Source: an uncultured Methanosarcinales archaeon | Lineage (GTDB): Archaea > Nanobdellota > Nanobdellia > Woesearchaeales > GW2011-AR9 | Assembly: GCA_964552945.1 (NCBI GenBank) | Contig: CAZKIP010000005.1 | Span: 2,643 to 66,642, forward strand | Length of the DNA stretch: 64,000 nucleotides | Reading direction: 5' to 3' | Shown here: positions 1 through 64,000 of the stretch, one piece after another | How the letters are laid out: every line of letters begins with the position of its first letter | How positions within the stretch are numbered: position 1 is the first letter of the stretch | Notes under the pieces: generated by a model | Told to the model about the DNA's origin: nothing | The model's input: only the letters and a program-made list of their open reading frames with translations | The model's database searches: none | Program-made: the position numbers and the translations under genes

Positions 1-25
1 AGCAGCCTACATAGAACTTAAAAGG

Positions 26-1909
26 ATGGAAAGGCATGAAAATTTAAAATTAAAAAATCTTATTGACCAGAGACATGCCGATAGTCAACAAAAATTTCTT
101 CACTTACTACATGATATAATTCATAAAACAGGACAACTTGCTTTAATTCAGCAACTTCTCCCTCACGCAAAAGAATTAGATTATGAAATTGGTAAAAGAG
201 AAATTTATGGAACCATTCTGCAACCAACCACAAGACCAGATTTCATGTATACAAAACTTGTTACAGAATTCCCTGAAGGCAATTTAGAAGAAAGTTATAA
301 TTATAACGTTCATGGGGATACCAGCGAGGTAAATATATTCAGTTTTGATGATGATATCAAAACTCTTTATCACATAACTCCTCCTGAATTTCAATATAAT
401 GAAGAGATATATCAACTTCTTGATGATGCAAAAAGAATTCTTTCTGAGCACAAACCAACTAGAGAAGAATTTGTTAACCCAGAAAGAATGAGGGAAGTTT
501 TCTTCAATATTGGGAAAGATTTGCTAACAGATTTAATTCAACATAAAAAAATAGAGATGTCAGAAGAAAAAGTTGAACAATTGGCCAGAGCTCTTCTTCG
601 TTACACGGTAGGTTTTGGATTAATTGAACTCCTTCTTGCAGACCCTAAAGTACAAGATGTAAACATCAATTCTCCCAATGGTTCTCTACCAATTTTCATT
701 GTTCATCAGGATTACGGAGATTGCTACACCAACGTTTTTCCTACACATGCAGAAGTTGAATCATGGGCAACTAAACTGAGATTAATTTCAGGAAGACCTT
801 TAGATGAAGCAAACCCTATCTTAGATACGGAACTTAACGTAAGCAATTTTACATCGAGAGTTTCTGCAATAACAAATCCTCTCAGTCCCAATGGTTTAGC
901 ATTTTCTTTCAGACGTCACAGAGACCATCCTTGGACTTTCAACCTTTACACGCAACCAAAAATAAGATATATGAATTTTCTTGGAGCAGGATTGTTAAGT
1001 TTTCTTATTGGTAACAATGCCACTATTTTAGTTGCAGGAACAAGATCCAGTGGAAAATCGTCTTTACTAGGAAGTTTTTTGGTAGAAATTCCAAGAAGAG
1101 CTAGAATTCTTACCATCGAAGATACTTTTGAATTGCCTCAAGGATCTTTAAGAAAATTAGGATACAATCTAGAATCATTGAAAGTTGCTTCTGCTTTATC
1201 TAAAGGAGGTTCTGAAGTAGACCCTTCTATTGGTATAAGATCAACTCTACGTCTTGGAGATTCAGCAATTTTCGTTGGTGAAGTTAGATCCCATGAAGCG
1301 GTTGCTCTCTTTGAAGCAATGCGTGTAGGTGCTGCAGCTAATGTGGTAGCAGGAACAATTCACGCAGATTCTCCTTATGGAGTTTATGATAGAGTTGTTA
1401 ACGATATTGGAGTTCCAAAAACTTCTTTCAAAGCTATTGATATTATTGTAATTACAAACCCAGTTATTTCTGGTTTAAAAAAATATAAGAGAGTTTTAAG
1501 AGTTACAGAAGTAAGGAAAGAATGGGAAGACGATCCTTTAAAAGAACATGCTTTTGTTGATTTAATGGTCTATAATTCTAAAACTGACCAACTCGAAATC
1601 ACTGATGAATTGAGGAACGGAAATTCCATGATTTTGAAAAGAATGGCTGGAAGAATTAAAGAATTTGCAGGAAATTGGGATGCTGTTTGGCAAAATATTG
1701 AATTACGTGCCAACTTAAAGAAAGCGGTGGTTGATATTTCCATTGAATTAGATAGACCAGAATTATTGGAAGCAGAATTTTCAATTAAAGCAAATGATAT
1801 GTTTCATCTTATTTCTGATAAAGTGAAAATTAAAGAAGGAAAACTTGATCCAGAAAGAATTCTTTTCGAGTTTAAAGATTGGTTGAAGAAAGAAGTAAGA
1901 AAAAATTAA
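26..1909 (+). CDS. Type II/IV secretion-system ATPase, archaeal FlaI/ArlI/PilB-like
   Basis: Walker A GTRSSGKSS followed by the TIEDTFEL Asp box, and a VGEVRSHEA His-box-like segment; ~630 aa, typical of archaeal secretion NTPases. Confidence 0.75.
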   Translation: MERHENLKLKNLIDQRHADSQQKFLHLLHDIIHKTGQLALIQQLLPHAKELDYEIGKREIYGTILQPTTRPDFMYTKLVTEFPEGNLEESYNYNVHGDTSEVNIFSFDDDIKTLYHITPPEFQYNEEIYQLLDDAKRILSEHKPTREEFVNPERMREVFFNIGKDLLTDLIQHKKIEMSEEKVEQLARALLRYTVGFGLIELLLADPKVQDVNINSPNGSLPIFIVHQDYGDCYTNVFPTHAEVESWATKLRLISGRPLDEANPILDTELNVSNFTSRVSAITNPLSPNGLAFSFRRHRDHPWTFNLYTQPKIRYMNFLGAGLLSFLIGNNATILVAGTRSSGKSSLLGSFLVEIPRRARILTIEDTFELPQGSLRKLGYNLESLKVASALSKGGSEVDPSIGIRSTLRLGDSAIFVGEVRSHEAVALFEAMRVGAAANVVAGTIHADSPYGVYDRVVNDIGVPKTSFKAIDIIVITNPVISGLKKYKRVLRVTEVRKEWEDDPLKEHAFVDLMVYNSKTDQLEITDELRNGNSMILKRMAGRIKEFAGNWDAVWQNIELRANLKKAVVDISIELDRPELLEAEFSIKANDMFHLISDKVKIKEGKLDPERILFEFKDWLKKEVRKN

Positions 1910-1949
1910 TTACAAAAAGATTATAAAACAACCAATTATTTCTCTTTAA

Positions 1950-2363
1950 ATGATAATCGTAAGTGAATGTCTCGCAGGGATAAAATGTAGATATGATGCT
2001 AATTCAAAACCTTGTCAAAAAGTTATTGATTTAGTTAAAGATGGAAAAGCTGTTCTTGTTTGTCCAGAACAACTAGGCGGATTACCAACACCAAGGCCTG
2101 CAGCAGAGCAAGTTGGAGATTATATTCTTACCAAGGAAGGTAAAGATGTTACAATGGAATTCAACAAAGGTGCGGAAGAAGCTCTTAAAATTGCAGAACT
2201 TTCTGGAGCTAAAGAAGCCATTTTGAAATCGAATTCTCCCTCCTGTGGGTTTGGAAAAGTTTACGATGGAACTTTCTCAGGAACTTTGAAAGAAGGGGAT
2301 GGTGTCTTTGCAAAGCTTCTAAAAGAAAAAGGTTTTAAAATACGAACAGAAAAAGAACTTTAA
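1950..2363 (+). CDS. DUF523 family protein (TudS-like putative Fe-S desulfurase family)
   Basis: 137 aa; N-terminal VSECLAGIKCRYD...CPEQLGGLPTPR pattern typical of DUF523/YbbK. Confidence 0.45.
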   Translation: MIIVSECLAGIKCRYDANSKPCQKVIDLVKDGKAVLVCPEQLGGLPTPRPAAEQVGDYILTKEGKDVTMEFNKGAEEALKIAELSGAKEAILKSNSPSCGFGKVYDGTFSGTLKEGDGVFAKLLKEKGFKIRTEKEL

Positions 2364-3499
2364 TGATTAAAGAAAACAAATGTCACTCGTACAATCTTAA
2401 AAGACTTCCCAACGGCTGTTTATCATGCATCCTTGGCCAAAAGTTAGTTATCTTTATCACTGGCATCTGCCCTAGAAAATGTTACTTCTGCCCCGTCTCA
2501 GATGATAAATTTGGTAAGGACACAGCTTACGCCAATGAAAGAAAAATAAACACCAAAGAAGATCTTTTCATAGAAGCTGAATTAATGAGAGCAAAAGGAG
2601 CTGGAATAACCGGAGGAGATCCTTTAAGCAGATTAGAAAGGAGTGTAGATTACATCAAATCTCTCAAAGAGAAGTATGGCAAAGAGTTCCACATCCATCT
2701 TTACACTTCACTTAATTTAGTTACTAAGGAAACCCTAAAAAAACTTTATGATGCTGATTTGGATGAAATTCGATTCCATTTAGATTTAGATTCAGATAAA
2801 TTATGGGAGAACATCTTACTTGCTAAAGAATTTTCTTGGGATGTTGGAGTAGAGTTACCTTTAGTCCCTACAAAAGAAAAAGAGATTAAAAAAATAATCG
2901 ATTTCATTCAAGATAAAGTTTCTTTCCTCAACCTTAACGAGCTAGAGATTGCAGACAACTCTTTATCCAAATTGGGTGAGATGGATTTCAAAGTTAAAGA
3001 CAATTTAAGTTATGCTATCAAAGATTCTTTAGAAACAGGAATTAAGTTATTAGAATACATTGAAGAGAAGAATTATCCTTTACAAGCTCATTTATGTACA
3101 GCAAAATTAAAAGATGCCGTTCAATTGACAAATAGAATTAAAAGAGAATCTGAGAATGCAAAGAAAGAATTTGATTTGGTTGATGAAGAAGGAATGTTAA
3201 TTAGAGGAGCTTTGTATTTGCAAACTTTAGCTCCTGGATTTAAATATCGAGAAAAGTTAAAAGCAGATAATTCTAAATTAATTAAAGTATTGGAACCTCT
3301 TTGTGCTAGGATAAAAAAGAAATTCAAATTGGAAGATGTTGATATTTATTTAGATAAAGAGAAACCACGAATTCTCATTTCTAAAAAGTTAGTGAAAAAG
3401 AAGAAAGCCTATTTCATCATGTTGGGATTAAAACCAGCCATTGTTACCGAGTATCCTACCGCAGACCAGTTAGAGATTGAAGTTGAATTCTTAGAGTAG
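2363..3499 (+). CDS. Radical SAM domain protein
   Basis: CPRKCYFCP CxxxCxxC motif near the N-terminus and a GGDP SAM-binding-like motif; start overlaps upstream stop (ATGA). Confidence 0.6.
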   Translation: MIKENKCHSYNLKRLPNGCLSCILGQKLVIFITGICPRKCYFCPVSDDKFGKDTAYANERKINTKEDLFIEAELMRAKGAGITGGDPLSRLERSVDYIKSLKEKYGKEFHIHLYTSLNLVTKETLKKLYDADLDEIRFHLDLDSDKLWENILLAKEFSWDVGVELPLVPTKEKEIKKIIDFIQDKVSFLNLNELEIADNSLSKLGEMDFKVKDNLSYAIKDSLETGIKLLEYIEEKNYPLQAHLCTAKLKDAVQLTNRIKRESENAKKEFDLVDEEGMLIRGALYLQTLAPGFKYREKLKADNSKLIKVLEPLCARIKKKFKLEDVDIYLDKEKPRILISKKLVKKKKAYFIMLGLKPAIVTEYPTADQLEIEVEFLE

Positions 3500-3500
3500 A

Positions 3501-4136
3501 TTATTTAGCAGAGATATACAATTTATCATATTCCTCACAAGTAGAAATATTCACTCCACCACATTCAAAGTCTGTTGGAATACCAATGCATTCACTAGCA
3601 AAAGTAGTGTAAGGTCCGCCTCCAGCCACAGCATAATCCTTCTCAAATCCTAAACAGCTACATTGTTTATTGTAAGGGAAGGCACCTCCTTCTATCCAAC
3701 CATCAGTACTATATTCTCCTTTGTAGCTATCACATTCAGGAAAAGGAATCGTTGCTAGAGAAAAAACTAAAGCAAATAAACCAACTAAAAGAATTACTTT
3801 AACAGAGGAATATGATTTCACAGTAAAATAAAGAAGAACTAAATAAACTAAAACAATAATTGTATATAGTGAAGATGAAGTCTCCAGTCCCAAAAAATCA
3901 AATAAAATTCCTCCCAAGATATAAAATAAAAAGTAGATCAATAGCAATTTTAAACTGATTTTTATGATTTTTTTAAAAAGAAGAAAAAGTATAAGGAAAA
4001 CGTATAAAACAATAATTCCTATGGTGATTAAAAACCCTGCAAAGCCATTTATGGGAGACCAAAAAATAAAATAGGCAATAAAAGGCGCACTCATTAATAT
4101 TATTAATAAAAAACGAGAGATTGTTTTCCAAATCAT
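3501..4136 (-). CDS. Membrane protein with Cys-rich extracytoplasmic C-terminal domain
   Basis: ~5 hydrophobic helices followed by a Cys-rich tail (CDSYKG...CSC...ECIG...ECGG). Confidence 0.4.
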   Translation of the reverse strand: MIWKTISRFLLIILMSAPFIAYFIFWSPINGFAGFLITIGIIVLYVFLILFLLFKKIIKISLKLLLIYFLFYILGGILFDFLGLETSSSLYTIIVLVYLVLLYFTVKSYSSVKVILLVGLFALVFSLATIPFPECDSYKGEYSTDGWIEGGAFPYNKQCSCLGFEKDYAVAGGGPYTTFASECIGIPTDFECGGVNISTCEEYDKLYISAK

Positions 4137-4225
4137 TCTAGAAACAAATTAATTGAGTTATAAATAACTTACGATAACTTCAACAATTACTAAACTTTTT
4201 TAAACCACCCCAAATAACCAGTAGT

Positions 4226-5206
4226 ATGACTTACAGAATTATAACACATGGAAATTGTACAGATGGATTTTGCAGTGCTTTCGTTTTCAAGAAATATTAC
4301 AAATACTTAAGCAATCTAAAAAAGGATGATGTTGAAAATGCAGAAATCATCCCTCTATATCCTCGAGAAGTGCAACTTAATGAATTTGAATTTACTGACA
4401 AAGACATCTTATTAGACTTACCAAAACCAAAACATCCTGTATTTTTTTGGGCAGATCATCATTCTTCAAATAAACAAGATTCCTTGCCAGAAAACCATTT
4501 TTGGAAAATTGCTCCAAGTAATACTGGTTTTCTTCTTGAATTGGCCGAGAAGAATGGTCTTAAGATGACAAAAGAGTTGCAAGATTTTAAAAAAGCTATT
4601 GATAAAATTGATTCTGCTGATTATAAAAAAGAGGATATACTATCTTGCTATTATCCACAAAAAGAATACACTTCAGCTTTACAAAAACTACATCAAATTG
4701 GTTCAATGTTCCACACAAGAGATAATGTCCTTGACTTTGTAATTTTTACAACTTTACTAAAAGAGGATTTAGGTGAAACTCCACTTTCAACCACTTGGAC
4801 ATTGTCGCCTGAAATATTCCATAGGGCACAACTGATTAATTACCAAGATTGGAGAGACCATGTAGACGAGTATCTCGAATTAATTAGAAAAGTAGTTGTA
4901 CAAGATGATCGAAAAATAACTTTCTCTAGAGGGGTCCCAGATAGATTTTATTCTTACATTAAATATCCTGATGCTGCCTATAATCTTGTCATAAAACAAA
5001 TTGATGAAGATCATTTGAGATTTGGGATTGGTTCCAACATTTTCCACAAAGATAGATGCAAGGTTGACATTGGAAAACTTTGTAAAGAAGTTGGGAAAAA
5101 GTTTGGAGAAGGTTCTGGCGGCGGCCATTATTATGTTGGTGGTGGCACTATTCTCTTAAAGAATGGTGATAAAGCTAAAGAATTTATTTTGGGAGAATTG
5201 AAGTAA
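4226..5206 (+). CDS. DHH-family phosphoesterase (NrnA/RecJ-like, DHH-DHHA1)
   Basis: WADHHSS (DHH) motif and C-terminal GGGH (DHHA1) motif. Confidence 0.65.
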   Translation: MTYRIITHGNCTDGFCSAFVFKKYYKYLSNLKKDDVENAEIIPLYPREVQLNEFEFTDKDILLDLPKPKHPVFFWADHHSSNKQDSLPENHFWKIAPSNTGFLLELAEKNGLKMTKELQDFKKAIDKIDSADYKKEDILSCYYPQKEYTSALQKLHQIGSMFHTRDNVLDFVIFTTLLKEDLGETPLSTTWTLSPEIFHRAQLINYQDWRDHVDEYLELIRKVVVQDDRKITFSRGVPDRFYSYIKYPDAAYNLVIKQIDEDHLRFGIGSNIFHKDRCKVDIGKLCKEVGKKFGEGSGGGHYYVGGGTILLKNGDKAKEFILGELK

Positions 5207-5248
5207 TCCATAACAATTTTTATAAAAACCATTGACTAAAATAAATTA

Positions 5249-5803
5249 ATGCTTCATGTACCTAATCAATTAATTGTAAATACCGGAGAACACCATTTAG
5301 TTCAACCAACAATCGACGCTTTCATTGAGAAAGCAATTGATAGAATTAGGGCTAATAATTCCAGTGCAAAATTAGAAATAGATTTTCCCGATTTCAAATA
5401 TGATAGTGATCATTATTACAATGACAATATAGTTTATGTTTTAGCGAATAAGCAAGTTATATGTGGTTGTTTTGTTACAAGAACACCATTTAATTTTGTT
5501 CAATATACTTTTTTTAAAAATGGAAAAAACCTTAAAGAAACAGAACCACTTCCACAACCATCGATAGATGATTATTTTTCTGAAATTGAAGATGAAATTA
5601 GAAAGAATTATCCTGAACGTCCACACCCTTTTATTAGAAGAAACCCTCGCATTATTTCATATGGGCAAGATAAAGGTGACAGAGTTGATTACTTAATGAG
5701 GGATCAAATTCTTATTGCAGCCGTAATTCAAATAGGCCCAGAACCAGGAAGAAATACTTATATTAAAGATTTAGCCTTATATGAAAAAACACTTCAACCA
5801 TAA
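5249..5803 (+). CDS. Hypothetical protein
   Basis: 184-aa ORF with protein-like composition; no recognised motif. Confidence 0.3.
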   Translation: MLHVPNQLIVNTGEHHLVQPTIDAFIEKAIDRIRANNSSAKLEIDFPDFKYDSDHYYNDNIVYVLANKQVICGCFVTRTPFNFVQYTFFKNGKNLKETEPLPQPSIDDYFSEIEDEIRKNYPERPHPFIRRNPRIISYGQDKGDRVDYLMRDQILIAAVIQIGPEPGRNTYIKDLALYEKTLQP

Positions 5804-6231
5804 CAAACATCACAATCATCCAAATCTTTCTCCAACAGAAGATGAATCTTACACAAAGCCTTACTTTTTTTGATAAATGTATTAACATCCTGAATCACTC
5901 TGTAAGCACTTTTTGCATCTTTTATTTCAGTAACTTTTTTCTTTACAAAATCTTTAACTTCAGAAGGCAATTCTATCCCCTTTCCCCTCTTATCTTTTCC
6001 ATACTGAGAAATCGCAGCAGGAGTAACCCCTAGCAAAGAAGCGATGGCTTTTCCACTCTTACCTTTTTCCTTTAACAACTTAACCAATTCTTTTCTAATT
6101 GCAGGAAGAATGTACCAAACTTCTATCTCTTGAGGATGTTTTAGTGGGGCAGTCATTTTTTTAGTAATCTCTTTGTCCTTAAATATCTTTAGAAACCTAA
6201 CATTTCTTTCAATTCTTCTGAAGGTTGCCAA
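5794..6231 (-). CDS. Putative HTH transcriptional regulator (C-terminal CxxC); probable true start at internal Met ~6156
   Basis: GKAIASLLGVTPAAISQY helix-turn-helix; sits at the distal end of the suf operon; annotated N-terminus overlaps the DUF59 gene. Confidence 0.4.
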   Translation of the reverse strand: MATFRRIERNVRFLKIFKDKEITKKMTAPLKHPQEIEVWYILPAIRKELVKLLKEKGKSGKAIASLLGVTPAAISQYGKDKRGKGIELPSEVKDFVKKKVTEIKDAKSAYRVIQDVNTFIKKSKALCKIHLLLEKDLDDCDVCYG

Positions 6232-6473
6232 GGAGGATTAAAAGTAACTTCAATTTTTACTTCTTTAAAACCTTCTTTCTTAATTAATTCCTCTAAATCG
6301 GCAACCATCTGCGGACCAAAAGGACAGAAAGGAGAGGTGAAAGTAATTAACAAATCTACCTTCTCGCCATCAATTTTGATATCGTAAATAAGTCCTAAAG
6401 TCCAAACGTCTATATGAATCTCTGGATCTTCATACTTTTTGAAAACATTTTCAATAAGCTGTTCTTTATTCAT
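6189..6473 (-). CDS. DUF59/MIP18-family Fe-S cluster assembly protein (SufT-like)
   Basis: 94 aa, TSPFCPFGP motif characteristic of DUF59; embedded in suf operon. Confidence 0.7.
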   Translation of the reverse strand: MNKEQLIENVFKKYEDPEIHIDVWTLGLIYDIKIDGEKVDLLITFTSPFCPFGPQMVADLEELIKKEGFKEVKIEVTFNPPWQPSEELKEMLGF

Positions 6474-7231
6474 TTTAAATCACCAAACCCTTCTTGCTCA
6501 ATTTTGGCAGCAAGTTCCTTGCCTCCCTTGGCCACAATTTTTCCGTCAAACATAACTTCGACAGTATCTGGAGAAAGGAATTCCAAAAAACGATTGTAGT
6601 GAGTTATAACAATAATCCCTATCTCTGAACCTTCTTTAATTTTATTTATCGCTTTAGAAACTGCTTTAATTGCATCAACATCAAGTCCCGAATCTGTTTC
6701 ATCTAGCAAGGCATATTTTGGTTCCAACAATAAAAGTTGTAACATTTCCATAGTTTTCTTTTCACCACCAGAAAAACCAAGATTAAGATATCTTCCAGCA
6801 AAAACTTTATCCATCCCTAAAAGGTCCATTTTCTCATCTAGCAATTTCTTGAAATCCATTACAGACAATTTATCTTTCCTATTACCATTAACAATCGCTC
6901 TCAAAAATTTACGAATAGTAATACCCTCATATTCTTGTGGATGTTGAAATGATAAAAATAATCCCAATTTAGCCCTCTCCGAAACTGGCAAGGAAGTGAT
7001 ATCTTTTCCATCTAAAATAATTTGTCCTTTGGTAACTTTGTATTTTGGATGTCCCATTATTATATTTGCCAAGGTACTTTTTCCAGAACCATTGGGACCC
7101 ATTAAAGCATTAACATTACCTTTTTCAAATTGTAGATTAATCCCTCGTAAAATCTCCTTGCCTTCTACTTCCACGTGTAAATTTATAATCTCTAACATTT
7201 TTTTAATACCTGCAATGCTAACAAAGCACAT
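6470..7231 (-). CDS. sufC: Fe-S cluster assembly ATPase SufC
   Basis: ABC ATPase: GPNGSGKST Walker A, LSGGEKK signature, DETDSGLD Walker B; likely start at internal Met ~7198. Confidence 0.85.
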   Translation of the reverse strand: MCFVSIAGIKKMLEIINLHVEVEGKEILRGINLQFEKGNVNALMGPNGSGKSTLANIIMGHPKYKVTKGQIILDGKDITSLPVSERAKLGLFLSFQHPQEYEGITIRKFLRAIVNGNRKDKLSVMDFKKLLDEKMDLLGMDKVFAGRYLNLGFSGGEKKTMEMLQLLLLEPKYALLDETDSGLDVDAIKAVSKAINKIKEGSEIGIIVITHYNRFLEFLSPDTVEVMFDGKIVAKGGKELAAKIEQEGFGDLK

Positions 7232-7548
7232 TTTTCTCTAGTGTAACTGATAGGAATTCCTAACAAAGAAAAAACTTCGTCCTTCCCCATTTCCTTGATT
7301 TCTGAATAACTCATTCCCTTTACCTTTTCAGTAAGTAAAGAAGCAGCAGCTTGACTAATCGCACAACCATCTCCATCAAAAGAAATTTCTTTAACAACAT
7401 CATTCTCAACCACTAAAAAAATAGTAATCTCGTCACCACATAGAGGGTTCAAATCTCTAGCTGTGTTAGTAAAGTTTTTCATCTTCTTTTTATTTTGAGG
7501 ATGTTTGTAATGTTCCAAAATGTTTTCTTGATATAATTCTAAATCCAT
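7192..7548 (-). CDS. sufU: SufU/IscU-like Fe-S scaffold and sulfur-transfer protein
   Basis: NPLCGDEI ... GDGCAISQAAAS conserved Cys/Asp pattern of SufU/NifU N-domain. Confidence 0.7.
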   Translation of the reverse strand: MDLELYQENILEHYKHPQNKKKMKNFTNTARDLNPLCGDEITIFLVVENDVVKEISFDGDGCAISQAAASLLTEKVKGMSYSEIKEMGKDEVFSLLGIPISYTREKCALLALQVLKKC

Positions 7549-8729
7549 TATTGAAACACCTCCATTACTTTTTCCAATCCTAAAAAGAATTTATCCAAAT
7601 CTTCTTTAGTAGTGTAAATTCCAAAAGAAACTCTAGTCGTACCATTTATTCCCAATTCTTTCATTAAAGGCATTGCACAATGATGTCCTCCTCTTACAGC
7701 TATACCTTTTGAATTTAATATTTCACTAACATCGTGAGGATGAATTCCTTCCATAACAAAAGAGAAAACTCCTCCTCTCTCTTCTAAAGGACCAATTAAT
7801 TTAATTGCAGATACTTCATTCATTTTTTTCAAAAAGTAAGAAACTAGCTCTTCTTCTTTTTTCCATACATTTTCCATTCCAATTTGTTGCAAATACTCTA
7901 CAGCTTTACCTAAACCAACTGCTCCAGCCATGTTTGGAGTACCTGCTTCAAATTTCCAAGGTAATTCATTCCAGCTACTCCTTTCAAGAGAAACTTCTTT
8001 AATCATATCTCCACCACATTGGTATGGTTCTAATCCTGCTAAAAGCTCTTTTCTACCATAAAGAATTCCTATTCCGGTTGGAGCATACATTTTATGTCCT
8101 GAAAACACAAAAAAGTCACAATCTAATTCTTTAACATCTACGGGAAACTTTGCAATAGACTGGGCGGCATCAACAATAATTAAACCACCATTCTTATGTA
8201 CCATATCTGCCAAAGCTTTAACATCGTTAATAGTTCCAAGAACGTTAGACATCTGAAGAACGGAAACAATTCTTGTTCTCTCTGTAATTAGTTCTTCTGC
8301 TTTCTTTAAATCTAATTTGTAGTCAGAAGTTAAAGGAATGAATTTTAAGATTATATTTTTTTCTTTAGCTAATTGTTGCCAAGGAACAAGGTTACTATGG
8401 TGTTCCATTACTGAAAGAACTATTTCATCCCCTTCCTGTAAAGTTTTTCCAAGAGTATTAGCTAATAAATTAAGACTTTCAGTAGTTCCTTTAGTAAAAA
8501 CCACTTCTTCAAAAGAAGCGCCAATAAACTCAGCTATAATTTCATGCGCTTTTTCATATTCAACAGTTGCTTTCTGAGCCAAGGAATAAATTCCTCTATG
8601 TACGTTGGCATTTTCTGAAGTGTAATACTCATTTACTCTATCAATAACAACTTTAGGCTTCTGAGTGGTTGCAGAACTATCTAAGTAAACTAAACCATCC
8701 GCTAAAATAGGGAAATCTTTTTTCATCAT
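7548..8729 (-). CDS. sufS: Cysteine desulfurase SufS (class V aminotransferase, group II)
   Basis: SGHKMYAPTGIGILYG PLP-lysine region and RGGHHCAMPL motif typical of SufS. Confidence 0.85.
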   Translation of the reverse strand: MMKKDFPILADGLVYLDSSATTQKPKVVIDRVNEYYTSENANVHRGIYSLAQKATVEYEKAHEIIAEFIGASFEEVVFTKGTTESLNLLANTLGKTLQEGDEIVLSVMEHHSNLVPWQQLAKEKNIILKFIPLTSDYKLDLKKAEELITERTRIVSVLQMSNVLGTINDVKALADMVHKNGGLIIVDAAQSIAKFPVDVKELDCDFFVFSGHKMYAPTGIGILYGRKELLAGLEPYQCGGDMIKEVSLERSSWNELPWKFEAGTPNMAGAVGLGKAVEYLQQIGMENVWKKEEELVSYFLKKMNEVSAIKLIGPLEERGGVFSFVMEGIHPHDVSEILNSKGIAVRGGHHCAMPLMKELGINGTTRVSFGIYTTKEDLDKFFLGLEKVMEVFQ

Positions 8730-10129
8730 GCGTTCCCCTCAATTTCTAATTCTATTAACCTATTAAGTTCAAGAGCATATTCTAAAGGAAGTTGTCTAAT
8801 TATTGGTTCGACAAATCCTGAAACGATCATTTGCATAGCTTGTTCTTCATCTAATCCTCTACTTTGAAGATAAAATAAAGCATCTTCACTAATCTTCCCA
8901 ACTTTAGCTTCGTGGGCAGCATCAACGTCATTATTTTCTACTTTCAATTCGGGGATGGTGTTTGAAACTGAATTTTTATCTAAAATTAAACCATCGCAAA
9001 TCACACTTGTGGTAGAACCTCTAGCAATTGGCGCTATCCTTACTAAACCTCTATAATCTGCGATACCTCCATCTTTACTAATACTTTTTGACTTTATGGT
9101 AGAAGAAGTTCTTGGAGCTACGTGAATTGCTTTAGCCCCTATATCTTGATGTTGTCCTTTTCCAGCAAAAGCAATACTTAGATTGTCAGTTTTCGCTCCT
9201 TCTCCTCTTAAAATTGAGCAAGGGTATAACATTGTAACCGCACTTCCCATATTTCCAGAAACCCATTCCATTACTGCATTCTTATCTACTAAAGCTCTTT
9301 TGGTATTTAGGTTGAAAACATTTTTACTCCAATTTTCAATAGAAGAGTAACGCATTTTTGCATTTTCCTTAACAAATATTTCTACACAACCTGCATGTAA
9401 ACTTTGTTTGGCATATCTAGGAGAGCTACAACCTTCAATGTAATGTAATTCTGCACCTTCATCAACGATTATTAAAGTATGTTCAAATTGCCCTCCTTGA
9501 ACTTGGTTCATTCTAAAGTAAGCTTGTAGAGGCAATTCTACTTTAACATTTTTTGGAATGTAAATGAAAGTACCTCCACTCCAAACTGCTGCATGTAACA
9601 TGATAAATTTATGATCATTAACTGGGATGCATGACCTCATAAAATGCTCTTTAACCAATTCAGGGTATTTCTGAACTGCAACATCCATGTTTTCAAAAAT
9701 AACTCCTTTCTCTTCTAGACTTTTCTTAAGATTATGATAAACCATCCCTGAATCGTATTGGGCACCTGCTCCTGCCAACGCTTTTTTCTCCGCTTCCGGA
9801 ATTCCTAATCTGTCGAAAGTTTTCTTAATTTCATCTGGAAGATCTTCCCAGTTGGTAGTTTCGTCAGCATCAGGGTCACTGAAAAAAATAATGTTTTCAA
9901 AATCCAATGATTTTAAAGAAGGACCCCAGTTTGGTAGAGGGGTTTTTTGAAATGATTGTAAGCCTTGCAACCTTTTATTAAGCATCCATTCTGGTTCATT
10001 CTTGCTTTTTGAGATGTGCCTAATTAATTCTTCACTTAAACCTGGTTCAGCGATAAATCTAGCCTTATGATCATCTATTTGGTCGTAAAGTTCTCTGCTA
10101 ATATCCATATTTAGGGTTGTATTTTCCAT
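8726..10129 (-). CDS. sufB: Fe-S cluster assembly protein SufB (SufB/SufD family)
   Basis: 467 aa with conserved SufB/D C-terminal beta-helix region; first gene of the operon, coupled (ATGA overlap) to sufS. Confidence 0.75.
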   Translation of the reverse strand: MENTTLNMDISRELYDQIDDHKARFIAEPGLSEELIRHISKSKNEPEWMLNKRLQGLQSFQKTPLPNWGPSLKSLDFENIIFFSDPDADETTNWEDLPDEIKKTFDRLGIPEAEKKALAGAGAQYDSGMVYHNLKKSLEEKGVIFENMDVAVQKYPELVKEHFMRSCIPVNDHKFIMLHAAVWSGGTFIYIPKNVKVELPLQAYFRMNQVQGGQFEHTLIIVDEGAELHYIEGCSSPRYAKQSLHAGCVEIFVKENAKMRYSSIENWSKNVFNLNTKRALVDKNAVMEWVSGNMGSAVTMLYPCSILRGEGAKTDNLSIAFAGKGQHQDIGAKAIHVAPRTSSTIKSKSISKDGGIADYRGLVRIAPIARGSTTSVICDGLILDKNSVSNTIPELKVENNDVDAAHEAKVGKISEDALFYLQSRGLDEEQAMQMIVSGFVEPIIRQLPLEYALELNRLIELEIEGNA

Positions 10130-10131
10130 AA

Positions 10132-10147
10132 ATTAACAATTGTTAAT
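10132..10147. promoter_or_regulatory. Perfect 16-bp palindrome ATTAACAATTGTTAAT over the start of sufB (putative operator)
   Basis: Read directly from the sequence; lies 3 nt upstream of the sufB ATG and downstream of a TTTATAAA TATA box at 10153-10160. Confidence 0.5.
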
Positions 10148-10152
10148 CTTCC

Positions 10153-10160
10153 TTTATAAA
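10153..10160 (-). promoter_or_regulatory. TATA box of the suf operon promoter
   Basis: TTTATAAA ~25 nt upstream of the sufB ATG, consistent with a leaderless archaeal promoter. Confidence 0.45.
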
Positions 10161-10217
10161 GTTTATGGTGAAATAGAGAGAAAATGAAAAAAATGAAAAA
10201 AACTATAGAAAAAACAA

Positions 10218-10760
10218 TCACTTCTTCTTCATCAATCTTCTATCAATATGTCCCAAATTTCTTGCAGCTTGCACAATATACTCGGTAACACTTAGATTAT
10301 TACGACCATGCCTATCTGAACCATGAACTTTTAACAAAATCTCATCTTCAGGATAATAAACGCCATCTACAAAATCTATATCTGAATCAGAAATTCCTGC
10401 AGTCATAAATTTAAATCCAGGGATAAGGTTTACGAATTTTTTCCGAGGAATTTTTCCCTCTTCAGCAAGTTTCCTATAATTTCTAGCCTCTCGTTGATTA
10501 AATTCCACTTGACTTCTTAAATAATCATGAATCCTTTGTGCTGACAAAAAACAACTTTCATAACCACCTTTAATAAGAGAAGCACCCGGAACATCTTTCA
10601 GATCAACAATAATATAAGGCGGTCTTTCCACCTCTTTAATGTAAGCTAAACCTTCTCCATGTTCAAAATCTCTTACATCTAAACCCTGACTATGGGCAAT
10701 TGCATTAAAAAGAAACCTTGTTGCCGGATCATCATCAATAATTAGTAATTCCACTCCCAT
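10218..10760 (-). CDS. Receiver-domain-like (CheY-like) protein, function unknown
   Basis: N-terminal LLIIDDD ... IIVDLKD acidic-pocket pattern; C-terminal half unassigned. Confidence 0.3.
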   Translation of the reverse strand: MGVELLIIDDDPATRFLFNAIAHSQGLDVRDFEHGEGLAYIKEVERPPYIIVDLKDVPGASLIKGGYESCFLSAQRIHDYLRSQVEFNQREARNYRKLAEEGKIPRKKFVNLIPGFKFMTAGISDSDIDFVDGVYYPEDEILLKVHGSDRHGRNNLSVTEYIVQAARNLGHIDRRLMKKK

Positions 10761-10869
10761 GAGGAACTACTATGAAGTAATACTTATAAATCTTGTCTTA
10801 AAAAAATTCTTCTTCCATTTTAGTTATATTTTTAAACATTCACTACTTCTTATCGATAGAGGAAGATAG

Positions 10870-13089
10870 ATGGAAAAAGAAGAGTATCAGGATTTACTAG
10901 AAAAGTATAAAGATAGGATTAAAAAAGAGTTTGGTGAAGCAGCTACAAAACCAAGAAAAATCTCTTCAAGAGAATATGGAGAATTCAAAAAAGAGTTATA
11001 TCCATTACATTATTCATTCTATGAAAAAAGTTGTAATTTCTCTGAAGGCATCTTAAAAATAAAAGAAGATCCAAAAAAAGCCCTCAAGGTTCAACAAGAC
11101 TTAGAAGTCTCCCATTTAAACGTAACTCCCTCGGGAGTTCTTTCATTTTCTTTATTGGCAGGAATAATGACCATTATTTTGGGAGTTCTCTCAGCTTACG
11201 CAATTCCTCTTATCCTAAATATTGAACCCGTTCCTGCTTTAATTGTTGTAGCTTTAGTAGCAGGATTAGTTCTTTTGTTTGTTTTAAGAAAGATTCCTTC
11301 ATTTATGGCTAACACATGGCGGATGAAAGCTTCTAACCAAATGATTGAAAGTATTTTTTTAATGGTTACATATATGAGGCACACTTCAAATTTAGAAAGA
11401 GCAATCGAATTTGCCTCTGACCATTTAGAGCCCCCCCTTTCTTTAGATTTTAGAAAAATCATTTGGGATGTTGAAACTCAAAAATTCAGTAGTATCAAAG
11501 ATTCCGCCAATTCTTACATGGAAAAATGGAAAGAATGGGATAAAGATTTCATTGAAGCATTCCATTTAGTTGAATCATCACTTTTTGAAGGAGCGGAAGA
11601 AAGAAGATTAAGTTTGCTTGACAAAGCTCTGGAAGTAATTCTTAAAGGAACTTACGAAAACATGCTTCATTACGCTCACAATTTAAAATCACCAATGACC
11701 ATGCTCCATATGCTTGGAGTTATCCTACCGATTCTTGGTTTAGTTATTTTACCTTTAGTGGTAAGTTTCATGGTGGGAGACGCCAGCCCTATAATAATTA
11801 TAATTTACATCGCTCTACTCTATAATTTTATTCTCCCCGTATCAGTTTTCTTTTTGGGAAAAAGTATTCTTTCTAAAAGACCGGCAGGTTATGGTGCTGC
11901 TGATATCAGTAAAAAAGAAGGGCTCAAAAAGTTTCGTAATGTTTTAATTCCCCTTTCAAAAAAAGTATCCATTGGCATTAATCCTCTGTTTTTTGCCATC
12001 ACCTTATTGATAGTATGTTTAGCAATAGGATTTAGTCCTCTTATTTTACATCAAATTGATGCAGATTTTGAAATGGAAAGCAAGGATGGTTCCATAAAAC
12101 TTCAAGAATATATTTGTCCACCTTGTCAGCCAGGTTCTTTAGCAGGAAGTTGTGGTCCTTCTTGTACTGAAGAATTTAAAGTTGGCCCTTATGGTTTGGG
12201 AGCAGCACTACTTTCACTTCTTGTTACGGCAGGATTAGGGGCTTCCTTAGGGATGTATTTTGCTCTGAGATCTAAGAATGTAATTAAAATTAGAACCAAA
12301 ACAAAAGCTCTTGAAGATGAATTTTCTTCAGCCTTATTCCAATTAGGAAACAGATTGGGAGATGGTCTCCCCGCGGAGATTGCTTTCTCAAGGGTGGCGG
12401 GAACTATGAAAAATACCACTTCAGGAGAATTTTTTAACCTTACCTCAAGAAACATTACTAAATTGGGAATGGGTTTAAAAGAAGCAATTTTTAATCCGAA
12501 AGTGGGTTCCTTAGTTACTTTTCCTTCCAATGTTATTGAATCTTCAATGAAAGTATTGGTAGAAAGTGCGAAAAAAGGGCCTAGAATTGCCGCACAAGCT
12601 CTTCTTTCAATGTCTAGATACATCAAAGAGATACATCGAGTAGAAGAAAGGTTAAAAGATTTAATGGCTGATGTGATTGCCTCTATGAATTCTCAAGTTA
12701 AATTTCTTACTCCTGCAATTGCGGGAATTGTTATTGGGATTACTTCCATGATTTCTTCTATTCTTACAAGGTTAAGTACCCAATTAGGCCAATTTGGATC
12801 TTCAGCCGCAGATACTAGCGGTTTAGGAAATGTTCTATCGTCATTTGGAGTTGGAGTGCCTACTTTCTCTTTTCAAATAATTGTAGGGATTTATATTGTA
12901 CAAATTGCTTATATCTTAACAACCCTTAGCAATGGTATCCAAAATGGGGCTGATAAACTAGGAGAAAGATATGCTCTCGGAAAAAATCTAACAAGAAGTG
13001 CTCTATTATATTGCTTTATTGCGGGAGTAGTAATGATTCTATTCAACGTTTTTGCCAGCTCAGTATTAGGAGCAACCCTAATCAGATAA
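10870..13089 (+). CDS. Polytopic membrane protein, FlaJ/TadC-like type IV filament platform protein (tentative)
   Basis: ~9 TM helices arranged 2 TM / cytoplasmic domain / 4 TM / cytoplasmic domain / 3 TM, as in FlaJ; one Cys-rich external loop. Confidence 0.4.
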   Translation: MEKEEYQDLLEKYKDRIKKEFGEAATKPRKISSREYGEFKKELYPLHYSFYEKSCNFSEGILKIKEDPKKALKVQQDLEVSHLNVTPSGVLSFSLLAGIMTIILGVLSAYAIPLILNIEPVPALIVVALVAGLVLLFVLRKIPSFMANTWRMKASNQMIESIFLMVTYMRHTSNLERAIEFASDHLEPPLSLDFRKIIWDVETQKFSSIKDSANSYMEKWKEWDKDFIEAFHLVESSLFEGAEERRLSLLDKALEVILKGTYENMLHYAHNLKSPMTMLHMLGVILPILGLVILPLVVSFMVGDASPIIIIIYIALLYNFILPVSVFFLGKSILSKRPAGYGAADISKKEGLKKFRNVLIPLSKKVSIGINPLFFAITLLIVCLAIGFSPLILHQIDADFEMESKDGSIKLQEYICPPCQPGSLAGSCGPSCTEEFKVGPYGLGAALLSLLVTAGLGASLGMYFALRSKNVIKIRTKTKALEDEFSSALFQLGNRLGDGLPAEIAFSRVAGTMKNTTSGEFFNLTSRNITKLGMGLKEAIFNPKVGSLVTFPSNVIESSMKVLVESAKKGPRIAAQALLSMSRYIKEIHRVEERLKDLMADVIASMNSQVKFLTPAIAGIVIGITSMISSILTRLSTQLGQFGSSAADTSGLGNVLSSFGVGVPTFSFQIIVGIYIVQIAYILTTLSNGIQNGADKLGERYALGKNLTRSALLYCFIAGVVMILFNVFASSVLGATLIR

Positions 13090-13107
13090 TCCCTAATAAC
13101 TGAAAAA

Positions 13108-13115
13108 TTTATAAA
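13108..13115 (+). promoter_or_regulatory. TATA box for tRNA-Phe
   Basis: TTTATAAA 26 nt upstream of the tRNA 5' end. Confidence 0.45.
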
Positions 13116-13140
13116 GAAGCTACTTATTAGGTTCTCTGTC

Positions 13141-13280
13141 GGGACTGTAGCTCAGACTGGGACGCAAGAATTGTAAAAAGCCAATTCTAGTGCAGTAAAG
13201 AGCGCCAGACTGAAGCAAAGTGATTTCGATTACTTTTTGCAGATATCTGGATGTCCAGGGTTCAAATCCCTGCAGTCCCA
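13141..13280 (+). tRNA. tRNA-Phe (GAA) with two introns (D-loop ~13163-13199, canonical 37/38 ~13216-13244)
   Basis: Acceptor GGGACTG/CAGTCCC, D-stem GCTC/GAGC, anticodon stem CCAGA/TCTGG with loop CTGAAG|A, T-arm CAGGG-TTCAAAT-CCCTG; mature length 74 nt after removing 37-nt and 29-nt inserts. Confidence 0.75.
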
Positions 13281-13353
13281 TATTTTCTTAAAAATTCAAC
13301 CTCACCATTAGAAGTTAACTTTATATACTTTAAATAATTCTTTAGAAGGGCAT

Positions 13354-14097
13354 ATGGCAAAAAAAAAGAGGAAAGTACAAAAAAGAAGAGTGGTTAAAAA
13401 GCAAGTTAAAAAGCGATCCACTATACAAAATAAATCTTTCTGGTTAGTTATGGGAGTTGTTTTTGCTATGTCCATTGCTGCTGTTTTTATCGCTTCTAAT
13501 GGATTTCCATTAACTGGTAACGCAATTCAACCATTATCTTTTGTCAAAGGTGGAACTTCCATGATGATGGAGTTTAAAGGAATTCAAAGTATGAAGAATG
13601 CTGAAGTTTTTTTTGGAGAAACAATAAAAGGAAGTAATATAGCTTTCAATGAAGATCAAACAATTTCTTTTGATGGTGTTGCTTATGCAAAAATTAAAGG
13701 AGAATCTCCAGATGCAGATAAGATTTCTTCAATAAATTTCAATTTAAAAATTGAAAAAAATAAACTTCTTGGCTTGGGAATTTCCAAAGAAGAATTACAT
13801 TTATACAACAATGGAAAAGAACTTCAAACAACGCTTAGTCATGAAGCTGGTGAATTTCTTTATTACACTGCCACAAGCAATGGATTAGGAGACTTTGTAG
13901 TTGGGAAAATGGAAGGGAAGGTAATGATGCCAGAAGTGGAAGAGGAAAAAGTAATGGCTAAAGAAGAAATTAAAGAAATTGAAGAGCCAGTTACTCAAAA
14001 ACCTGCTGAAGTAAAGAAAGAAGTGGTTGTTAAAGAAGAGGAAGAAGAAGGAGCATTTTCTAAGTTTGTATCTTTTTTCAAAAATATTTTTAATTGA
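13354..14097 (+). CDS. Single-pass membrane protein with Lys-rich N-terminus and acidic C-terminal tail
   Basis: MAKKKRKVQKRR basic N-terminus, one TM helix, extracellular domain, EEEEEG tail. Confidence 0.4.
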   Translation: MAKKKRKVQKRRVVKKQVKKRSTIQNKSFWLVMGVVFAMSIAAVFIASNGFPLTGNAIQPLSFVKGGTSMMMEFKGIQSMKNAEVFFGETIKGSNIAFNEDQTISFDGVAYAKIKGESPDADKISSINFNLKIEKNKLLGLGISKEELHLYNNGKELQTTLSHEAGEFLYYTATSNGLGDFVVGKMEGKVMMPEVEEEKVMAKEEIKEIEEPVTQKPAEVKKEVVVKEEEEEGAFSKFVSFFKNIFN

Positions 14098-14175
14098 TTT
14101 TTAAACTTTTTATTTTAACTAATTTTTTGAAAACTTGTTTTTGAACTTGAAAAAATAAAAAAAAATAAAAAAGAA

Positions 14176-14376
14176 TTAGTAACCCCTACAACCCGTGCAA
14201 TAATATCTGTTAGCATTCTCAACTACAATTCGATTACCACAGCCTTTGCAACAACGTTGAATTTTAAACTTCTTCACCTCTTGAAAAACGTGTTGTTTCA
14301 GTTTTATCACCTTCTCTTTTTTTAAGATGGTCTGGAAAATTTGTTTTCCTTTACCTTCTTTTTTTGAAAGTTTCAA
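14176..14376 (-). CDS. Putative ribosomal protein S27ae (eS31) zinc-ribbon protein
   Basis: C-terminal CKGCGNRI...RYYCTGCRGY matches the S27ae CxxC...YCGKCGYT zinc ribbon; N-terminal extent uncertain. Confidence 0.45.
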   Translation of the reverse strand: MKLSKKEGKGKQIFQTILKKEKVIKLKQHVFQEVKKFKIQRCCKGCGNRIVVENANRYYCTGCRGY

Positions 14377-14554
14377 GAATTAATTTCCATCCACCTTCCT
14401 TTTTTTTAGTCCTAGAAAAACACCTTAATTTAAACCGAAGTAAAACTAGTATATATACTTTTTGCTGTTTATGAGATAAAACTCCTTCTTTTTACAAAAA
14501 AATTAAAAATCATAATTAAGAAAAAATTAAAAAAACAAAAAAAAATTAAACACT

Positions 14555-15175
14555 TTAAAGAAAAAATATAAAGTATCCGCCGAAGGCAACCATCGCCGTC
14601 CAGACGTAAGGGTTCCATTGAAATATTTTTATTCCATCAAAATTTCCAAAAGGAATCATGTTAAATAACCCTAACCAAAAATTAATTGTGAAACCAATTG
14701 AAAAAGCCATTGTGTAAGCGGGAAATAAATAACCTAAAAAAAGAAAAACAATTCCTAAAACGAAATTAACAAGTGGTCCTGCTGCACTAATAATCCCATT
14801 TTCTCTTCTGGTAATTCTTCCTGAAATCATAACTGCTCCTGGTGCAGCAAAAATAAAACCAACAATTGCAGCTAACCCTAACGCAAGCATTAACATTTGA
14901 TCAAACGCTCTAAATTCGGCTACACAACCATATTTTTGTGCAACAAACTTGTGACCTAACTCATGAAAAAGAAAACCAATTCCTGCGGTAAATAAAGAAA
15001 TTAAAAAAATAAATAAAAATCTATAAGAAAAAATTTGTGTGAAATTTGGAGATAACAATTTTACTCCAGAAAGAACAAATGCAAAAGCTAAAGATAATAC
15101 TAACCATGCTTTAACAATATCTTTCAACTCAAAAGTAGAAGTATTAATCTTCCAAAATTTAATTATCTTGTTCAT
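14555..15175 (-). CDS. M50-family (site-2 protease-like) membrane zinc metalloprotease
   Basis: FHELGHKF HExxH motif in a TM helix plus a downstream NFDGIKIF (LDG-like) motif; multi-TM. Confidence 0.65.
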   Translation of the reverse strand: MNKIIKFWKINTSTFELKDIVKAWLVLSLAFAFVLSGVKLLSPNFTQIFSYRFLFIFLISLFTAGIGFLFHELGHKFVAQKYGCVAEFRAFDQMLMLALGLAAIVGFIFAAPGAVMISGRITRRENGIISAAGPLVNFVLGIVFLFLGYLFPAYTMAFSIGFTINFWLGLFNMIPFGNFDGIKIFQWNPYVWTAMVAFGGYFIFFL

Positions 15176-15491
15176 TATTTTCCTCAGAATCTATTTCAAC
15201 ATCTTCATTCTGTTCTTTATTTTTGTCACTTTCTTCATTATTACCCTCACTTTCATTATTCTCTTTGTTTTCTTTATCTTCACCACTTTCTTTATTTTCT
15301 TCTATCTCAATCTCTTGTGGTGCAAGCTGTTTTCCAACAAATTCTTTTAATTGTTGTGCTTCTTCTTCAACATTTACCAATAAAGCAAGGTCTCCAAACT
15401 CTTCTAAAGCACAATCTTCGCAATAATATTCAGAAGTGTTTTTAATTTTAAATTTAGCTTCTTCACTACACTCAATACATTTTTTAGCCAT
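15159..15491 (-). CDS. Zinc-ribbon protein with hyper-acidic C-terminal tail
   Basis: CIECSEE...YYCEDCALEE zinc ribbon followed by ~50 aa Glu/Asp/Asn-rich tail. Confidence 0.4.
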   Translation of the reverse strand: MAKKCIECSEEAKFKIKNTSEYYCEDCALEEFGDLALLVNVEEEAQQLKEFVGKQLAPQEIEIEENKESGEDKENKENNESEGNNEESDKNKEQNEDVEIDSEENNEQDN

Positions 15492-15538
15492 GAACTTGAT
15501 TACAGGAGGTGGTTATTTAAAAATTTTGTTGAAATTTA

Positions 15539-16234
15539 TTATTTGGAGAGTAAAACTTCTTTCAATTCCTCTACTTCATGGTCGGTCATTGCACAACCAT
15601 TATATTTTGCAGTCCAAAGTAATGAATCAACTAAAACTCTTCTTCCGTTAGTTTTTGGTGGGATGTATGAATTAAATAAACCCAGTTTATAAGCCACGCC
15701 AAGAAGTTCTACAGAACGAATTATTGAAATGCCTTTTAATTCTTTACTAAATTTATCTAAATTTGCTTTGTCAACTTCAATTTTACGATGAAATCTTCTT
15801 TTTAGAAGAGATTTTACTTCTCTATTATCTTCAATAAGTAACCTTAAAGTTCTCTCATCCATAACAATCGCAGAATCTTTTTCTTTCAAAACAGAAGTCA
15901 CCGATTCAATTTCACCAGCTTGAATAACGTCCATTGATTTGTTTCCTACACGAAAAGAACGATTAGCTAACTTTTTTAAATCTGTAGATTTGTCTTTAGG
16001 AACATCATTGTAAACCTCAATTGTTCCCTCTTTGATAAGTTTCATAACTTGTAAAGCTTCAAACTTAAATCTCTTTATGTTAAGTGGCCTGTCAACCAAT
16101 TCAAATTTTACAGAAGGAGTAATATAAAAATTTCCCCCAAATTTCTTTTTTAATTCTGGAAGAATCCAAGTTAACCCTGAAAGAACTAAAGTAATAATTG
16201 GTCCAGCATCAAAAAATAATTTTCTTTGTTCCAT
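15539..16234 (-). CDS. Hypothetical protein (possible PIN-like fold)
   Basis: N-terminal FFDAGPII acidic motif reminiscent of PIN domains; otherwise unassigned. Confidence 0.25.
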   Translation of the reverse strand: MEQRKLFFDAGPIITLVLSGLTWILPELKKKFGGNFYITPSVKFELVDRPLNIKRFKFEALQVMKLIKEGTIEVYNDVPKDKSTDLKKLANRSFRVGNKSMDVIQAGEIESVTSVLKEKDSAIVMDERTLRLLIEDNREVKSLLKRRFHRKIEVDKANLDKFSKELKGISIIRSVELLGVAYKLGLFNSYIPPKTNGRRVLVDSLLWTAKYNGCAMTDHEVEELKEVLLSK

Positions 16235-16299
16235 TTTAGTTGTTTACCTCTAAAATGGTGCTAAAAATCTCTGATTTGTTATGTTCCATTTTAGTTGTT

Positions 16300-16857
16300 T
16301 TAATTAATTCCAAATATTTTCAAGGCATTTGATAGTCGAGTTTTAGCTGAAACTTTTTCATGATGTCCAGCTAAATAGGGTGTTTTACTAGCATATTCCT
16401 GTAAATCCCAATTTGATAATCCCATTAAACCTGCAGCTTGACCAATTGAAAGGCCTCTTTGAAGAAGAACTGTTCCTTTTTTGATTCTTGCTGCTTGCAT
16501 TACATCTTGAAGATGTTCATTTATTTTTGCATTACATCCTTTGACAATTGAAAAAATGTTTCTTACATTTTGATTATAATTTCTAAATTTACTATTTGCA
16601 AGAGCATTTCTAGCTCCTTTTAATTTTTTCAAAATTTCTTGATAAGAATCTGGTTGTAAACAAGAAACTACTTTATAGATAGAATAAATCATAACAGTAA
16701 TAGAGATTAATTCTAAATCTTTGTATAACGCAACATCTTCAATGGCACGGTTACTTATTTTTTTCAATTCTTCTATGTCTTCTGATTCCCTTTTTTCTAG
16801 AGTCTTAATTACCAAATCAAAACTTTGAAGAATCTTCTTTCTAATAACCTCTTTCAT
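16300..16857 (-). CDS. Hypothetical protein with HTH-like segment
   Basis: 185-aa ORF; LSIGQAAGLMGLSNWDL helix-turn-helix-like stretch. Confidence 0.25.
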   Translation of the reverse strand: MKEVIRKKILQSFDLVIKTLEKRESEDIEELKKISNRAIEDVALYKDLELISITVMIYSIYKVVSCLQPDSYQEILKKLKGARNALANSKFRNYNQNVRNIFSIVKGCNAKINEHLQDVMQAARIKKGTVLLQRGLSIGQAAGLMGLSNWDLQEYASKTPYLAGHHEKVSAKTRLSNALKIFGIN

Positions 16858-16955
16858 TTTATTAAGTAAGAGGTTAGGTTTTATTAAAGTTTTGGATGTA
16901 CAAATTTGTTAAATAGTTAAATATTTAAATCAGTTCTCTTAAAGTAAAGTCAAAT

Positions 16956-17059
16956 GGGCCTGTGGTGTAATCCGGTAGCGCGTCCGGCTGGCAGCCGGGA
17001 TGTTTCGGGATATTATGAGGTAAACTCTAAATACGAAAATTCAAATCCCGACAGGTCCA
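16956..17059 (+). tRNA. tRNA-Ala (GGC) with ~30-nt intron in the T-arm
   Basis: Acceptor GGGCCTG/CAGGTCC with G3:U70, D-arm GTGT/GCGC, anticodon stem TCCGG/CCGGG with loop CTGGCAG, TCGGG + insert + TTCAAAT CCCGA; TATA (TTAAATATTTAAAT) ~30 nt upstream. Confidence 0.7.
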
Positions 17060-17094
17060 TACCATTTTATATAGTTTAAAATATTCTTAACGAC

Positions 17095-17586
17095 ATGGGT
17101 CTAGCTGTTACACATGTCATTATTACAATTGTTATTCTAGATTTATTTCGTCATTATGTTTTTGGTAAACAAAAGTTCCCACGTTACCTCCTAGTTATTG
17201 GAGGAATTGCTGGTTTATTTCCAGATATAGATATTCCAATTGGTTGGATGATGACTTTATTTACTGGAACCCAAATAACACTCCACAGAATTTTTACCCA
17301 TAGTTTCATTTTCCCTTTATTATTTTTAATCATAGCCATTGTTCTTCATTATAACAAAAATCATAAATGGGGAAGAATTGGTTATGTTATTGCAGCAGGA
17401 TGGACTTTACACATTATTTTTGATTGCATTTATGGGGGATATCTTCCTCTGGTATGGCCTTTTGATTTGATTACTTCATGTCCTTCTTGGGGTTTAATGA
17501 AATTCAGTGAGGGAATAGATGCAATTATTCTAGTTCTTTGGTTAGCTCATGAAGAAATTCATAACAAAATTAGAGATTATATTTAG
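17095..17586 (+). CDS. Membrane-bound metal-dependent hydrolase-like protein (DUF457-like)
   Basis: Small polytopic protein with conserved His residues (HVIITI, HRIFTHS). Confidence 0.4.
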   Translation: MGLAVTHVIITIVILDLFRHYVFGKQKFPRYLLVIGGIAGLFPDIDIPIGWMMTLFTGTQITLHRIFTHSFIFPLLFLIIAIVLHYNKNHKWGRIGYVIAAGWTLHIIFDCIYGGYLPLVWPFDLITSCPSWGLMKFSEGIDAIILVLWLAHEEIHNKIRDYI

Positions 17587-17599
17587 AATTTTTTAAAAA

Positions 17600-17713
17600 C
17601 GGGGCCGCCGCGATTTGAACACGGGTTCCACGACCCCCAGCCGTGGGTGATATCTCTCACGAGAAACTCTGAATAAAAAAGTTTCCTCGCTCCAAGCTAC
17701 ACTACGGCCCCAT
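17600..17713 (-). tRNA. tRNA-Pro (GGG) with ~38-nt intron in the D-arm region
   Basis: Minus-strand read: acceptor GGGGCCG/CGGCCCC, anticodon stem CACGG/TCGTG with loop CTGGGGG, T-arm CCGTG-TTCAAAT-CGCGG, oligo-T after the 3' end; a large insert with a GGAAAC/GTTTCT hairpin interrupts the D-arm. Confidence 0.6.
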
Positions 17714-17765
17714 CGAAGAAACTTTTTTAATCTGCTATAAATAATTTACTACTCAAAATTATTTG

Positions 17766-17830
17766 TAGAAACCCTCTTTTTCTTTTGTATTAGGGCCCCA
17801 CGAGCAATAAGAGGTGCCGGAGGGTTTCTA
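17766..17830. repeat. 11-bp perfect inverted repeat (TAGAAACCCTC ... GAGGGTTTCTA) enclosing a 43-nt GC-containing loop
   Basis: Read directly; lies between tRNA-Pro and the 3' end of the downstream membrane-protein gene. Confidence 0.5.
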
Positions 17831-17836
17831 AAAAGC

Positions 17837-18424
17837 CTACTCAAAATATTTCAACAATCTTTCTGGATGGTATTTAGTGAGAAGGAAATCTGCAAAAATT
17901 GATAACAATAACCAATAAAAAATGTGAAGAAGGTCTGTATGTCCTAAAATGTTAAGATAATTGTTTGAATAATCCCATAAAGTTAAATTAAAAACGGAAA
18001 CAGAAAGAAACCCTCCTAAAAACTCTAATGAACCTAAACAAAAAGTATAAAATGCTAATTTCTTCCACATGCTTGAAACGTTTAGATGAATTAAATAAAT
18101 AATTACCATTCCAAAACCATAGATGGGAAGAAAAGGAATAAAAATATTAAAGATTTCACTTAAAAAACTCACATAAATCAATCCTTGACCTGTAAAAGAT
18201 CTGTAAGCACTATCAATTATAAAACCAAACAGGCCGCCAACAAAAAACAATAAAACACCAGTCTCTAAAATCTTTTTCATAAGACTAGAATTTTTCATTG
18301 GTTTATTAATTCTTCCACTTGATACTACAACCCATACTTGGATTTTCCGATAAAGAAATAGAACCAGAAGATAAAAATCCCTCAATAGCAGAGTACAACT
18401 CATGTTTCCCTTTCTTCTCTCCAT
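17837..18424 (-). CDS. Membrane protein (likely true start at internal Met ~18298)
   Basis: 4-5 hydrophobic helices; N-terminal 42 aa of the ORF overlap the upstream redoxin gene. Confidence 0.4.
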   Translation of the reverse strand: MERRKGNMSCTLLLRDFYLLVLFLYRKIQVWVVVSSGRINKPMKNSSLMKKILETGVLLFFVGGLFGFIIDSAYRSFTGQGLIYVSFLSEIFNIFIPFLPIYGFGMVIIYLIHLNVSSMWKKLAFYTFCLGSLEFLGGFLSVSVFNLTLWDYSNNYLNILGHTDLLHIFYWLLLSIFADFLLTKYHPERLLKYFE

Positions 18425-18857
18425 GAGTGTCGTCTATCCTAGAATGGAAGATTAATTTAAGTTCAGAATCAAACAAAAAAGGGTCAGGAGTGCAAACAGC
18501 ACCATATTCCTCAGCAATTTCTTGAGACTCATCGTGAAGATAGTAAAAATCAATTTCCCATTCATCAAAATATTCTTGCATTTTCTCATAAGAATCTTCG
18601 GGGTAATTTTCTGATTCGTTTGAATTTATCCCAATCACAGAGAGACCTTTTTGTTTGAAATCATCTACAATCCTTTTTATTTCCTCCATTTTAGGGATTA
18701 CATAAGGACAATGATTACACATGAATATGATTAATGTAGCTTTTTCTCCTTTGATATCTTGTAGAGAATGAAATGCTCCGTCCGTACCTATTAGAGAGAA
18801 ATCTGGTGCTTCATCACCATGTTTCATCTTTTTATAATCTGATCCTAATAATACCAT
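18306..18857 (-). CDS. Thioredoxin-fold thiol-disulfide oxidoreductase (redoxin/TlpA-like); ORF-track start 18989 trimmed
   Basis: FMCNHCPYV CxxC active site in thioredoxin-fold context (DFSLIGTDG...LIIFM); long ORF N-terminus overlaps the NUDIX gene, so start placed at Met ~18857. Confidence 0.6.
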   Translation of the reverse strand: MVLLGSDYKKMKHGDEAPDFSLIGTDGAFHSLQDIKGEKATLIIFMCNHCPYVIPKMEEIKRIVDDFKQKGLSVIGINSNESENYPEDSYEKMQEYFDEWEIDFYYLHDESQEIAEEYGAVCTPDPFLFDSELKLIFHSRIDDTHGEKKGKHELYSAIEGFLSSGSISLSENPSMGCSIKWKN

Positions 18858-18858
18858 T

Positions 18859-19473
18859 TTACAACCTCTTAAACCTTGGAACTTTTTCTCCATTAAGTTC
18901 AACATTTTCAAAAAATGTTTCTTTCGGTTTAACCCAAAGAGGATTTTTTCCAAACTCTTCAGAATCATACAACCCTCTGTAAACAACATATTCTTCTAAA
19001 GTATCACTATGAACTCCTGAATAAATTAACTCATATTTATTTCCCTTATAATGTTGAAATTTGTTTGAAAAAGGACTATATCCTTGTTTTAATAAATTAA
19101 CAATAGGTTCAAATAAAGGAGAAGGTGCATCTTCCCATGCAAACCAAGAGAACTCTTTAGTTTTATCAGGTTCCATTATTTTTACTTCTCCTGAAGCAAT
19201 TTCTCCAATCATAAAAATAGTTATGTAATGCTTATCCTCTTTTAGAAAAAAGTCGTTGGTAAGAGTTGCAAACCGGACATTTTTAAGTTCTACATCAAAT
19301 TCTTCTTTAGTTTCTCGTTTTGCACATTCTTCAAAGGTTTCATTAAATTCTAAATGTCCTCCTGGAAATGACCAAGTTCCTTCACCATGAGCTCCAATTC
19401 GTTTCTGAAAAAGAACTTTATTATCTTTAACAATAATTACTCCCACTCCTACTTTTGGCAAATTCATAACCAT
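18859..19473 (-). CDS. NUDIX hydrolase fused to a C-terminal DUF1653 domain
   Basis: Nudix box GGHLEFNETFEECAKRETKEE; C-terminal YKGNKYELIY...HSDTLEEYVVYRGLY...LWVKP...PRF matches the DUF1653 pattern. Confidence 0.7.
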   Translation of the reverse strand: MVMNLPKVGVGVIIVKDNKVLFQKRIGAHGEGTWSFPGGHLEFNETFEECAKRETKEEFDVELKNVRFATLTNDFFLKEDKHYITIFMIGEIASGEVKIMEPDKTKEFSWFAWEDAPSPLFEPIVNLLKQGYSPFSNKFQHYKGNKYELIYSGVHSDTLEEYVVYRGLYDSEEFGKNPLWVKPKETFFENVELNGEKVPRFKRL

Positions 19474-19523
19474 AATAAAAACATTTACTATAAATTAATT
19501 TCTAAACATAAGAACATAAAAAG

Positions 19524-19937
19524 TTATTCTGCCAGTTGATAATCTTCAAGACATAAATCAAGCACAGCTTTAATTTCCTGTATGCGACGTTCAAACATAG
19601 CTTTAGGATTCCTCAAATCATCTCTTTTTAATTCTCCTGAGGAAGGAATCGCTGCAACAAAAAAATTGATTTCATTATCCAAGGCTAGTAAGGATGCAGA
19701 TAAAGAAATTAGTCTATCATTTTTTCCAACCTCTTTAATTTTCTTTAGGACTTCCGCTTTAAGAATCCCAACATCACTTCGCATTGCACTAATCCTTTCC
19801 ATAGCCGTTTGTTGTGATCCTGGTTTAAAACCATTAAATAATTCAATTAAAGAAATAAAAACATTTTTGAAGTTATCACTTATAATTTTTAATCGTGCGC
19901 GTGATCCAACAAACACCATACTATTAAGAAAAAACAT
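19524..19937 (-). CDS. Hypothetical protein (gene bounded by 29-bp perfect direct repeats)
   Basis: 137-aa helical, charged ORF; the antisense ORF 19582-20001 is S/L-rich and judged spurious. Confidence 0.35.
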   Translation of the reverse strand: MFFLNSMVFVGSRARLKIISDNFKNVFISLIELFNGFKPGSQQTAMERISAMRSDVGILKAEVLKKIKEVGKNDRLISLSASLLALDNEINFFVAAIPSSGELKRDDLRNPKAMFERRIQEIKAVLDLCLEDYQLAE

Positions 19938-19958
19938 TTACTATAAATTAATTTCTAA

Positions 19959-20881
19959 TTATAATCCTTTTTTCAAAAGTTCTCCTGCCAATTCAACTTG
20001 AACCCTACAACCAGCATAAAAAGGCATTCGGTCATGTAAACCTTTTGGAACAACATCTAAAATATCCTCTACGCCATTTGTAGCCGAACCACCAGCCCTT
20101 TCAATCAAAAAAGACATAGCATGCAACTCAAACATTGGACGTAGAGTTGCCCTCTCACTACCATCTTTCATTCTACACGTAGGATATGCAAAAATGTGAT
20201 CTCCTCTTAGTAAAGCTTGGTTAATATCTGAAACTAAACAACGTGAAAATTGATCTTTATACCCTCTCCCCCTTAAATAAGAGATAAACTTTCTATGAGG
20301 TTCTGACCAGGTAGGTTCCGCCCCGCCTGAACTTAAACGTGAAGCCACTTCTCTCATTTTTACATCTTCTTTCAAAAGAGACCAATGCCAATTAGCATCT
20401 AACAAATAGCCATTTACTTTTTCACCAATATTACAAACTAAACTTGTTGCACAGCCATAAAGAATATACATAGCTGCAACCATACTCTCTCGAGGAGTAC
20501 GGCTGTCCAATAACGGCCCTTGATGTATTGAAAATATGGAACCTATAGGTCCATTATATGGAGCGTTACTACTTCCATCTAAAGGGTCATAACAGAATAT
20601 TTTCCGGAAGAACTTACATCAACTATTGAAGGACGTTCTTCAGAAGCAAATTGTATCACACCACCACATTCTCTTAAAGAATCACTTATTCTCTCATCTG
20701 CAAATATATCTAAAGAATTTTGGTGATCTCCCGAAGTGTTTGAAGTTTCCAAAGATTCTGTTCGTCTTCCATATCTTACTTCATCAGAAATTTCATCACA
20801 AGCACCAGCAATACCCATTATTAATTCAACCAAATCTGGTTCAGTTTTATTTTGAACAAGATCCGATTTAAGGGATGGCAT
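19959..20881 (-). pseudogene. fbp: Class I fructose-1,6-bisphosphatase (Fbp), disrupted by a -1 frameshift (ORFs 20579-20881 and 19959-20510)
   Basis: N-terminal piece ends ...SGKYSV; in the -1 frame it continues CYDPLDGSSN...GYxLYGxAT...FAYP...LRPMFELHAMSFLIERAGGSATNG, all class I FBPase hallmarks; shift is at a GGAAAAT homopolymer; region visibly GC-richer than flanks. Confidence 0.7.
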
Positions 20882-20921
20882 AACAACAGAGGAAAATTTG
20901 TATCTTAAAAAACTTCTGAAA

Positions 20922-22445
20922 CTACTTTACTTCCTCTCCCACAATACTTCTTAACATATGTCCCCCAACTTTGACTTTAATTTTCTTCTTTAAGGGGATC
21001 CTTCCTTTAACTCCAATGATTAAAGGATAAGTCCCATATTGTCTACAAAAAGTTGTTTTTCCATCATACATTTCAGTGTAAACATCTTTTAAGATAGTGC
21101 CTTCAGGTAAAATTAATTTCAACATTGGAAAATCTATTTTTTGCCTTATTTCATTCCGCCATTTCCAATAGTATTTTTTATTTTTTCTAAGGAATTTGTT
21201 TCCACCATGTTTCTCTAAGAACGTATCTGGTAACACAGCTACCTGACGAACGTTAATTCTTCTCAACAATAAACCCTCATCCATAATATTTTGTAACATT
21301 TTCATATTTATCTTATGAGTTTCTTTACTCTCATTTAATAATCCAAAAATAATGTTTATCCCTGGCAAGAATTTATGCATCCCATTCTTTCCTCTAACTG
21401 CACCATACTTATTAATAATTTGAATTGCTTTATAGCCAATCAATGGAGAAGTATTTAGTAAATTTGCTTTGACAACCTCTTTATCAAAAGATTCCACCCC
21501 AAAAGCAGCAATATTTCCTGAAGTACAATATTTCACGATAGCTTTTGTGATCTCTTCCCCTCCTGCAGCTACAACAGAATTAGGATTTACATTATCAATA
21601 TGAAGTACTTCAATCTTGGGACATTTCTTGTTAATTTGTTGCAACAATTTTATTGGCTTATCAGATGCATAAAAGTCAGCTTGTTTTCCAAGACGGAAGA
21701 ACCTTGCGCCTTTCTTGTAAAATTCTTCAACTTCTCTAAGAACGTCCTCCATCTTTCGGTTAACAAATTTATTTTTCAGAGGTTCAGTACAAAAACTACA
21801 CTTTCCGACTTTACACCCTCTTCCAGTTTCAACCTCTATAACTCTCTTATCAGGAATTTGTTTAATTATTTCAGTACTTTCTTTAATGTAATCTTCAATT
21901 TCTGCAAAAGGAGCATCATAATTTTTTACTTCATCAAAAAAGCTAAGGTCTGCTTTCTCAAAGAATTTTCCACCTTCTAATTGTGTTCCAAACACAGCCG
22001 GACCGCTCAATATTTTTGGTTTCTTGATATCTTTAAGTAAAGAAGTGATCTCTTGCAAAGTTCCAGGATGTGCTGTTAAATATTTGCCTGGAACGTGAAC
22101 TCCAAGAATAACAATGATTTTTTTTGTTTTAGAGATTATTTCTTCCGCTTTGTTATTAGTTAAATTATAAACATAAATATTTGTTTTCTCTTTCTCCGTC
22201 GGTTCCTTCACTACACCTCCCTTTTGCTTCCACAACCTTACATCATCTATTGTAAGATAAGAAATATCATTCCCTTCCTTACTCAATTTTCCAAATAAAT
22301 ATCTTGGATATGTTCCCAAATAGGGGGGTACACCTAGTCCAGAAGCTTCATCTGTGTAACAATCAATAATGGTAATGTGCATGATAGAATATAATGATTC
22401 TACTTTAAGAATGTTTGGTATAATATAGAAGAAACATAACAACAA
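20922..22445 (-). CDS. B12-binding-like/radical SAM protein (COG1032-type Fe-S oxidoreductase)
   Basis: GRGCKVGKCSFC CxxxCxxC motif preceded by a Rossmann-like IIDCYTDE N-terminal domain; start probably at internal Met (MHITIIDCY). Confidence 0.55.
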   Translation of the reverse strand: MLLCFFYIIPNILKVESLYSIMHITIIDCYTDEASGLGVPPYLGTYPRYLFGKLSKEGNDISYLTIDDVRLWKQKGGVVKEPTEKEKTNIYVYNLTNNKAEEIISKTKKIIVILGVHVPGKYLTAHPGTLQEITSLLKDIKKPKILSGPAVFGTQLEGGKFFEKADLSFFDEVKNYDAPFAEIEDYIKESTEIIKQIPDKRVIEVETGRGCKVGKCSFCTEPLKNKFVNRKMEDVLREVEEFYKKGARFFRLGKQADFYASDKPIKLLQQINKKCPKIEVLHIDNVNPNSVVAAGGEEITKAIVKYCTSGNIAAFGVESFDKEVVKANLLNTSPLIGYKAIQIINKYGAVRGKNGMHKFLPGINIIFGLLNESKETHKINMKMLQNIMDEGLLLRRINVRQVAVLPDTFLEKHGGNKFLRKNKKYYWKWRNEIRQKIDFPMLKLILPEGTILKDVYTEMYDGKTTFCRQYGTYPLIIGVKGRIPLKKKIKVKVGGHMLRSIVGEEVK

Positions 22446-22481
22446 TCTTTTTTAAGGCCATGAAATTGGTTAGGTAAATAG

Positions 22482-23105
22482 ATGGTTTATAAGATTGGCT
22501 TGGTGGGAACTCATGGCACTGGTAAAACTGCCTTAGCTGGTTTAATCAATTCTGAATTAAGAAGGAGGGGCATTGAATCAACGCAAATAATTGAATGTGC
22601 AACAAAAGCTAGAGAAAGAGGAATTGTTATTAACGAAGATACAACTCTGGCAGATCAACTTTACATTCTTTATACTCAATTTTCTGAAGAGATTCTATTT
22701 TCTAGACCCAGGGAAGGACATCCCAAATATGAAGTCATTGTTTGCGATCGTGGCCCTGACAATTATTGCTATTTAGAAAGAAGTGTAGGTCCTAGTGAAG
22801 GTGCTTTATTGTTAACTTTGAGGCACTTAAAATTTTTCAATTATGACAGATTATATCTTCTGCCAATTGTAAGTAGTGGGCCCCCTACTAGAAACGGAGT
22901 TCGTGCAGCTGATCCTGAATTTCAGAAAGAAATGGATCAAAGAGTTAGGGCTTTTCTTGCAAAATATGAGATTCCTCATACCATTCTTCCTACTCCTGAA
23001 GAGAGTGATCCTTATCGGAATGAATGGATTAGAATTGTTGTTAACGACACTCTAAAAAGTTTAGGAATGCCTGAGAGATGTTATATTAAAAGAACAAAAA
23101 TTTAG
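22482..23105 (+). CDS. P-loop NTPase (AAA_28/NadR-kinase-like)
   Basis: GLVGTHGTGKTALAG Walker A near the N-terminus; 207 aa. Confidence 0.4.
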   Translation: MVYKIGLVGTHGTGKTALAGLINSELRRRGIESTQIIECATKARERGIVINEDTTLADQLYILYTQFSEEILFSRPREGHPKYEVIVCDRGPDNYCYLERSVGPSEGALLLTLRHLKFFNYDRLYLLPIVSSGPPTRNGVRAADPEFQKEMDQRVRAFLAKYEIPHTILPTPEESDPYRNEWIRIVVNDTLKSLGMPERCYIKRTKI

Positions 23106-23110
23106 TTAAG

Positions 23111-23413
23111 TTAATTAATTCCATATTCTCTTTTAGATTTCTCAAAATCAGAACGCAAAAAAGGATAATAAAAACGATCAATGAAGCAATCATCAATTGA
23201 ATCCTTATGTGCAGGGATTTCAAGTTGATGAGAGGACGAATTTCCTTCATGACTTCTTAAATGAGAATTATTTTGATAATGTAAAAAATTAGGGGCAATG
23301 CTAGGACCATTTCCAAGCATAAGATTACCAACAAATCTTAAAAGTGATAAAACTTCCGAGGATTGTTCTACTTTTCTTGCAACATATTTCACTAAAACGT
23401 TTTTTACTGACAT
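23111..23413 (-). CDS. Hypothetical small protein
   Basis: 100-aa ORF in the gap between flanking genes. Confidence 0.2.
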   Translation of the reverse strand: MSVKNVLVKYVARKVEQSSEVLSLLRFVGNLMLGNGPSIAPNFLHYQNNSHLRSHEGNSSSHQLEIPAHKDSIDDCFIDRFYYPFLRSDFEKSKREYGIN

Positions 23414-23429
23414 TTTTATTTAAAAAGAG

Positions 23430-23609
23430 TGGCCCCGCCGAGACTTTCAAAACCTGAAAGGCTTGTTTTGCTCAAGCTTTTCTTAAAAGGTTATTTGAAC
23501 TCGGGACCTCACGATTTCAGTCATAACGATGTTATGATATCAGTCGTGCGCTCTTTCCTGCTTCCAAGTCTTAATAAGCCTCGAAAGTACCAGGCTAAGC
23601 CACGGGGCC
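23430..23609 (-). tRNA. tRNA-Ile (GAU) with three introns (D-loop ~34 nt, canonical 37/38 ~22 nt, T-loop/T-stem ~50 nt)
   Basis: Minus-strand read: acceptor GGCCCCG/CGGGGCC + A, D-stem GCTT/GAGC around loop AGCCTGGTA, anticodon stem CACGA/TCGTG with loop CTGATA|A and a 7-bp intron hairpin TCATAAC/GTTATGA, variable AGGTC, T-arm CCGAG-TTCAAAT-[insert]-CTCGG; 180 nt = 74 + 106. Confidence 0.65.
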
Positions 23610-23640
23610 ATAAACTCAAAGATAAAGCAGTTCTATAAAA

Positions 23641-23830
23641 AGATAACGGAAATTTTCACAATTTCCGGAATCTTTCAAAAAATCTTGTTTTTTGCTAGAT
23701 AACGGAAATCTTCTTGATTTAACGGTCTTCCAAAATCTTGTTTTTTGCTAGATAACGGAAAATATTGTATTTTCCGGGATCTTTCAAAAATGAACCATTT
23801 TTTCTAGATAGCAGAAATTTTCACAATAGC
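23641..23830. repeat. ~55-bp tandem repeat, 3.5 copies, each starting AGATAACGGAAA and containing a CGGAAA...TTTCCG-type palindrome
   Basis: Copies begin at ~23641, 23698, 23751 and 23807; lies in the divergent region between tRNA-Ile and the first surface lipoprotein gene. Confidence 0.6.
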
Positions 23831-23975
23831 CCCTCTTATTTCCCCCCATATACCCACTCAACAATATATTCTCATCCCTATAAATCTTTAAATAAAAGTT
23901 GCTATTCTAAAATCGTAAAAATCAAGATTGGTTTTTAAAATTAAATTCAAGTTTTAACACAGGGGGTGTGTTTTT

Positions 23976-25025
23976 ATGAAAAAAGTAATGATATATGGAT
24001 TGATAATAGTTTCTTTGATAGTTCTAGCTGGATGTGCTCAATACAAAGCCATCGACACTCAAAACGATGAAGATCTTAGCTTAATTGATGAAATTGCAAA
24101 AATTGAAGAAGAATTAGCTCAAGAAGAGATTAAGGAAGATACAACACCAGAAGAAACCACTGATACTGCAGAAGAAGCAGTGGATGAAACAGTAAATGAA
24201 GAAGAAGTTGTAATTCCTGATTTAGATGAAGCAGCAGTAATGAATACAGAAGCAGTAACCATCTCAGTAAAAGAAAATGAGTTAGTTAAAGTTAATGCTA
24301 AAGTTTCAGACCCTGATGAAGATCCAGTTACTTATACTTTCAGCAAACCTCTAAACAATAATGGAGAATGGAAAACCAATTATGGAGATGCAGGAGAATA
24401 CATGGTTACTTTAAAAGCTACAGATGGAAAATTAACCACCGAGAAAGTAATCAAGCTTGTAGTTGAGAGAGTGAACGTTCCTCCAGTTATCGATGGTGTT
24501 AAAGATATAACTATCCTAGAAGGAGAAACGGTTACTTTTGAACCTAAAGTAACAGACCCAAACAACGATGCCGTTACAGTTACAATCTCTGAACCATTGA
24601 AAAGTGGAACTTTTGTAACTGACCATACCAGTTTTGGTGAATACAATATTGTTGTAAGTGCTTCAGATGGAGAATTGGATACTGAAAAAACTTTCAAACT
24701 TACAGTAAACAATGTAAATGAAAAACCAGTTATCTCTGGTCTTGAAGACTTGAAGATTAAGGAAGGAGACGTTGTTAAACTTAAACCAACCGTAACTGAC
24801 TTGGATGAAGACCCAATCACTTTAACTATAAGTGAACCGGTTGGCGACGATGGAATCTGGGCAACATCTTACACAGATAATGGGGAATATGTTATCACTG
24901 TTACTGCAGATGATGGACAAGACAAAATTGTTCAAAAAGTAACTATAACAATTGAGGATATTAACAAAGCTCCAGAAATTGTAGATATTTCCTTAGGACC
25001 AAATAGTCCTGCTGTGAGTAGTTAA
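23976..25025 (+). CDS. Cell-surface lipoprotein with three cadherin/Ig-like repeat domains
   Basis: Lipobox signal MKKVMIYGLIIVSLIVLAGC; Glu-rich linker; ~95-aa repeats sharing DPDEDPVTYTF...W.T.YGDAGEY.V...A.DG; strong GGGGGTG SD. Confidence 0.6.
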   Translation: MKKVMIYGLIIVSLIVLAGCAQYKAIDTQNDEDLSLIDEIAKIEEELAQEEIKEDTTPEETTDTAEEAVDETVNEEEVVIPDLDEAAVMNTEAVTISVKENELVKVNAKVSDPDEDPVTYTFSKPLNNNGEWKTNYGDAGEYMVTLKATDGKLTTEKVIKLVVERVNVPPVIDGVKDITILEGETVTFEPKVTDPNNDAVTVTISEPLKSGTFVTDHTSFGEYNIVVSASDGELDTEKTFKLTVNNVNEKPVISGLEDLKIKEGDVVKLKPTVTDLDEDPITLTISEPVGDDGIWATSYTDNGEYVITVTADDGQDKIVQKVTITIEDINKAPEIVDISLGPNSPAVSS

Positions 25026-25081
25026 TTTTTTTCTTATTTTTTATTTTAAATTTTTTAAAATCAAAAAAAGTGGCGTGAAAA

Positions 25082-27439
25082 ATGAAACATAAAATTGTTA
25101 AACTAGTTTTAGGTGTGGTAATCCTAATTTTAATTCTACAAACCGTTTTTGCCGCCACAAGAGTTTTTCAAGTACAAGAAACAGATTTTGTGAAAATAAA
25201 TGCTAAAGCGATAGACCCAGATTTGGATAAAGTAACTTACCAATTTGGAGAACCACTGGATCAAGATGGCGAATGGCAAACAACCTATGGAGATGCGGGA
25301 GAGTATGAAATTGATGTTAAGGCATCTGATGGAAAAAATGAAACTATCAAAAAAATAAAATTGGTAGTTACTAAAAGAAATCAAGCACCCTATGTTAAAG
25401 AAAAAAAGTTAGTGGCAAAAGAATCTAAAACAGTTAATTTAAAAGAAGCTATCGTTGACCCAGATGGAGATGTTTTAACTTACACATTTAAAGCTCCTTT
25501 TAACGAAAAAGGCGTTTGGCAAACTAATTTTAACGATGCGGGAGAACACACCGCTTCATTTACAGTAACTGATGGAGAATTCTTAATAGAAGCAAAGGTA
25601 AACGTCGTAATTGAGGATAAAAATCAACCCCCTTTCATTGACAACATTTTCTCTGAAGAGGATAAATTAGAGTTTAATGAAGGTGAAGAGTTAAATTTTT
25701 CTGTAAAAGTAAGAGACATAGATAGTGAAAATATTGATTATATTTGGAAATTGGATGGGGCAAAAATTAGTGAAGATAATGAAGGAGAACATGAATTTGA
25801 TTACGATTCTTCCGGTGAACACCAATTGGAACTTCAGGTTAGTGATGGAGAAAACAATATAGAAAGAAGTTGGAAAATTGAAATTGAAAACACCAATAGA
25901 AAACCTGCATTAAGTCTAGAACCAATAACCGTTAATGAAGGAGAATTAGTAAAGTTAATTCTTCCCGGTAAAGATCAAGATGGAGATTCCCTTACCTATG
26001 AACTAGAAAAACCTTTAGATAGTAATGGAAAATGGAAAACTGATTTTGAAGACGCGGGAAAATATTTTGCCGAAGTTGTTGCAGATGATGGGGAATATAA
26101 ATCTCAAACAGAAGTTGAAATAAATGTAGTTGATGTTGACAGAATCCCTACTTTAAACGTACCAACCAGGCTAGAAGTGAAAGAAGGAGAGAAACTTTCT
26201 TGGACAATTGATACTACAGACCCAGATAATGATGTCCTCGACATTAAAGTAATCAATGCACCAGAAGGTTCAATTCTTAATAAGAAAGTCTTTTCATGGG
26301 AACCTGATTTCTCAGCGATAAAAAGAAAGGGTGGATTTGTGAGTAATGTTTTAAATTCGTTAAATTTAGAAAGGTTTTTTCTAAAAATGAAAGTTATCCC
26401 TCTAAAAATTAAAGTATGTGGAAAAAGTTTATGTAATAATAAAGAGTTAGAGTTGGTTGTCTACAATGTAAATCGTCCTCCAGTTATGCAAGGACAAAAA
26501 AACTATACAATTCAAGAAACTGAAGAATTGACAATTGTGCCTTCTGCAATAGACCCAGACGGAGATATTGTTAAGTATGCTTTCTCATCACCAGTTCAAA
26601 AAAGAAGTGGTAAATGGAAAACTAGTTTTGATGACGAAGGGATTTATGATATCTATGTATCTGCCACTGATGGGAGATTTACTGACACATTACCTTTTGT
26701 TGTGAATGTAAAGAAAAAGAATCGTGGGCCTTCATTAAATGTTGATAAAGATGAATTTGTTATTTTAGAAGGTAAAAAGCTATCGTTCAAAGTTACCGCT
26801 TCAGATCCTGATGAAGACAATTTGAATATTGAATTAGAAAATCTTCCTCCTGGAGCTTCGTTTAAAGATGAAACATTTATTTGGACTCCTTCAAAAGAAT
26901 TTGTTAAGAATAAAAGTTCTGGAACCATAAACAAAATATTACAAAAATCTTCATATCTTATCAAAAAATTTAGTGATGACGAAAAAACGCATTGGTTAAA
27001 ATTTTCTGCAGACGATGGAGAAACAAAAACAATTCATCCAGTAAAAGTTATTGTTAAAAACAAAAATCAGGCACCTAAGATCATTGATTATCTTCCTATG
27101 AATAAAACACTTTTTACAGAAGTTAACAAACCTTTAATTTTCCACGTTACAGCAACCGATTCTGATAACGATAAGTTAAGTTACGAATGGAGTTTTGATT
27201 TTGGACAGCAAAAAGTTAGAGGGACTGATACTATTGAAAGAACTTTCCTTACTCCTGGAGAAAAAAAGGTCAAAGTCAAAGTAACTGACGGACTAGAAAC
27301 AGTTGAAAAAGAATGGATGGTTTCTGTACAAGAAGTTCTCTATCCTACTCCAGTTATAATTTCAAATCCTACTCAAAATGTACCTCAAGCACTATCTCCT
27401 CCTGAAACTGAAACTTTTAGGGTAATTGTTATTGAATAG
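25082..27439 (+). CDS. Cell-surface protein with ~8 cadherin/Ig-like repeat domains (paralog of upstream gene)
   Basis: Signal peptide; repeated DPD.D.LTY.F..P....G.W.T.F.DAG.Y motif units along 785 aa. Confidence 0.6.
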   Translation: MKHKIVKLVLGVVILILILQTVFAATRVFQVQETDFVKINAKAIDPDLDKVTYQFGEPLDQDGEWQTTYGDAGEYEIDVKASDGKNETIKKIKLVVTKRNQAPYVKEKKLVAKESKTVNLKEAIVDPDGDVLTYTFKAPFNEKGVWQTNFNDAGEHTASFTVTDGEFLIEAKVNVVIEDKNQPPFIDNIFSEEDKLEFNEGEELNFSVKVRDIDSENIDYIWKLDGAKISEDNEGEHEFDYDSSGEHQLELQVSDGENNIERSWKIEIENTNRKPALSLEPITVNEGELVKLILPGKDQDGDSLTYELEKPLDSNGKWKTDFEDAGKYFAEVVADDGEYKSQTEVEINVVDVDRIPTLNVPTRLEVKEGEKLSWTIDTTDPDNDVLDIKVINAPEGSILNKKVFSWEPDFSAIKRKGGFVSNVLNSLNLERFFLKMKVIPLKIKVCGKSLCNNKELELVVYNVNRPPVMQGQKNYTIQETEELTIVPSAIDPDGDIVKYAFSSPVQKRSGKWKTSFDDEGIYDIYVSATDGRFTDTLPFVVNVKKKNRGPSLNVDKDEFVILEGKKLSFKVTASDPDEDNLNIELENLPPGASFKDETFIWTPSKEFVKNKSSGTINKILQKSSYLIKKFSDDEKTHWLKFSADDGETKTIHPVKVIVKNKNQAPKIIDYLPMNKTLFTEVNKPLIFHVTATDSDNDKLSYEWSFDFGQQKVRGTDTIERTFLTPGEKKVKVKVTDGLETVEKEWMVSVQEVLYPTPVIISNPTQNVPQALSPPETETFRVIVIE

Positions 27440-27515
27440 AAAAAATTGTTTGGGATAGCCAATAGAAGCAATTCTTGTAGATAAAATATATAAAAGAGAC
27501 TTCTCCTGAATAAAT

Positions 27516-29060
27516 ATGGATCAAACTATCAAATTAGCTTTAGATACCATTAAAATAAATAAACAAGCTATTATTTTTAACCCTAGCAGAGCTAGTGCAG
27601 AGAAAACTGCGGAAGACATTTCTAAACTAACAGATTTATTTCATCCAGAACTTGAGAAAGGAGTTCTGCATTCTATATCAAGCCCTACTAAACAATGTAG
27701 GAGGTTATCTAATTGTGTAAAAAAAGGAATCGCTTTCCATCATTCTGGGTTAACAAGTAAACAAAAAGAAATTGTTGAAGAATCTTTCAAAGAAGGTAAA
27801 ATAAAAATTATATCTGCTACACCTACTTTAGCAGCAGGACTTAGCATGCCTGCTTTCAGAGTAATTATCAAATCTCTTAAAAGATACTCTGGCAGCTGGG
27901 GAATGAATTGGATTCCTGTTTTAGAATATTTACAAATGGCAGGGAGAGCAGGAAGGCCGGAGTATGAAGCTTTTGGAGAATCCATTGTTATAGCAAAAAC
28001 TGAACCTGAGAGAGATGAGATTGTTGAAAGATACATCAAAGGTGTGCCAGAAGACATTTATTCCAAGTTAGCAGCAGAACCGATCTTAAGAACCTACCTT
28101 CTTTCATTAATTTCTTCTGGATTAATCCGTGATGAAGAAAGCATGAACAATTTTTTCAGTAAAACCTTTTGGGCTCACCAGTTTAAAGACATGAATAAGT
28201 TGCAACAGATTATGGAAAAGATGATTCTTTTACTTGAAGAATGGGGATTTATTTCAATCCAAGGAAAAGAGGGAGTTAATTCAGACTTTGTAAGCGCTCA
28301 AGATCTTGACAATAAAAGTAAAAGTAACAAAACAATGAGGCCAACCCTTATTGGTAAAAGAATCTCTGAACTTTATCTTGACCCATTAACTGCAAATCAT
28401 CTTATCAATTGTTTGAAAAATTATGATGACAAAAAAGAACATTTTTCTCTATTACAAATGATTTCCCACACTTTAGAGATGAGACCTCTACTAAGAATCA
28501 AGAAAAAAGAAGAAGAAATTATTAATGAAGAGTTGACAAAAAATTATCATTTGCTTCTTGAAAAAGAACCTTCATCTTTTGATATTGAATATGATGAATT
28601 TTTCAATTCCATAAAAACCTCGCTCTTTTTTGGAGATTGGGTTGATGAAAAAAATGAAGATTACCTTTTAGAGAAATATAATGTTCGTCCAGGAGAAATT
28701 AGAAGCAAGATTGAATCTGCCAACTGGCTAATTTATGCAGCTAAAGAGTTAGCAAAAATAAATGGAGACAATTTGGTAGCACATGAATTAAGAAAACTTC
28801 GAGAGATGGTAAAAAATGGAGTTCGTGAAGAACTTCTTCCACTTCTAAAATTGAAAGGGATTGGGAGAGTTAGGGCTAGAAAACTTTTCTCTCATGGCAT
28901 GAAAGATTTAGGTCATTTGAGAAGAACAGATTTAACGTCTCTTACTCAAATTGTTGGTAAGGCCACTGCTGAAAGTGTTAAGATTCAATTGGGTGAAGAA
29001 ATAAAAGTAATTCCAAAAGGGACTAGGAAAGGTCAATTGAGCATGGAGAAATTTAAATAA
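27516..29060 (+). CDS. Hel308/Ski2-like helicase, C-terminal portion only (RecA2, winged-helix, ratchet and HhH domains; RecA1 missing)
   Basis: Begins directly with the helicase C domain (IAFHHSGL...ISATPTLAAGLSMPAFRVII...QMAGRAGRP) and ends with the GIGRVRARKL HhH domain; no Walker A/DEAH domain; own TATA (AAATATATAAAAG) ~25 nt upstream. Confidence 0.65.
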   Translation: MDQTIKLALDTIKINKQAIIFNPSRASAEKTAEDISKLTDLFHPELEKGVLHSISSPTKQCRRLSNCVKKGIAFHHSGLTSKQKEIVEESFKEGKIKIISATPTLAAGLSMPAFRVIIKSLKRYSGSWGMNWIPVLEYLQMAGRAGRPEYEAFGESIVIAKTEPERDEIVERYIKGVPEDIYSKLAAEPILRTYLLSLISSGLIRDEESMNNFFSKTFWAHQFKDMNKLQQIMEKMILLLEEWGFISIQGKEGVNSDFVSAQDLDNKSKSNKTMRPTLIGKRISELYLDPLTANHLINCLKNYDDKKEHFSLLQMISHTLEMRPLLRIKKKEEEIINEELTKNYHLLLEKEPSSFDIEYDEFFNSIKTSLFFGDWVDEKNEDYLLEKYNVRPGEIRSKIESANWLIYAAKELAKINGDNLVAHELRKLREMVKNGVREELLPLLKLKGIGRVRARKLFSHGMKDLGHLRRTDLTSLTQIVGKATAESVKIQLGEEIKVIPKGTRKGQLSMEKFK

Positions 29061-29062
29061 AG

Positions 29063-29338
29063 ATGGTTCTTAAAAGAAATCTCGAATCGGAAAATTTAAT
29101 TGATAGAATAGCATCATGCGTTATAGGATTAGGTTTTGGTGTAGGAGCTAGACTACTTTCTCAAGATTACAATTCTGCATCTTATTTAGCAGGATTTTCT
29201 TTGGCAGGGGCAGGAGGAGTTTTGATACCAACTTTCAAAAATAAAAGTCAAGATGAAAAATATCGTGAACTCGCTTGTTCTTTAGGAAGCTATGCAGTAG
29301 GATATATTGCTACTGATTATTTATTAAGAACCTTGTAA
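29063..29338 (+). CDS. Small membrane protein
   Basis: 91 aa with 2 Gly-rich hydrophobic helices; starts 3 nt after the helicase stop. Confidence 0.3.
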   Translation: MVLKRNLESENLIDRIASCVIGLGFGVGARLLSQDYNSASYLAGFSLAGAGGVLIPTFKNKSQDEKYRELACSLGSYAVGYIATDYLLRTL

Positions 29339-29384
29339 TAATGTTTTTACTTAGTTTTATATATTATAAAAAAATACTAACGGC

Positions 29385-29762
29385 ATGAAAAAAAAAGAGG
29401 TTCCTAAATCATTGAGGATTTGGTTTAAAATTCATTTTTTGGCAGACATGATTTTTGCTATACCACTTTTTATTGCTCCAGTTTGGTTTCTAAACATTCT
29501 AGGTTTTACAATTGTTGAACCGGTAACGGCCAGATTAGTTGCCGCAGCTCTTTTAGGTATTGGAGGAACTTCTTACTTCACCAAAGAAAAATATTCTTTT
29601 GACATCCTTCTAACATTAAAATTAATATGGAGTTCTACAGCGGTAATTGGTTTAATTTGGTCGATTATTGATGGCGCACCATTAATTACTTGGTTAATTG
29701 TTATAATCTTTGCTGCTTTCTTTGGAGTGTGGCTTTACTATAAACGAACTATTTCTAGTTAA
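29385..29762 (+). CDS. Small polytopic membrane protein
   Basis: 125 aa, 4 predicted TM helices. Confidence 0.3.
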   Translation: MKKKEVPKSLRIWFKIHFLADMIFAIPLFIAPVWFLNILGFTIVEPVTARLVAAALLGIGGTSYFTKEKYSFDILLTLKLIWSSTAVIGLIWSIIDGAPLITWLIVIIFAAFFGVWLYYKRTISS

Positions 29763-29795
29763 AACTTATAAATAAGAAGTTTTTTTGGTGTATTA

Positions 29796-30497
29796 ATGGC
29801 TAAAACCAGAAAAAAAGTAAGAGAACACAAAACAAGAAAGAAGCCTCACTCAGAGATACTTACAGTTATGTTTATTGATATCGTTAGTTATACAAAAACT
29901 ACTGCAAATTTGAGTAGAGAAAGGTTTGATGAGTTACATGAAACATTTGATGAACTTTCCCTTCCTGTATTTGAGAAGCATGAAGGAACCGTAATTAAGA
30001 AAATTGGAGATGCTTTCATGATAACTTTCAAAACTGCGACAGACGCGGTTCTTTGTGGGATGGATCTTCAGAATACTTTTAGAAGTTACAATAGAGAGTA
30101 CAAACTTAAAATGCCTCTTCAAATAAGGGTGGCTTTACACGCAGGAGAAGTTTTAGTTAGAAAAGGTGATGTTTATGGGGATACCGTTAACACTGCTGCT
30201 AGAATAGAAGGAATTGCTTCTGCTAACGACATTTATTTCAGTGAATCGGTTTATAATGCCATGAATAAAAAAGAAATTCCTTACTTATTTATTGGCCAAA
30301 GGAAGTTGAAAGGATTAAAAGTTCCGCTTAGAATTTTCAGGGTTAAGAATTCTTTGGATAGGAAGAAAGAGAGACAAAGAAAGTTAAAAAGAATGAAGAA
30401 AAGGTTTTACAGGTTTTTATGGAAGATCTTTGCTTTGGCTGCTTTACTTGGTCTGCTAATTTTCATTTATGTTTATTTGATTAGAAATTTCTATTGA
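29796..30497 (+). CDS. Class III adenylate/guanylate cyclase catalytic domain with C-terminal membrane anchor
   Basis: FIDIVSYT...KKIGDAFMITF...TVNTAARIEG core motifs; basic stretch then a TM helix at the C-terminus. Confidence 0.65.
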   Translation: MAKTRKKVREHKTRKKPHSEILTVMFIDIVSYTKTTANLSRERFDELHETFDELSLPVFEKHEGTVIKKIGDAFMITFKTATDAVLCGMDLQNTFRSYNREYKLKMPLQIRVALHAGEVLVRKGDVYGDTVNTAARIEGIASANDIYFSESVYNAMNKKEIPYLFIGQRKLKGLKVPLRIFRVKNSLDRKKERQRKLKRMKKRFYRFLWKIFALAALLGLLIFIYVYLIRNFY

Positions 30498-30578
30498 GGT
30501 TGTTAATGTTTGTTTCAATTGGAGAAACCTATGATTCTGCTCACAATATTTATATAGATTCTAATAAACATATTTTTT

Positions 30579-31232
30579 ATGTGGGTAGCAAAAATAAAAT
30601 ATCAACACGATGACTGTGTCACAACACCAAAAGCAGTAAAACATGGTATTACTATATTTGCTACTCCAGGGAGTTCTTATAATGATGATAAATACCTATA
30701 TAACACAGGATTCTTAATGTTACGAGGTTCTGAGAAAGGAAAGAAAGGATTTATTAGAGATCTCAAAAAAGATAAGAGAGTAATTAAAGTTGAGGTAAAT
30801 AAAGATTTAGCTATTTTTGTTGAAAGGATACCAAATGAAAAAAAAGAATATTCGGCTTTTAGATCAAAAGAAATTATGGTTGTTAAACCAGTACATGTAA
30901 ATCCAAATGATGGTTATGAATACTGGGAGATATGTTCATGGGATAAGAAACACATTAACAAATTTTTTACAGATATTAAAAAAATTGGTACAGCTAAATT
31001 ATTAAGTATTAAAAAAATGAAACTGAATGATGTGTATCATTTTCACGTAAGTCCAAACCTTACATCTAAACAAAAAGAAGCTTTAGATTTAGCAATGGAA
31101 TATGGCTACTTTAACGTCCCACGAAAAGTTGATTTGGATGTATTGGCAAAAAGAATGAAGATTTCTAGACAAGCGTTTTCTGAACATTTACGAAAAGCAG
31201 AAGCAAAACTTCTACCAGTTTTAACTGAGTGA
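30579..31232 (+). CDS. Transcriptional regulator with C-terminal HTH_10 (bacterio-opsin-activator-type) domain
   Basis: C-terminal TSKQKEALDLAMEYGYF..PRKVDLDVLAKRMKISRQAFSEHLRKAEAKLL matches HTH_10; N-terminal ~150 aa unassigned. Confidence 0.55.
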   Translation: MWVAKIKYQHDDCVTTPKAVKHGITIFATPGSSYNDDKYLYNTGFLMLRGSEKGKKGFIRDLKKDKRVIKVEVNKDLAIFVERIPNEKKEYSAFRSKEIMVVKPVHVNPNDGYEYWEICSWDKKHINKFFTDIKKIGTAKLLSIKKMKLNDVYHFHVSPNLTSKQKEALDLAMEYGYFNVPRKVDLDVLAKRMKISRQAFSEHLRKAEAKLLPVLTE

Positions 31233-31292
31233 GTTGAGAAAGCATTCATATGAAAGCACAAATTAGTTATTTTGGATGGTTTCTACTTCTAA

Positions 31293-31670
31293 GTGATTAA
31301 AATGAAATTAAAAGAATTGGAGGAATTAAAAATGAATGAAAATAATATTTTAGTTAATCTCGGAATTGGTTTAAGTACTCTTGTCTTAGGTGTATATTTA
31401 GGAAGTGGTTATGGTAATAGTAACTTAATTGAATCTTCGTCTATTTATAGACAATTAAGTATAAATAGAAAAATTGAACAAACTTTACCCAGTCAAATAA
31501 AAAAAGAATATTTTTCTTGGAAGGAAGAAAATGGAGATGCACCTATTGGATATTGTAATTCTATTTTAGAAGGTCAAAATAATGATGAAATTCTTTATTT
31601 AGGTAAAACTTGTCTTGAATTAGTTTGTGATGGAATGGGATATAATTCAAATAGGTGTGAGGTAAAATAA
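31293..31670 (+). CDS. Small membrane-anchored/secreted Cys-containing protein
   Basis: N-terminal hydrophobic helix; 4 Cys in the C-terminal 40 aa. Confidence 0.25.
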   Translation: MIKMKLKELEELKMNENNILVNLGIGLSTLVLGVYLGSGYGNSNLIESSSIYRQLSINRKIEQTLPSQIKKEYFSWKEENGDAPIGYCNSILEGQNNDEILYLGKTCLELVCDGMGYNSNRCEVK

Positions 31671-31725
31671 TTTCCCATCTACAAAACAAAAAAATAATAG
31701 TAAATAAAATTTAGGAGGAAACAAA

Positions 31726-32037
31726 ATGTTAGAAAATTTGATACCACAGTACGCACATTATACAAGAAAACATGTAACAACTGCTTTTATTTTAGGAAGC
31801 GTATTGTCCTTTGGTTTAGGCATGTATTTTGCTGTTGAAAAACATATGAACCAACCACAAAGGGTTGAAGTAGTAGATATAAACCATGATGGTAAATCAG
31901 ATCTTGTTGTACACGGAAAATGGAACTATAAAAAATTTATTTTCTTGGCACAAGAAGATGGTTCATACAAAAGTACAAATCAACTTAAGGAAGAATCGAT
32001 GGAGTTGTTAGAAAAGAAGTATGATTCTATGGAGTAA
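31726..32037 (+). CDS. Small membrane protein
   Basis: 103 aa with one N-terminal TM helix; AGGAGG SD upstream. Confidence 0.3.
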   Translation: MLENLIPQYAHYTRKHVTTAFILGSVLSFGLGMYFAVEKHMNQPQRVEVVDINHDGKSDLVVHGKWNYKKFIFLAQEDGSYKSTNQLKEESMELLEKKYDSME

Positions 32038-32059
32038 GAATGTATGAGGAATCTTTCCT

Positions 32060-33307
32060 CTACAACACAAAATACAATATCACCGGCAATATCAAACAGC
32101 CCATCAAATGGTTCTTGCCAATGTTCCAAGAAGTAGCCAACAACCCCAATGCAGTTGCAGTCATCAATATAACCACTCCCATAAAGGCATCGAAATATAA
32201 AGTTAGTAAAAGTATAAATCCCAAGATAGAATAAACAATGTAAGTATAATTAACCTTAACAATTAAAGAAGCAAACAATTTAGATAATCTCAAAGCAAGA
32301 ATCGTAGCAACCCCTCCCACTAACAAAGCAACTCCTAAAAAAAGGAGCATCATTTCAAAATTAACCAACCCCAACAACTCTTTAACAACAACAATGGCCC
32401 CATTCCTCGCCTTCTCTAAAAGATAAACGGTTCCAATACTTATCAACATATTAGCAGTGTTAATCCCTCCTACTAAAGAAAGAAATCCCTCATCACCAAT
32501 ATCTCCCACAATGTTAGTTGCAACTATTGCTGCTTGTGAAGATCCAAACCCTGGCAAGAACGCCGCTATAAAACCAACCCCTGATGCAGCCGAAATAGAT
32601 TTAGACAAATTTTTCTTCGATAAAGTCAAAGGTTTAGACAAATCTTGTTCAGGGATGGAAGAATTTTGTGCTAAGCTGGTAATTAAAATAGAAAAACCAA
32701 ACAATCCAGATAGAAGTGGAAACAAAGGTTGTTCCAAAGGAATGTTAAATACAAGTAAACCCAAACATCCAGATAATAAGAAAGCAGTTAACGATTTCAA
32801 CCTTTTCCCCTTATCCTTCATAATCATGTATGCCATGATTACAATTAGCAAATAACCAACGATTCCTTTCATGTGAGGAGCAATTAAACCCATTGAACCC
32901 AAGAAAAACGGAAATAAGAGTAAACAAAGTAATAAACTTCCTAAAGAACCAATTAAAGTGTAGGTTATCGCATTATGCCCTTCTCCCTTATGTAACAATC
33001 TGTGGCCAGGAAGAACATTAAGCTCCTGTCCCGCATCTGGAGCACCCAAATAGATAGAAGGAATGGAATCAAGGAAAGAATGCGTAATTGCCAAGGAGAT
33101 GATATATACCGCTAAAACAATTGGAGAGGTTATGCTTAATAATAAAGGTGAAAATGAAAGAACCAAGACAGAAATAAGGTTTACATGGATCCCAGGAACT
33201 AGTCCTGTGATGATTCCAGATAGAACTCCCAGAATTAAAGCAGCTATAATCTCAGTGAACATTCTATCAATAATAATAACCTTTATAAAATCCTTTTCGC
33301 TTCTCAA
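32060..33307 (-). CDS. Polytopic membrane protein, TctA/DUF112-like transporter (tentative)
   Basis: ~10-12 TM helices, Gly-rich motifs (GLVPGIH); 415 aa. Confidence 0.4.
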   Translation of the reverse strand: MRSEKDFIKVIIIDRMFTEIIAALILGVLSGIITGLVPGIHVNLISVLVLSFSPLLLSITSPIVLAVYIISLAITHSFLDSIPSIYLGAPDAGQELNVLPGHRLLHKGEGHNAITYTLIGSLGSLLLCLLLFPFFLGSMGLIAPHMKGIVGYLLIVIMAYMIMKDKGKRLKSLTAFLLSGCLGLLVFNIPLEQPLFPLLSGLFGFSILITSLAQNSSIPEQDLSKPLTLSKKNLSKSISAASGVGFIAAFLPGFGSSQAAIVATNIVGDIGDEGFLSLVGGINTANMLISIGTVYLLEKARNGAIVVVKELLGLVNFEMMLLFLGVALLVGGVATILALRLSKLFASLIVKVNYTYIVYSILGFILLLTLYFDAFMGVVILMTATALGLLATSWNIGKNHLMGCLILPVILYFVL

Positions 33308-33374
33308 GGATAATGGTAGGTGTTAAAAAGAACAAAACATCTTTTTGCACCCAAAAAAACAGAGGTGACTGTTT

Positions 33375-35147
33375 TTGGTAGGTGTTTCAGCTGATGTTTT
33401 CATAGAGTTAGGTTTCGTGATAATTGTTGCTGGCTTTGCTGCTTTAATCTTAAAATTCTTTAAACAACCACAAATTTTAGCCTATGTTCTGGTGGGAGTT
33501 CTCTTGAAACCCCTTTTAAGTGGAGTTTCTATCCTTCTTGACAAAATATCCGTAGTAGGATTTATTCCAGTTGAGTTACCCACAATCATTTCTGACATAA
33601 ATGCGGTTGAACCAATGGCAGTAATTGGAATTGCCTTCCTATTATTCATTGTAGGTTTAGAAATGGACATAAAAAATCTTAGAAATGTAGCCTTAGTTTC
33701 CACTCTTGGTGGAGGAATTCAAATTCTGATAATCTTTATGGTAGGATATCTTGTTTCTTTGATGTTAGGTTTCTTAAGTTTGGAAGCCGCCTACATTGGT
33801 TTAATCATTGCTTTCTCATCAACAATGGTAGTAATGAAACTTCTTTCTGATAAAAGAGAATTAAATACTCTCCATGGAAGGTTAGCTGTAGGTATTTTAC
33901 TTATGCAAGACATAGTTGCCATTTTTGCAATCTCAATCCTAACTTCAATTGAAAGTTTTACTATGTCACTATTTGTAATTGCCCTAATGAAATTTGTTGC
34001 ACTTTTCTTGATAGCATACTTAGCAAGCAAATATCTTTTCCCTAGAATTTTTAAGTTTGCAGCTCGTCATCAAGAACTTTTGTTAATCCTTTCATTAGCA
34101 GTTTGTTTCATCTTTGCAATAACTTTCCACTATATTGGATTCCCCATAGCTATTGGAGCTTTTCTAGCTGGAATTACACTTGGAAACTTAGATTATAACA
34201 TTGAAATTATTGGAAAAATAAAAAGTTTAAAAGATTTCTTCTCCCTTCTATTTTTTGTTACCTTAGGCCTTGGCATATCTTTAAGTGTCGTTAAAGAGAT
34301 GTGGATACACCTACTGGTTTTTTTAGGAGTAGTTATGTTTGTTAAACCATTCGTTATAATGACCATTTGCTCTCTTTTCAAGTATACAAAAAAACCATCA
34401 TTTTTAACAGCAAATGCCCTCTCACAAGTTGGAGAATTCTCTTTAATACTTGTAGCCCAGGGACTTGCCTTAGGACATATCACACAAGAATTATTTTCTC
34501 TAACAGTTATAATAACTCTTATCTCAATTACCTTAACTTCCTACTATATTGAATACAACCAATTTTTCTTCAAACTTTTAGAGAAACCATTGAGAATTTT
34601 TGATAGTTTCACCACAGAAGGATTAGAGTATCTACCAACGAAAGCTAAACCATCAACGGTTTTATGTGGTCACAATAGGATAGGATACAGTATCTTAAAT
34701 CAATTTCAAAAAACTAAGAAAAAAATTCTAATTATAGATTACAATCCAGAAGTTATTTCTCATTTGGTAAAAGAAGGGTACCATTGTATATACGGAGAAG
34801 CAACAGATGAAGAAGTAATGTCTAGAATGAATCTTTCAAAAATAAAATTATTAATTTCAACTATTCCTGAAAAGAAAGATAACTTGTTAATAATTAGAAA
34901 GGTAAGAGATACGAACAGAAAAGCGAAGATAATTGTAACTGCATCAAATATTGAAGAAGCACTTAGCTTATACGAACATGGAGCTGATTACGTCATTCTA
35001 CCACATTTCCTTGGAGGAGAACACGTTTCAAACCTAATTGGAAAAATGCGAAAGAAAAAAATTAAGATTAGAGAAGAAAAAGATAAACATATCAAACATT
35101 TAAAAGAAAGAAAAGACATTGGTCATGAACATCCTAAACATCATTAA
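33375..35147 (+). CDS. Cation:proton antiporter (CPA2/Kef-type) with C-terminal RCK/TrkA-N domain
   Basis: ~12 TM exchanger domain followed by a VLCGHNRIGYSIL Rossmann/RCK domain. Confidence 0.7.
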   Translation: MVGVSADVFIELGFVIIVAGFAALILKFFKQPQILAYVLVGVLLKPLLSGVSILLDKISVVGFIPVELPTIISDINAVEPMAVIGIAFLLFIVGLEMDIKNLRNVALVSTLGGGIQILIIFMVGYLVSLMLGFLSLEAAYIGLIIAFSSTMVVMKLLSDKRELNTLHGRLAVGILLMQDIVAIFAISILTSIESFTMSLFVIALMKFVALFLIAYLASKYLFPRIFKFAARHQELLLILSLAVCFIFAITFHYIGFPIAIGAFLAGITLGNLDYNIEIIGKIKSLKDFFSLLFFVTLGLGISLSVVKEMWIHLLVFLGVVMFVKPFVIMTICSLFKYTKKPSFLTANALSQVGEFSLILVAQGLALGHITQELFSLTVIITLISITLTSYYIEYNQFFFKLLEKPLRIFDSFTTEGLEYLPTKAKPSTVLCGHNRIGYSILNQFQKTKKKILIIDYNPEVISHLVKEGYHCIYGEATDEEVMSRMNLSKIKLLISTIPEKKDNLLIIRKVRDTNRKAKIIVTASNIEEALSLYEHGADYVILPHFLGGEHVSNLIGKMRKKKIKIREEKDKHIKHLKERKDIGHEHPKHH

Positions 35148-35197
35148 CCAGATATAACAAGGAAAGATTAATAAAAAATCCAAAAAATTCTTCTTAT

Positions 35198-36139
35198 ATG
35201 AATTTTCAAAAAATACCACCAGTAGAAACAAGTAAATTTTATCTAGATTTAGCTTTCAGGAAAGCGAGAGAAAAATCAGTAGAATTTAAGAAAAAAACAA
35301 GAGATGTACTAGTAAAATCAAAAATAAAAGAAACTCAAAAAATTGATGTTATTAAAGATGTATTAACATCAAAATTAAAAAAAATTCTTCATTCATTCCC
35401 AGAGACCATAAAACTACCTCCTTTTTACCAAGAACTAATCAAATTGACACTAGATTTTCCAATATTCAAAAAATCATTTGGAGCAATGGTTTGGGCAGAT
35501 GGGAAAATAAAAGGCTTCAGTAAAGATTATGTTAGAAGAATTTCTAGATGTAACGATCCAGCAAAAATTAAGCAATATAGTAGAGAATATTATGGAAGGA
35601 TTTCCTCAGTGATGAAACAAATAAGTAAAAATTTACATTATTTGGAAGAATCTAGAAAAGTTATGAAAACATACCCAGACATAAAAGATATGTTCACAAT
35701 ATGTTTGTATGGTTTTCCAAATGTTGGAAAAACAACACTTCTTAACAAATTGACAGGAACTAAAGCAAAAATTGCAGCTTATTCATTCACCACAGTTAGT
35801 ATAAATGCTGGTTACTTTAAAATCAGAGAGGAGAATGTCCAAGTATTAGATGTTCCAGGGATCTTAAATAGAGATGAAAGAATGAACAACATCGAATTGC
35901 AAGCAGAGTTAGTCTTAGATGAATTAGCTGACATAATAGTATATGTGTTTGACCTTACAGAGAATTGTGGATACAACATGAAGAAACAAATGGAATTGTA
36001 TAAAAAAGTTAAAGGTAAAAAAACGTTAGTTTTTCTTTCTAAAAAAGACCTTCTTGACGATGAAATGGAAGGGTTCAAGCACAAACATTACTCTTTAGAA
36101 GAAATTAAAGAAGAGATTGGCAAGATGCTTAATAGTTAA
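35198..36139 (+). CDS. Nog1-type GTPase (archaeal NOG1 homolog)
   Basis: G1 GFPNVGKTTLLN, G3 DVPG, helical N-terminal Nog1 domain; 313 aa. Confidence 0.6.
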   Translation: MNFQKIPPVETSKFYLDLAFRKAREKSVEFKKKTRDVLVKSKIKETQKIDVIKDVLTSKLKKILHSFPETIKLPPFYQELIKLTLDFPIFKKSFGAMVWADGKIKGFSKDYVRRISRCNDPAKIKQYSREYYGRISSVMKQISKNLHYLEESRKVMKTYPDIKDMFTICLYGFPNVGKTTLLNKLTGTKAKIAAYSFTTVSINAGYFKIREENVQVLDVPGILNRDERMNNIELQAELVLDELADIIVYVFDLTENCGYNMKKQMELYKKVKGKKTLVFLSKKDLLDDEMEGFKHKHYSLEEIKEEIGKMLNS

Positions 36140-36234
36140 ATTCTTTTTTTGAAAGCATAGTTTCATAGTTACGAAAGTCAGAAGTTTAACAACTTAGAAA
36201 ACTATATAAAGGAGAACTATGTTCTAGAATAAGG

Positions 36235-36507
36235 ATGGAGCAAAAAGAGGAGAAACTATCACGAGCGATTAGTGCCTATTCTAGAAGACAAATTCTTAGA
36301 CTTCTTGCAGATAAAGAATTAACCGTAAAAGAAATTGCTGCTAAGACCAATCTTTCTGTTTCCCTTGCCTCAAGACATCTAAAATTACTATATGATCTTG
36401 GTTTTCTAACTGTAAGAAAAGAATATCCTTTCAAATATTATTCTCTTAAGATAAAAGAAATGAAAAGCTTGCTTGAAATGTACGATAAGGTAATTAAAAA
36501 AATATGA
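36235..36507 (+). CDS. ArsR-family winged-helix transcriptional regulator
   Basis: RRQILRLLADKELTVKEIAAKTNLSVSLASRHLKLL HTH typical of ArsR/SmtB; stop overlaps the next start (ATGA). Confidence 0.6.
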   Translation: MEQKEEKLSRAISAYSRRQILRLLADKELTVKEIAAKTNLSVSLASRHLKLLYDLGFLTVRKEYPFKYYSLKIKEMKSLLEMYDKVIKKI

Positions 36508-39500
36508 AAAGAAAAATAAGAAGTAAAAAAGCGGAGAAATGCCTGCACAAGGAAAGAGTTATCCTAGTAATGTTACTCTCAGCAGTACTGCTATTCTTCT
36601 TAGCAAGTAGTCCAAACTTTGGAACTAAAACTATTGTCGATTCGGTAGATTATTTTAATCAAGTTAGCTTATTTGATGGGAGTTCTATAACAGGAGCAGC
36701 CGTTATTGGCATATCTAGTACCGACAATGACGATGATTTAGGAACTTTTGTTGATGATTTTGCTGATGGGATAAGTAATACTTCAAGATGGTTCAATCAT
36801 ACAACTAGAATGACCATACATCATGAAAATGAATTGATGAGATTTAATGCCTCATTAGCTTCAACTGAAGGAAACGCATCAATTATAACTATAGAGAATT
36901 TGTCTATGCATTCATTTAATATAACTGCAAATGTAACCTTACAAAATACATCAGATAGTCTTTCTACTGATGCATTGGCAACAATAGAATTAAGTTTATT
37001 TAACCAAACTAACCTTTCTCAAACCACAACATGTTCAGTAAATTTAGAAGAATCCTCAGGTGGAGCATATTATTTATATTTCGGAAACTCCACCACAAGT
37101 AATCCACCTCCAACAATTATTAATGCAGAAATGGCAAATATTGGAGATAATTTGACAGGACTCCTGAGAATGGAGTATATTAATGACACTGAAACAATCA
37201 ATTGTACTTTTACCACTGGATTTGATTCTTACTCTGTCAAAGGTGTTACTAAAGACATAGGACAAGATTTTGGAGCAGGCATTTTATCACAATTAACTAC
37301 TCAAGGAGGTGCCGCTTCAGGTGATGTGAATGCCACAATTGCGTCATTTAATTATAGTTTGGCTCCAGTTGCAAGTGCAAATAACGAACCTACCTCTACC
37401 ATCCTTCTAAACACAACAGATTTAACAGCAAACGATACCAATCAAAACTTAACAGCTTATTCAGAGACAAGTGATTTAGACAATGATGATGTATTTGTTG
37501 TTTACAATTGGTTATTAAATGGTTCATCTGTGATGGTCCTAAACATGCCTTTCTTGCCAAATGACAATAATGAAAGTGCTTCTACCCACAACTATGCTCT
37601 TGGTGATAATGGAAATAATACAGGAGGGGCATCATGGAACTCCACAGGAGGTTTTGATTTCAATGGCAGCTATGAATTTGATAGTATCGATGATTATCTT
37701 TCTTTAGAAAATTCCGGCCAATATGAACCTACCATGAATTTTAGCATAGAAGCATGGGTTTATGTAAAAGGCAGTGGAAACAACGGAGGACAAAATGGAA
37801 TCGTTAATAAAGACGGAGGGTTCAACGATGGTTTTAATTTTGCGATTGGTGATTCTTCTGCCCCAACAGTAAATTTTGGAACTGGAGATTCTGGAGCCAG
37901 TGACATTGAAACAATCACAGAATTAAATCTCAACGAATGGACCCATGTTGTTGCTTCATATAATGGAAGTAATACTTCAATTTACATCAATGGCGCGTTA
38001 GACTTTGTTGGTACAAGAACTGGTGCTTTAGCCTATAGTACAGGCGATTTAGAAATAGGAAGAAATAGGGATACACCACCCGGACAGGAAGGATATTTCA
38101 ATGGTTCCATTGACAACGTTAGAATTTGGAATATAACTTTAACCCCTGAACAAATTTCTGCTCTTTACAAAAATAGAACAGACCTAATCGTTTCACAAGA
38201 ATTAAGTGTAGGAGATAATTGGACAGTAGATGTAACTCCAAACGATGGAGTTCTTGATGGAGCAATTAATAGATCTAACGATTTGTTGGTGTTAGATGTT
38301 ACTGCACCAGCAGCCAACAATGACCCTACCTCTACCATCCTTCTAAACACAACAGATTTAACTAAAAATGATACCAATCAAAACTTAACAGCTTATGTAG
38401 ACACAAGTGATTTAGATGCTGATACAGTAAACGTTGTTTACAACTGGTTATTAAATGGTTCATCTGTGATGGTCCTAAATATGCCTTTCCTACCAAATGA
38501 TGGAAATGAAACTGCTTCTACCCACAACTATGCTCTTGGAGATAATGGAAATGTTACTGGTGCTACATGGAATTCTACAGGTGGTTTTGATTTCAATGGC
38601 AGTTATGAATTTGATAGTGTTGATGATTACATTTCTATAAGAGATAGAAGTGAGTTTGAATTAACCTCAAATATAACAATAGAAGCGTGGTTCTATTTGA
38701 AAGGCAATGGGAGCACAGGGATTAGTGGTCTTTTAAATAAAGATGGTGGGTTTGGCAATGGATTTGATATTGAATTAGGAACTGATGATCTTTTGAATGT
38801 AGCTTTCAACACCGGAGATTTTGGATCAACAACTTTAGAAACTGCTGCAAACGCAATTTCTCTTAACAGATGGACCCATTTGGTAATAATGTATAATGGA
38901 AGCAATACTTCTATTTATATTGATGGCGCTTTAAATGTAGTTGGTACGAAAACTGGCGCATTAACTTACAGCACTGGAGATTTAGAGATAGGTAGGGCAA
39001 TTAACTCCAGTGGACAAGAGGGTTATTTCAATGGTTCCATAGATAACGTTAGAATTTGGAATAGAACTTTAACCCCTGAACAAATTTCTGCACTCTACAA
39101 AAACAGGACAGATTTAATAGTTTCTCAAGAATTGAATGTAGGAGATAATTGGACAGTAGATGTAACTCCAAACGATGGAGTTCTTGATGGAGCAATTAAT
39201 AGATCTAACGATTTGTTGGTGTTAGACATAGTTGCAGCTGCTCCTAGTTGTGGAACTCTTACTTCTAATACTACTTTAACAGAGGACATTAATTCTACTG
39301 AAACATGTTTCACTATTGGTGCTCATGGAATTACTTTAGATTGTGATAATTATTTAATCAACTATTCCACAGAAGGTAGCGGAAATGGAATAGATAATAC
39401 AGGATATCACAACGTAACAATTAAAGATTGTAGGATTGAACAATACGGAAATACAGGAGAAGCAATTCTATGGGATGACGCTAGAAGTGGTAAATTAATT

Positions 39501-42425
39501 AACAACACCATTATAACTTACACTGCAACATCGCCAGCAATTTTTATACCTCCAAATTCCAATAATACTTATATCACAAAAAACAACCTAACTACAAAAG
39601 ATAACTCTTATGCCCTAGATGTTGTTGGAAGAGACAACAACATTACAAATAATACCTTTTTATCAACTAATTCAGCTGGGATAAGAGTTGTTTATGCTCA
39701 AGGGGTGAAGAATTTATTCAAAAACAATTTCATCCAAGGATATCCTTTTGGTTCCATTGGAATTGATGTAAACAACCTCAATAATACTTTTTTAAACAAT
39801 ACAATAATCATGAATAGTTCTTCATCATGGGGAGTTCGTATTACAGATGGTAACTACACTCATCTTGAAAACAATACAATAAATGTAACAGGAGCAACAA
39901 GCTATGGGATATATCTTTCTGATAGTTCTGAAAGAAACTCTTTAATTAACAATCTTCTAGAAACTAATTCCTCAGATTCATTTTCAATTTTCGATGAAAC
40001 TGATGACAATAAAATAAATTATATGAGTTACATTAACGCATCAAGCAAAATTGAATGGGTGGATAATGGATCAAGAAGTTTCTTAAGAAATTTAACTTTT
40101 AATGGGACCATTGGTCCAAATACAAACATTTATTTAGGAAATGGAACCGTAGCTGTCGATACATCGGCATTTGACAATGGAAAAATTAATTCTACTGTCA
40201 ACATTACTTTTTATGGATTAGATTTAGAATTTGCAGATGCAGTTATCAAAATCCATAGTTTTAGCACAGATGGTGTAACCATAGATAGTTCAGGTTCAGA
40301 TTGTGTAGGAGATTCTTGTGAGATTATTAGTTACACTGGAGGGACTTTAAGATTCAATAGTACATCATTGGGAAGTTTATTTGCAAACAACTCAGAGGAT
40401 TTAACTCCACCAAATGTAACCATCCTAACTCCAATAAACACAAGTAATTTTTCAAAAACATCTAGTAATCAAACATTTAACGTAAGTATTAATGAGGCTA
40501 ATATTTATGGGGTATTATTCATTTTTGATAATGGTTCTGGAGTAGATTTCAACATTACAGCAAATAACAATTCGGGATATTGGGCTGCACCATACAACGT
40601 TTCCACTTTGGCAGAAGGAACACAAACAGTTAGAGTGTCTGCAAATGATACGGCAGGAAACATAAATAGTACACAACAGGTTACAATTACAACAGATTAT
40701 ACAGCCCCAAATGTAACTATCATCTCACCAACTAACAGAAGCAATTACTCCTTTACTTCAAGCAATCAAACGTTCAACACATCAGTATTTGATGCAAACA
40801 TCAAAACAGTCTGGTTCTCATTTGATAATGGAACGGGAACAGATTTTAACATTACAGCAAATAATAACTCTGGGTATTGGGCTGCACCATACAATGTATC
40901 AACACTAGCAGAAGGAACACAAACAATAACGATTATAGCAAACGATTCAGCAGGAAATGTAAACACAACACAAAGCATTACAATAACAACTGATTACACT
41001 GTACCTGTAGTTAACATCACATTCCCAACTAACGGAACCAATTTCAGCATTGGATCTTATAATCAAACTTTCAATGTAAGTATCCAAGAAAGAGACATAG
41101 GAACTGTCTTATTTAATTTTGATAATTCATCCGGAACAGGATTCAACCTTACTCCAACAAATCAATCAGGATATTGGGTAGCTAGTTACAATGTTTCAAA
41201 GCTAGCAAATGGAACACACCTATTAACAATTTTAGTTAACGACACTGTAAACAATAAAAATAATACGCAAACAATAAATTTCACTTTTGATAATAGAACA
41301 ATGCCTGTCGCTCCTGCCCCTGCAGGTGCAGGAAATACAGGAAGTAGTGGAGGAGGAGGTTCAAGTTCCTCCTCTGATTCAGGAGGGGGAGGGTCCCTTC
41401 CAATAAAAGAACCCGCTCCTAAATCGGTTGCCCCTGAAGATTTTGAAAAATCAGAAAAAGATGTTGTAGAAGAAAAAGTAGAAAAAGAAGATTCAAGTGA
41501 ACAAGTAGATTCAAAAGGAGTAGCCGCAACTACTATAAAAGCCCTTAAATCTGCCAAGTCTACTTTTAGCGCAACTGGGAAAGCATTTTTCTCTGGAGAA
41601 TTTTTATTAGATATGTCTGGGGTTTGGATTCTATTAATCTCCCTAATGTTACTTTCTGTATTGTTATTATTTGTTACCTTTAGACACAAGAAGCGCTTTA
41701 TCCCTTATTATGTTTCAGATTATCCCTCTCCAGAATTACAAGTTGAAAGAACCAGCCATTTACGCCAATTAAGATCACAAGTAAGAAATGCGGGTGCTGG
41801 AGTTAAGAGAGAAATTAGTTCTTTATTAGCTAAAGGAAGAATTCATCAAACTTCTTTGAAATGGCTACAGAATTGGGTCGAAACGATGCAAGGCAAAGGA
41901 GATTCGGAAGCTAAAATAAAGAGCTTATTACAACATAATCCTAATGTGACCCCTCAGATGATTAAAGTGGTTTTAGATAGAATAAAAGCTAAAAAGTTAT
42001 TGCAGAAGAAATATTCTCTATCCTTAAAAGAATTAGAGAAAATTGAAAAAGTGGTACTTAAGTTAGTTAAAAAAGGAAAAACCATCTCTGAGATAAAATC
42101 TATCTTCTCTGAAAATGGGTGGGATTCTTCAATCCTAGGTCCTTTTATTGAAGCATATTCCAAACTAGTACGTAAAAGAAAATTTGTTGCTTATGGTGCA
42201 CTTCAAATTTCACAAAAATTAGCAAGAAAAATGGTCAAAAAAACTCACAATTTATCTTCCATCGAGATAAAACAATTAGAATCTTTCATTGACGATTGTT
42301 ATAATAGAAACATTCCTATGGGGGAAGTAGTTGATGGTTTGGTTGAAAGTGGATGGACTTACAAGGAGATTGATTCATTGGTTAGAATACGTTATCGGAT
42401 GGGCCTTTATAATGTTGTCCTATGA
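36504..42425 (+). CDS. Giant (1973 aa) cell-surface protein: signal/TM, two LamG-like domains, right-handed beta-helix region, three Ig-like repeats, G/S/P linker, TM anchor and ~270-aa cytoplasmic tail; extremely rich in N-x-S/T sequons
   Basis: LamG signatures (W.HV...YNG.N.SIYING...GYFNGSIDNVRIWN) twice; NNTI/NNLT beta-helix repeats; three ~95-aa repeats (P.NVTI..P.N.SN.S....NQTFN ... SGYWAAPYNVSTLAEGTQT); C-terminal TM VWILLISLMLLSVLLLFVTF. Confidence 0.7.
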   Translation: MKRKIRSKKAEKCLHKERVILVMLLSAVLLFFLASSPNFGTKTIVDSVDYFNQVSLFDGSSITGAAVIGISSTDNDDDLGTFVDDFADGISNTSRWFNHTTRMTIHHENELMRFNASLASTEGNASIITIENLSMHSFNITANVTLQNTSDSLSTDALATIELSLFNQTNLSQTTTCSVNLEESSGGAYYLYFGNSTTSNPPPTIINAEMANIGDNLTGLLRMEYINDTETINCTFTTGFDSYSVKGVTKDIGQDFGAGILSQLTTQGGAASGDVNATIASFNYSLAPVASANNEPTSTILLNTTDLTANDTNQNLTAYSETSDLDNDDVFVVYNWLLNGSSVMVLNMPFLPNDNNESASTHNYALGDNGNNTGGASWNSTGGFDFNGSYEFDSIDDYLSLENSGQYEPTMNFSIEAWVYVKGSGNNGGQNGIVNKDGGFNDGFNFAIGDSSAPTVNFGTGDSGASDIETITELNLNEWTHVVASYNGSNTSIYINGALDFVGTRTGALAYSTGDLEIGRNRDTPPGQEGYFNGSIDNVRIWNITLTPEQISALYKNRTDLIVSQELSVGDNWTVDVTPNDGVLDGAINRSNDLLVLDVTAPAANNDPTSTILLNTTDLTKNDTNQNLTAYVDTSDLDADTVNVVYNWLLNGSSVMVLNMPFLPNDGNETASTHNYALGDNGNVTGATWNSTGGFDFNGSYEFDSVDDYISIRDRSEFELTSNITIEAWFYLKGNGSTGISGLLNKDGGFGNGFDIELGTDDLLNVAFNTGDFGSTTLETAANAISLNRWTHLVIMYNGSNTSIYIDGALNVVGTKTGALTYSTGDLEIGRAINSSGQEGYFNGSIDNVRIWNRTLTPEQISALYKNRTDLIVSQELNVGDNWTVDVTPNDGVLDGAINRSNDLLVLDIVAAAPSCGTLTSNTTLTEDINSTETCFTIGAHGITLDCDNYLINYSTEGSGNGIDNTGYHNVTIKDCRIEQYGNTGEAILWDDARSGKLINNTIITYTATSPAIFIPPNSNNTYITKNNLTTKDNSYALDVVGRDNNITNNTFLSTNSAGIRVVYAQGVKNLFKNNFIQGYPFGSIGIDVNNLNNTFLNNTIIMNSSSSWGVRITDGNYTHLENNTINVTGATSYGIYLSDSSERNSLINNLLETNSSDSFSIFDETDDNKINYMSYINASSKIEWVDNGSRSFLRNLTFNGTIGPNTNIYLGNGTVAVDTSAFDNGKINSTVNITFYGLDLEFADAVIKIHSFSTDGVTIDSSGSDCVGDSCEIISYTGGTLRFNSTSLGSLFANNSEDLTPPNVTILTPINTSNFSKTSSNQTFNVSINEANIYGVLFIFDNGSGVDFNITANNNSGYWAAPYNVSTLAEGTQTVRVSANDTAGNINSTQQVTITTDYTAPNVTIISPTNRSNYSFTSSNQTFNTSVFDANIKTVWFSFDNGTGTDFNITANNNSGYWAAPYNVSTLAEGTQTITIIANDSAGNVNTTQSITITTDYTVPVVNITFPTNGTNFSIGSYNQTFNVSIQERDIGTVLFNFDNSSGTGFNLTPTNQSGYWVASYNVSKLANGTHLLTILVNDTVNNKNNTQTINFTFDNRTMPVAPAPAGAGNTGSSGGGGSSSSSDSGGGGSLPIKEPAPKSVAPEDFEKSEKDVVEEKVEKEDSSEQVDSKGVAATTIKALKSAKSTFSATGKAFFSGEFLLDMSGVWILLISLMLLSVLLLFVTFRHKKRFIPYYVSDYPSPELQVERTSHLRQLRSQVRNAGAGVKREISSLLAKGRIHQTSLKWLQNWVETMQGKGDSEAKIKSLLQHNPNVTPQMIKVVLDRIKAKKLLQKKYSLSLKELEKIEKVVLKLVKKGKTISEIKSIFSENGWDSSILGPFIEAYSKLVRKRKFVAYGALQISQKLARKMVKKTHNLSSIEIKQLESFIDDCYNRNIPMGEVVDGLVESGWTYKEIDSLVRIRYRMGLYNVVL
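37385..39236 (+). repeat. Near-identical ~930-bp tandem duplication inside the giant surface-protein gene (copy 1 ~37385-38315, copy 2 ~38323-39236)
   Basis: Long stretches identical between copies (e.g. 38190-38300 vs 39128-39236); also shown by identical antisense ORF peptides at 38165-38377 and 39125-39313. Confidence 0.75.
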
Positions 42426-42570
42426 AGAATTCTCTAAACCACGATCACATGATTGGTCTCCGAAAACATCTCTCAAGAACCGCAACCTTTATAAAGCCCT
42501 GCTCTCTATTTTTTATACTACTTTATCGTCGATAAAATAACTTATAAAAATCTTAAATTATGTATTAAAA

Positions 42571-45033
42571 ATGACCCATTCAGAAATACAAAAAAGCTCA
42601 GATCATGACAAAATTGTTCCTCGTGTTATTGAGGAGGAAATGAAGACAGCTTACATTAATTATGCCATGTCAGTTATTGTAGGTAGGGCCCTTCCAGATG
42701 TCAGAGACGGCTTAAAACCAGTGCATAGGAGGATCCTATATGCTATGTTTGAAATTGGTTTAACTCACAATAAGTCTTTTAAAAAATGTGCTAGAATTGT
42801 AGGTCAAGTTTTAGGTGCATATCATCCTCATGGTGATGCTTCAGTTTACGATGCTTTGGTGAGAATGGCACAAGATTTCTCGCTCCGTTATCCATTAATT
42901 AGGGGACAGGGTAATTTTGGTTCCATTGATGGTGATTCTGCAGCTGCATATCGTTATACAGAAGCTAAGTTAAACAAGTTTGCTGAGGAACTTCTCAAAG
43001 ATATTGATAAAAAAACAGTTATTTTTAAAGACAATTTTGACGGTTCTCTACAAGAACCTTCGGTTCTTCCATCTAAGATTCCTAACCTTTTGGTAAATGG
43101 TTCTTCTGGTATCGCCGTAGGAATGGCTACCAACATCCCCCCTCACAATTTAACTGAAGTTTGTGAAGGAGTTATTTCATTAATTGATAATCCTGAAATT
43201 ACTGTTGAAGAATTAATTAAAATTATTCCTGGTCCCGATTTTCCTACTGGGGGGACTATTAATTGTGGGAGTGCTCTTTATCATGCTTATGCTCACGGGA
43301 AAGGTAAAGTAACAATAAAAGCGGTATCCGATGTTACGGATAGTAAAATAATTATTAGCGAGATTCCTTATCAAGTTAACAAGGAAGAGATGATTAAACA
43401 AATTGCTAATTTAGTTAGAGACAAAGTTATTACAGGAATTCGTAATATTAACGATGAATCTGATAAAGATGGGATTAGGGTTGTAATTGATCTTAAACAA
43501 GGTACAGATGGTCAAGTCATTTTAAATCAACTTTACAAACATAGTCGTTTAAAAATTTCTTTTGGGATGAATATGCTGGCTTTAGTAGATTCTCGGCCTC
43601 GAGTTCTTGGATTGAAAGATATTTTGCATTATCACATTCTCCATAGAAAAGAAGTAATTACCAATAAAACAAAATATGAGTTGGAACAAGCTCAGAAGAG
43701 GGTCCACATTTTAGATGGATTACTTGTTGCGCTTAACAATATTGATGAAATTATTCCAGGTATAAAGAGAAGTAGGACAGTAGATGAAGCAGAACTATTT
43801 CTAATGGAAGGATACTCTCTTTCTAAGATTCAAGCCAAAGCCGTTTTAGAGATGCGATTACAGAAATTGGCTTCTTTGGAGCAAGATAAAATTAGGGATG
43901 AACACAAAAGTTTATTGGAAAAAATTGAAGAATTTTTAGCAATTTTATCTTCTGAAGAAAAAGTTCTAAACATTATCAAGCAAGAAATGGAAGAAATGAA
44001 AAACAATTATGGAGATGAAAGGCGTTCACAAATTGTTATTGGGGATGATGACGGCGGATTTGACATTGAAGAATTGATTGAAGAAGGAACCGCTGTTGTA
44101 ACTCTTACCAATGCAGGATATGCAAAAAGACTGTCTATTGATACCTATAAAGTTCAACATAGAGGGGGAAGGGGGGTAAAAGCTGCTGGAACAAAAGATG
44201 AAGATTTTGTAGAAAGATTATATGTTACTTCAACTCACGATTATCTTCTTTGTTTTACCGATAAAGGACAAGTTTACTGGCTTAAAGTTTATTTAATACC
44301 TGAAGGAAGTCGTCAATCTAAAGGGAAACATATCGCAAATTTACTTGAACTTAAAGAAGGAGAAAAAATAAATGCCATAATCCCCGTCCGTGATTTTAAA
44401 GAAGGCTATCTATTCATGGCAACTAAGAAAGGAACGGTTAAGAAAACTGAACTAACTTGTTTCTCAAAACCTCGAAAAGGAGGAATTAGGGCCATTGCTC
44501 TAGATGATGACGACTCTTTAATTGGTGTTAAACATACTTCTGGAGAGAAAGAGATTATATTAGCTACCAAAGAAGGTCAAGCAAATCGTTTTAATGAACA
44601 AAATGTCCGTCCAATGGGTAGAACAGCAAGAGGAGTTCGAGGAATTCGTCTTAAGGGAGAAGAAGATTATGTTATTGGTATGATTATTGCAGAAGAAGGT
44701 AAAAATATTCTTACTTTGACAGAGAAAGGTTATGGTAAAAGAACTCCAATTAGTGATTATCGGTTATGTAATAGAGGAGGGAAAGGAGTTACAAACATTA
44801 AGGTTACAGAAAAGAATGGTCCAGTTCAATCTATCAAAGTAACAAGTGGCGATGAAGAATTAATGCTTGTATCTAAGCAAGGTATTGGAATAAGGATAAG
44901 ATGTGATTCTATCTCAACTATTGGAAGGGCTACTCAAGGAGTTAGAGTGATGAGATTGGGCGAAGGAGATCAACTTGCTGCCGCAGCAAAAATTGTTATT
45001 GAAGATGAAAATGTGGAAGAAACTGAAGAATGA
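42571..45033 (+). CDS. gyrA: DNA gyrase subunit A
   Basis: N-terminal [28 protein letters not shown], active-site Tyr region, GyrA-box [12 protein letters not shown] and C-terminal beta-pinwheel repeats; 820 aa. Confidence 0.85.
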
Positions 45034-46127
45034 AATTTTATGCTTTATCAATTCCCGGATTGGAAAAACTTTCTCAAAATGAAATCAAAGATTTGTTATT
45101 CGTTTCTGCAGAGATAGATTCTTTGGCTCTGAGATTTTCTTTGGAGGGTAAAAAAGAAATAAGTGACTTCATTTCTCATTCTCAATCTATTAGAAGAATT
45201 GTTTTAGAAATATCTGAATGTTCTAATTTGGATAGCTTATCCTTTGATAAGATAGAATTTCCTTGGAAGGAATTCTTTTCAGATTCATTAAGTTTTAAAG
45301 TTGGCGTAGAAGGTGTTAAGGGACAGGACAATCGTCTTGTAATTGCTAAGAAAGTTGTTGGAGAATTAATTTCTGTTTTAGAAAAGAATGATATAAAACC
45401 CGAAATTGAGTTGAAAAAACCAGATTTTTTAGTTAATGTTTTCTTCACTAACAATACTTATTTGATTGGTATTGATTTAGCTGGAGATGAACTTAATTCT
45501 CGCGAATACCGCGTGTTCCCTCACTCAGCTTCTTTTAAAGGAGATCTTGCTTATTATTTTGTTCGAAGGTCAGGTTTTGTTTCTGGAAATAAACTTTTGA
45601 GTGGATTTTGTAAAGATGGAGTTCTATCTATTGAGGCAGCTTTTTTTTCAGAAAAAAAAGAATGGAATTCTCTCTCTAAATTATCTCTGTCTAAATTTTC
45701 TTTTTTTAAAGATACGCTCAATAATTCTTTTGATAATGATAAGGACAATCAAGATTCAACTCAAGAACCAAAAATAATGGCCTTTGATGAAAGTTCCCAA
45801 AACATAATTGCTGCCAGAAAGAACGCAAAATTGGGAAAAGTGAGTAATAAAATTAATTTTCACAAATATTCCCTGGAAGAATTAGATTTAAAATTTGAAA
45901 AGGAAATGTTTGATAACCTTATTTTTCAAATAACTACCAAAGATGAGAGTAAGATTAATGAGATTTATTATCAAGCCAGTTACATTCTAAAAAAAGGTGG
46001 AAAAATGTTAATTATAGGAAGAAAAAACTGGGAATTATCAATTTCAGATAAATTTAATTTAATCTCTAAAGAGGATTTCATCCATGGTCAGAGTACAATT
46101 ACCTCTTGGTTGTTGGAAAAGAAGTAA
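45030..46127 (+). CDS. THUMP-domain RNA methyltransferase (Trm14/RlmL-like, putative tRNA m2G methyltransferase)
   Basis: N-terminal THUMP-like region, R.Y..H.A.L..DLAYYF motif and degenerate SAM-binding region; start overlaps gyrA stop (ATGA). Confidence 0.45.
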
Positions 46128-46185
46128 GCTCAAAAACAAATGTCAAAAACAAATTATTTAAATACTTTTAAAAGTTGTTTATGGT

Positions 46186-46941
46186 ATGACTAGCTTTATT
46201 GAGTTGGGAGAACGTGTAAAAAAATTTCTTAGATTTAGTAAGCAAGAGATGATTACCATTTTAATTGCTGTCTTTGTTACTGCTTTTATTTTTTCTTTTC
46301 GTGATTGGGGAGAAGATACTTTCAACTTAACCCTAGGGCTTACAAACCTATTTTTGGTTTTTCTTGTTGCAGGATTTTCTTTCTTTTTCAGGCAATCTTG
46401 CCAGAAAATCTATGCTTTAAGTACAGGATATAAAGCCGAATTCAAAATTTGGTGGGGAGGAATTGCAATTGCCCTAGTTTTTGCTTTCCTCAGTGCTGGA
46501 AGAATTCCTTTAATTATAGCAGGAACAATGGTTTCAGCATTTATGATAAAACAACGGTTGGGAGAGTTTAGGTATGGTTTTTCTTATGGAGAAGCATCTA
46601 TGACTGGAATGTGGGGCCTTCTTGGTAACTTAATTGCTGCCATTTTCTTTTCTATTGGCGCTTATTTTTTACCTGGCAATTATTTCTTTGATATGGGAGT
46701 ATTTCTTAACATAATCATGGCTTTTTGCTCTTTAATACCTTTACCACAACTCGATGGCCTTCATATTTTCTTTGGAAGTAGGGCTGTCTATGTTCTTGGC
46801 ATAATTTTTTCACTTTTAGCTACACTCTTACTTTTAGGTCACAAAGTAAATTTATTACCTCATAAAGTAGGTTTGGTTGCTGCTATAGTTATTGGTGTAG
46901 TTGGGGGAATAATTTATATTTTAGTGATGTCTGAAAAATAA
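46186..46941 (+). CDS. Polytopic membrane protein
   Basis: 251 aa, ~7 TM helices. Confidence 0.35.
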   Translation: MTSFIELGERVKKFLRFSKQEMITILIAVFVTAFIFSFRDWGEDTFNLTLGLTNLFLVFLVAGFSFFFRQSCQKIYALSTGYKAEFKIWWGGIAIALVFAFLSAGRIPLIIAGTMVSAFMIKQRLGEFRYGFSYGEASMTGMWGLLGNLIAAIFFSIGAYFLPGNYFFDMGVFLNIIMAFCSLIPLPQLDGLHIFFGSRAVYVLGIIFSLLATLLLLGHKVNLLPHKVGLVAAIVIGVVGGIIYILVMSEK

Positions 46942-46970
46942 GAATTTAAACAAAGTTAAAAAACATTAAA

Positions 46971-47312
46971 ATGGTAAAATATGAAGAACAATGGGCAGAA
47001 GTCTTTGCGGTAGTCTTTTTGGCCGTTGGATTTATTGTCTCAGTACTTATAAAAAGTGCTTATTATAGTTATTTGTCTGTCTTTCTGGGAGGATTTATTT
47101 CAGCCAGACTTTACTATTTAAAAAGGTTTAAAGAGCCAATTCTTCCCTTTATTTTAATCATTATAGGTTTTCTAGTTGGATATCTTGTAGGTAGCATTTG
47201 GGTAAGCAGATTTGTGGTATTTCTCTCATTTTGTATAGGTTTTGCTCTATCTTATTATTTACATAAGAAGAAAATTTTAGTAATGTTTAAAAGTGAGCTC
47301 TTCTTTAAGTAA
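46971..47312 (+). CDS. Small membrane protein
   Basis: 113 aa, 3 TM helices. Confidence 0.3.
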   Translation: MVKYEEQWAEVFAVVFLAVGFIVSVLIKSAYYSYLSVFLGGFISARLYYLKRFKEPILPFILIIIGFLVGYLVGSIWVSRFVVFLSFCIGFALSYYLHKKKILVMFKSELFFK

Positions 47313-47315
47313 AAT

Positions 47316-47615
47316 ATGGAGAAAAAATTTAATGCTAAGAGCGTAACCTTAAGTAGAAAACCAGGTAAAGATAAAGAAGGTTTATGGTCAGCCTTTATTG
47401 GAATATTTGATGAAAACAATCCTCATCTTAAAGGTCGCGCTCCTTTTAAAGTACTTGAGATTTCTCATGTAGAAAAAGTTCGTATTCGTGAACTTAGGAA
47501 TGTTTCTTATTATCTCCTTGGCAATGATATTATTATCAACAACCTTAAAGAAGTGATAATTAGTAAGGATAACAATATTGTTACTATTACTGGAAAACAG
47601 GATTTACCTAAATAA
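47316..47615 (+). CDS. Hypothetical protein
   Basis: 99-aa ORF directly upstream of hef. Confidence 0.25.
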   Translation: MEKKFNAKSVTLSRKPGKDKEGLWSAFIGIFDENNPHLKGRAPFKVLEISHVEKVRIRELRNVSYYLLGNDIIINNLKEVIISKDNNIVTITGKQDLPK

Positions 47616-47619
47616 ATAA

Positions 47620-49926
47620 GTGATTATTATTACTTTTGAATTCTCTTTTAATACCACAACCCACTGGTCAACCACAGATAAACTATTTAAAGCACCTTCT
47701 CTCCTAATATTTGTGATTAAAGATTTTCAACCAAGACTATATCAACAGACTATTTTAGGCACTGCCGCACATAAGAATACTTTGGTAGTTTTACCTACGG
47801 GATTAGGGAAAACAGCAGTAGCACTTATGCTTACTGCACAAAGATTGAATCAATATCCTAATTCTAAAATAATGATGTTGGCCCCAACCAAACCCTTATG
47901 TGAACAACATCTGGAGACTTTCAAAAAACATTTAGATATCGATGAAGATAAAATTGTTCTTTTTACAGGTAGCGTTTCACCAAAAAAGAGAGGGGAACTA
48001 TGGAAAAAAGCAAAATTGATTATTTCTACTCCTCAAGGCATGGAAAATGATGCAATTAACGAGAGAGTTAAACTAAAAGAAGTTAGCCTACTTATTTTTG
48101 ATGAAGCCCACCATGCCACAGGAGATTATGCTTATGTTTGGTTAGCACAACAATTCGAAAAACTTTCTACCAAAGCCAGAATTTTGGCTCTGACCGCTTC
48201 TCCAGGAAGTGACATGGAAAAAATAAAAGAAGTCTGTACAAACTTGAATATTGAAAAAGTAGAAGTTAGAACAGAAAAAGATCCTGATGTTAAACCCTAT
48301 ATTCAAAAAACAAAAGTTAATTGGCTAGGGGTTGATTTTCCCAAGGAATTAAAAAAAATTCAAACTTCCTTAAAAAATTGTCGTAAGAGTAAATTATTGG
48401 AAGCTAAAAAATATGGGTATTGTAAATCATTTGATATGACAAAAACTGAATTGTTGAGACTTCAAGGAGAATTTCAGAGAGACATTTCGAAAGGACATAG
48501 GGATTTTGAATTGTTACGTTCGGTATCCTTAATTGCGGAAGCACTTAAAGTGGATCATGCCTTGGAATTACTTGAATCACAAGGAGTAAAACAGCTACAT
48601 AAATATTTGACAAAAATAAGCTCTGAAGCGCTAACTTCAAAAGTAAAAGCTGTCAAAAATTTATCCATAGACCTAAATTTTAAAACAGCTTCCTATTTAA
48701 CTGAAGAAATTTTAAAAGGAGAATTTGTCCATCCCAAATTTCTGAAGCTGAAAGAACTTGTCAATGAAATTATGCAAAAAGATGGTTCTTCTAAAATGAT
48801 AATTTTTACACAATATCGCGATTCTGCTCAGGAGATTATTCGTACTATAAACGAAATGAAAATAAAAAATCATATTTTTGTTGGACAGGCAAAAAAGAGC
48901 GGGCTAGGTTTCTCTCAGAAAAAACAAAAAGAAATATTAGATAAATTTAGAGTTGGAGAATTTAACATTTTGGTAGCTACTTCTGTGGCAGAAGAAGGAT
49001 TAGATATTCCAAAGGTAGACAAAGTTATCTTTTTTGAACCTGTACCTTCTGCAATTAGGTCAATTCAAAGAAAGGGAAGAACAGGGAGATTAGAAGAAGG
49101 AGAGGTTATTGTTTTACTAACAACTGGAACAAGGGATGAAGCATATCGTTGGTCTTCTCATCATAAAGTTAAGAGAATGTATCGTAATCTTGAGAAATTA
49201 AAAAATGAATTCTCATTTTTACATGAAAAAAAGGAAAACACAACTTTAAATAGGTTTATTCCAGAAGAAAAAGTAGTTACAGTTCTTGCGGATCATAGAG
49301 AGAAGGATAATCGAATAGTTAAAGAATTAATTAATTTGGGAGTTTCTGTAAAAACTGCTCAATTGGATTCAGCAGATTATGTTCTTTCTGGAAAGGTTGG
49401 TGTTGAATTAAAAAAAGTTTCAGATTTTGTTTCTTCAATAATTGATGGGCGCCTTCTAGATCAAGTCCGTCACTTGAAAAACAATTTTGAGAAATCTGTT
49501 TTGGTCATTGAAGGAGATGAAGACATTTATTCAGTTAGGAAAGTTCATGGGAACGCTATTAGGGGAATGTTATCTTCAATCGTACTAGATTTTCAAGTAC
49601 CCATCCTTTACACAAAAAATCCTCCAGACACGGCTTCCCTTTTAGCAGTGATGGCCAGAAGAGAGCAGGATAAAACTTCCGATTTTTCTTATCATCCTTT
49701 GAAACCCAAATCATTTGCTGAGCAACAAGAGTATATCGTTTCCTCTTTTCCTTCATTAGGTGTTTCCAATGCGAGAAAACTTTTAATCCATTTTGGTTCA
49801 ATCAAAAATATTGTTAATGCTAGCAAGGAAGAATTGAAGTCAATAGAAGGTATTGGAGAAAAAATTGCTGAAGGAATCATGTCTATAGTAAATAAACAAT
49901 ATGAAAAAAATAAAAAAACAAAATAA
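47620..49926 (+). CDS. hef: Hef (archaeal XPF/FANCM-like) helicase-nuclease; likely real start at in-frame GTG ~47713
   Basis: SF2 helicase motifs LPTGLGKT, DEAHH, TASP, QRKGRTGR; C-terminal ERCC4 nuclease (VLADHREKD...ADYVLS...VERKK-like) and (HhH)2 domains; ORF N-terminus has no Met before the helicase motif I region. Confidence 0.8.
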   Translation: MIIITFEFSFNTTTHWSTTDKLFKAPSLLIFVIKDFQPRLYQQTILGTAAHKNTLVVLPTGLGKTAVALMLTAQRLNQYPNSKIMMLAPTKPLCEQHLETFKKHLDIDEDKIVLFTGSVSPKKRGELWKKAKLIISTPQGMENDAINERVKLKEVSLLIFDEAHHATGDYAYVWLAQQFEKLSTKARILALTASPGSDMEKIKEVCTNLNIEKVEVRTEKDPDVKPYIQKTKVNWLGVDFPKELKKIQTSLKNCRKSKLLEAKKYGYCKSFDMTKTELLRLQGEFQRDISKGHRDFELLRSVSLIAEALKVDHALELLESQGVKQLHKYLTKISSEALTSKVKAVKNLSIDLNFKTASYLTEEILKGEFVHPKFLKLKELVNEIMQKDGSSKMIIFTQYRDSAQEIIRTINEMKIKNHIFVGQAKKSGLGFSQKKQKEILDKFRVGEFNILVATSVAEEGLDIPKVDKVIFFEPVPSAIRSIQRKGRTGRLEEGEVIVLLTTGTRDEAYRWSSHHKVKRMYRNLEKLKNEFSFLHEKKENTTLNRFIPEEKVVTVLADHREKDNRIVKELINLGVSVKTAQLDSADYVLSGKVGVELKKVSDFVSSIIDGRLLDQVRHLKNNFEKSVLVIEGDEDIYSVRKVHGNAIRGMLSSIVLDFQVPILYTKNPPDTASLLAVMARREQDKTSDFSYHPLKPKSFAEQQEYIVSSFPSLGVSNARKLLIHFGSIKNIVNASKEELKSIEGIGEKIAEGIMSIVNKQYEKNKKTK

Positions 49927-49945
49927 AAAAAAGAAAAAAATTAGA

Positions 49946-50350
49946 TTAAAAAGTTTCTTTTTTTAACCAAGATTTTTCTAAACTCCACTTTCTGCTACCA
50001 TACACCATTAATACTAAAAATGCTGCAAAGTAAAGTACTGCTAATTCTCCTCCATTTGCTAAAGGGTTAAATCCTGTTGGCAGGTGAACTTTGAAATAAG
50101 CAACTATCATTGTAATTGCTCCACCTAATGCACCTAATCTTGTCCAAAAACCTACTAAGATACCTAAACCAGCCAATAATTCTACAACTCCTGCCACACC
50201 CATTAAACTCGCAACAGGCCCTGCTTTTGCTCCGAATAATTTTCCATATCCATGTAGGAAGAACATTACTCCAACTAAAATTCTAAACAAAAAATAGTGG
50301 TAATCACCATATTTTTCTACCCAACTATTACATTTTCCCATATTCAACAC
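49946..50350 (-). CDS. DoxX-family membrane protein
   Basis: 134 aa, 4 TM helices, FFLHGYGKLFG DoxX-like motif. Confidence 0.5.
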   Translation of the reverse strand: MLNMGKCNSWVEKYGDYHYFLFRILVGVMFFLHGYGKLFGAKAGPVASLMGVAGVVELLAGLGILVGFWTRLGALGGAITMIVAYFKVHLPTGFNPLANGGELAVLYFAAFLVLMVYGSRKWSLEKSWLKKETF

Positions 50351-50423
50351 CTCGTATTTTTTTCTAATTTGTTCTATTTTACTTATTATTTATCATTAAG
50401 AACCTTCTTATTAATAAAAGTTA

Positions 50424-51215
50424 TTAATTAGACTTTTTATTCTTTATGAATTTATTGAGCTTAATTTTTCCAGTTTGCCATTCTTTTAGTAGAAAAATGG
50501 CAGCAGAATCAAGGTTTGGTTTTCCACCTTTTGCTATTTTTTTATATTTTAAAGCAATTTTAGAAAGAAAATCTTCTCCATCTTCTCCCTCCTCAATTTT
50601 TAATTTAAAATGGGCTTCAAGTACTTCTTTGTTTTCTTCAATTAGTTTTAGTGCCACCAGTTCCGGATTTTTTATCTTAGAAAAATCAATTGCTCCAATC
50701 ATCCCATGTTTTGAATCATCTTTTTCCATTTGAGGAAAAACTCCGGGGGTATCCAACAAAACAATTCTTTTATCTACTCTTATTTTTTGTAAACCTTTTG
50801 TAAATCCACTTTCTGAAGAAGTTCTTGCTTTGGCTTTCCCACATAGGGCGTTTATCAATGAAGATTTTCCAACATTTGGATATCCTAAGATGCCAACAAC
50901 AACTTCCTTTCCTCTTGATAGGCGTAGAATTTTCTTCTTTAGAATGGTTGTTCCCAAACGATCTTTGCTTGAAATAAAAACACTTGGGTTTAATTCTTTA
51001 GTTTTTCTTTTAATTTCGTTATAATTTACTAAGTCACATTTGTTTATAACATAAATAATTTGTTTTTTGCTATTTTTGATTTTTCTTTCTATTTCGTGAT
51101 TTCTTGTTTCCTCAATCATTCTGGCATCTAGTACTTCAATGATAAGGTCCGCTTCCTTTATTACTTTGTTAACTTGTTTCCAATATGATGCCATAGTCTT
51201 TACTCTAAGATACAA
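50424..51215 (-). CDS. Circularly permuted GTPase (YlqF/RbgA/Nug1-like ribosome-biogenesis GTPase)
   Basis: Motif order G4 (VINKCDL) then G1 (GYPNVGKSS) then G3 (DTPG). Confidence 0.65.
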   Translation of the reverse strand: MYLRVKTMASYWKQVNKVIKEADLIIEVLDARMIEETRNHEIERKIKNSKKQIIYVINKCDLVNYNEIKRKTKELNPSVFISSKDRLGTTILKKKILRLSRGKEVVVGILGYPNVGKSSLINALCGKAKARTSSESGFTKGLQKIRVDKRIVLLDTPGVFPQMEKDDSKHGMIGAIDFSKIKNPELVALKLIEENKEVLEAHFKLKIEEGEDGEDFLSKIALKYKKIAKGGKPNLDSAAIFLLKEWQTGKIKLNKFIKNKKSN

Positions 51216-51247
51216 ATTTATAAAAATATCCTTTATTTCTACTCTTT

Positions 51248-51541
51248 ATGGCATTTTCAAAAACATTTCCTAGAACGGTTCAAGGAACCAATTACCCGAT
51301 ATGGGAAGAAGTAACTCTTTCTGAAGAAGAAGAAAAGAAAGTTGAGGAAGATTGTCAAAAAGAGAATTCTCAAATAATGGATGATTGTTTGAACGAAGCT
51401 AAGGCTCTTACGATAAAAAATTCTTTGAATACTGAGGAAAATATAACGAGTTTGGCAATTGCTTTGTTTGAAAAAAGGGCTTCTCATGTAGTTTTTTGGA
51501 AAGAAAACAAAGCTAAAGAAAAATTTAATCAACAAGGTTAA
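51248..51541 (+). CDS. Hypothetical small acidic protein
   Basis: 97-aa ORF; the overlapping antisense ORF 51257-51580 looks compositionally spurious. Confidence 0.25.
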   Translation: MAFSKTFPRTVQGTNYPIWEEVTLSEEEEKKVEEDCQKENSQIMDDCLNEAKALTIKNSLNTEENITSLAIALFEKRASHVVFWKENKAKEKFNQQG

Positions 51542-51557
51542 AAGAATAAAATTTATT

Positions 51558-52010
51558 TTAATATTTGAGTAATTTCTCAAACTTTTCCAATTCCTTTTTA
51601 GTATTAAAGAATAAAAGGTGTTTACCTTTTTTGGTTAAAATATATCCTCCATGAAATAATTTGTCAATTTTATGGAAAACTATGCTTTTCAAAAGTAATT
51701 TTTCTTCTATCTTCGACCATCTAGTTTTTCTTATAATTTTAATATGTGTTGGGTTGATGTGATATTTCTCTTCCACTTGCCTGATAAAGTGAACAAATCT
51801 TGAAATTAAACTATATGCAAGCAGGAAAAATACTGTGAAGTAAATTCCGTAAAGTAACCCTTCTTCAAGATTATAAAATGCAATTAGAAAAACAAATACC
51901 GCTAATAAAATAATTGTAAACAATTCTCCCCTGAATGAAAAAAACTTGTTTGCGGGAAAAATCCAGCTAAATTCCTTTCCTTTTTTTCTAACAATTTTTT
52001 TCTTTGCCAT
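51558..52010 (-). CDS. Membrane protein (two TM helices), hypothetical
   Basis: 150 aa; Lys-rich N-terminus and hydrophobic helices. Confidence 0.3.
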   Translation of the reverse strand: MAKKKIVRKKGKEFSWIFPANKFFSFRGELFTIILLAVFVFLIAFYNLEEGLLYGIYFTVFFLLAYSLISRFVHFIRQVEEKYHINPTHIKIIRKTRWSKIEEKLLLKSIVFHKIDKLFHGGYILTKKGKHLLFFNTKKELEKFEKLLKY

Positions 52011-52039
52011 TTTTAATTTAGATTAATTGGAAATATTAA

Positions 52040-52276
52040 TCAATATTTAACTATGGGTGCCTTAGTCATGCTTACAAGAGATGCAACAAACATTGCTGTA
52101 AAGATTAGCATCAAAGCTATTGCAAAATTTTGACTATAATCGTATACCACGTAAACGCTAATTAAGAATCCAAGAATTGCTGTAATCATAAAACTTCCTT
52201 TAAGTGGGGCCCACTTTTTTCTTTTTTCTTCAATTTTTTTAGGTCCCTTCCTTTTTCTCTTTTTATGTCTAGCCAT
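52040..52276 (-). CDS. Small membrane protein
   Basis: 78 aa; basic N-terminus plus two TM helices. Confidence 0.3.
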   Translation of the reverse strand: MARHKKRKRKGPKKIEEKRKKWAPLKGSFMITAILGFLISVYVVYDYSQNFAIALMLIFTAMFVASLVSMTKAPIVKY

Positions 52277-52347
52277 TAATCTATCGCCTCTTTACTCTTA
52301 GAATATTTTACTTGTTTTTAAATGTTATCCTCTGGCCTTATCTGAGG

Positions 52348-53463
52348 TCATCGATTACTTAGAAATTTATCTACTTCCTTTTTAGCCTTAACCAACTTCT
52401 TTCGATGTTCTTTCAAAAATTTGTTTGTTTTTTCAATCAAAATTTGTTTAAGTTCTCCCGATAATAATTTTCCTGAGCTATAATCATCATAAATCTTTTT
52501 TAGCTTCTTATCATCTGGTTCCATTCCATACAATAACATTTGATAAGCCACGTCTATCTCAGGAACTCCACCTTTTTTACGATGTTCTTCTAATGTTGCT
52601 CTTCCACCGGAGAAGGCATATTTTTTTATTTTTCTGGCAGCTTCTTCTGGAGAATCGTTAAGCGCAATGAAAGACATTGGGTCTGAAGAAGACATTTTTC
52701 CTCCTTTCAATCCGGGCATAAATTTATGATATGTAGAACTCAACGTTTTGAATTTATTTAATTTAATTCTTTTTGAAAGGTCTCTGGCCAACCTTAAATG
52801 GGGGTCTTGGTCTGCTCCAACTGGGACTATGACCGGGAGTGGTTTACCTTCAAATTCTGGGAGTTGTGGATGTAACATATCGGCTGCTTGTAGTAAGGCG
52901 GAGGACATTTTTCCTGGTGAAATGTTTCCATAAATTGCTTTAAATTCATTGTAGGTTACATGTCTAGCTAACATTTGTGAAAGAGAATAGTAAGCATTTG
53001 CTTTATTTCCATCCTTAGCTCTAGCTGATTGAAAATAGAAATCACATTTTTTCAAATCTAATCCTAAAGCAACATAATTTGTTAAATATTCTTCTATGGC
53101 GGTTTTATGAAGTTCTTTCAAATTGGTATTTCTAGAATTGTATGCTTCAATGTCTGCTACAGTTAAATATATTTTTGCTCCTAATTTTTGATAGAATATA
53201 ATTTGATCGGCAACCATTTTGTGACCAAAATGAAACCTTCCTGAAGGCATTAGGCCAGTCATCATTACAAAAGGTTTCTTATTTTGGACTGCTTCCACAA
53301 TTTGTTTGAAATCTCTATGGGCAAAAATCATCTCTCTTCTAAACAGAACTTGCTCTTGAAATACGGCAGGAAGATTTCTTAAAGGATTAAGACCAAAATC
53401 TTTCATTAACTTATCATAATCGATTTTACCAGAAACTTCCCAAGGAGTAACTTTAGCTTTCAT
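52348..53463 (-). CDS. trpS: Tryptophanyl-tRNA synthetase (archaeal/eukaryotic type)
   Basis: N-terminal VTPWEVSGKIDYDKLMKDFG, HIGH-type motif PSGRFHFGH, KMSSS motif; 371 aa. Confidence 0.8.
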   Translation of the reverse strand: MKAKVTPWEVSGKIDYDKLMKDFGLNPLRNLPAVFQEQVLFRREMIFAHRDFKQIVEAVQNKKPFVMMTGLMPSGRFHFGHKMVADQIIFYQKLGAKIYLTVADIEAYNSRNTNLKELHKTAIEEYLTNYVALGLDLKKCDFYFQSARAKDGNKANAYYSLSQMLARHVTYNEFKAIYGNISPGKMSSALLQAADMLHPQLPEFEGKPLPVIVPVGADQDPHLRLARDLSKRIKLNKFKTLSSTYHKFMPGLKGGKMSSSDPMSFIALNDSPEEAARKIKKYAFSGGRATLEEHRKKGGVPEIDVAYQMLLYGMEPDDKKLKKIYDDYSSGKLLSGELKQILIEKTNKFLKEHRKKLVKAKKEVDKFLSNR

Positions 53464-53485
53464 ACTTTAGTAAGAATTAGGAGGT

Positions 53486-54208
53486 TTATATATTTTTCAT
53501 TTTTTTGTAAACAAAATCAATTACTCCCTTTAAATTTTCTATGTCTTCTCTATTGTATTCAAGAAGAAGATCAAGATACTCCTTGTCCCCAGAAGCATGA
53601 AATGATTTCCATAAATCTACTGGATTTCCTTTAAGGTTTGCTGGCCTTCTTAGATTAAGCCTTTTTTCTACTTCTTTAAGTCCACCAGTTAAGCCTATAT
53701 TTATACATAGGGGTTTTAAGTCGATATGGGGGTGAGAAATATTTAATTTCAACTCTTTTCTTAATTTAGGCAAATCAAAAGCCCCTCCATTAAAAGTTAT
53801 TATTATCTTATATTTTTGCAATTCTTTTTCTATCGTATTTTTTTCTAGATTAACTCCCTTAACGAAGAAATGGGTATTATAATAATCAGATACTCCCAAT
53901 AGAACAATTTTTCCATAAGAATCAACTTCAATATCTAAGAAACAACAATCTTCTTTAAAATATTCATAAATTCTCCACATTTCTATTTGTGGCAATTTGT
54001 TAACAAAATAGGAGGGGTTTTCATCCAGCAAGGCTTTTTGCGCTTCTTTTATTTTCCTATTATAATAGAGTTTTCTTTTTTTTGATATCCCTTTAATCTT
54101 CTCTTTTTTTAAGAAATCTTGCCAGTTTTTTATACCTTGTTCCCAAAGATTATTTTCTTTCTTTTTACCAACTTTTTCTAGAAAAATAAACGAATCTCGA
54201 ATCATCAA
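53486..54208 (-). CDS. RNase H-like 3'-5' exonuclease-fold protein (YprB/PolB-exo-like)
   Basis: CFLDIEVD and ITFNGGAFDLP acidic motifs spaced as in DnaQ-like/RNase_H_2 domains. Confidence 0.45.
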   Translation of the reverse strand: MMIRDSFIFLEKVGKKKENNLWEQGIKNWQDFLKKEKIKGISKKRKLYYNRKIKEAQKALLDENPSYFVNKLPQIEMWRIYEYFKEDCCFLDIEVDSYGKIVLLGVSDYYNTHFFVKGVNLEKNTIEKELQKYKIIITFNGGAFDLPKLRKELKLNISHPHIDLKPLCINIGLTGGLKEVEKRLNLRRPANLKGNPVDLWKSFHASGDKEYLDLLLEYNREDIENLKGVIDFVYKKMKNI

Positions 54209-54246
54209 ATCTTATAATTTAACTGTTTTATATAGATTCTGGTAGT

Positions 54247-55332
54247 TTATATATCTATAACAACTTTCTTTTCTTTTAAGTTAACACTCTTAATTTTCTT
54301 TTCCTTTTTGAGAGCTTTTCCAACATCGACCCACTCCTCAGTTTTACGAAGTTCTTTAACAATATCTAGCAATTTTTGTAAGGGTTGATACTTCTCATAA
54401 ATCAAATCAGCTTTTTTTGTATTTGATTCAATTAGACCTTCTTGTTTTTTTATAGAATCTTTTTGCTCCTTGATCGTTTTCTCAAGACCTTTTATTTTCT
54501 TATCATAAGGAGAAATGGTCTGAAAGGGGTTTATTGTGTTAATTGCTTTGTTGTAAGTATCAACCTCTTTTATGATTTTTTTATCAAGTAAAGTTAAAGG
54601 AGTGATTTCTTCCTCATAAATAAACCCCGAAGGTTTCTTAATAATTTTTTTAATTTTCTCAATTTCTTTAACGATTAACTCACTCTCTTTATCATCAATT
54701 TCTTTTGGTAAACTATTTTTATCGATATTTATTCTTAAACAAATCTCCTCAGCATACAATCCTCCTAAACCAATTTCTGTAGCTAGAGATGTAGCTAGAT
54801 TTTTTTTCTCACTTTTTTTAAGAATTTTTTTAAGTTCACTTTCAGAGATTTCTTTCCAATTAATTCCTGCTTCAGGAAAGAGATATTTCTCTTTTGGTTT
54901 GATAACTCTATCTTTCCACCTTTGCCATTCCAATGTAGCAATAATTTCCATGTTTTCTTTAGTAAAAACAATGTTGCCTTTTGAGAAAAGTTCAATTATC
55001 AGAAAATATTTCTCTTTTTTTTCTAATTCTAAGATGAGTACTCTATCTGAAAATCTTTGAGTGATACTTTTTATGAATGCATTGTTAAGGTATTTTCTCA
55101 ATTGCATACAGAAACCAGTTGGTCTTATTGGAGGATTTTTTTCTTCGGTTAAACAAACAAATTTTCCTGGAATAATTTTTAGCAAAACTTTCCCTTTTCC
55201 TACAGCATGTAGCTGTAAGAGTAATTCTTTTTTTTCTTGATGATAAATTTGAGAAATCTTTCCTTTGGTTAGGAATTGTAGTTCATTAACTATTGCAGCC
55301 AGTTCTAAAGAGGAGATTGATTTCTTTTTCAT
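54247..55332 (-). CDS. NFACT-N domain protein (RqcH/Tae2/NEMF-like), short form; start moved to internal Met to clear tRNA-Cys
   Basis: N-terminal SSLELAAIVNELQFLTKGKISQIYHQ resembles the NFACT-N start; coiled-coil central part; ORF-track start 55398 would overlap tRNA-Cys. Confidence 0.45.
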   Translation of the reverse strand: MKKKSISSLELAAIVNELQFLTKGKISQIYHQEKKELLLQLHAVGKGKVLLKIIPGKFVCLTEEKNPPIRPTGFCMQLRKYLNNAFIKSITQRFSDRVLILELEKKEKYFLIIELFSKGNIVFTKENMEIIATLEWQRWKDRVIKPKEKYLFPEAGINWKEISESELKKILKKSEKKNLATSLATEIGLGGLYAEEICLRINIDKNSLPKEIDDKESELIVKEIEKIKKIIKKPSGFIYEEEITPLTLLDKKIIKEVDTYNKAINTINPFQTISPYDKKIKGLEKTIKEQKDSIKKQEGLIESNTKKADLIYEKYQPLQKLLDIVKELRKTEEWVDVGKALKKEKKIKSVNLKEKKVVIDI

Positions 55333-55377
55333 ATTGTTAGAATAGTTGCTTGTTTTAAATAGTTTTTTAGAAAAATG

Positions 55378-55488
55378 AGGGCCTGGAGGGAATTTCACTA
55401 GACGTTCGTTCCATCACTTGCGTCATAGACTTGAACCCCCGATCTGTCCCTCTGCAGGGGACCGCTTTAGCCGCTTAGCCACAGACCC
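55378..55488 (-). tRNA. tRNA-Cys (GCA) with ~38-nt intron between T-loop and T-stem 3' strand
   Basis: Acceptor GGGTCTG/CAGGCCC + U73, anticodon stem GTCCC/GGGAC with loop CTGCAGA, T-stem GGGGG...CCCTC with TTCAAGT loop then insert; TATA (ACTATATAAAT) upstream and oligo-T downstream. Confidence 0.7.
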
Positions 55489-55536
55489 ATAAGAATCTCT
55501 TAATGTTGATTATTTATATAGTTATTGGAAGAAATA

Positions 55537-55671
55537 TGGGCCTGATGGGAAAGTCGAAGCATCGCTCCTTTCTGCGAAACTTATTCGAACCCACGGTATC
55601 CAGCTCTCATCAATTGGTTTTTACAACCAACATAGAAGGCTGGCGCCCTATCCAGACTAGGCTACAGGCCC
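55537..55671 (-). tRNA. tRNA-Arg (UCU) with two introns (canonical 37/38 ~27 nt with TTGGTT/AACCAA hairpin; T-loop/T-stem ~33 nt)
   Basis: Acceptor GGGCCTG/CAGGCCC, D-arm GCCT/GGGC, anticodon stem CCAGC/GCTGG with loop CTTCTA|A, T-arm GTGGG-TTCGAAT-[insert]-CCCAT. Confidence 0.65.
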
Positions 55672-55717
55672 ATAAGAAGCTAAATCAACAAGCATCTTTT
55701 AAATATTTCGTTAAATT

Positions 55718-56299
55718 CTATCCTTCAATCGTAATTTTCTGGACAACTACATCTTCAAGAGGCTTGTCTTGGTGGTCTTTTTGAACCTTACCAATCTTAT
55801 CAACGATATTCATTCCTTCAATAACTTTCCCAAAAACAGGGTGTTTGTCATCTAAAAAATTGTTATTCACTGTATTGATAAAAAACTGACTACCTCCTGT
55901 GTTAGGTCCGGCATTAGCCATAGAAATAGTTCCTCTATTGTTTCTATTAGAATCAGTAAACTCATCTTTAATTTTATATCCTGGATCTCCTGTTCCCCAC
56001 ATTGCTTTCTTAGAAACTTCCTTTGAAAGAGGGTCTCCTCCCTGAATCATAAATCCGTCAATTACTCTATGAAATCTTGTTCCATCGTAAAATCCTTTAT
56101 TAGCTAAATCAATGAAATTTTTTGTAGTAATTGGCATTGTATCTGTATGTAGTTGAAGTGTAAAATAGCCCATATTTGTTTCTATTTTTGCAGTTGTCAT
56201 AGTTCCCTCCTTACTAATTGCATTACCTGTACATGAAACTAAAGTAAAAACTATAGTTACAGACAATATCAAAAAGAATAATTTTGTAACATATTTCAT
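55718..56299 (-). CDS. Cyclophilin-type peptidyl-prolyl cis-trans isomerase, lipoprotein
   Basis: FHRVIDGFMIQGGDP and downstream motifs of cyclophilins; N-terminal signal with LVSC lipobox. Confidence 0.8.
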   Translation of the reverse strand: MKYVTKLFFLILSVTIVFTLVSCTGNAISKEGTMTTAKIETNMGYFTLQLHTDTMPITTKNFIDLANKGFYDGTRFHRVIDGFMIQGGDPLSKEVSKKAMWGTGDPGYKIKDEFTDSNRNNRGTISMANAGPNTGGSQFFINTVNNNFLDDKHPVFGKVIEGMNIVDKIGKVQKDHQDKPLEDVVVQKITIEG

Positions 56300-56421
56300 T
56301 TTATTTCACAAAAAAACCCTAGTTTTAAACTTTACGTATTTTAAGACACCACTTTTAAGTAACAAATCTAGGAAACCTTTATAAATGCGCTTATTTTTTA
56401 GCATATTAGGAGGAATTTAAT

Positions 56422-56799
56422 ATGGCTAATACAAAACAAATCGAAAACAATGTTATAGAATCATTTCAATTGGCTAAAAAGGACATTTCAATCCTATTTG
56501 ACCAAGTTGCTAAACTAAGGAAAGAACTTTCTCAGTTAAACGCAGCTCGTTATGAACTTTCACTAGAAGTAAAAAAACTTTCTTCAAAAAGAAAAGTTTC
56601 TAGAAAAAAAGTTTCAACTAAAACTAAATCTAAACCTTCAGTGAGCAAAAAATATGTTGCTTCAAAGAAAGGTAAAAAAGTACACAATCCAAACTGTTTC
56701 TTTGCATCAAATATTGATAAAGAAAATAGGGTTGTTTTTAACACCAAAACAAAAGCACTTAATGAAGGATTTAGATTGTGTAGCTGTCTAGCTTACTAA
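56422..56799 (+). CDS. Coiled-coil protein with Lys-rich linker and C-terminal Ada-type zinc-binding domain
   Basis: C-terminal HNPNCFFAS...ENRVVFNTKTKALNEGFRLCSC resembles the Ada metal-binding domain (...PSC...V.F.....A...GFRPCKRC); AGGAGG SD 8 nt upstream. Confidence 0.4.
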   Translation: MANTKQIENNVIESFQLAKKDISILFDQVAKLRKELSQLNAARYELSLEVKKLSSKRKVSRKKVSTKTKSKPSVSKKYVASKKGKKVHNPNCFFASNIDKENRVVFNTKTKALNEGFRLCSCLAY

Positions 56800-57890
56800 G
56801 GCAACCAAGTTTTTTTATTCTTAATTTTTTCTGGAAGATAGGTATCAACAACATAATTCAATCCCCATTTAGCCAATGCTTGCTGTTCTGCCCTTACTTT
56901 CATCTTAGCCATTTGTTGTAAAGCTTTTTGCCACGGCTTATGGTGTTTAATAAAGGGATCGTTCTTAATCAAATCTTTAATTTTCTTAATATCTACATCT
57001 TTTAAAGGGTGAGAGGGTAATTTGTAGTTTACAATATCTTGTGGAGTAATTCCTATGAATTGTGCTTGAGGAACACAGAAATATTTGTTAATGTGGGCAG
57101 CATTACCCGAACCAACTTTCAAAGTTCTGTAAATGGAACCAAATCCGTAAGGGTCTCCGTCTGTAAAAACGTATACCGGCAACTTTTTTTCATCTGCCAA
57201 CTTTCTAATAAACCTTCGACATGCTCTTGTAGGAACTCCTCCCATAGCGATTAGGATACAATTTGCTTTTCTCCAATATTTATGTTTGTTTAGACGTTCA
57301 AACATACCGCTTGTTTCAATAGCTAGAACAAATTTAGCTTTTGTTTTGAATTTTAAATGTTCTACCGAACTTGGAACTGAATAAGCACCAGAACCGAACT
57401 TTGTACAATCAATCTCTAAACTCTTTCCAGTTTCTTGATCTTTATCAACAACTACCAATTCTCCAGCAACCGCCCCTCCCTTTTCTTCAGGGATGAAACC
57501 TATCTGTTCTCTGTTAACGGCCATCATTGCTTCGATATCATCCATCACGGAATCTGATTCTGGTTGTTCCTTAAAGCGCGCATCTCCCCAGTTTTTACTT
57601 ACATAATAAGCTTCTCTTTTGGTTGCAATATCTTCAGTTTCAATAAGCTCTTTAGAAAGACCCATCATTCTCAATGTTTGAGCAAACGTTTTAATTGTGG
57701 ATGCTGTCAGAGTCCTTGTTTTAACTTTATGTAATAATTTGAAATATCCTTCTTTGTCATCATAAGAAACATTACTTAGGGATCTAATTGGCATTTCTAA
57801 CTGTGGAGATTTAATTAGTTTGATTTTACCATAGACTTCTTTTGCTACTTCCTTAATCTTTTCTACAACTTGGTTATCTTTTTTAGCCAT
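56796..57890 (-). CDS. top6A: DNA topoisomerase VI subunit A (Spo11-like)
   Basis: Toprim region LIAMGGVPTRACRRFIRKL...VYVFTDGDPYGF and winged-helix catalytic region; 364 aa. Confidence 0.85.
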   Translation of the reverse strand: MAKKDNQVVEKIKEVAKEVYGKIKLIKSPQLEMPIRSLSNVSYDDKEGYFKLLHKVKTRTLTASTIKTFAQTLRMMGLSKELIETEDIATKREAYYVSKNWGDARFKEQPESDSVMDDIEAMMAVNREQIGFIPEEKGGAVAGELVVVDKDQETGKSLEIDCTKFGSGAYSVPSSVEHLKFKTKAKFVLAIETSGMFERLNKHKYWRKANCILIAMGGVPTRACRRFIRKLADEKKLPVYVFTDGDPYGFGSIYRTLKVGSGNAAHINKYFCVPQAQFIGITPQDIVNYKLPSHPLKDVDIKKIKDLIKNDPFIKHHKPWQKALQQMAKMKVRAEQQALAKWGLNYVVDTYLPEKIKNKKTWLP

Positions 57891-57898
57891 TTTAATTA

Positions 57899-59698
57899 TT
57901 AATCAAATAATGTTTTTTGCCTTTCTCCTTTACTTTCTTCTTCATTCTCTTCTTCAGCATTTTTAGTTTCTTCTTTTTCTACTTCCTTCTCTACTTTTTC
58001 ATCATTTTTGACTTCTTTGTTTTCATTTTCCTTAGGTTCTTCTTTTCCAATTTTTGCTAATTCCGGATCATAATCTGGATTATTTACACCAATTTCTTCC
58101 AGCTCTCCTCTTGTGTGTTCTAAAATTTCACCCAGATTGTCTTCAATTATTTTTTTATTAATTTCATCAAATCCAATTATTTCTTTCAATGCATCTGCAA
58201 CATGGGGGATGTATTTTTCAATGTAACTTCTTTTCTTAGCTTCATCTTTTATCCTTTTCTTTTTATTAACAAAACTTGCAAGTTTACGCCCACACTCTTG
58301 CAATGATAATTTTATTTCTTTAATTATTCCATTGTAATGGGCCAAAGCTTCTTTAGATTCTGAAGTAAAAGGGACCCACACAGAAGTCATATGGATGACG
58401 ATGGTACAAGGACCTACAGGAATAGAACTTCTACTTTGTTGTAAACCATAATTTCTCCAGGAGGTATTTTGAACAGAATTGGTTATTGCACAAGCCCCTT
58501 GTTGGTATAGTAGAGGAACTCTATTTGCAAAACGCATAATTCTAACAGTGGAATCTGCAGATTGTTCTCCACCATAAGCCATTGCAGTTTCAATAACAAA
58601 AGGATTCCCTCTGTAAACACTAGCCGGTCTTGTGGCTGAACAATAGAACTCTGCATTTATTTCTTTCCTTAAACCTTTTTCTAACAATTCTGCGCCAATG
58701 GGGGAAATACAATCTGTAGGCGGAGAAATTATTTTTGTTTTTTGAATGCCTTTATACAAATTCTCTGCCATATCTCTCCCAATTTTTTTAGGTTTTGTTT
58801 TTGGCAATAAAGAAGAATTAGCACAAATTTCTTTAGCTGTACCTGCCCCTACTCTTACAAACTCGCTAGTTAGAAATTGTTGAAGAGTTTTTGCTGGAGT
58901 TGTTTCCAACATTTTGATAAGCCTTCCCAGTTCTATTCCATAAGGGTGGGGTTTAATCTCTTTAGGTTCTGGAGGTAAATCTTCGCTTGCTCTTGGAAAA
59001 ATAAATTGTTTTGCTTCAGGATTCGTATAAATTACTGTACAATGAGGATTTACAATAGCTGTTTGTTTAAGATATTCATCAACGGATTGTCTTCCTTTGT
59101 TGTAACTTCCTTCCATGTCAATCTCAATTTTGGTTCCGTGATCTTTTTCTTCCCATTCAATTTCTTCTTCTCCTAACAATTGAGGGTTGTTAGTTTGAGT
59201 GTTAATTTTTATCTTAACTAAGTTGGCCATTTCAGATTTACCAGTTTTAGAAACAATTGTGGCTGGTTTACCTGTAGTGAGTTGTCCATATAAAACGGCT
59301 GCCGAGATACCTATCCCTTGTTGTCCTCTGGTTGCAGATAGTTTATGGAATTTACTCCCATAAAGAAGCTTAGCAAAAATTTTTGGAATTTGTTTTTTAA
59401 TTATCCCTGGCCCGTTATCTTCTATGATTACCCTAAACCTACTATCACTTAGTTGAATAAGCTCCACATTTATCTCTGGCAAAATTCGTGCTTCTTCACA
59501 TGCATCTAGTGCATTGTCAACTGCTTCTTTCACAGCTGTCATCAAAGCTCTTCTTGGATTGTCAAAGCCTAATAAATGTCTGTTCTTTTCAAAGAATTCG
59601 GCAATTGATATCTCTCGATGTTTCTTTGCTAGTTCCTGAGCTGTCTTTTTAACCATTTGAAAAATGTAAAATTTAGTCTTTTTATAAGGTTTACTCAA
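57899..59698 (-). CDS. top6B: DNA topoisomerase VI subunit B (GHKL ATPase)
   Basis: Bergerat-fold motifs ELVDNALDA-like ([12 protein letters not shown]), [19 protein letters not shown]; transducer domain; Glu/Lys-rich tail. Confidence 0.85.
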
Positions 59699-59804
59699 TT
59701 ATTAAGGAATATTCCAATTAAACAATAAAATTAATCTATATAAACCTACTCCTGACAATACAAACCTTTATATAACTATTTTTTAATAGAATCAGAGAGA
59801 AAAA

Positions 59805-61337
59805 ATGGGTCAACAAGTTGAGGGAAACCTCTTAACAATGCAGGAATTACAATTGAACAAATTACTTATTCTAACAAAATACAAAAAATATTTGGCAACA
59901 CAACTTTCAAAGTTGGCAGATTATACTAATAAGTTTGAATACCCCCATATATTTGATATTGGTTTTGAATGTGAAGGCTGGTTTTTAGATAAAAATCTTA
60001 ATCCTGCTCCAGTTTATGACTTTATCAATGAAAAAGTGGGAGGTACTATTGGTAGAGAACTTCTTTCCTGTCAGTGGGAGGTTAGGAATGAGAAAGATAA
60101 CTTGCTTAAATTATCACGCCCCTTGTCAGAAATAAATTCCAGAATAAAGGGTGTCTTTTCAGAATTAATCAAAGTTGCTAAAAAAGAGGGATTACATCTT
60201 CTTTTAATTGGTGGTTTTCCTTGGTTTACTGCGGAAGGAGCAAATAAGATGATTACCGATTCGGTACGCCATCGAAAAGTAATTCAATATGTTGATTCCT
60301 ATGAAACAAACAATTTTTCCATCCCTTTTGAAGATGGAAATCAAGAAAGAAGTGGGATGATCTTTGAAGGGTTTACAACTTCTGTACAAATCACCATTCG
60401 TGTTTCTCCCATCTTTGCTTCTTTATATCATGATTCTTACTATCTTATTGCGCCTATTCTTTTAGCAATAACTGCTTATTCTCCATTCATCGAAGGAAAA
60501 CCAACTTTATCAGATAGTACCAGGGCTCTAATAATTGGTGATGCTGTTTATGGTTTTTCTGAAGAAGATAAAGAGATTGGACATCCTAGTAGATGGGGTC
60601 CTCTCCCTCCGCTTTCATTTCCTGATGCTAAACCAAGTAAATGGGCTAACGAAGATCTTTACAATCTTCTAAGAAATAGTAAAGTCCCTAACGGGGTTTC
60701 ACTTCATTTTGCTGAAGCTACAGGAAAAGGAGAAGGTCATCTTCTAGTAACCGATTCAGATTTGGAAAAAGATCCAGAGAAAGAATTTCCTTCTCCCATC
60801 ATGTGGCCATATGTTAAGTTTCAACCATTTAGAATGAACGAAGATGGGATTTTGGTTGAGTTACGTTACATTGAAAATTTACGTTCTCCGGAAGAAGTTT
60901 CTCTCTTTGTACCCTTTATGGCAACAATGTTGGAGGTAGTTACCCATGAAATGCATTTACAAAAAATTTTCCCTTTATCTCTTTCTAGTTTTTGTGAAAA
61001 TGAAAAGATTTGTCTTTCTAGGGATGCTCTGTTAAAAAATAAAGCAATTAATTGGCCTCATGAAGGAGAAGTAATCAAACGACCTATGAAAGATATTGTT
61101 AGAGAGTTGGTTGAAAGAATGATTCCTCTTTTCCACAAAAATGGACATACTTTTGAAGATATTGAAAAAATGTGTAATCCTTTTATTTCACGCGTGGGGA
61201 TAAAAGTTGTTGGTGATAAAATAGAACCTTGTACTCCTTCAGAAACTGCTGCACAAGAACTTCGTAGGAAAGGTCAAGAAAGTAAAAATAAGGGTATTGA
61301 ATTACGAAGAGATATGATTGGTGAATATCTTTTTTGA
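59805..61337 (+). CDS. Putative carboxylate-amine ligase (glutamate-cysteine ligase family 2-like), tentative
   Basis: 510 aa; IGFECEGWFLD resembles the GCS2 xGxExEfxlxD motif; otherwise unassigned. Confidence 0.3.
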   Translation: MGQQVEGNLLTMQELQLNKLLILTKYKKYLATQLSKLADYTNKFEYPHIFDIGFECEGWFLDKNLNPAPVYDFINEKVGGTIGRELLSCQWEVRNEKDNLLKLSRPLSEINSRIKGVFSELIKVAKKEGLHLLLIGGFPWFTAEGANKMITDSVRHRKVIQYVDSYETNNFSIPFEDGNQERSGMIFEGFTTSVQITIRVSPIFASLYHDSYYLIAPILLAITAYSPFIEGKPTLSDSTRALIIGDAVYGFSEEDKEIGHPSRWGPLPPLSFPDAKPSKWANEDLYNLLRNSKVPNGVSLHFAEATGKGEGHLLVTDSDLEKDPEKEFPSPIMWPYVKFQPFRMNEDGILVELRYIENLRSPEEVSLFVPFMATMLEVVTHEMHLQKIFPLSLSSFCENEKICLSRDALLKNKAINWPHEGEVIKRPMKDIVRELVERMIPLFHKNGHTFEDIEKMCNPFISRVGIKVVGDKIEPCTPSETAAQELRRKGQESKNKGIELRRDMIGEYLF

Positions 61338-61341
61338 AATT

Positions 61342-61875
61342 TTATCCAAACATCATTAACTTTTTCTGTTTTTCTAAGAATTGATAAACTGTTTTGTGCA
61401 TTGAACCTTGTAAAAGCATTGCTACGGCCCTTCTAGCTGTTGCTACTTGATTGATTTCTCCAATAATTCCAATTGTTTTTCCATAAATAGAAATGTTACA
61501 TTCTGTTAGACGTTCAATTTCTTCCCTAGATTTTCCACCTTTTCCAATAACTCTCCCTTTAAGCCGTTGTAGAGTGTTTTTACTTTTTCCTGCAATATCT
61601 TTCATATCTATCATTTCTAATGCATAATCTGGTTTTAGTAGGAGAAGAGCAATTTTTGGGTTGAATCCTCTAGCAATTGCTTTAACAATCTCTTTAGTTG
61701 TATAAAGAAGTATTCCATCTTCTCCTTTAATAATAACATCTCCTTCTTTTGATATATCTAGCTCACTTTTTGTAGCTTCTTCAATTTCTTTTTTAGTTTC
61801 TCCTCCTTTGCCAATTAGTACAGCGACCCTCTCTTGGGGTATTTTCAGTTCGTAAGAAAATTCTTGTTCTTCCAT
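61342..61875 (-). CDS. Tandem-KH-domain RNA-binding protein (archaeal Dim2/Pno1/KRR1-like)
   Basis: Two KH GxxG loops (IGKGGETKK, IGKGGKSRE); adjacent to the Rio kinase as in archaeal ribosome-biogenesis loci. Confidence 0.65.
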   Translation of the reverse strand: MEEQEFSYELKIPQERVAVLIGKGGETKKEIEEATKSELDISKEGDVIIKGEDGILLYTTKEIVKAIARGFNPKIALLLLKPDYALEMIDMKDIAGKSKNTLQRLKGRVIGKGGKSREEIERLTECNISIYGKTIGIIGEINQVATARRAVAMLLQGSMHKTVYQFLEKQKKLMMFG

Positions 61876-61876
61876 A

Positions 61877-62599
61877 TTATTTTTTTTCTTTACCTGCTTT
61901 TTTAATCTTTTGGAGGATTTTTTCAGAATCAGCTATAATCCCTCTTTTTTTGAAGTATTGAAGCAAATTTTTTATATCTCTTATTAGGAGTTCTTCCGAG
62001 TTTGGAGTTCTTACTAAAGTGGCTTGTGAAAAATCAATAAGAACGGGTTTATCATTGTAATTAAGGATATTGAAGGCGGAAAGATCCCCATGAATAAGTC
62101 CTCCCTTATACAATTTGGCGACTTGTTTAATGGTTTCGTTGAAAAATTCTTTTGGATCATTAGGGGCCAGATCTTTAAGAGGTGGCGCAGGTTCTTCATC
62201 TCCTATGAACTCTTCAATTAGGATATGGTTTCTCCAAGCTAAAGGTTTTGGAACTCTAACTTTAACTTTTTCTGCCCTCAATAAATTTTTGTATTCTCTC
62301 TGGGTCCAAGCAAGGATAATTTGCCTTCGATGTTTTTTTAGGAATTCATATCTTGGGTCTTTTCTAATGTAACTAAACATTGTGTTAAAATCACAATTTT
62401 GCATTCTATAAATTTTGATAATGACTTTTTTCTCTTTACTTAAGCCAATAAAAACATTACTCTCTTTACCAATTGATAAAGGTCCTACCAAAGAATCAAA
62501 TTTTCCTCTACTTTGGAGGTCAAAAAGGGTCCGATTTGTGAATTCATCAAAAACTCCTTTTTCAGTTTTGAATCGTTCTTGGTAAGTTAAAGTAACCAT
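61877..62599 (-). CDS. rio1: RIO-type serine/threonine protein kinase (Rio1-like)
   Basis: GKESNVF ATP loop, catalytic LIHGDLSAFNIL, DFSQA metal-binding motif; 240 aa. Confidence 0.8.
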   Translation of the reverse strand: MVTLTYQERFKTEKGVFDEFTNRTLFDLQSRGKFDSLVGPLSIGKESNVFIGLSKEKKVIIKIYRMQNCDFNTMFSYIRKDPRYEFLKKHRRQIILAWTQREYKNLLRAEKVKVRVPKPLAWRNHILIEEFIGDEEPAPPLKDLAPNDPKEFFNETIKQVAKLYKGGLIHGDLSAFNILNYNDKPVLIDFSQATLVRTPNSEELLIRDIKNLLQYFKKRGIIADSEKILQKIKKAGKEKK

Positions 62600-63233
62600 A
62601 AATAGTCAGTTTTTTCGAATGTTTAAATAGTTTTGCAGAGTTTTATTGTGTTGTCCTTAAAAAGTAACAACAATAGCGAAACATTTATATATTAGTACCT
62701 CCAAGAAGTAACAACACACCTCAAAACCACCTCTTTTCCTCAGTGGATTTGGAAACTCAATCGCTTCGGCGAAAGTAGTGCCTAAATTCGCTGGGGTTTT
62801 TCTTTTTTAAATAAGTCAATATTTCCCCTTATTGCCCTTTTGGGGCCATTATTTCTCTTTTTAATCAAAAAACCAATTAATTTACCGAAGGTTTTATATA
62901 ATAGAAGAACTAATTTTTAATTAGCCCGGCACGAGAGTACCTTTGGGAGTTGACGGCAATCGCCAAGCAATGAATAAAGGGGTTAGTGGAACGGGCTTCA
63001 TAATTACTCAGAAAATTTGAATATTATCCTTATCATTCACTATACTGTATCACCAAGTTTGCTTAGGATTAGTTCTGTTTTCTGAATCATAAAATAATAA
63101 CAAAGAAAGGGTTTCCTTTATCACATTCATACTCACTACATCATTGTGCTGGATAGCTCTTTCTAGAGGAAAAAAATGGTAAAAATAAAGAATATCATTT
63201 TTAGTATTTAAAAATCATGGAGGATTTTTTAAA

Positions 63234-64000
63234 ATGGCAAAAATAAGCCCAGTAGCGGCAAAATATATTGTTCAATCATCTATAATTATTGAAGGAATCG
63301 TTGATCGGCCTGATGTAATAGGCGCGATTTTTGGACAAACTGAAGGTTTACTTGGTAACGAGCTTGAATTAAGGGAGTTACAAAGAAGCGGAAGAATTGG
63401 TAGAATTGAAGTTAATTTATCTACAAATAGGGGTAAGACTTCTGGTGAGATAATCATTCCTAGTTCTTTAGATAAAACAGAGACAGTTATTGTAGCTGCT
63501 TCTCTAGAAATTATTCAAAGAATTGGTCCTTGTAACGCTAAAATTAAGGTTGACAAAATTGAAGACGTTCGTACAAGTAAAAGACAATTTGTTGTTCAAA
63601 GAGCTAAGGAATTACTTAAATTTCTTACTGAAACAACCCTTCCTGATTCACAAGAATTGGCTGATGAAGTTTCTCAGTCAGTTAGAATGATGGAAGTTGT
63701 TGAGTTTGGCAGAGAAAGACTTGCTGCAGGTCCTGCAATTGAAGATAGTGATGAAATAATCATTGTTGAAGGAAGAGCAGATGTACTAAATCTTTTGAAG
63801 CATGGATTTAAGAACGTAATTGCTTTAAATGGTACTTCTTGTCCGGAATCAATCAAAGAGTTGACTAAGAGAAAGACTTCAGTTTTATTTGTTGATGGAG
63901 ATAGGGGAGGAAACCTAATTATTCGTGAACTTTTAAGTGTGGCTGAGATTGATTTTGTTAGTAAAGCTCCTGATGGAAAGGAAGTTGAAGAAATTACTAA
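63234..64000 (+). CDS. dnaG: DnaG-type primase (archaeal, Toprim), 3'-truncated by the window end
   Basis: N-terminal PDVIGAIFGQTEGLLG and Toprim IIVEGRADVLNLLKHGFKNVIALNG...VLFVDGDRGG; open to the window end. Confidence 0.75.
   Translation, partial: MAKISPVAAKYIVQSSIIIEGIVDRPDVIGAIFGQTEGLLGNELELRELQRSGRIGRIEVNLSTNRGKTSGEIIIPSSLDKTETVIVAASLEIIQRIGPCNAKIKVDKIEDVRTSKRQFVVQRAKELLKFLTETTLPDSQELADEVSQSVRMMEVVEFGRERLAAGPAIEDSDEIIIVEGRADVLNLLKHGFKNVIALNGTSCPESIKELTKRKTSVLFVDGDRGGNLIIRELLSVAEIDFVSKAPDGKEVEEIT

Follow-up and report, generated by a model that had tools for sequence, protein, structure and literature searches.

The stretch of DNA analyzed here (the window, 64 kb) carries at positions 13141-13280 of the plus strand a sequence composed of GGGACTG TA GCTC AGACTGGGA, an insert of 37 nt, GAGC G CCAGA CTGAAG, a second insert of 29 nt, and A TCTGG ATGTC CAGGG TTCAAAT CCCTG CAGTCCC A. 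When both inserts were deleted, the remaining sequence, GGGACTGTAGCTCAGACTGGGAGAGCGCCAGACTGAAGATCTGGATGTCCAGGGTTCAAATCCCTGCAGTCCCA, was identified by ARAGORN as a tRNA-Phe(GAA) of 74 nt in which all stems are completely paired. When only the first insert was removed, ARAGORN predicted a tRNA-Phe whose anticodon loop is interrupted by a 29-nt intron, i(39,29), which corresponds to 37/38 in standard numbering. The locus very probably represents a functional gene for tRNA-Phe(GAA) in a marine Candidatus Woesearchaeota archaeon, with three exons and two bulge-helix-bulge (BHB)-type introns that are spliced by proteins. A preliminary description of the locus had proposed a tRNA-Phe(GAA) gene with one D-loop intron and one intron at 37/38; this gene model was correct as removal of the two introns restores a flawless 74-nt cloverleaf. 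For tRNA-Phe, the exon-intron structure, the BHB geometry, the conservation of exons in orthologs whose introns are variable, and the taxon were established directly.

Exon 1 (positions 1-20 of the tRNA; 13141-13161, plus strand) includes the 5' strand of the acceptor stem, U8 and A9, the 5' strand of the D-stem (GCTC) and the D-loop AGACTGGG, and is conserved in orthologs. Exon 2 (positions 21-37; 13199-13215, plus strand) consists of A21, the 3' strand of the D-stem (GAGC), G26, the 5' strand of the anticodon stem (CCAGA) and the loop segment CTGAAG with the anticodon GAA. Exon 3 (positions 38-73; 13245-13280, plus strand) spans A38, the 3' strand of the anticodon stem (TCTGG), the variable loop ATGTC, the T arm CAGGG-TTCAAAT-CCCTG, the 3' strand of the acceptor stem (CAGTCCC) and A73. 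The terminal CCA is not encoded. The spliced tRNA forms a cloverleaf with stems of 7/4/5/5 bp in which 21 of 21 stem base pairs are intact, and the conserved nucleotides U8, A14, G18 and G19, G20, A21, U33, the GAA anticodon, G37, TTCAAAT and A73 can all be read from the sequence. The phenylalanine identity set, as defined for yeast tRNA-Phe, comprises G20, G34, A35, A36 and A73, and G37 is the site of wyosine-family modification. All five identity nucleotides, as well as G37, are present in the spliced sequence and recognition by PheRS is predicted. In the BHB register, exon 1 ends with G20.

The TATA-like box TTTATAAA (13108-13115, plus strand) is located ~26-33 nt upstream of the gene and is a putative archaeal promoter. 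The T-rich tract TATTTTCTT (13281-13289, plus strand), which directly follows the discriminator nucleotide A73, is a putative archaeal terminator. When compared by eye, each tRNA gene of the window (six in all) proved to be preceded by an A/T box at an equal distance and followed by a T-run. A scan for sigma-70 promoters and hairpin terminators produced nothing useful; such models do not apply to archaea.

The tRNA-Phe gene was not detected either by ARAGORN with default settings or by Rfam at the gathering threshold. When the Rfam threshold was relaxed to E ≤ 10, the only match was a 15-bit hit to the tmRNA clan over 13141-13283 that reflects the acceptor and T arms, and the Rfam tRNA model gave no score to the unspliced locus. 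These failures are expected because of the intron in the D-loop. They are also what might be anticipated of a decayed tRNA pseudogene in which two junk insertions are permanently retained, but this interpretation is very unlikely in light of several observations: the 21 stem pairs and all of the conserved tRNA nucleotides are intact after exact removal of the inserts; both inserts possess splice motifs at the required register; independent assemblies carry an identical locus; its neighboring gene is the same as that of the tRNA-Phe genes in relatives, which likewise bear introns; the promoter-like box and terminator-like tract match those of the other five tRNA genes; and no second tRNA-Phe gene was found within the 64-kb window. 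A different identity was suggested by ARAGORN in intron mode, which interpreted the raw 140 nt as tRNA-Asn(gtt) with one 56-nt intron. The D-stem of this model is imperfect, with one G.U pair and one unpaired position in the ARAGORN drawing, the extra arm is very long, and the anticodon stem is the hairpin of intron 1 which is missing from four orthologs (L011, L012, L013 and L008). In a variant of this reading, the D-loop insert would remain in the tRNA and enlarge the D arm. However, an insertion kept between G20 and A21 would be unprecedented, and the BHB central helix at this site is perfect (4/4 pairs). The tRNA-Asn reading and its variant are hardly credible, and the locus is treated below as a tRNA-Phe gene with two introns.

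The window has a G+C content of 31-34%, and matches ENA contig SUTE22-1 scaffold_627 as well as a JGI contig, the latter differing at one position in 17.9 kb. The tRNA-Phe precursor sequence is identical in both of these other assemblies, which derive from different samples. The named homologs of a 739-aa membrane protein that is encoded next to tRNA-Phe are labeled as Candidatus Woesearchaeota or Nanoarchaeota, with the best homolog being 72% identical. The window also encodes archaeal markers, among them topoisomerase VI A and B, a Hef-like helicase-nuclease, NOG1, RIO1 and a KH/Dim2-like protein. Judged by these sequence affinities, the host is a marine Candidatus Woesearchaeota archaeon (DPANN).

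Splice motifs and predicted processing of the tRNA-Phe precursor

In archaeal tRNA splicing, the cleavage sites lie in two 3-nt bulges that are separated by 4 bp, each strand is cut after the second bulge nucleotide, and nucleotide 32 pairs with the intron nucleotide that lies three positions before the 3' splice site. The two tRNA-Phe inserts were assessed against this geometry (arrows below mark the predicted cuts). Intron 1 is a 37-nt intron at position 20/21 (13162-13198, plus strand), or equivalently at 21/22 (13163-13199), as delimited by ARAGORN, the minimum free energy (MFE) fold and a register test. The boundaries 13163-13199 that were given in the preliminary description are equally valid, but the BHB register favors 13162-13198; the difference is a 1-nt slide over an A that leaves the mature sequence unchanged. 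The 5' strand of the central helix H is ACTG (13156-13159, plus strand; D-loop 16-18), which is followed by the 5' bulge GG↓a (13160-13162). The interior of the intron contains an inner helix, CGC/GTG, and a 7-bp stem, AGAATTG/CAATTCT, and then the 3' strand of H, CAGT (13193-13196), and the 3' bulge aa↓A (13197-13199). At this register, H scores 4/4 (ACUG/CAGU) and the inner helix 3/4, with two 3-nt bulges. The D-stem acts as the outer helix with an offset of 2 nt that leaves A14 and G15 unpaired. The 3' site thus falls in a 2x3 internal loop and the motif is of a relaxed, HBh'-like type.

Intron 2 is a 29-nt intron at the canonical position 37/38 (13216-13244, plus strand). Its boundaries, which were obtained from ARAGORN after removal of intron 1, from the MFE fold and from the register test, are unambiguous. 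The intron motif consists of the 5' bulge AG↓c (13214-13216), an 8-bp hairpin (AAAGTGAT/ATTACTTT) and the 3' bulge at↓A (13243-13245). The 3' strand of H is GCAG (13239-13242), in which C32-G, U33-A and G34-C are paired and A35 is mismatched with G. The register scores are 4/4 for the outer helix, which is the anticodon stem, 3/4 for H and 4/4 for the inner helix. The 3' site is canonical, and the 5' site is placed in a 4x3 internal loop by the MFE fold. Each intron displays 3-nt bulges around a 4-bp helix, and on the modeled structures both motifs are relaxed, with the strict hBHBh' form in neither. Group I or group II self-splicing introns and transposable element insertions were considered as the source of the inserts and rejected on the basis of insert size (29 and 37 nt) and the lack of terminal repeats. 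Inspection of the tRNA-Phe introns by eye for C/D-box guide motifs disclosed nothing convincing.

The unspliced 140 nt has an MFE of -50.2 kcal/mol (z = -4.46), and none of 200 shuffled sequences folded as well. The MFE structure is an extended cloverleaf in which the acceptor, D, anticodon and T stems are kept, and each insert forms a stem-loop that extends the D arm or the anticodon arm. In the register test, an intron was scored only at the register that is fixed by restoration of the cloverleaf, and registers displaced by 2-6 nt served as controls. Among 12 tRNA precursors from the window and its relatives, 13 of 22 inferred introns had a perfect 4-bp H along with at least 3/4 inner helix pairs, compared with 0.5% of displaced registers. 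BHB motifs at the required register exceed chance. Moreover, the first pair of H in the 20/21 intron covaries, being A-U in tRNA-Phe of the window, U.G in tRNA-Phe of the relative L010, and C-G in tRNA-Ile of the window.

The enzymes and chemistry that would splice the tRNA-Phe precursor are extrapolated from established archaeal tRNA splicing. Transcription from the TATA-box promoter of the gene itself would generate a precursor of ~140 nt that ends at the T-run, to which CCA would be added later. The precursor would fold as a cloverleaf in which the D arm and the anticodon arm are each lengthened by an intron stem-loop. At each exon-intron junction pair, two 3-nt bulges ~4 bp apart would be offered to the splicing endonuclease EndA, which would cleave both strands on the 3' side of the second nucleotide of the bulge: G20↓A21 with aa↓A21 for intron 1, and G37↓c with at↓A38 for intron 2. 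The exons would then be joined by the RtcB ligase. Genes for EndA and RtcB were not found in the 64-kb window, either in a Pfam table for positions 1-20129 or in Pfam scans of most open reading frames of at least 110 aa between 20 and 63 kb, and thus we infer the enzyme for tRNA-Phe splicing. The relaxed motifs of both introns imply an EndA of broad specificity. Such breadth has been proposed for the DPANN alpha4 EndA with an L3 loop (PMC5829648).

Interrupted tRNA genes in the window and in relatives

Scanning of the window by hand uncovered six tRNA genes, every one of which is interrupted, with a total of ten introns. In addition to tRNA-Phe(GAA) at 13141-13280 on the plus strand with introns at 20/21 and 37/38, the set includes tRNA-Ala(GGC) (16956-17059, plus strand) with a 30-nt intron at 53/54 (17010-17039). 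The central helix of this intron is TTCG/CGAA (4/4) when examined by hand with the intron reset to 30 nt. The tRNA-Pro(GGG) gene (17711-17600, minus strand) has a 40-nt D-loop intron that is one register from 20/21, and its BHB is poor with a central helix of 3 bp only (CUU/GAG) and extra unpaired nucleotides. The model for tRNA-Pro produced by ARAGORN with default settings (17601-17669) was rejected as truncated and wrong, having missed the real 5' half. The tRNA-Ile(GAT) gene (23609-23430, minus strand) extends over 180 nt for a tRNA of 74 nt and bears three introns: 34 nt at 20/21 (23588-23555; central helix CCTG/CAGG, 4/4), 22 nt at 37/38, and 50 nt at 59/60 with a near-canonical hBHBh' motif. 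The tRNA-Arg(TCT) gene (55671-55537, minus strand) possesses introns at 37/38 and 59/60, and tRNA-Cys(GCA) (55488-55378, minus strand) has an intron at ~59/60 with a weak BHB. An imperfect tandem repeat (23641-23827; period of ~56 nt, 3.4 copies, 71% matches) is located immediately upstream of tRNA-Ile.

Default ARAGORN and Rfam in combination recovered one of the six genes correctly. The interruption of all six tRNA genes and the recovery of a single one show that 'missing tRNAs' in DPANN metagenome assemblies are at least partly an artifact of annotation. Claims about completeness or auxotrophy of DPANN genomes that are based on tRNA counts need intron-aware searches.

A tRNA-Phe gene resides downstream of the same 739-aa membrane protein gene in five relatives, namely L010, L011, L012, L008 and L013. 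A sixth, L003, was found via the T-arm and acceptor sequence and not via the neighboring gene. The contig L007 showed no tRNA in the 180 nt between the neighboring gene and the contig end. Scanning of genomes with the plain 22-mer of the T arm and acceptor retrieved one tRNA-Phe gene (L003) and two tRNA-Trp genes (L004 and L005), all in Woesearchaeota metagenome-assembled genomes. The same 22-mer in a metagenome scan retrieved one contig, L006, which does not differ from L003 across the part of the tRNA-Phe locus that was read; the T arm and acceptor of the window tRNA-Phe recur unchanged in both. The gapped pattern CTGAAG-N{14,44}-T-arm had no match in the metagenome scan. The L004 and L005 loci were rejected as orthologs of tRNA-Phe as both are tRNA-Trp genes. 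These tRNA-Trp(CCA) genes (L004, 3750-3865; L005, 744-862) match tRNA-Phe exactly in the acceptor stem and T arm, and each has a long intron in or beside the anticodon loop.

The exons of tRNA-Phe are kept in the six Woesearchaeota relatives and the introns are variable, with positions 18/19, 20/21, 30/31, 37/38, 46/47 and 53/54 represented. Thus, the seven orthologs, including that of the window, use six different intron positions. The window gene is interrupted at 20/21 and 37/38, and L010 (4770-4914) at the same two positions with introns of 32 nt and 39 nt, respectively. Introns occur at 30/31 and 37/38 in L011 (6208-6322), at 30/31 and 53/54 in L012 (5753-5875), at 30/31, 37/38 and 53/54 in L008, at 53/54 only in L013, and at 18/19 and 46/47 in L003 (= L006). 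In L011, L012, L013 and L008 the D-loop is uninterrupted at the site of intron 1 and reads (A)TCTGGGAGAGC, GTTGGGAGAGC or GCGGGAGAGC. The intact D-loop in these four orthologs establishes that the mature tRNA does not include the 37 nt. The 37/38 insert is missing from L012 and L013. Removal of the two inserts from the window gene restores a canonical tRNA, and each insert is absent in some orthologs. In the orthologs, the central helices are perfect (4 bp) in the non-canonical introns and weaker (2-3/4) in the canonical 37/38 introns.

The mature tRNA-Phe sequences of L010 and L011 are identical but their intron sets differ (20/21 and 37/38 versus 30/31 and 37/38, respectively). Intron turnover in this pair thus outpaces exon change. 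The 20/21 introns of the window and L010 have a common 3' part, TTCT(A/T)GTGCAG(T/G)AA (pairwise p = 0.013), a sequence similarity that is consistent with vertical inheritance. Matches to LAGLIDADG_3 were observed in two open reading frames in relatives, L012 5857-6615 (minus strand; faint) and L015 1-666 (plus strand). The former lies against the 3' end of the L012 tRNA-Phe gene (5753-5875), with a slight overlap. The location of homing endonuclease-like genes beside an intron-rich tRNA may be coincidence.

Recurrence at position 20/21 and intron mobility

The preliminary description noted that the first intron of tRNA-Ile occupies the position of intron 1 in tRNA-Phe. This proved to be the case, with both introns at 20/21 and of the same architecture. 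The recurrence of the D-loop site that was also reported is real: position 20/21 is interrupted in tRNA-Phe and tRNA-Ile of the window and in tRNA-Phe of L010, and the tRNA-Pro intron is one register away. Two explanations had been offered for this pattern, transposition of introns and a lineage-specific preference for the splice site.

If the D-loop introns of tRNA-Phe, tRNA-Ile and tRNA-Pro were copies of one mobile intron that has been transposed between tRNA genes, the situation would resemble that in the Thermoproteales in which large-scale transposition of BHB introns is documented (Fujishima 2010, as cited in PMC4090602 and PMC4033280). Half of the window's tRNA genes, three of six, are interrupted at or beside 20/21, as would be expected of such an element. 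However, local alignments of the three introns were no better than those of shuffled sequences (p > 0.1 for each pair). Furthermore, the common 3' end of the D-loop introns, GCAG(G/T)AA, is forced by the need to pair with the conserved CTG of the D-loop. A mobile D-loop intron is therefore unlikely.

A preference for the site accounts better for the pattern and can be explained by structure. The 3' exon that follows an intron at 20/21, 37/38 or 59/60 opens with a single unpaired nucleotide (21, 38 and 60, respectively) which is followed by the 3' strand of the stem of the same arm. As one unpaired nucleotide precedes the stem of the arm at all three positions, the native stem serves as the outer helix of the BHB. 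We infer that 20/21, 37/38 and 59/60 correspond to one geometric location in three hairpin loops, and that the recurrence reflects BHB geometry with no need of a mobile element. The preference is not lineage-specific, however, as 20/21 is among the known non-canonical sites (PMC4090602) and tRNA-Glu of Methanopyrus kandleri is interrupted at 20b/21 and 37/38 (PMC5829648).

The suggested relatedness of the introns was assessed across the window and the relatives. The result was negative for the D-loop introns of tRNA-Phe, tRNA-Ile and tRNA-Pro, and a single hint emerged from a pair at different positions. The 20/21 intron of tRNA-Phe and the 37/38 intron of tRNA-Arg share the core TTGTAAAAA(G)CCAATT in which 15 of 16 positions match (13171-13186, plus strand; 55626-55612, minus strand). 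On a family-wise basis, mononucleotide shuffling of the window set gave a similarity of this extent in 6 of 2000 cases and structure-preserving shuffling in 16 of 3000, and p = 0.005 with the introns of relatives included; the core spans only 16 nt, is A/T-rich, and is paired in a different register in each of the hairpins. It is not present in the orthologous 20/21 intron of L010, and there is no other exact copy in the window. The pair also is a point in favor of a mobile D-loop intron, and the shortness, composition, registers and absence from L010 of the core weigh on the opposite side. The NFACT gene beside tRNA-Arg had no conserved gene order in relatives, and its 100%-identical match was on a 2.2-kb contig. 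The shared core may be a vestige of relatedness between introns at different positions, and we regard this sequence similarity solely as a lead. If the core does reflect descent, an intron or segment would have moved between tRNA genes and positions in a DPANN archaeon.

The broader proposition that BHB introns are actively gained, lost and moved in Woesearchaeota at a faster pace than tRNA exons diverge is possible, but doubtful. If it were true, the Woesearchaeota, a large clade of uncultured archaea, would provide a second, independent natural system after the Thermoproteales in which the spread of BHB introns could be studied.

Comparison with known systems

Introns at 20/21 are among the known non-canonical positions in tRNA genes (PMC4090602). 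More widely, intron positions 20/21, 30/31, 53/54 and 59/60, tRNA genes with multiple introns, and intron transposition in the Thermoproteales are established (PMC4090602; PMC4033280). The two-intron layout of tRNA-Phe is thus already known in archaea, and the locus is a well-supported and fairly ordinary case that leaves the accepted mechanism of archaeal tRNA splicing unchanged. It adds a clean Woesearchaeota example to the multi-intron archaeal tRNAs, with repeated use of the D-loop equivalent of the canonical site.

The closest precedent is the tRNA-Glu(UUC) precursor of Methanopyrus kandleri which has a relaxed HBh' intron at 20b/21 and a canonical 37/38 intron, both of which are cleaved by EndA in vitro (Kaneta et al., 2018; PMC5829648). 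The two cases are alike in the possession of a D-loop intron just before A21, a relaxed motif and an additional 37/38 intron. They differ in that the tRNA described here is tRNA-Phe instead of tRNA-Glu, the host is a DPANN Woesearchaeota archaeon and not a member of the Euryarchaeota, and cleavage by EndA is predicted. Moreover, whereas M. kandleri has a single non-canonical intron, every tRNA gene in the 64-kb window is interrupted.

Multi-intron tRNA genes in the Thermoproteales and other Crenarchaeota were described by Sugahara (2007, 2008) and Marck and Grosjean (2003), according to the reviews PMC4090602 and PMC4033280. The resemblance extends to two to three BHB introns per tRNA, the non-canonical sites 20/21, 30/31, 53/54 and 59/60, the interruption of many genes, and relaxed BHB motifs. 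In contrast, the crenarchaeal hosts are hyperthermophilic, GC-rich members of TACK with an (alpha-beta)2 EndA that has an L1 loop, but the host here is a marine DPANN archaeon of 33% G+C. In addition, the introns of the Thermoproteales form clear sequence families indicative of transposition, whereas only one weak pair was detected in the present study. The two-intron tRNA-Phe(GAA) of the Guillardia theta nucleomorph, which possesses non-canonical D- or T-arm introns (Kawach 2005, as cited in PMC4090602), also is similar in its layout and its non-canonical introns. Nevertheless, on the account cited, it is a eukaryotic nucleomorph gene, its introns are 3-24 nt in length, and the two are not homologous by descent.

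Raised levels of tRNA disruption have been reported in DPANN genomes, including one Woesearchaeota genome (RBG_13_36_6; Fig. 7 of PMC5829648). The disrupted tRNAs of DPANN archaea, for which the epsilon2 EndA of ARMAN-2 and an alpha4 EndA with an L3 loop are known, derive from the same superphylum as the host described here, and RBG_13_36_6 is from the same phylum. The published treatment of RBG_13_36_6 is a summary chart of one genome (PMC5829648), and the individual genes, intron positions and ortholog-to-ortholog intron turnover presented here were not described in the literature searched. The ortholog series shows fast intron turnover on exons that are conserved and, in one pair, identical, and offers material with which BHB intron gain can be tested. 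The main practical value of the locus concerns tRNA annotation in DPANN genomes, and the main lead is intron turnover in Woesearchaeota together with the one possible case of relatedness across positions.

Elsewhere in the window, a segment of ~630 nt (62600-63230) is devoid of open reading frames of 110 aa or longer and includes GC-rich segments. Within it, positions 62923-62997 have no match in Rfam and fold as a closed stem structure (-25.8 kcal/mol; z = -2.2), and on this predicted structure the region may harbor an unannotated small RNA.

Follow-up and report, generated by a model that had tools for sequence, protein, structure and literature searches.

In the 64-kb stretch of DNA analysed here (termed the window), a tRNA-Ala(GGC) gene and a tRNA-Pro(GGG) gene flank a membrane-protein gene, and each tRNA gene is interrupted by a short insert. 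The locus raises the question of whether these are working genes whose inserts are removed from the RNA, or whether they are decayed or otherwise altered tRNA sequences. Very probably both are functional archaeal tRNA genes, each with one short, non-canonical BHB intron that is spliced by proteins. An earlier inspection of the letters alone (termed the sequence-only reading) had called both inserts introns and had placed neither at the canonical 37/38 site. The positions now found, 53/54 in tRNA-Ala and after nucleotide 20 in tRNA-Pro, agree with this.

The gene between the two tRNAs (positions 17095–17586, forward strand), correctly taken for a membrane-protein gene in the sequence-only reading, encodes a protein of the YdjM family (PF04307, Pfam E = 2.3e-16). 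It serves as a syntenic marker and is outside the intron mechanism. Homologues of this protein carry the name Woesearchaeota/Nanoarchaeota metal-dependent hydrolase, and the labels of related contigs read Woesearchaeota or Nanoarchaeota. Host markers in the window are Hel308 domain 4, Hef, and subunits A and B of Topo VI. The host is an AT-rich (33% GC), mesophilic, marine DPANN archaeon of the Woesearchaeota/Nanoarchaeota type.

The tRNA genes of the window are largely passed over by standard programs. ARAGORN gives a single call on the raw window, a mis-folded 69-nt tRNA-Pro (17601–17669), and Rfam recognizes one tRNA of six, tRNA-Ala, and misses tRNA-Pro. At permissive E-values the Rfam matches, apart from noise, are to tRNA only (Ala and a sub-threshold Cys); matches to StyR-143, mir-1282 and fragments of tmRNA were dismissed as chance. 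ARAGORN including its intron mode was tried on the window and 71 loci and was given up, as it finds introns at the canonical position only and missed nearly all interrupted genes. Genes were therefore located with a purpose-made search for an acceptor stem and a T-stem that allows gaps, plus a strict BHB scan. A pattern scan of metagenomes added seven loci, three of which (L072, L073, L076) were left out because they are GC-rich and not tRNA-like by eye.

The tRNA-Ala(GGC) gene is at positions 16956–17059 of the forward strand. It ends with the discriminator A73 and has no encoded CCA; oligo-T is present downstream and an AT-rich, TATA-like stretch about 25–33 nt upstream. The acceptor stem is GGGCCTG/CAGGTCC and includes the G3:U70 pair. 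Exon 1 (tRNA positions 1–53) is at 16956–17009, the intron at 17010–17039 and exon 2 (positions 54–73) at 17040–17059, with intron boundaries supported by the BHB scan, the local MFE fold and covariation. The insert, ATATTATGAGGTAAACTCTAAATACGAAAA, is preceded by the T-stem 5′ strand TCGGG and followed by the loop TTCAAAT, and it separates G53 from U54. The T-arm insert had been estimated at about 30 nt, and it is exactly 30. With the Rfam tRNA model RF00005 the locus scores 36.1 bits (gathering score 29), and the alignment has an insertion of about 35 nt in the T-loop region. This covariance model thus recovers the interrupted tRNA-Ala and fails for tRNA-Pro. When 17010–17039 is removed in silico, the remaining 74 nt are read by ARAGORN as a tRNA-Ala(ggc) cloverleaf, in which the G3:U70 pair is retained as had been claimed.

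The junctions of the Ala insert display BHB geometry. A central helix H of 4 bp is formed by TTCG (17004–17007) and CGAA (17034–17037), with bulges GG|A (17008–17010) and AA|T (17038–17040). The inner helix h′ pairs TATT..GAG (17011–17019) with CTC..AATA (17025–17033) and has a 2×2 mismatch; it consists of 4 bp (TATT/AATA) and can be extended to nine positions, seven of them paired. The outer helix h has 0–1 bp by the 3′ bulge. The local MFE fold recovers H, the 5′ bulge and h′. In the full-length MFE fold the T-stem, with which H competes, is formed instead of H.

The tRNA-Pro(GGG) gene is on the reverse strand at 17600–17711, with a G73 discriminator, TTTTT downstream and a TTTATA-like box about 26–31 nt upstream. 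The sequence-only reading had the gene on the proper strand; its end at 17713 was 2 nt too far. Exon 1 (positions 1–20, 17a included) is at 17691–17711, the D-loop intron, of the 20/21 type, at 17654–17690 and exon 2 at 17600–17653. The acceptor is intact, as are the anticodon arm (CACGG CTGGGGG TCGTG) and the T-arm (CCGTG TTCAAAT CGCGG); the latter two had already been recognized as unbroken. The insert, GCGAGGAAAC...GTTTCTCGTGAGAG, sits in the D-loop, 3′ of GCTTGGA. It had been described as a D-arm insert of about 38 nt; its existence is borne out, its place is the D-loop and not the D-stem, and its length is 37 nt by the BHB rule and 38 nt by alignment to an intronless orthologue. The 3′ junction thus has a 1-nt uncertainty: the D-loop is 11 nt by the BHB rule and 10 nt in the intronless orthologue L017.

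In tRNA-Pro, H pairs CTTG (17693–17696) with TGAG (17656–17659), and the bulges are GA|G (17690–17692) and AG|A (17653–17655). The inner helix h′ pairs CGAGGAAAC (17681–17689) with GTTTCTCG (17660–17667) over 7–8 bp, seven of them contiguous; the GGAAAC/GTTTC hairpin seen inside the insert in the sequence-only reading is this helix. The outer helix h has 0–1 bp adjoining the 3′ bulge. The full-length MFE fold (−49.4 kcal/mol, z = −4.0) contains the acceptor, D, anticodon and T stems as well as the intron hairpin. In the plain MFE fold the register is moved by 2 nt within a repeated GAGAG; the strict register was chosen because the orthologues L002, L043, L009 and L034 allow one register only. 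Removal of 17654–17690 in silico leaves 75 nt, which ARAGORN reads as a tRNA-Pro(ggg) cloverleaf with G37. Exact boundaries can thus be drawn in both genes, with BHB folds at the junctions and normal cloverleaves after splicing.

A shuffle null was calculated with the junction fixed by homology and the intron letters shuffled. A full 4/4 H together with the observed adjacent helix is obtained in 3.8e-4 of shuffled introns for Ala and in 7e-5 for Pro.

The interruptions are not confined to these two genes. The window contains four other tRNA genes, and all six are interrupted, with a total of 10 inserts. The tRNA-Phe(GAA) gene (13141–13280, forward strand) has two, a D-loop intron at 13162–13198 (H = ACTG/CAGT) and an anticodon-loop insert at about 13216–13244. 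One of the permissive tmRNA-fragment matches, at 13141–13283, had pointed to this gene. The other three genes are on the reverse strand. The tRNA-Ile(GAT) gene (23430–23609) has three inserts: in the D-loop at 23555–23588 (H = CCTG/CAGG, h′ of 8 bp), in the anticodon loop at 23516–23537, and at 59/60 at 23444–23493 (H = TTCA/TGAA). The tRNA-Cys(GCA) gene, with U73 (55378–55488), has a 59/60 intron at 55392–55429 (H = TTCA/TGAA). The tRNA-Arg(TCT) gene (55537–55671) has two inserts, in the anticodon loop at about 55607–55633 and in the T-loop at about 55552–55582, with boundaries good to ±1–2 nt. The strict BHB scan finds no strict BHB in four inserts, those in the anticodon loops of Phe, Ile and Arg and in the T-loop of Arg; these are relaxed motifs with uncertain boundaries. 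The Ile 59/60 intron, of about 50 nt, is 88% identical to a tRNA-Pro intron of a sister genome that is also at 59/60.

Related loci with the same tRNA-Ala – YdjM – tRNA-Pro arrangement display the inserts in different states. In L017 both Ala and Pro are intronless with the same synteny, and in L005 Ala is intronless; aligned to intronless orthologues, the Ala and Pro inserts are clean gaps. Among sister genomes, the number of introns in each orthologous Ala or Pro gene next to this protein gene ranges from 0 to 3. The Pro D-loop intron is found at the same site in five orthologues (L002, L009, L011, L034, L043), where H′ is always YGAG and the h′ sequence is different in each. Introns homologous to the Ala 53/54 intron are found in L002, L074 and L075/77/78; in L002 the outermost H pair is a U-U mismatch.

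The paired segments covary. In Pro, 47 of 48 cells are paired (98%), double compensatory changes are found in all four h′ pairs examined (4/4), and none of 500 shuffles matches this; among the five homologous Ala introns 92% of cells are paired, vs. 32%–48% when the partners are slid, with three double-change pairs, the samples in both cases being small (5–6 sequences). This helix covariation across homologues indicates that the BHB motif is kept by selection.

These comparisons bear on the possibility that the Ala and Pro loci are decaying pseudogenes with random insertions, and that the working copies for Ala(GGC) and Pro(GGG) are located elsewhere in the genome. The raw genes are missed or scored low by ARAGORN and Rfam, paralogues may exist beyond the 64 kb of genome that is visible, and tRNA-Pro has a U13-U22 mismatch as well as G73. 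However, the 13:22 mismatch is shared with the intronless orthologue L017, and all stems are intact. Ala exon 1 is the same sequence in L002, where the Ala exons are identical at 74 of 74 positions and the Pro exons are one base apart, even though the neighbouring protein is 79% identical and the inserts have diverged; Pro exon 1 is the same sequence in L002, L009, L011 and L034. Decay also does not account for compensatory changes in the BHB motifs of the inserts, or for the syntenic intronless versions. In addition, 6 of 6 tRNA genes in the window and 27 of 34 tRNA candidates in related loci are interrupted, which points to a genome-wide pattern and not local decay. A pseudogene origin, which the sequence-only reading had named as the outcome that would undo it, is therefore very unlikely.

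It is highly improbable that the inserts are never excised, and that they persist as expansion segments of the mature RNA or have another role, e.g. as protein-binding hairpins or embedded guide RNAs. In favour of this, the hairpins within the introns are stable, and some inserts of the window, e.g. in the Ile anticodon loop, have no strict BHB. The D-loop/T-loop tertiary interaction is a conserved feature of tRNA structure, and it would be disrupted by 30 extra nt at G53/U54 or by a D-loop longer by 37 nt. Relatives conserve the BHB geometry and not the insert sequence. Direct reading of both introns shows no C/D-box motifs, and tRNA is the only Rfam family that matches the region meaningfully; a C/D-box guide RNA was rejected on these grounds.

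A group I tRNA intron usually lies in the anticodon loop and has a ribozyme core (P1–P9; Rfam RF00028) that exceeds about 200 nt. That the inserts are self-splicing introns of group I or II, or were left behind by integrated mobile elements as scars or att-site remnants, is almost certainly wrong: tRNA genes are often integration targets, group I introns occur in bacterial tRNA genes according to PMC13011429, and intron sequence shared by different tRNA genes implies mobility of some kind, but inserts of 30–50 nt are far below the group I/II core size, those in Ala and Pro are outside the anticodon loop and in an archaeal host, there are no direct repeats at the insert flanks, no Rfam intron family matches at the gathering score or at E ≤ 5–10, and the junctions obey the BHB rule of EndA. 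A split or permuted gene was also rejected, as the exons of each gene follow one another in colinear order over a contiguous 104 nt (Ala) or 112 nt (Pro); no split or permuted tRNA genes were found within the 64-kb window.

In the favoured explanation, that of functional genes with BHB introns, the primary transcript would fold locally so that the two junctions lie in 3-nt bulges flanking a 4-bp helix. Its two strands would be exon nucleotides 48–51 (UUCG) and the intron sequence CGAA in Ala, and D-loop nucleotides 16–18 (CUUG) and the intron sequence UGAG in Pro; the intron hairpin h′ would close the inner side. EndA (archaeal splicing endonuclease) would cut 3′ of the second nucleotide in each bulge, an RtcB-type ligase would join the exons, and the T-arm of Ala or the D-loop of Pro could fold normally once spliced. 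Transcription, cleavage and ligation, and the enzymes involved, are presumed for both introns.

The strict hBHBh′ motif has an h and an h′ of 2 bp or more. With a weak outer helix in Ala and Pro alike, the motif here appears to be of the relaxed HBh′ kind, a class already described (PMC5829648, PMC4033280). Such motifs predict a broad-specificity EndA in this lineage, as has been reported for DPANN archaea. Pfam scans of about 50 open reading frames of the window (120 aa or longer) detect neither an EndA nor an RtcB domain, so the genes for both enzymes, if present, would lie outside these 64 kb.

Taken together, the intronless and interrupted orthologues suggest that introns were recently gained and lost in this lineage. 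It is plausible, and on balance slightly favoured, that this marine Woesearchaeota/Nanoarchaeota lineage went through a second, independent and still active burst of tRNA introns of the Thermoproteales-like type. This reading is based on the 10 inserts in 6 of 6 genes, the 0–3 introns per orthologue, and the 59/60 intron shared by Ile and Pro. If it is correct, these genomes would provide the sought snapshots of BHB-intron gain, loss and transposition between genes, and from organisms with an endonuclease thought to be a simple α4 form. The Ala and Pro series flanking YdjM, together with the Ile/Pro intron, forms a compact natural dataset on the gain, loss and movement of BHB introns.

With six genes in the window, of which ARAGORN calls one (mis-folded) and Rfam one, the tRNA complements of Woesearchaeota/Nanoarchaeota MAGs are likely to be badly underestimated. 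Inferences on completeness and codon usage from such tRNA sets are likely affected too. Underestimation of this kind was suspected for DPANN by Kaneta et al. (2018) (PMC5829648). In Woese- and Pacearchaeota those authors found, as here, that standard predictors leave tRNA sets incomplete, and they attributed this to hidden disrupted genes; their survey differs in its use of one Woesearchaeota genome and tRNAscan-SE. The literature searched yielded neither the 0–3-intron series at Ala – YdjM – Pro nor the intron shared by Ile and Pro.

The closest parallel is in Thermoproteales, where non-canonical and multiple BHB introns are described by Sugahara et al. (2008) and Fujishima et al. (2010), as relayed in PMC4090602, PMC4033280 and PMC8450103. 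As in the window, short introns are present there at 20/21, 53/54 and 59/60 besides 37/38 (these three being known positions of BHB introns, PMC4090602), a single gene can hold as many as three, the BHB motifs are relaxed (HBh′), and similar introns occur in different tRNA species, which implies transposition. The density in the window is 10 inserts in 6 genes; published values are a mean of 0.84 per gene for Thermoproteales and 71 introns over 46 genes for Pyrobaculum calidifontis. Thermoproteales are hyperthermophilic crenarchaea, in contrast to the present mesophilic and AT-rich marine host, and their intron sequences are unrelated to those of the window. Their EndA is (αβ)2 with the crenarchaeal loop, whereas an α4 enzyme with an L3 loop is predicted here (PMC5829648).

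Within DPANN, disrupted tRNA genes are known in Nanoarchaeum equitans and in ARMAN-2/Micrarchaeum, which has an ε2 EndA (Fujishima et al. 2011, PMC3239211). These belong to the same superphylum and likewise have raised tRNA gene disruption, and DPANN α4 EndAs with an L3 loop are associated with increased disruption (PMC5829648). Outside the archaea, Cyanidioschyzon merolae and cryptophyte nucleomorphs also have D-, anticodon- and T-arm introns in one gene (PMC3728597, PMC4090602), with recognition dependent on the BHB, as in the window; these genes are eukaryotic and phylogenetically unrelated, and are served by a heterotetrameric Sen complex. Off-site archaeal introns and raised disruption in DPANN are thus already published, and the tRNA introns of the window, although present at unusually high density, do not overturn current understanding.

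Between positions 16700 and 18000 of the window there are two islands of 63–65% GC, compared with ~33% GC for the genome. One carries tRNA-Ala(GGC) (16956–17059, plus strand) and the other tRNA-Pro(GGG) (17600–17711, minus strand; the sequence-only reading had placed its end at 17713). The open reading frame between them (17095–17586), previously described as a membrane-hydrolase gene, does encode a membrane protein; its family is YdjM (PF04307, E = 2e-16). On its sequence, the host is an archaeon. The window encodes Hel308 domain 4, Hef (helicase and ERCC4), Topo VI subunits A and B, and NOG1, and the labels of the YdjM homologues and of 66 related genome loci read Woesearchaeota, Nanoarchaeota or Nanoarchaeia, save some generic mislabels.

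Direct reading of tRNA-Ala gives an exon 1 of GGGCCTG TG GTGT AATCCGGTA GCGC G TCCGG CTGGCAG CCGGG ATGTT TCGGG, a 30-nt insert, ATATTATGAGGTAAACTCTAAATACGAAAA, precisely at the G53/U54 junction, and an exon 2 of TTCAAAT CCCGA CAGGTCC A. The G3:U70 pair is present. The gene is the sole match above the Rfam gathering score in the whole window (tRNA model, 36.1 bits), with a ~35-nt insertion in the T-loop region. With 17010–17039 removed in silico, ARAGORN reports tRNA-Ala(ggc) with a regular cloverleaf.

tRNA-Pro has an exon 1 of GGGGCCG TA GTGT AGCTTGGA, a D-loop insert, GCGAGGAAACTTTTTTATTCAGAGTTTCTCGTGAGAG, located after GCTTGGA, and an exon 2 of ATA TCAC C CACGG CTGGGGG TCGTG GAAC CCGTG TTCAAAT CGCGG CGGCCCC G, in which the anticodon arm and T arm are intact. 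ARAGORN sees the raw sequence only as a mis-folded 69-nt tRNA-Pro; removal of 17654–17690 yields tRNA-Pro(ggg) with a regular cloverleaf. (It may be added that the discriminator is G73 in the window, at 17600, and at 2001 of L002, a locus of a related archaeal genome, and A73 in the orthologues of loci L009, L011, L017, L034 and L043.) These readings agree with what had been claimed from the sequence alone, i.e. a tRNA-Ala that keeps G3:U70 and is interrupted between the T-stem 5′ strand and TTCAAAT, and a tRNA-Pro interrupted in the D arm, neither at 37/38; that description is thus accurate.

[quoted passage not shown] In the rule given in the literature (e.g. Marck & Grosjean 2003), the final six nucleotides of exon 1 provide four helix and two bulge positions, the four helix positions being paired with intron positions −6 to −3. 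Every possible junction pair was tested by this four-helix and two-bulge rule. For Ala and Pro alike, the junction whose splicing leaves a normal tRNA coincides with the junction that has a complete central helix of 4 bp (H) adjoining an intron-internal helix (h′), so that the boundaries can be drawn as the earlier description needed. In tRNA-Ala, H is TTCG (17004–17007) with CGAA (17034–17037), the bulges are GG/A and AA/T (slash at the cut point), and h′ is TATT/AATA, extendable to 9 positions of which 7 are paired, with a 2×2 mismatch. In tRNA-Pro, H is CTTG (17693–17696) with TGAG (17656–17659), the bulges are GA/G and AG/A, and h′ is CGAGGAAAC/GTTTCTCG. When the junctions are fixed and the intron shuffled, H plus the adjoining intron helix arises in 3.8e-4 of trials for Ala and 7e-5 for Pro. 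The outer helix h is almost missing in both, which makes this a relaxed HBh′ motif.

A local fold of the Ala T-arm region recovers H, the 5′ bulge and h′; the full-length minimum free energy (MFE) structure favours the T-stem over H. As H is built from T-stem nucleotides, the two are mutually exclusive. The full Pro precursor folds with four tRNA stems and the intron hairpin (z = −4.0), with an MFE register 2 nt off, within GAGAG. The register is settled by the orthologues, because CGAG-AA, CGAG-CA and TGAG-TT permit one register only.

The order tRNA-Ala, YdjM, tRNA-Pro is found repeatedly in related loci. Both tRNA genes are uninterrupted in L017, as is Ala in L005, and alignment to uninterrupted orthologues shows the window inserts as clean gaps at G53/U54 and after GCTTGGA. 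In L002, the closest relative (YdjM 79% identical), the Ala exons are identical at 74/74 positions and a 31-nt intron, different at several positions, occupies the same site; its Pro carries two introns, one of 50 nt in the D-loop at the window's site and one at 59/60. The Pro genes of L009, L011, L034 and L043 have a D-loop intron after GCTTGGA, with YGAG throughout as the intron strand of H (H′) and a wholly different h′ in each. An alignment of the Pro junction segments, from which the intron interiors were left out, has 47 of 48 cells paired and double compensatory changes in all four h′ pairs; none of 500 shuffles matches the observed values, and slid pairing gives 27–57%. Homologous Ala 53/54 introns occur in L074 and L075/77/78, loci from a metagenome pattern scan; among five such sequences 92% of cells are paired, vs 32–48% when slid, with double changes in three pairs. 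If these were decaying pseudogenes, the exon identity in L002 and the covariation of the splicing motif would not be expected; the comparative results jointly exclude such decay for Ala and Pro, and they support selection acting on the splicing motif.

In L022, another related locus, T-stem 3′ and acceptor 3′ strands are copied again ~50 nt downstream of two tRNA-Ala genes (469–606 and 645–933; CCCGACGGGTCC, CCCGGCAGGTCC). Duplication of the 3′ ends could account for them, e.g. as remnants of an integration site or as alternative 3′ exons.

Searching for an acceptor stem and a T-stem, gaps permitted, and inspecting GC islands yields four more interrupted genes: tRNA-Phe(GAA) (13141–13280, plus strand; inserts in the D-loop and anticodon loop), tRNA-Ile(GAT) (23430–23609, minus strand; D-loop, anticodon loop and 59/60), tRNA-Cys(GCA) with U73 (55378–55488, minus strand; 59/60) and tRNA-Arg(TCT) (55537–55671, minus strand; anticodon loop and T-loop). 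ARAGORN reports none of the four, nor does Rfam at its gathering score; when spliced in silico, each of them folds as a tRNA. Every one of the six tRNA genes in the window is interrupted, by 10 inserts in total, and so are 27 of 34 tRNA candidates in related loci. (The mechanically listed GTG start of the NFACT-N domain open reading frame at 54247–55398 overlaps the tRNA-Cys 3′ end at 55378–55398; the actual start codon is probably further downstream.)

Six of the 10 inserts follow the strict core rule: the three D-loop introns, Ala 53/54, Ile 59/60 and Cys 59/60. The D-loop introns have a common design of D-stem, unpaired A14 and R15, H from nt 16–18 and a bulge at 19–20. The other four are relaxed, with boundaries uncertain by 1–2 nt, and form no strict 4-bp H: the anticodon-loop inserts of Ile (23516–23537, minus strand), Phe (~13216–13244, plus strand) and Arg (~55607–55633, minus strand), and the Arg T-loop insert (~55552–55582, minus strand). 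In the Ile anticodon-loop case the flanks CUGAUA and CUGAAA form a 6×6 internal loop that may contain tandem G-A pairs. For Arg, CCAGC/GTTGG could form an intact anticodon arm instead.

The present analysis establishes gene anatomy, BHB geometry, conservation and covariation. By analogy with established archaeal tRNA splicing, the endonuclease EndA would cut both bulges of the Ala and Pro precursors and an RtcB-type ligase would join the exons; the Ala T-arm would be foldable only once the 53/54 intron is excised. Both genes have TATA-like boxes ~26–31 nt upstream and are followed by oligo-T tracts, features compatible with expression, as weak evidence in this AT-rich genome. Pfam scans of ~50 open reading frames of at least 120 aa in the window show no EndA or RtcB gene. 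Genes of other kinds in the window are a THUMP-domain methyltransferase, probably tRNA-modifying (45030–46127, plus strand), a class Ib (Trp/Tyr) aminoacyl-tRNA synthetase (52348–53463, minus strand), a DNA gyrase A subunit (42571–45033, plus strand) and, outside the scanned set, a 1973-aa open reading frame (36504–42425, plus strand; internal GC-rich island at 41293–41443). So relaxed a motif implies an endonuclease of broad specificity. Kaneta et al. 2018 describe DPANN alpha4 EndAs with an L3 loop, linked to more tRNA disruption (PMC5829648).

BHB introns at 20/21, 53/54 and 59/60, up to three per gene, are textbook knowledge for Crenarchaeota and Nanoarchaeota (PMC4090602), and attention has been drawn to tRNA disruption in DPANN, with manual curation expressly requested (PMC5829648). 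The Ala and Pro introns are therefore real, rightly interpreted and of a known type. What is added is modest: the lineage, a mesophilic marine one within DPANN, bears a very heavy load of introns; ARAGORN and Rfam fail on these genes; the orthologues form a presence/absence series; and different tRNAs have one intron in common.

Intron sets vary among orthologues. Depending on the lineage, the introns of Ala(GGC) orthologues are at 53/54 or at 59/60, and L011 Pro has three introns (D-loop, 37/38 and 53/54). Ala/Pro orthologues with differing sets lie in L011 (~229–365, plus; 2012–2142, minus) and L043 (952–1132 and 1264–1444, plus; 2928–3041, minus), among them Ala with D-loop and 59/60 introns; some 59/60 introns are ~75–100 nt. 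The Ile 59/60 intron of the window (23444–23493, minus strand) has 88% identity over 49 nt (E = 1e-8) with the 59/60 intron of L002 Pro(GGG) (2014–2062, minus strand); at 59/60 the window tRNA-Pro is uninterrupted. The pattern suggests that an intron recently passed from one tRNA gene to a different one.

The 10 inserts in six genes, a small sample, amount to a density similar to the published extreme, Pyrobaculum calidifontis, with 71 introns in 46 genes (Thermoproteales mean, 0.84 per gene; PMC8450103). The sharing of an intron across tRNAs and the varied intron sets of orthologues resemble the intron transposition inferred for Thermoproteales by Fujishima et al. 2010, as that work is cited in PMC4090602 and PMC4033280.

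Follow-up and report, generated by a model that had tools for sequence, protein, structure and literature searches.

A small gene of an uncultured archaeon, here called hyp, lies between the genes for a class I fructose-1,6-bisphosphatase (fbp) and a NUDIX::DUF1653 fusion protein, and is flanked by two identical 29-bp direct repeats. The window referred to throughout is the whole stretch of 64,000 nucleotides that was analysed, and all positions are those of the window. We consider it likely that the NUDIX promoter was duplicated in an old local event, that the duplicate now drives a chimeric hyp gene and the parent copy drives NUDIX, and that the two copies were homogenised later.

The repeat AAAAACATTTACTATAAATTAATTTCTAA, which reads TTAGAAATTAATTTATAGTAAATGTTTTT on the minus strand, is present as an exact match at 19477-19505 (copy A) and 19930-19958 (copy B), just as the sequence-only reading of this DNA had described. 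The chance expectation for such a pair is 0 matches (100 shuffles). In the 64-kb window there is no third site with three or fewer mismatches, and beyond the pair no site on either strand matches at more than 20 of the 29 positions. Many copies, as expected of a generic promoter motif, had been named as the observation that would speak against an insertion scar, and they are absent from the 64 kb searched. The repeat lengthens to 35 nt at 33/35 identities. The two copies are separated by a spacer of 424 bp and have a period of 453 bp, which corrects the insert of 425 bp and the unit of 454 bp given earlier. The JGI, Logan and ENA metagenome assemblies contain six contigs with 100% identity to the window, and both copies of the repeat are found in all of the identical contigs that are long enough (4/4, from independent assemblies). 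Because the independent JGI, Logan and ENA assemblies agree, the repeat is real, and an assembly artefact as its source can be ruled out.

The window has a G+C content of 33% and contains an intron-bearing tRNA, and among genome records its NUDIX gene has its nearest counterparts in Woesearchaeota/Nanoarchaeota metagenome-assembled genomes. The intron-containing tRNA and these nearest genomes indicate that the host is a DPANN archaeon (Woesearchaeota-like). TTTATA-like boxes recur upstream of the genes in the window, and in 37 of 60 genes a TATA-like hexamer begins 27-31 nt ahead of the ATG, giving a sharp peak. In archaea, the centre of the TATA box is found about 27 nt, and that of the BRE about 33 nt, ahead of the transcription start (PMC5316973). 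The distance from hexamer to ATG thus suggests that most mRNAs in this genome are leaderless or nearly so. In copy B (minus strand), which starts directly after the fbp stop codon, TTTATA (19947-19942) begins 28 nt ahead of the hyp ATG at 19919, inside the 27-31 nt peak. In copy A (minus strand), TTTATA (19494-19489) begins 27 nt ahead of the NUDIX ATG at 19467 and only 21 nt from another ATG at 19473. The 8-bp AT-rich TATA element of the repeat is ATTTATAG with a BRE-like AGAAA before it and, at the sequence level, the two copies and the NUDIX promoter of the relative L009 all have the purine-rich AGAAATTAA ahead of TTTATAG. Since TTTATA stands in the standard position, each copy is the predicted BRE/TATA promoter of its own gene, copy B of hyp and copy A of NUDIX::DUF1653, with start sites placed by spacing and conservation. 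It is worth noting that the BRE/TATA part is near-palindromic (halves TAGAAATT and AATTTATA) at 19489-19504 and 19942-19957, and that a TATA-like box also points the opposite way. In copy A this opposite-facing box could give antisense transcription into hyp, or could have an operator role.

The start codons of the two genes are related to the repeat in a different way from that first proposed. The sequence-only reading let copy B supply the ATG of the enclosed gene. That ATG (19937) is only 11 nt from the TATA box, its counterpart in copy A is out of frame with NUDIX, and it is very unlikely to be the true hyp start. The conserved start is the ATG at 19919, 10 nt beyond the repeat, which is backed by a 131-aa gene call from JGI (P0001) and by an aligned methionine that opens the ortholog P0002. 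The same reading was right to see the NUDIX promoter in copy A, but the repeat does not reach the start codon: 3 nt separate its end from the first NUDIX ATG, and 9 nt from the second. The NUDIX::DUF1653 gene (18859-19467, minus strand; Pfam PF00293 and PF07866) encodes 202 aa from the ATG at 19467, and its orthologs are 202-203 aa long; 19467 is probably the start, with 19473 as an alternative. That copy B abuts the fbp stop codon is confirmed by a TAA at 19961-19959.

Relatives of the host help to tell parent from duplicate. The core of the NUDIX promoter is AGAAATTAATTTATAGTA in the window, AGAAATTAATTTAAAGTA in L009 and AGTAATTAATTTATATTA in L007, the closest relative, and TTTATAGTT is kept ahead of NUDIX in L088 and L092. 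As the same core stands ahead of NUDIX in L009 and L007, copy A is the conserved, ancestral NUDIX promoter. When 145 ATG-anchored promoters were compared, with a background of 18.4 +/- 2.9 identities of 42, the top matches of the window hyp promoter were the L007 hyp promoter (30 of 42) and the NUDIX promoters of L009 and L007 (28 each). The L007 hyp promoter has as its own top match the NUDIX promoter of L099 (26), and four further NUDIX promoters are among the ties at 24. From these alignments the hyp promoter can be assigned as a paralog of the NUDIX promoter in both the window and L007 lineages. The earlier suggestion of a promoter-carrying duplication has held up in this respect, with copy A as the NUDIX promoter and with L092 showing fbp, promoter and NUDIX in a row without an intervening gene.

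The homology between the two sites runs on beyond the promoter. Going outward, the identical core (29/29) is followed by 4/6 identities, by an unalignable patch of 7-10 nt, and then by a collinear in-frame block of 16/19 (19519-19537 against 19975-19993) just upstream of both copies. Homology is therefore collinear past the identical core and decays with distance, as is found in duplicated segments. Local-alignment controls that did not require collinearity gave p of about 0.001-0.002 for this 16/19 block, which is short and lies within AT-rich DNA. On the side of copy B the distal part of the duplicated segment is the native fbp 3' end (19959-19993, minus strand, ending in ..VELAGELLKKGL and a stop). 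On the side of copy A it is a putative relic of the duplicated fbp 3' end (19506-19537, minus strand), in the same frame and collinear with the 29-mer. This relic gives hyp its final QLAE and stop, and is followed by a degenerate remainder, CTTTTTATGTTCTTATGT, with a T5 run. The two tails, ..ELAGELLKKGL for fbp and ..(EDY)QLAE for hyp, each followed by a stop, are in the same frame. The fbp tail of the window is native, because the FBPase of L092 has a homologous tail (IEMARTHLRV and a stop). The in-frame block together with the native fbp tail indicates a duplicated segment of about 64 nt or more, which as aligned consists of the last ~8 fbp codons, the stop codon and the NUDIX promoter. The last four codons of hyp and its stop are, on the same alignment, derived from the duplicated fbp tail.

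The fbp gene itself (19959-20881, minus strand) has its Pfam matches, PF00316 and PF18913, on two ORFs, with a -1 frameshift near 20577-20592. Within 20570-20600 the sequence has GTTAT where the conserved ..SV(A)YDPLDGSSN.. requires GTTTAT. Three independent metagenome contigs stop at this frameshift, L001 and L003 at 20592 and L002 at 20582. These contig ends may reflect variation between strains or a branch in the assembly graph, or the gene may be a real pseudogene. A look-up for the product of the N-terminal 100-aa ORF of fbp found no record.

The radical-SAM, NUDIX, redoxin and YdjM genes around the locus are syntenic in relatives, with 57-86% identity wherever they are present. The slot between radical-SAM and NUDIX holds fbp and hyp in the window, and in L007 a 136-aa gene, a 107-aa gene on the opposite strand and hyp. 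In L092 it holds only fbp, which encodes an intact FBPase and whose stop abuts the NUDIX promoter; hyp is absent, so that the comparison of related genomes proposed with the sequence-only reading does reveal a locus without the gene. L088 has an unrelated 130-aa gene, L009 a 516-aa gene and a separate DUF1653, and L096, L097 and L087 have nothing in the slot. The region after the radical-SAM gene (window 20922-22445 to 18859) varies in nearly every relative (L007, L009, L088, L092, L096, L097, L100 and L101). Its contents across relatives also include a DUF4258 toxin-like gene together with a 109-aa gene, or the family of ~490-aa proteins, and the 516-aa protein of L009 is acidic. This slot downstream of radical-SAM is a local hotspot of gene turnover. 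Two candidates were considered and rejected: the 130-aa slot gene of L088 has no similarity to hyp and is not its ortholog, and P0004 (354 aa), taken as a possible hyp-NUDIX fusion, is a NUDIX-NUDIX-DUF1653 protein.

The age of the event can be judged from L007. Its hyp gene has the junction seen in the window, ending in QLA and a stop, and the spacer behind it is homologous. Since this junction is common to both, the chimeric gene and the duplication predate the split between the window and L007. An insertion that is recent, as had been proposed, does not agree with L007, which has this gene and this junction at a dS of 0.64-1.0. The ancestor appears to have had fbp adjacent, as L092 still does. 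The fbp of the window is only 40-55% identical to that of L092, and positional orthology of the two is plausible.

The hyp gene (19524-19919, minus strand) encodes 131 aa, a predicted four-helix bundle with a 4-residue fbp-derived tail. Compared with its L007 ortholog it has 75% amino acid identity, a dN/dS of 0.22 and a dS of 0.64; the corresponding values for NUDIX are a dN/dS of 0.15 and a dS of 1.0. The dN/dS of 0.22 indicates that hyp is a real gene under purifying selection. Among 5.8 billion proteins it has two close relatives, P0001 (identical to the window) and P0002 (75%), both at this locus. Neither hyp nor the ~490-aa full-length family described below has a Pfam or NCBIfam match. 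The AlphaFold2 model of hyp is a four-helix bundle with a pLDDT of 84.5, and a fold search of the PDB returned only generic four-helix bundles (sensor domains and designed bundles) with E > 0.06, giving no functional lead. A profile search of 1.84 billion representatives gave 15 matches at E <= 0.001. They include the ortholog P0002 as well as P0134 and P0135, which match in multiple stretches and in internal regions; the remaining matches (six of 468-505 aa and six that are shorter) align over their N-terminal ~80-136 residues. Residues 1-127 of hyp match the N-terminus of proteins of 465-505 aa with E values from 7e-14 to 1e-3, and homology to the family extends up to residue ~127 (EDY), with the fbp-derived tail starting at exactly this point. 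The N-terminal four-helix domain of this family (MVFVGSR..FK.VW..FN..F) is recognised in hyp by profile, alignment and AlphaFold2 model. The hyp protein ends before the TM segment, and the C-terminal domain (GLAILISY..ELAFGQKA..FGHGSW..RHTCG..GWGR) is missing from it; tblastn found no C-terminal remnant of the family in the window or in L007. Taken from these comparisons, hyp is a domain-only derivative of the ~490-aa membrane-protein family and not a full member.

In L100, L101 and L102, the gene that directly follows the radical-SAM ortholog encodes a full-length member of the family. This family of ~465-505 aa (for instance P0123, L100 5001-6482, and P0137, L101 5001-6458) has been seen so far only in Woesearchaeota-like contigs. 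Its layout is an N-terminal four-helix domain, one TM segment and a conserved C-terminal domain, in which GLAILISY, ELAFGQKA, FGHGSW, RHTCG and GWGR are the motifs. Profile searches found no relatives of hyp in JGI metagenome contigs or IMG/VR viral contigs.

Because the duplication predates the L007 split, the present 29/29 identity of the two copies must be secondary. Orthologous promoters of the window and L007 differ at 5/29 positions (NUDIX) and 8/29 positions (hyp). The paralogous promoters differ at 9/29 positions in L007 and at 0/29 in the window. At the orthologous rate of divergence, the probability of finding no differences without homogenisation is about (24/29)^29 = 0.004. Both window copies read T, A and A at repeat positions 1, 21 and 22, where the NUDIX promoters of L007 and L009 have A, G and T. 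The paralogs within this genome thus share derived states that the orthologs lack, as is expected from gene conversion, with L007 and L009 as the only two outgroups. The window-specific T, A and A in both copies point to copying between the promoters after the window/L007 split. The best reading is an old duplication, probably followed in the window lineage by a recent event in which the promoter tract was re-copied or underwent short-patch gene conversion.

The likely course of events would then be as follows. The ancestral order would have been radical-SAM, fbp, promoter and NUDIX, as L092 retains. A single old rearrangement would have put ~127 codons from the start of a ~490-aa gene between two copies of the segment, the fragment gaining a promoter on its 5' side and an in-frame tail and stop on its 3' side from the duplicated fbp end, with NUDIX retaining a promoter of its own (copy A). 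Copy B would start a leaderless or near-leaderless hyp mRNA, and copy A a separate NUDIX::DUF1653 mRNA. The chimeric hyp would thereafter have been under purifying selection, and the NUDIX promoter would later have been re-copied or converted in a short patch within the window lineage. There are two possible routes to this arrangement: a gene fragment may have been inserted between duplicated copies of the fbp tail and promoter, or a local tandem duplication may have been followed by deletions. The second route is also allowed because full-length family genes are found near radical-SAM in relatives, and it would also account for a radical-SAM-linked gene fragment at this site. Oligo-T tracts terminate transcripts in archaea, and T5/T6 runs at this locus (CTTTTT behind the hyp stop, and TGTTTTT(T) within the repeat and beyond it) may help to end upstream transcripts.

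Other explanations have been considered. One is that the unit is a recent small mobile or excisable cassette, in which the 29-mer is a target-site duplication or a recombination site; the sequence-only reading had raised both a small mobile unit and an excision-capable cassette. Direct repeats do flank a single-ORF unit, and L092 has an 'empty' fbp-promoter-NUDIX arrangement that recombination between the repeats would restore exactly. However, an inverted-repeat scan of 19440-19995 found no terminal inverted repeats, only the promoter near-palindrome and weak internal pairs. There is no transposase, integrase or other recombinase in or near the unit, where the four-helix-bundle fragment is the sole ORF and fbp, NUDIX and redoxin are the neighbours. 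The wider search for more copies that had been proposed came back empty: neither the 29-mer core nor the ORF has a further copy in the window, GTDB genomes, JGI metagenome contigs or viral contigs. A 22-mer core has 0 exact matches in GTDB genomes and JGI metagenome contigs (collections without the source genome), and the 64-kb window has only this one pair. Without inverted repeats, transposase or other copies, the unit does not qualify as a mobile cassette. Also against a cassette, L007, at dS 0.64-1.0, has hyp in this position and with this junction, the family of the ORF is syntenic with the adjacent radical-SAM gene, the partly diverged segment of ~64 nt or more far exceeds the target duplications made by transposases, and the unit is present in all six population contigs, none of which is an excised variant. 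We regard a cassette as extremely unlikely. Less improbable, but still unlikely, is that the 29-35 bp promoter duplication is recent and separate from the origin of hyp, so that in the window lineage a rearrangement put fbp before hyp, a fresh copy of the NUDIX promoter took the place of an older hyp promoter, and the 16/19 block is a coincidence. The region upstream of hyp is indeed fbp in the window and the 136-aa and 107-aa genes in L007, which means that one lineage was rearranged exactly at the hyp promoter, and the low identity of fbp to its L092 counterpart (40-55%) fits with such a replacement. Against it stands the in-frame tail match of 16/19, with its p of about 0.001-0.002, and the counterpart QLA and stop in L007, which together indicate that hyp originated with fbp already beside it. 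In addition, the hyp 5' flank beyond the repeat (TTTCTTAATAGTATG) is still like the L007 hyp flank (TTTCTTTAAAATATG).

A further possibility concerns only the identity of the copies. Selection alone might have fixed both promoters, for example if the near-palindromic TAGAAATTAATTTATA is the operator of a shared regulator, which would make conversion unnecessary. Conservation of the NUDIX promoter core in L009, L007 and the window is unusually high, the BRE/TATA part is near-palindromic, and co-regulation of adjacent genes is plausible. But the differences between orthologous promoters (5-8 of 29) and between the L007 paralogs (9/29) show that selection does not freeze the promoter sequence, and the three shared window-specific bases, of which positions 21-22 are outside the palindrome, would require parallel substitutions. 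Selection as the whole cause is doubtful on this evidence; a shared operator under selection may have contributed. We are similarly sceptical of a stronger version of co-regulation, in which the identical promoter pair is a maintained device with repeated conversion, and in which precise, repeat-mediated loss of hyp would restore fbp-promoter-NUDIX. If this were true, the locus would be a promoter-bounded, deletable gene slot in a reduced DPANN genome, placed between radical-SAM and NUDIX where each of the relatives examined has a different content.

The favoured history of duplication and later homogenisation can be compared with known systems. The two copies resemble archaeal leaderless BRE/TATA promoters in their 8-bp TATA element, their purine-rich BRE and a distance of 27-28 nt to an ATG that coincides with the predicted start or lies close to it. 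Between different genes, ordinary promoters have only a consensus of ~8-14 nt in common, whereas the pair in the window is identical at 29/29 (33/35) and its homology extends to the coding tail upstream. Collinear copies, here 453 bp apart, that are identical in the proximal part and diverged in the distal part are also a feature of segmental or tandem duplication with gene conversion. As in concerted evolution, both window copies have lineage-specific derived bases, and the paralogs have diverged in the sister lineage L007. Unlike in usual gene conversion, the converted tract would be a promoter of ~30 nt and not a gene, and unlike in usual segmental duplication, the copies enclose a chimeric gene fragment and not a duplicate of a neighbour. 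The target-site duplications of transposable elements and MITEs are similar in that direct repeats flank a short insert that is missing from the homologous site of relatives. They differ in that there are no inverted repeats and no transposase here, the unit is single-copy, the repeat of 29 to ~64 nt is far above typical target duplications, and the insert is a conserved, selected coding fragment present in a relative at dS 0.64-1.0. The closest parallel in gene structure is with chimeric genes from partial duplication, where an N-terminal fragment captures a promoter and a stop nearby and is kept by selection (dN/dS 0.22 here). In contrast to other chimeric genes, the promoter would be a duplicate of that of the downstream gene, the stop would come from the duplicated tail of the upstream gene, and the genome is a reduced DPANN genome.

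Several other features of the window were recorded. An intergenic tandem array of a 56-bp unit (3.4 copies) is found at 23641-23827. Its units have a short hairpin, perfect in the first unit (CGGAAATTTTCACAATTTCCG), followed by TCTTTCAAAAA or TCTTGTTTTTTGCT; candidate functions are that of a protein-binding array and that of origin-like repeats. At ~23430-23625 on the minus strand, a G+C-rich stretch has an archaeal-tRNA-like 5' end (GGCCCCGTGGCTTAGCCTGGTA...), a long insert and the end ..GGTCCCGAGTTCAAATAACC. This is probably an intron-containing tRNA that was missed by ARAGORN and by Rfam at the gathering threshold. The only tRNA reported by ARAGORN is a tRNA-Pro at 17601-17669, and a 104-nt tRNA match at 16956-17059, found with Rfam only, fits an intron-bearing archaeal tRNA. 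A 1973-aa ORF at 36504-42425 has internal repeats of ~930 nt at 74-90% identity and a further pair of 297-nt repeats; its product is probably a large repetitive surface protein.

For annotation, the analysis places the start of hyp at 19919 and that of NUDIX, probably, at 19467. The processes that would be at work are those of ordinary genome evolution, namely promoter duplication, the birth of a chimeric gene and concerted evolution, and call for no new kind of mobile element or regulatory system. The locus offers sequence-level evidence for the concerted evolution of a promoter tract of ~30 nt in an uncultured DPANN archaeon. It would also be a traceable case of how, in a streamlined archaeal genome, a gene fragment became a selected gene that is predicted to be expressed.

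Follow-up and report, generated by a model that had tools for sequence, protein, structure and literature searches.

On the minus strand of the window (the whole 64,000-nucleotide stretch of DNA that was analysed) lie two ORFs that the first-pass annotation had read as the two parts of a single class I fructose-1,6-bisphosphatase (FBPase) gene, the downstream one being shifted by -1 with respect to the upstream one (Table 1). The frames are indeed so disposed, and the fused ORFs match both Pfam halves of the family well above the gathering cut-offs (PF00316, 91.9 bits against 34.8; PF18913, 91.1 bits against 27), as well as finding solved FBPases with an E value of 1e-32 in a search of PDB sequences. 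The top NCBIfam matches of the FBPase-like protein were likewise all class 1 FBPase models, the best of them (NF006783) scoring 211 bits against an equivalog cut-off of 521 and ten out of ten falling below their own cut-offs. It is a score above the equivalog cut-off that licenses a functional name. Judged by these matches, 20579–20881 and 19959–20510 together make up one gene of the class I FBPase family.

The upstream ORF (protein P0122) holds the equivalents of pig N64, G67, D68 and D74 and of the S-E-E metal-site motif (E97/E98), and stops at a TAG (20579–20581) directly after its tail, MTL. In the downstream frame the first canonical start is a TTG at 20510, from which an ORF of 183 aa runs on the minus strand (19959–20510), while translation from an ATG at 20483 yields the database protein P0001 (174 aa). 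In the allele carried by the window, the DPLDGSSN catalytic codons (pig D118–N125) lie 3' of the frameshift and 5' of any ATG, GTG or TTG, and so are absent from both of the listed ORFs.

In what kind of organism is this gene found? The window encodes Hef, NOG1, the topoisomerase VI B subunit, a Hel308-type helicase and a SUF system, together with a tRNA of 104 nt, which is long enough for an intron. For the topoisomerase VI B subunit more than 100 relatives exist at 74–86% identity, the named ones being Woesearchaeota/Nanoarchaeota, and on these gene matches the host is a Woesearchaeota/Nanoarchaeota (DPANN) archaeon, of the small, symbiotic type. Family and host matches thus agree with the earlier statement that an archaeon carries a gene of the class I FBPase family. 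Within this one window there is a contrast between the topoisomerase subunit, with relatives at 74–86%, and the FBPase, whose homologues reach at most 41%.

Table 1. Features of the FBPase locus, in window coordinates (L001, scaffold with the intact allele; L098, SAMN11854485 scaffold_1607; L093 and L097, related metagenome contigs)
Feature	Position	Strand	Remarks
Radical-SAM gene (rSAM), conserved upstream neighbour and synteny anchor	20922..22382	minus	Relatives at 63–80% identity
Upstream FBPase ORF, 100 aa	20579..20881	minus	Homologue residues 1–97 plus out-of-frame tail MTL
A4 run	20600..20603	minus	A4 in intact and deleted alleles alike
4-bp deletion junction	20590..20593	minus	Alignment to L001; Logan contig end at 20592; edge of the gap in L098
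Rest of FBPase frame	19959..20592	minus	-1 frame relative to upstream ORF; Pfam FBPase_C
DPLDGSSN catalytic codons (pig D118–N125)	20565..20588	minus	In neither of the listed ORFs
Duplication copy A	19930..19990	.	Last ~35 nt of FBPase CDS plus 29-nt spacer with TTTATA
Hypothetical 137-aa ORF between FBPase and NUDIX genes	19524..19937	minus	Absent from relatives
Duplication copy B	19477..19534	.	End of 137-aa ORF plus spacer upstream of NUDIX gene
NUDIX/DUF1653 gene, conserved downstream neighbour	18859..19473	minus	Directly after rSAM in L093 and L097

The lesion, and an intact allele from the same population

An uninterrupted version of the gene is encoded on the ENA scaffold SUTE22-1_SAMN10231923_METAG-scaffold_627 (72,868 bp; L001 in what follows). 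Its product, P0121 (308 aa), falls in the same 90% cluster of a large protein database as the two fragments from the window, P0001 and P0122, which are placed there on an NCBI contig of 95,979 bp. Exact-product look-ups with P0001, the 100-aa and 183-aa ORFs and the topoisomerase VI B product (P0123) gave no record. A segment of L001 of 20,927 bp is 99.97% identical to window positions 9959–30881, with two differences in all: a 4-bp gap in the FBPase gene, which is the sole indel, and an adjacent-base CC/GG dinucleotide at 27582–27583, which changes residue 23 of a helicase (P23 or G23). Where the intact allele reads GGAAAATATTCTGTTGCTTATGACCC, the window has GGAAAATATTCTG----TTATGACCC, and the deleted allele read across the junction is ...ATTCTGTTATGACC.... 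The missing bases are TTGC, or equally TGCT or GCTT, the placement being ambiguous because of the flanking TT microhomology.

It had been proposed that the frame shifts within the homopolymer of GGAAAAT. This placement has to be given up: the A4 run is the same in both alleles, and the lesion is a non-homopolymer 4-bp deletion (20590–20593) situated 7 nt downstream of the run, at a site where the alignment to L001 reveals neither a homopolymer nor a tandem repeat. A homopolymer sequencing error, which would require a length difference within a mononucleotide run, is ruled out, since there is none. The cysteine in the motif first reported for this region (GKY..C.DPLDGSSN) likewise arose because the change to the -1 frame was placed too soon; in the intact protein the sequence is GKYSVAYDPLDGSSN. 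What does stand is the more general claim that the gene is disrupted in the window sequence, its frame being broken there and intact in L001 and P0121. The microhomology deletion shifts the frame right before the DPLDGSSN codons, and the N-terminal product of the window allele ends after 100 residues. As DPLDGSSN is in neither of the ORFs that begin at a canonical start, the window allele is treated here as enzymatically null, a status that is predicted from its reading frames.

Fold and active site of the intact protein

The AlphaFold2 model of P0121 is of high confidence (pLDDT 91.0, pTM 0.91), and its top Foldseek matches are the pig, human and Escherichia coli FBPases, with TM-scores of 0.90–0.91 (4HE0, 2F3B, 1CNQ, 2QVR). 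The protein is thereby predicted to have the complete FBPase fold. It has in common with class I FBPases (PF00316 plus PF18913; PRK09293; 1CNQ, 1EYI, 2QVR) both domains as well as the predicted fold, at only 25–29% identity to the solved enzymes and no more than 41% to any known sequence. Kept from the pig enzyme are N64, D68, D74, E97, E98, D118, L120, D121, G122-S123-S124, Y264, R276 and E280. The set of metal, catalytic and 1-phosphate residues of P0121 is complete (D52, D58, E81, E82, D100, L102, D103, G104–S106, R249, E253); we take the corresponding pig residues (D68, D74, E97, E98, D118, L120, D121, G122–S124, R276 and E280) to be the metal-binding and catalytic residues and the loop that holds the 1-phosphate.

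Elsewhere the protein is very divergent. In a comparison with 119 homologues, 53 columns were conserved at 90% or more; it departs from the consensus at nine of these (the median sequence does so at none), and four of its substitutions (T116S, R212Q, G230H and K247T) are in columns invariant in 119/119 of the homologues. By alignment, with rabbit and pig numbering, Q212 corresponds to pig R243, F213 to Y244 and T247 to K274. These pig residues, along with Y264, we take to be ligands of the 6-phosphate of the substrate; of this set, P0121 keeps only the tyrosine (Y234, pig Y264), the equivalents of R243, Y244 and K274 all having been replaced. Two arginines, R215 and R245, appear in P0121 near the lost basic residues, and might compensate for them.

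From this pattern we infer that P0121 may be a sugar-phosphate 1-phosphatase that depends on Mg and recognises the distal phosphate less well or in a different way, rather than a canonical gluconeogenic FBPase. The altered substrate site could also consist of compensated changes, with function neither lost nor changed. An equally simple reading of the active-site changes is that constraint has been relaxed on the way to gene loss, and this fits the presence of a segregating null allele.

Base composition, relatives and origin

The gene had been described as GC-richer than its flanks and therefore as a probable recent acquisition from a bacterium. As far as raw GC content is concerned the description holds: the value for the intact gene is 0.374, whereas the window's genes average 0.324 (37% versus 32%), and the C-terminal ORF, at 0.386, is the highest of all the ORFs in the window. 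It does not extend to codon usage, which is host-like. The excess is found in the first two codon positions (GC1 0.489; GC2 0.437, the maximum in the window), while GC3, at 0.197 against a window mean of 0.226 +/- 0.048, shows no excess over the genes of the window, and the Karlin codon-usage distance (B) of 0.281 ranks the gene 26th of 55, or 10th of 24 among those of similar length. Glycine, alanine, arginine and proline make up 26.6% of the FBPase-like protein (median 19%). An excess confined to positions 1 and 2 comes from the amino acids that the gene encodes, not from foreign codon usage, and with synonymous sites as AT-rich as those of the host the compositional argument for recent transfer fails; on GC3 and the Karlin rank (26/55), recent transfer deduced from composition is ruled out. 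The case is a caution that the high GC of a single gene may be misread as foreign codon usage, when a split by codon position removes the signal.

Nor does homology point to a recent donor. Among 5.8 billion proteins searched, the best homologue from outside the gene's own population is 41% identical, and no candidate donor lineage has a close homologue. The best matches in named genomes (35–41% identity) are in Geobacteraceae, Desulfuromonadales and Syntrophales, and archaeal matches (Altiarchaeales, Methanomicrobiales and Halorubrum) are at 33–35%; a scan of GTDB genome contigs found relatives at 32–41% identity only. The best-scoring NCBIfam model for the protein is that of the 'short' class I FBPase subfamily (NF006783, PRK09293.2-4), members of which come from Geobacterales, Desulfuromonadales, Syntrophales, Peribacteria, Altiarchaeales, Methanomicrobiales and haloarchaea. 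Indels and motifs of this subfamily recur in the protein: the loop that follows helix 1 is short, S-x-G-G replaces S-x-N-E-G, D-I-N-Q is present, and I-F-x-Y-P is preceded by one additional residue. In a neighbour-joining tree (numpy Kimura distances, 100 bootstraps; a rough tree, not a maximum-likelihood one), the protein was placed inside the clade of 'short' class I FBPases (bootstrap support 99%), in which Desulfobacterota, Peribacteria, Altiarchaeales, Methanomicrobiales and haloarchaea are mixed. It differs from the rest of the subfamily in its deviation at 9/53 conserved columns and in having the longest terminal branch of the tree (0.64, the others being at most 0.47). Its attachment to haloarchaeal sequences within the clade (56% support) is probably a case of long-branch attraction.

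With a best homologue at 41%, the longest branch and a clade of mixed bacterial and archaeal membership, the idea of a recent acquisition from a bacterium is not sustained. The gene is a lineage-specific acquisition that is not demonstrably either recent or bacterial. Either the acquisition is old enough for the synonymous sites to have come to match those of the host, or the donor was equally AT-rich; native-like codon usage fits an old transfer and an AT-rich donor alike, and so cannot separate the two.

In published surveys FBPase is recorded for only a minority of DPANN genomes, six of those assembled in one study (PMC8091004), and 'fbp, fructose-1,6-bisphosphatase I' is among the genes mapped in Woesearchaeota MAGs (PMC11606122). 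The patchy presence of the gene described here fits this sporadic occurrence of fbp in DPANN archaea and Woesearchaeota, those records being KEGG-level annotations. The two papers describe neither this orphan sequence nor its altered 6-phosphate site, nor a segregating null allele (PMC8091004; PMC11606122).

A variable slot between conserved neighbours

The genes on either side of the FBPase provide a means of looking at the same position in related organisms. Five related metagenome contigs (L093–L097), in which the rSAM protein is 63–80% identical to that of the window, made up the set for synteny. In two of them (L093 and L097), the NUDIX gene follows 20–50 nt after rSAM; in L095, small ORFs of 73 and 109 aa come between the two; in L096, four unrelated genes do so; and L094 provided a match to rSAM only. 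A tblastn search found no match to FBPase in any of the five rSAM loci. In the window, the slot between rSAM and NUDIX is filled by FBPase and by the 137-aa ORF, for which no family match was found. As the slot in relatives is empty or has other cargo, and there is no FBPase there, the gene is a lineage-specific insert at a variable position. By this comparison it is an accessory gene, outside the conserved gene set of the lineage. At the same locus some 65 nt are directly duplicated in degenerate form, and the copies, A and B, start 453 nt apart (Table 1).

Is the deletion a real variant?

Alleles were compared across five independent assemblies from one population, the material being assembled contigs and not reads. 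Outside the deletion site they are 100% identical to the window, apart from the CC/GG dinucleotide of L001. At the site, the SAMN10231923 scaffold is intact and the window has the 4-bp deletion. A Logan contig of 6,310 bp, SRR8062318_27521, matches the window throughout (100% identity), its end falling precisely at window position 20592, which is the first base of TTATGACC and the first base that the intact and deleted alleles have in common; this is where a contig would be expected to end if broken by a de Bruijn bubble. A second Logan contig, SRR9166051_83616, has its first base 10 nt within the junction rather than at it. The fifth assembly, scaffold_1607 of SAMN11854485 (L098; 38,266 bp), has ...TATTC at the site, in the arrangement GGAAAATATTC-CACTATGCCA-N10-TTATGACCC, and over 13.5 kb agrees with the window at every other position. 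The right edge of its gap (N10) is base 20592, and its left edge enters a third sequence, the passage from the left flank into the new sequence being ...AATATTCCACTATGCCA.... There are therefore three states between the flanks GGAAAATATTC and TTATGACCC: TGTTGC, TG, and CACTATGCCA plus gap. The 10-mer CACTATGCCA is confined to L098; a search of the window and of all the fetched loci found it at no other place. A simple two-allele model does not account for this third state. The helicase residue mentioned above is P23 both in the window and in scaffold_1607, and G23 in the contig with the intact allele, which points to two strain backgrounds. A pattern scan of JGI metagenome contigs gave no match to either allele, and no papers were found in a literature search on SAMN10231922, SAMN10231923, SAMN10231893, SRR8062318 and SRR9166051.

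The first-pass annotation had left the choice between an error and pseudogenisation. That choice is now narrowed, in that intact and broken versions have both been assembled and the site is unstable in at least three assemblies; real polymorphism is favoured, though unproven. The chief alternative is that the gene is intact in all cells, and that the deletion was made by the assembler or polisher at a difficult site. This would account for the recovery of an intact version from the same population, for the scaffold gap (N10) with which a third data set also breaks at the site, and for the breaks in two Logan contigs at the site or no more than 10 nt away, and a wrong consensus in the window might itself be the outcome of a site that is multi-allelic or difficult to assemble. 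On the other hand, graph assemblers work from k-mers that are present in reads, and a de Bruijn assembler following them would not invent a clean 4-bp deletion; the loss of four bases outside any homopolymer or tandem repeat is atypical of sequencing error; one Logan contig ends on the very base at which a bubble formed by the two alleles, intact and deleted, would be expected to break it; and the broken or unstable state is linked to helicase P23, as against G23, which argues for distinct strains. Taking these points together, we consider an assembly or consensus artefact somewhat unlikely, and a real variant the favoured and likely explanation of the deletion. The coexistence of the two alleles, which is read from the break points of the assemblies and from the two assembled versions, is likewise favoured, and mis-assembly would also fit these data. 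With intact and broken versions whose backgrounds show a single further difference, the variation would be a strain-level polymorphism, in which decay of the FBPase gene may be under way in part of the population.

Other accounts of the junction have less to recommend them. Could a slip at GGAAAAT, either as a homopolymer error or as a programmed -1 ribosomal frameshift, restore a full-length protein? The net frame change is indeed -1, and a lysine tRNA in the A site might conceivably move its pairing from one AAA to the AAA that overlaps it in GGA-AAA. Yet the run is A4 in the intact allele as well, the sequence (C-GGA-AAA-T) is not a slippery heptamer of the X-XXY-YYZ type because the base before it is C, the 101 nt around the site and 3' of it are no more stably folded than shuffled sequence (z = -0.44), and the product of the slip, GKIFCYDPLDG, would be one residue short of the true GKYSVAYDPLDG and would lack the conserved Y-S-V. 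As an in-frame allele exists, recoding is not needed. With no heptamer, no structure and the nearest relative in frame, programmed -1 frameshifting is ruled out, and the slip in either form is scarcely credible. The site might instead be a recurrent target of insertion or replacement, by a mobile element or through templated rearrangement, with the deletion as a scar of excision or repair. Three different sequences between identical flanks (GGAAAATATTC and TTATGACCC), in a gene that occupies a variable insertion slot and has the ~65-nt duplication at an adjacent junction, are suggestive of this; but the third state is known for 10 nt only, its 10-mer (CACTATGCCA) is absent from the rest of the window and from the fetched loci, there is no transposase, integrase or terminal repeat nearby, and no target-site duplication is visible, so we think such a history very improbable. 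A further reading, which concerns the intact allele, is that it has been neofunctionalised, with a rebuilt distal-phosphate pocket (R243Q, Y244F and K274T in pig numbering, and new arginines at 215 and 245), and acts on a different sugar phosphate in a DPANN archaeon of reduced metabolism, the junction being, as a separate matter, a multi-allelic hot spot (intact, 4-bp deletion, and insertion or replacement) rather than the site of a single deletion; this we regard as doubtful.

The reading preferred here, to which we give a probability of about 0.68, is of a loss-of-function allele of a very divergent gene of the class I FBPase family in a DPANN archaeon, the allele being polymorphic among strains and the gene a lineage-specific acquisition.

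What the locus means for the organism

The deletion is probably a real variant, and the whole probably an ordinary strain-level knockout of an accessory, strongly divergent gene in a known family. Genome reduction is known in DPANN lineages, and the gene turnover seen here is consistent with it and would not surprise a specialist. For the physiology of this Woesearchaeon, the gene should not be counted as evidence for gluconeogenesis, because the window allele is predicted to be null and the intact allele is without two invariant basic residues and far below the cut-offs for naming. Its interest would lie rather in accessory-gene turnover within a DPANN population, where a single locus may show a gene inserted at a variable position, strongly diverged, and assembled both as a null and as an intact version.

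Other features of the window

The tRNA listed in the table, which is absent from ARAGORN output, is long enough to contain an intron, and it fits an archaeal host. The 56-nt tandem repeat is intergenic and lies upstream of the two large surface-protein genes, and a further tandem repeat (297 nt, 1.9 copies, 40524-41074) is found inside the giant ORF. This same DPANN window encodes both a DNA gyrase A subunit of bacterial type and an archaeal topoisomerase VI B subunit.

Coordinates of features in the window
Feature	Position	Strand	Details
tRNA	16956-17059	+	104 nt; Rfam, 36.1 bits
Degenerate direct duplication	19477-19534 and 19930-19990		~65 nt
Tandem repeat	23641-23827		56-nt unit, 3.4 copies, 71% match
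Large surface-protein genes (two)	23976-25025 and 25082-27439		PKD/Cadherin-like domains
Hel308-like ORF	27516-29060	+	514 aa
Giant ORF	36504-42425	+	1,973 aa
DNA gyrase A subunit	42571-45033	+	bacterial-type
Topoisomerase VI B subunit	57899-59698	-	archaeal

Variation within the population

The same-population scaffold L098 (SAMN11854485 scaffold_1607) carries, at 3070-3089 (corresponding to window ~20593), the sequence TATTC-CACTATGCCA-N10-TTATGACCC at the site of the FBPase deletion. This is a third state of the same junction; neither the rest of the window nor any other fetched locus contains its 10-mer. Two haplotypes are marked by a CC/GG dinucleotide variant at 27582-27583 in the Hel308-like ORF, which specifies Pro23 in the window and L098 but Gly23 in L001, the scaffold with the intact FBPase allele. 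As this ORF opens directly with a Helicase_C-type motif and no match to a DEAD/RecA1 domain was found within it, it may encode only part of a split or truncated helicase.

The interval between the rSAM and NUDIX genes

In the window, the interval between the radical-SAM (rSAM) and NUDIX genes holds FBPase and a 137-aa ORF, and the direct duplication lies around the latter. Its two copies, whose starts are 453 nt apart, match over 35 nt at 94% identity and a further 20 nt at 75%. The duplicated unit comprises the final ~35 nt of the FBPase reading frame together with a TTTATA-containing spacer of 29 nt, and its second copy is found where the 137-aa ORF ends, immediately upstream of NUDIX. The 137-aa ORF appears to have been inserted later, duplicating the junction between FBPase and NUDIX. 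The metagenome contig L095, the closest relative, has a pair of short ORFs (73 aa and 109 aa) in place of FBPase in this interval (759-1306). The 109-aa ORF has an N-terminus that appears, by eye, zinc-finger-like; the pair may be a toxin-antitoxin module. The interval between rSAM and NUDIX is a variable insertion site.
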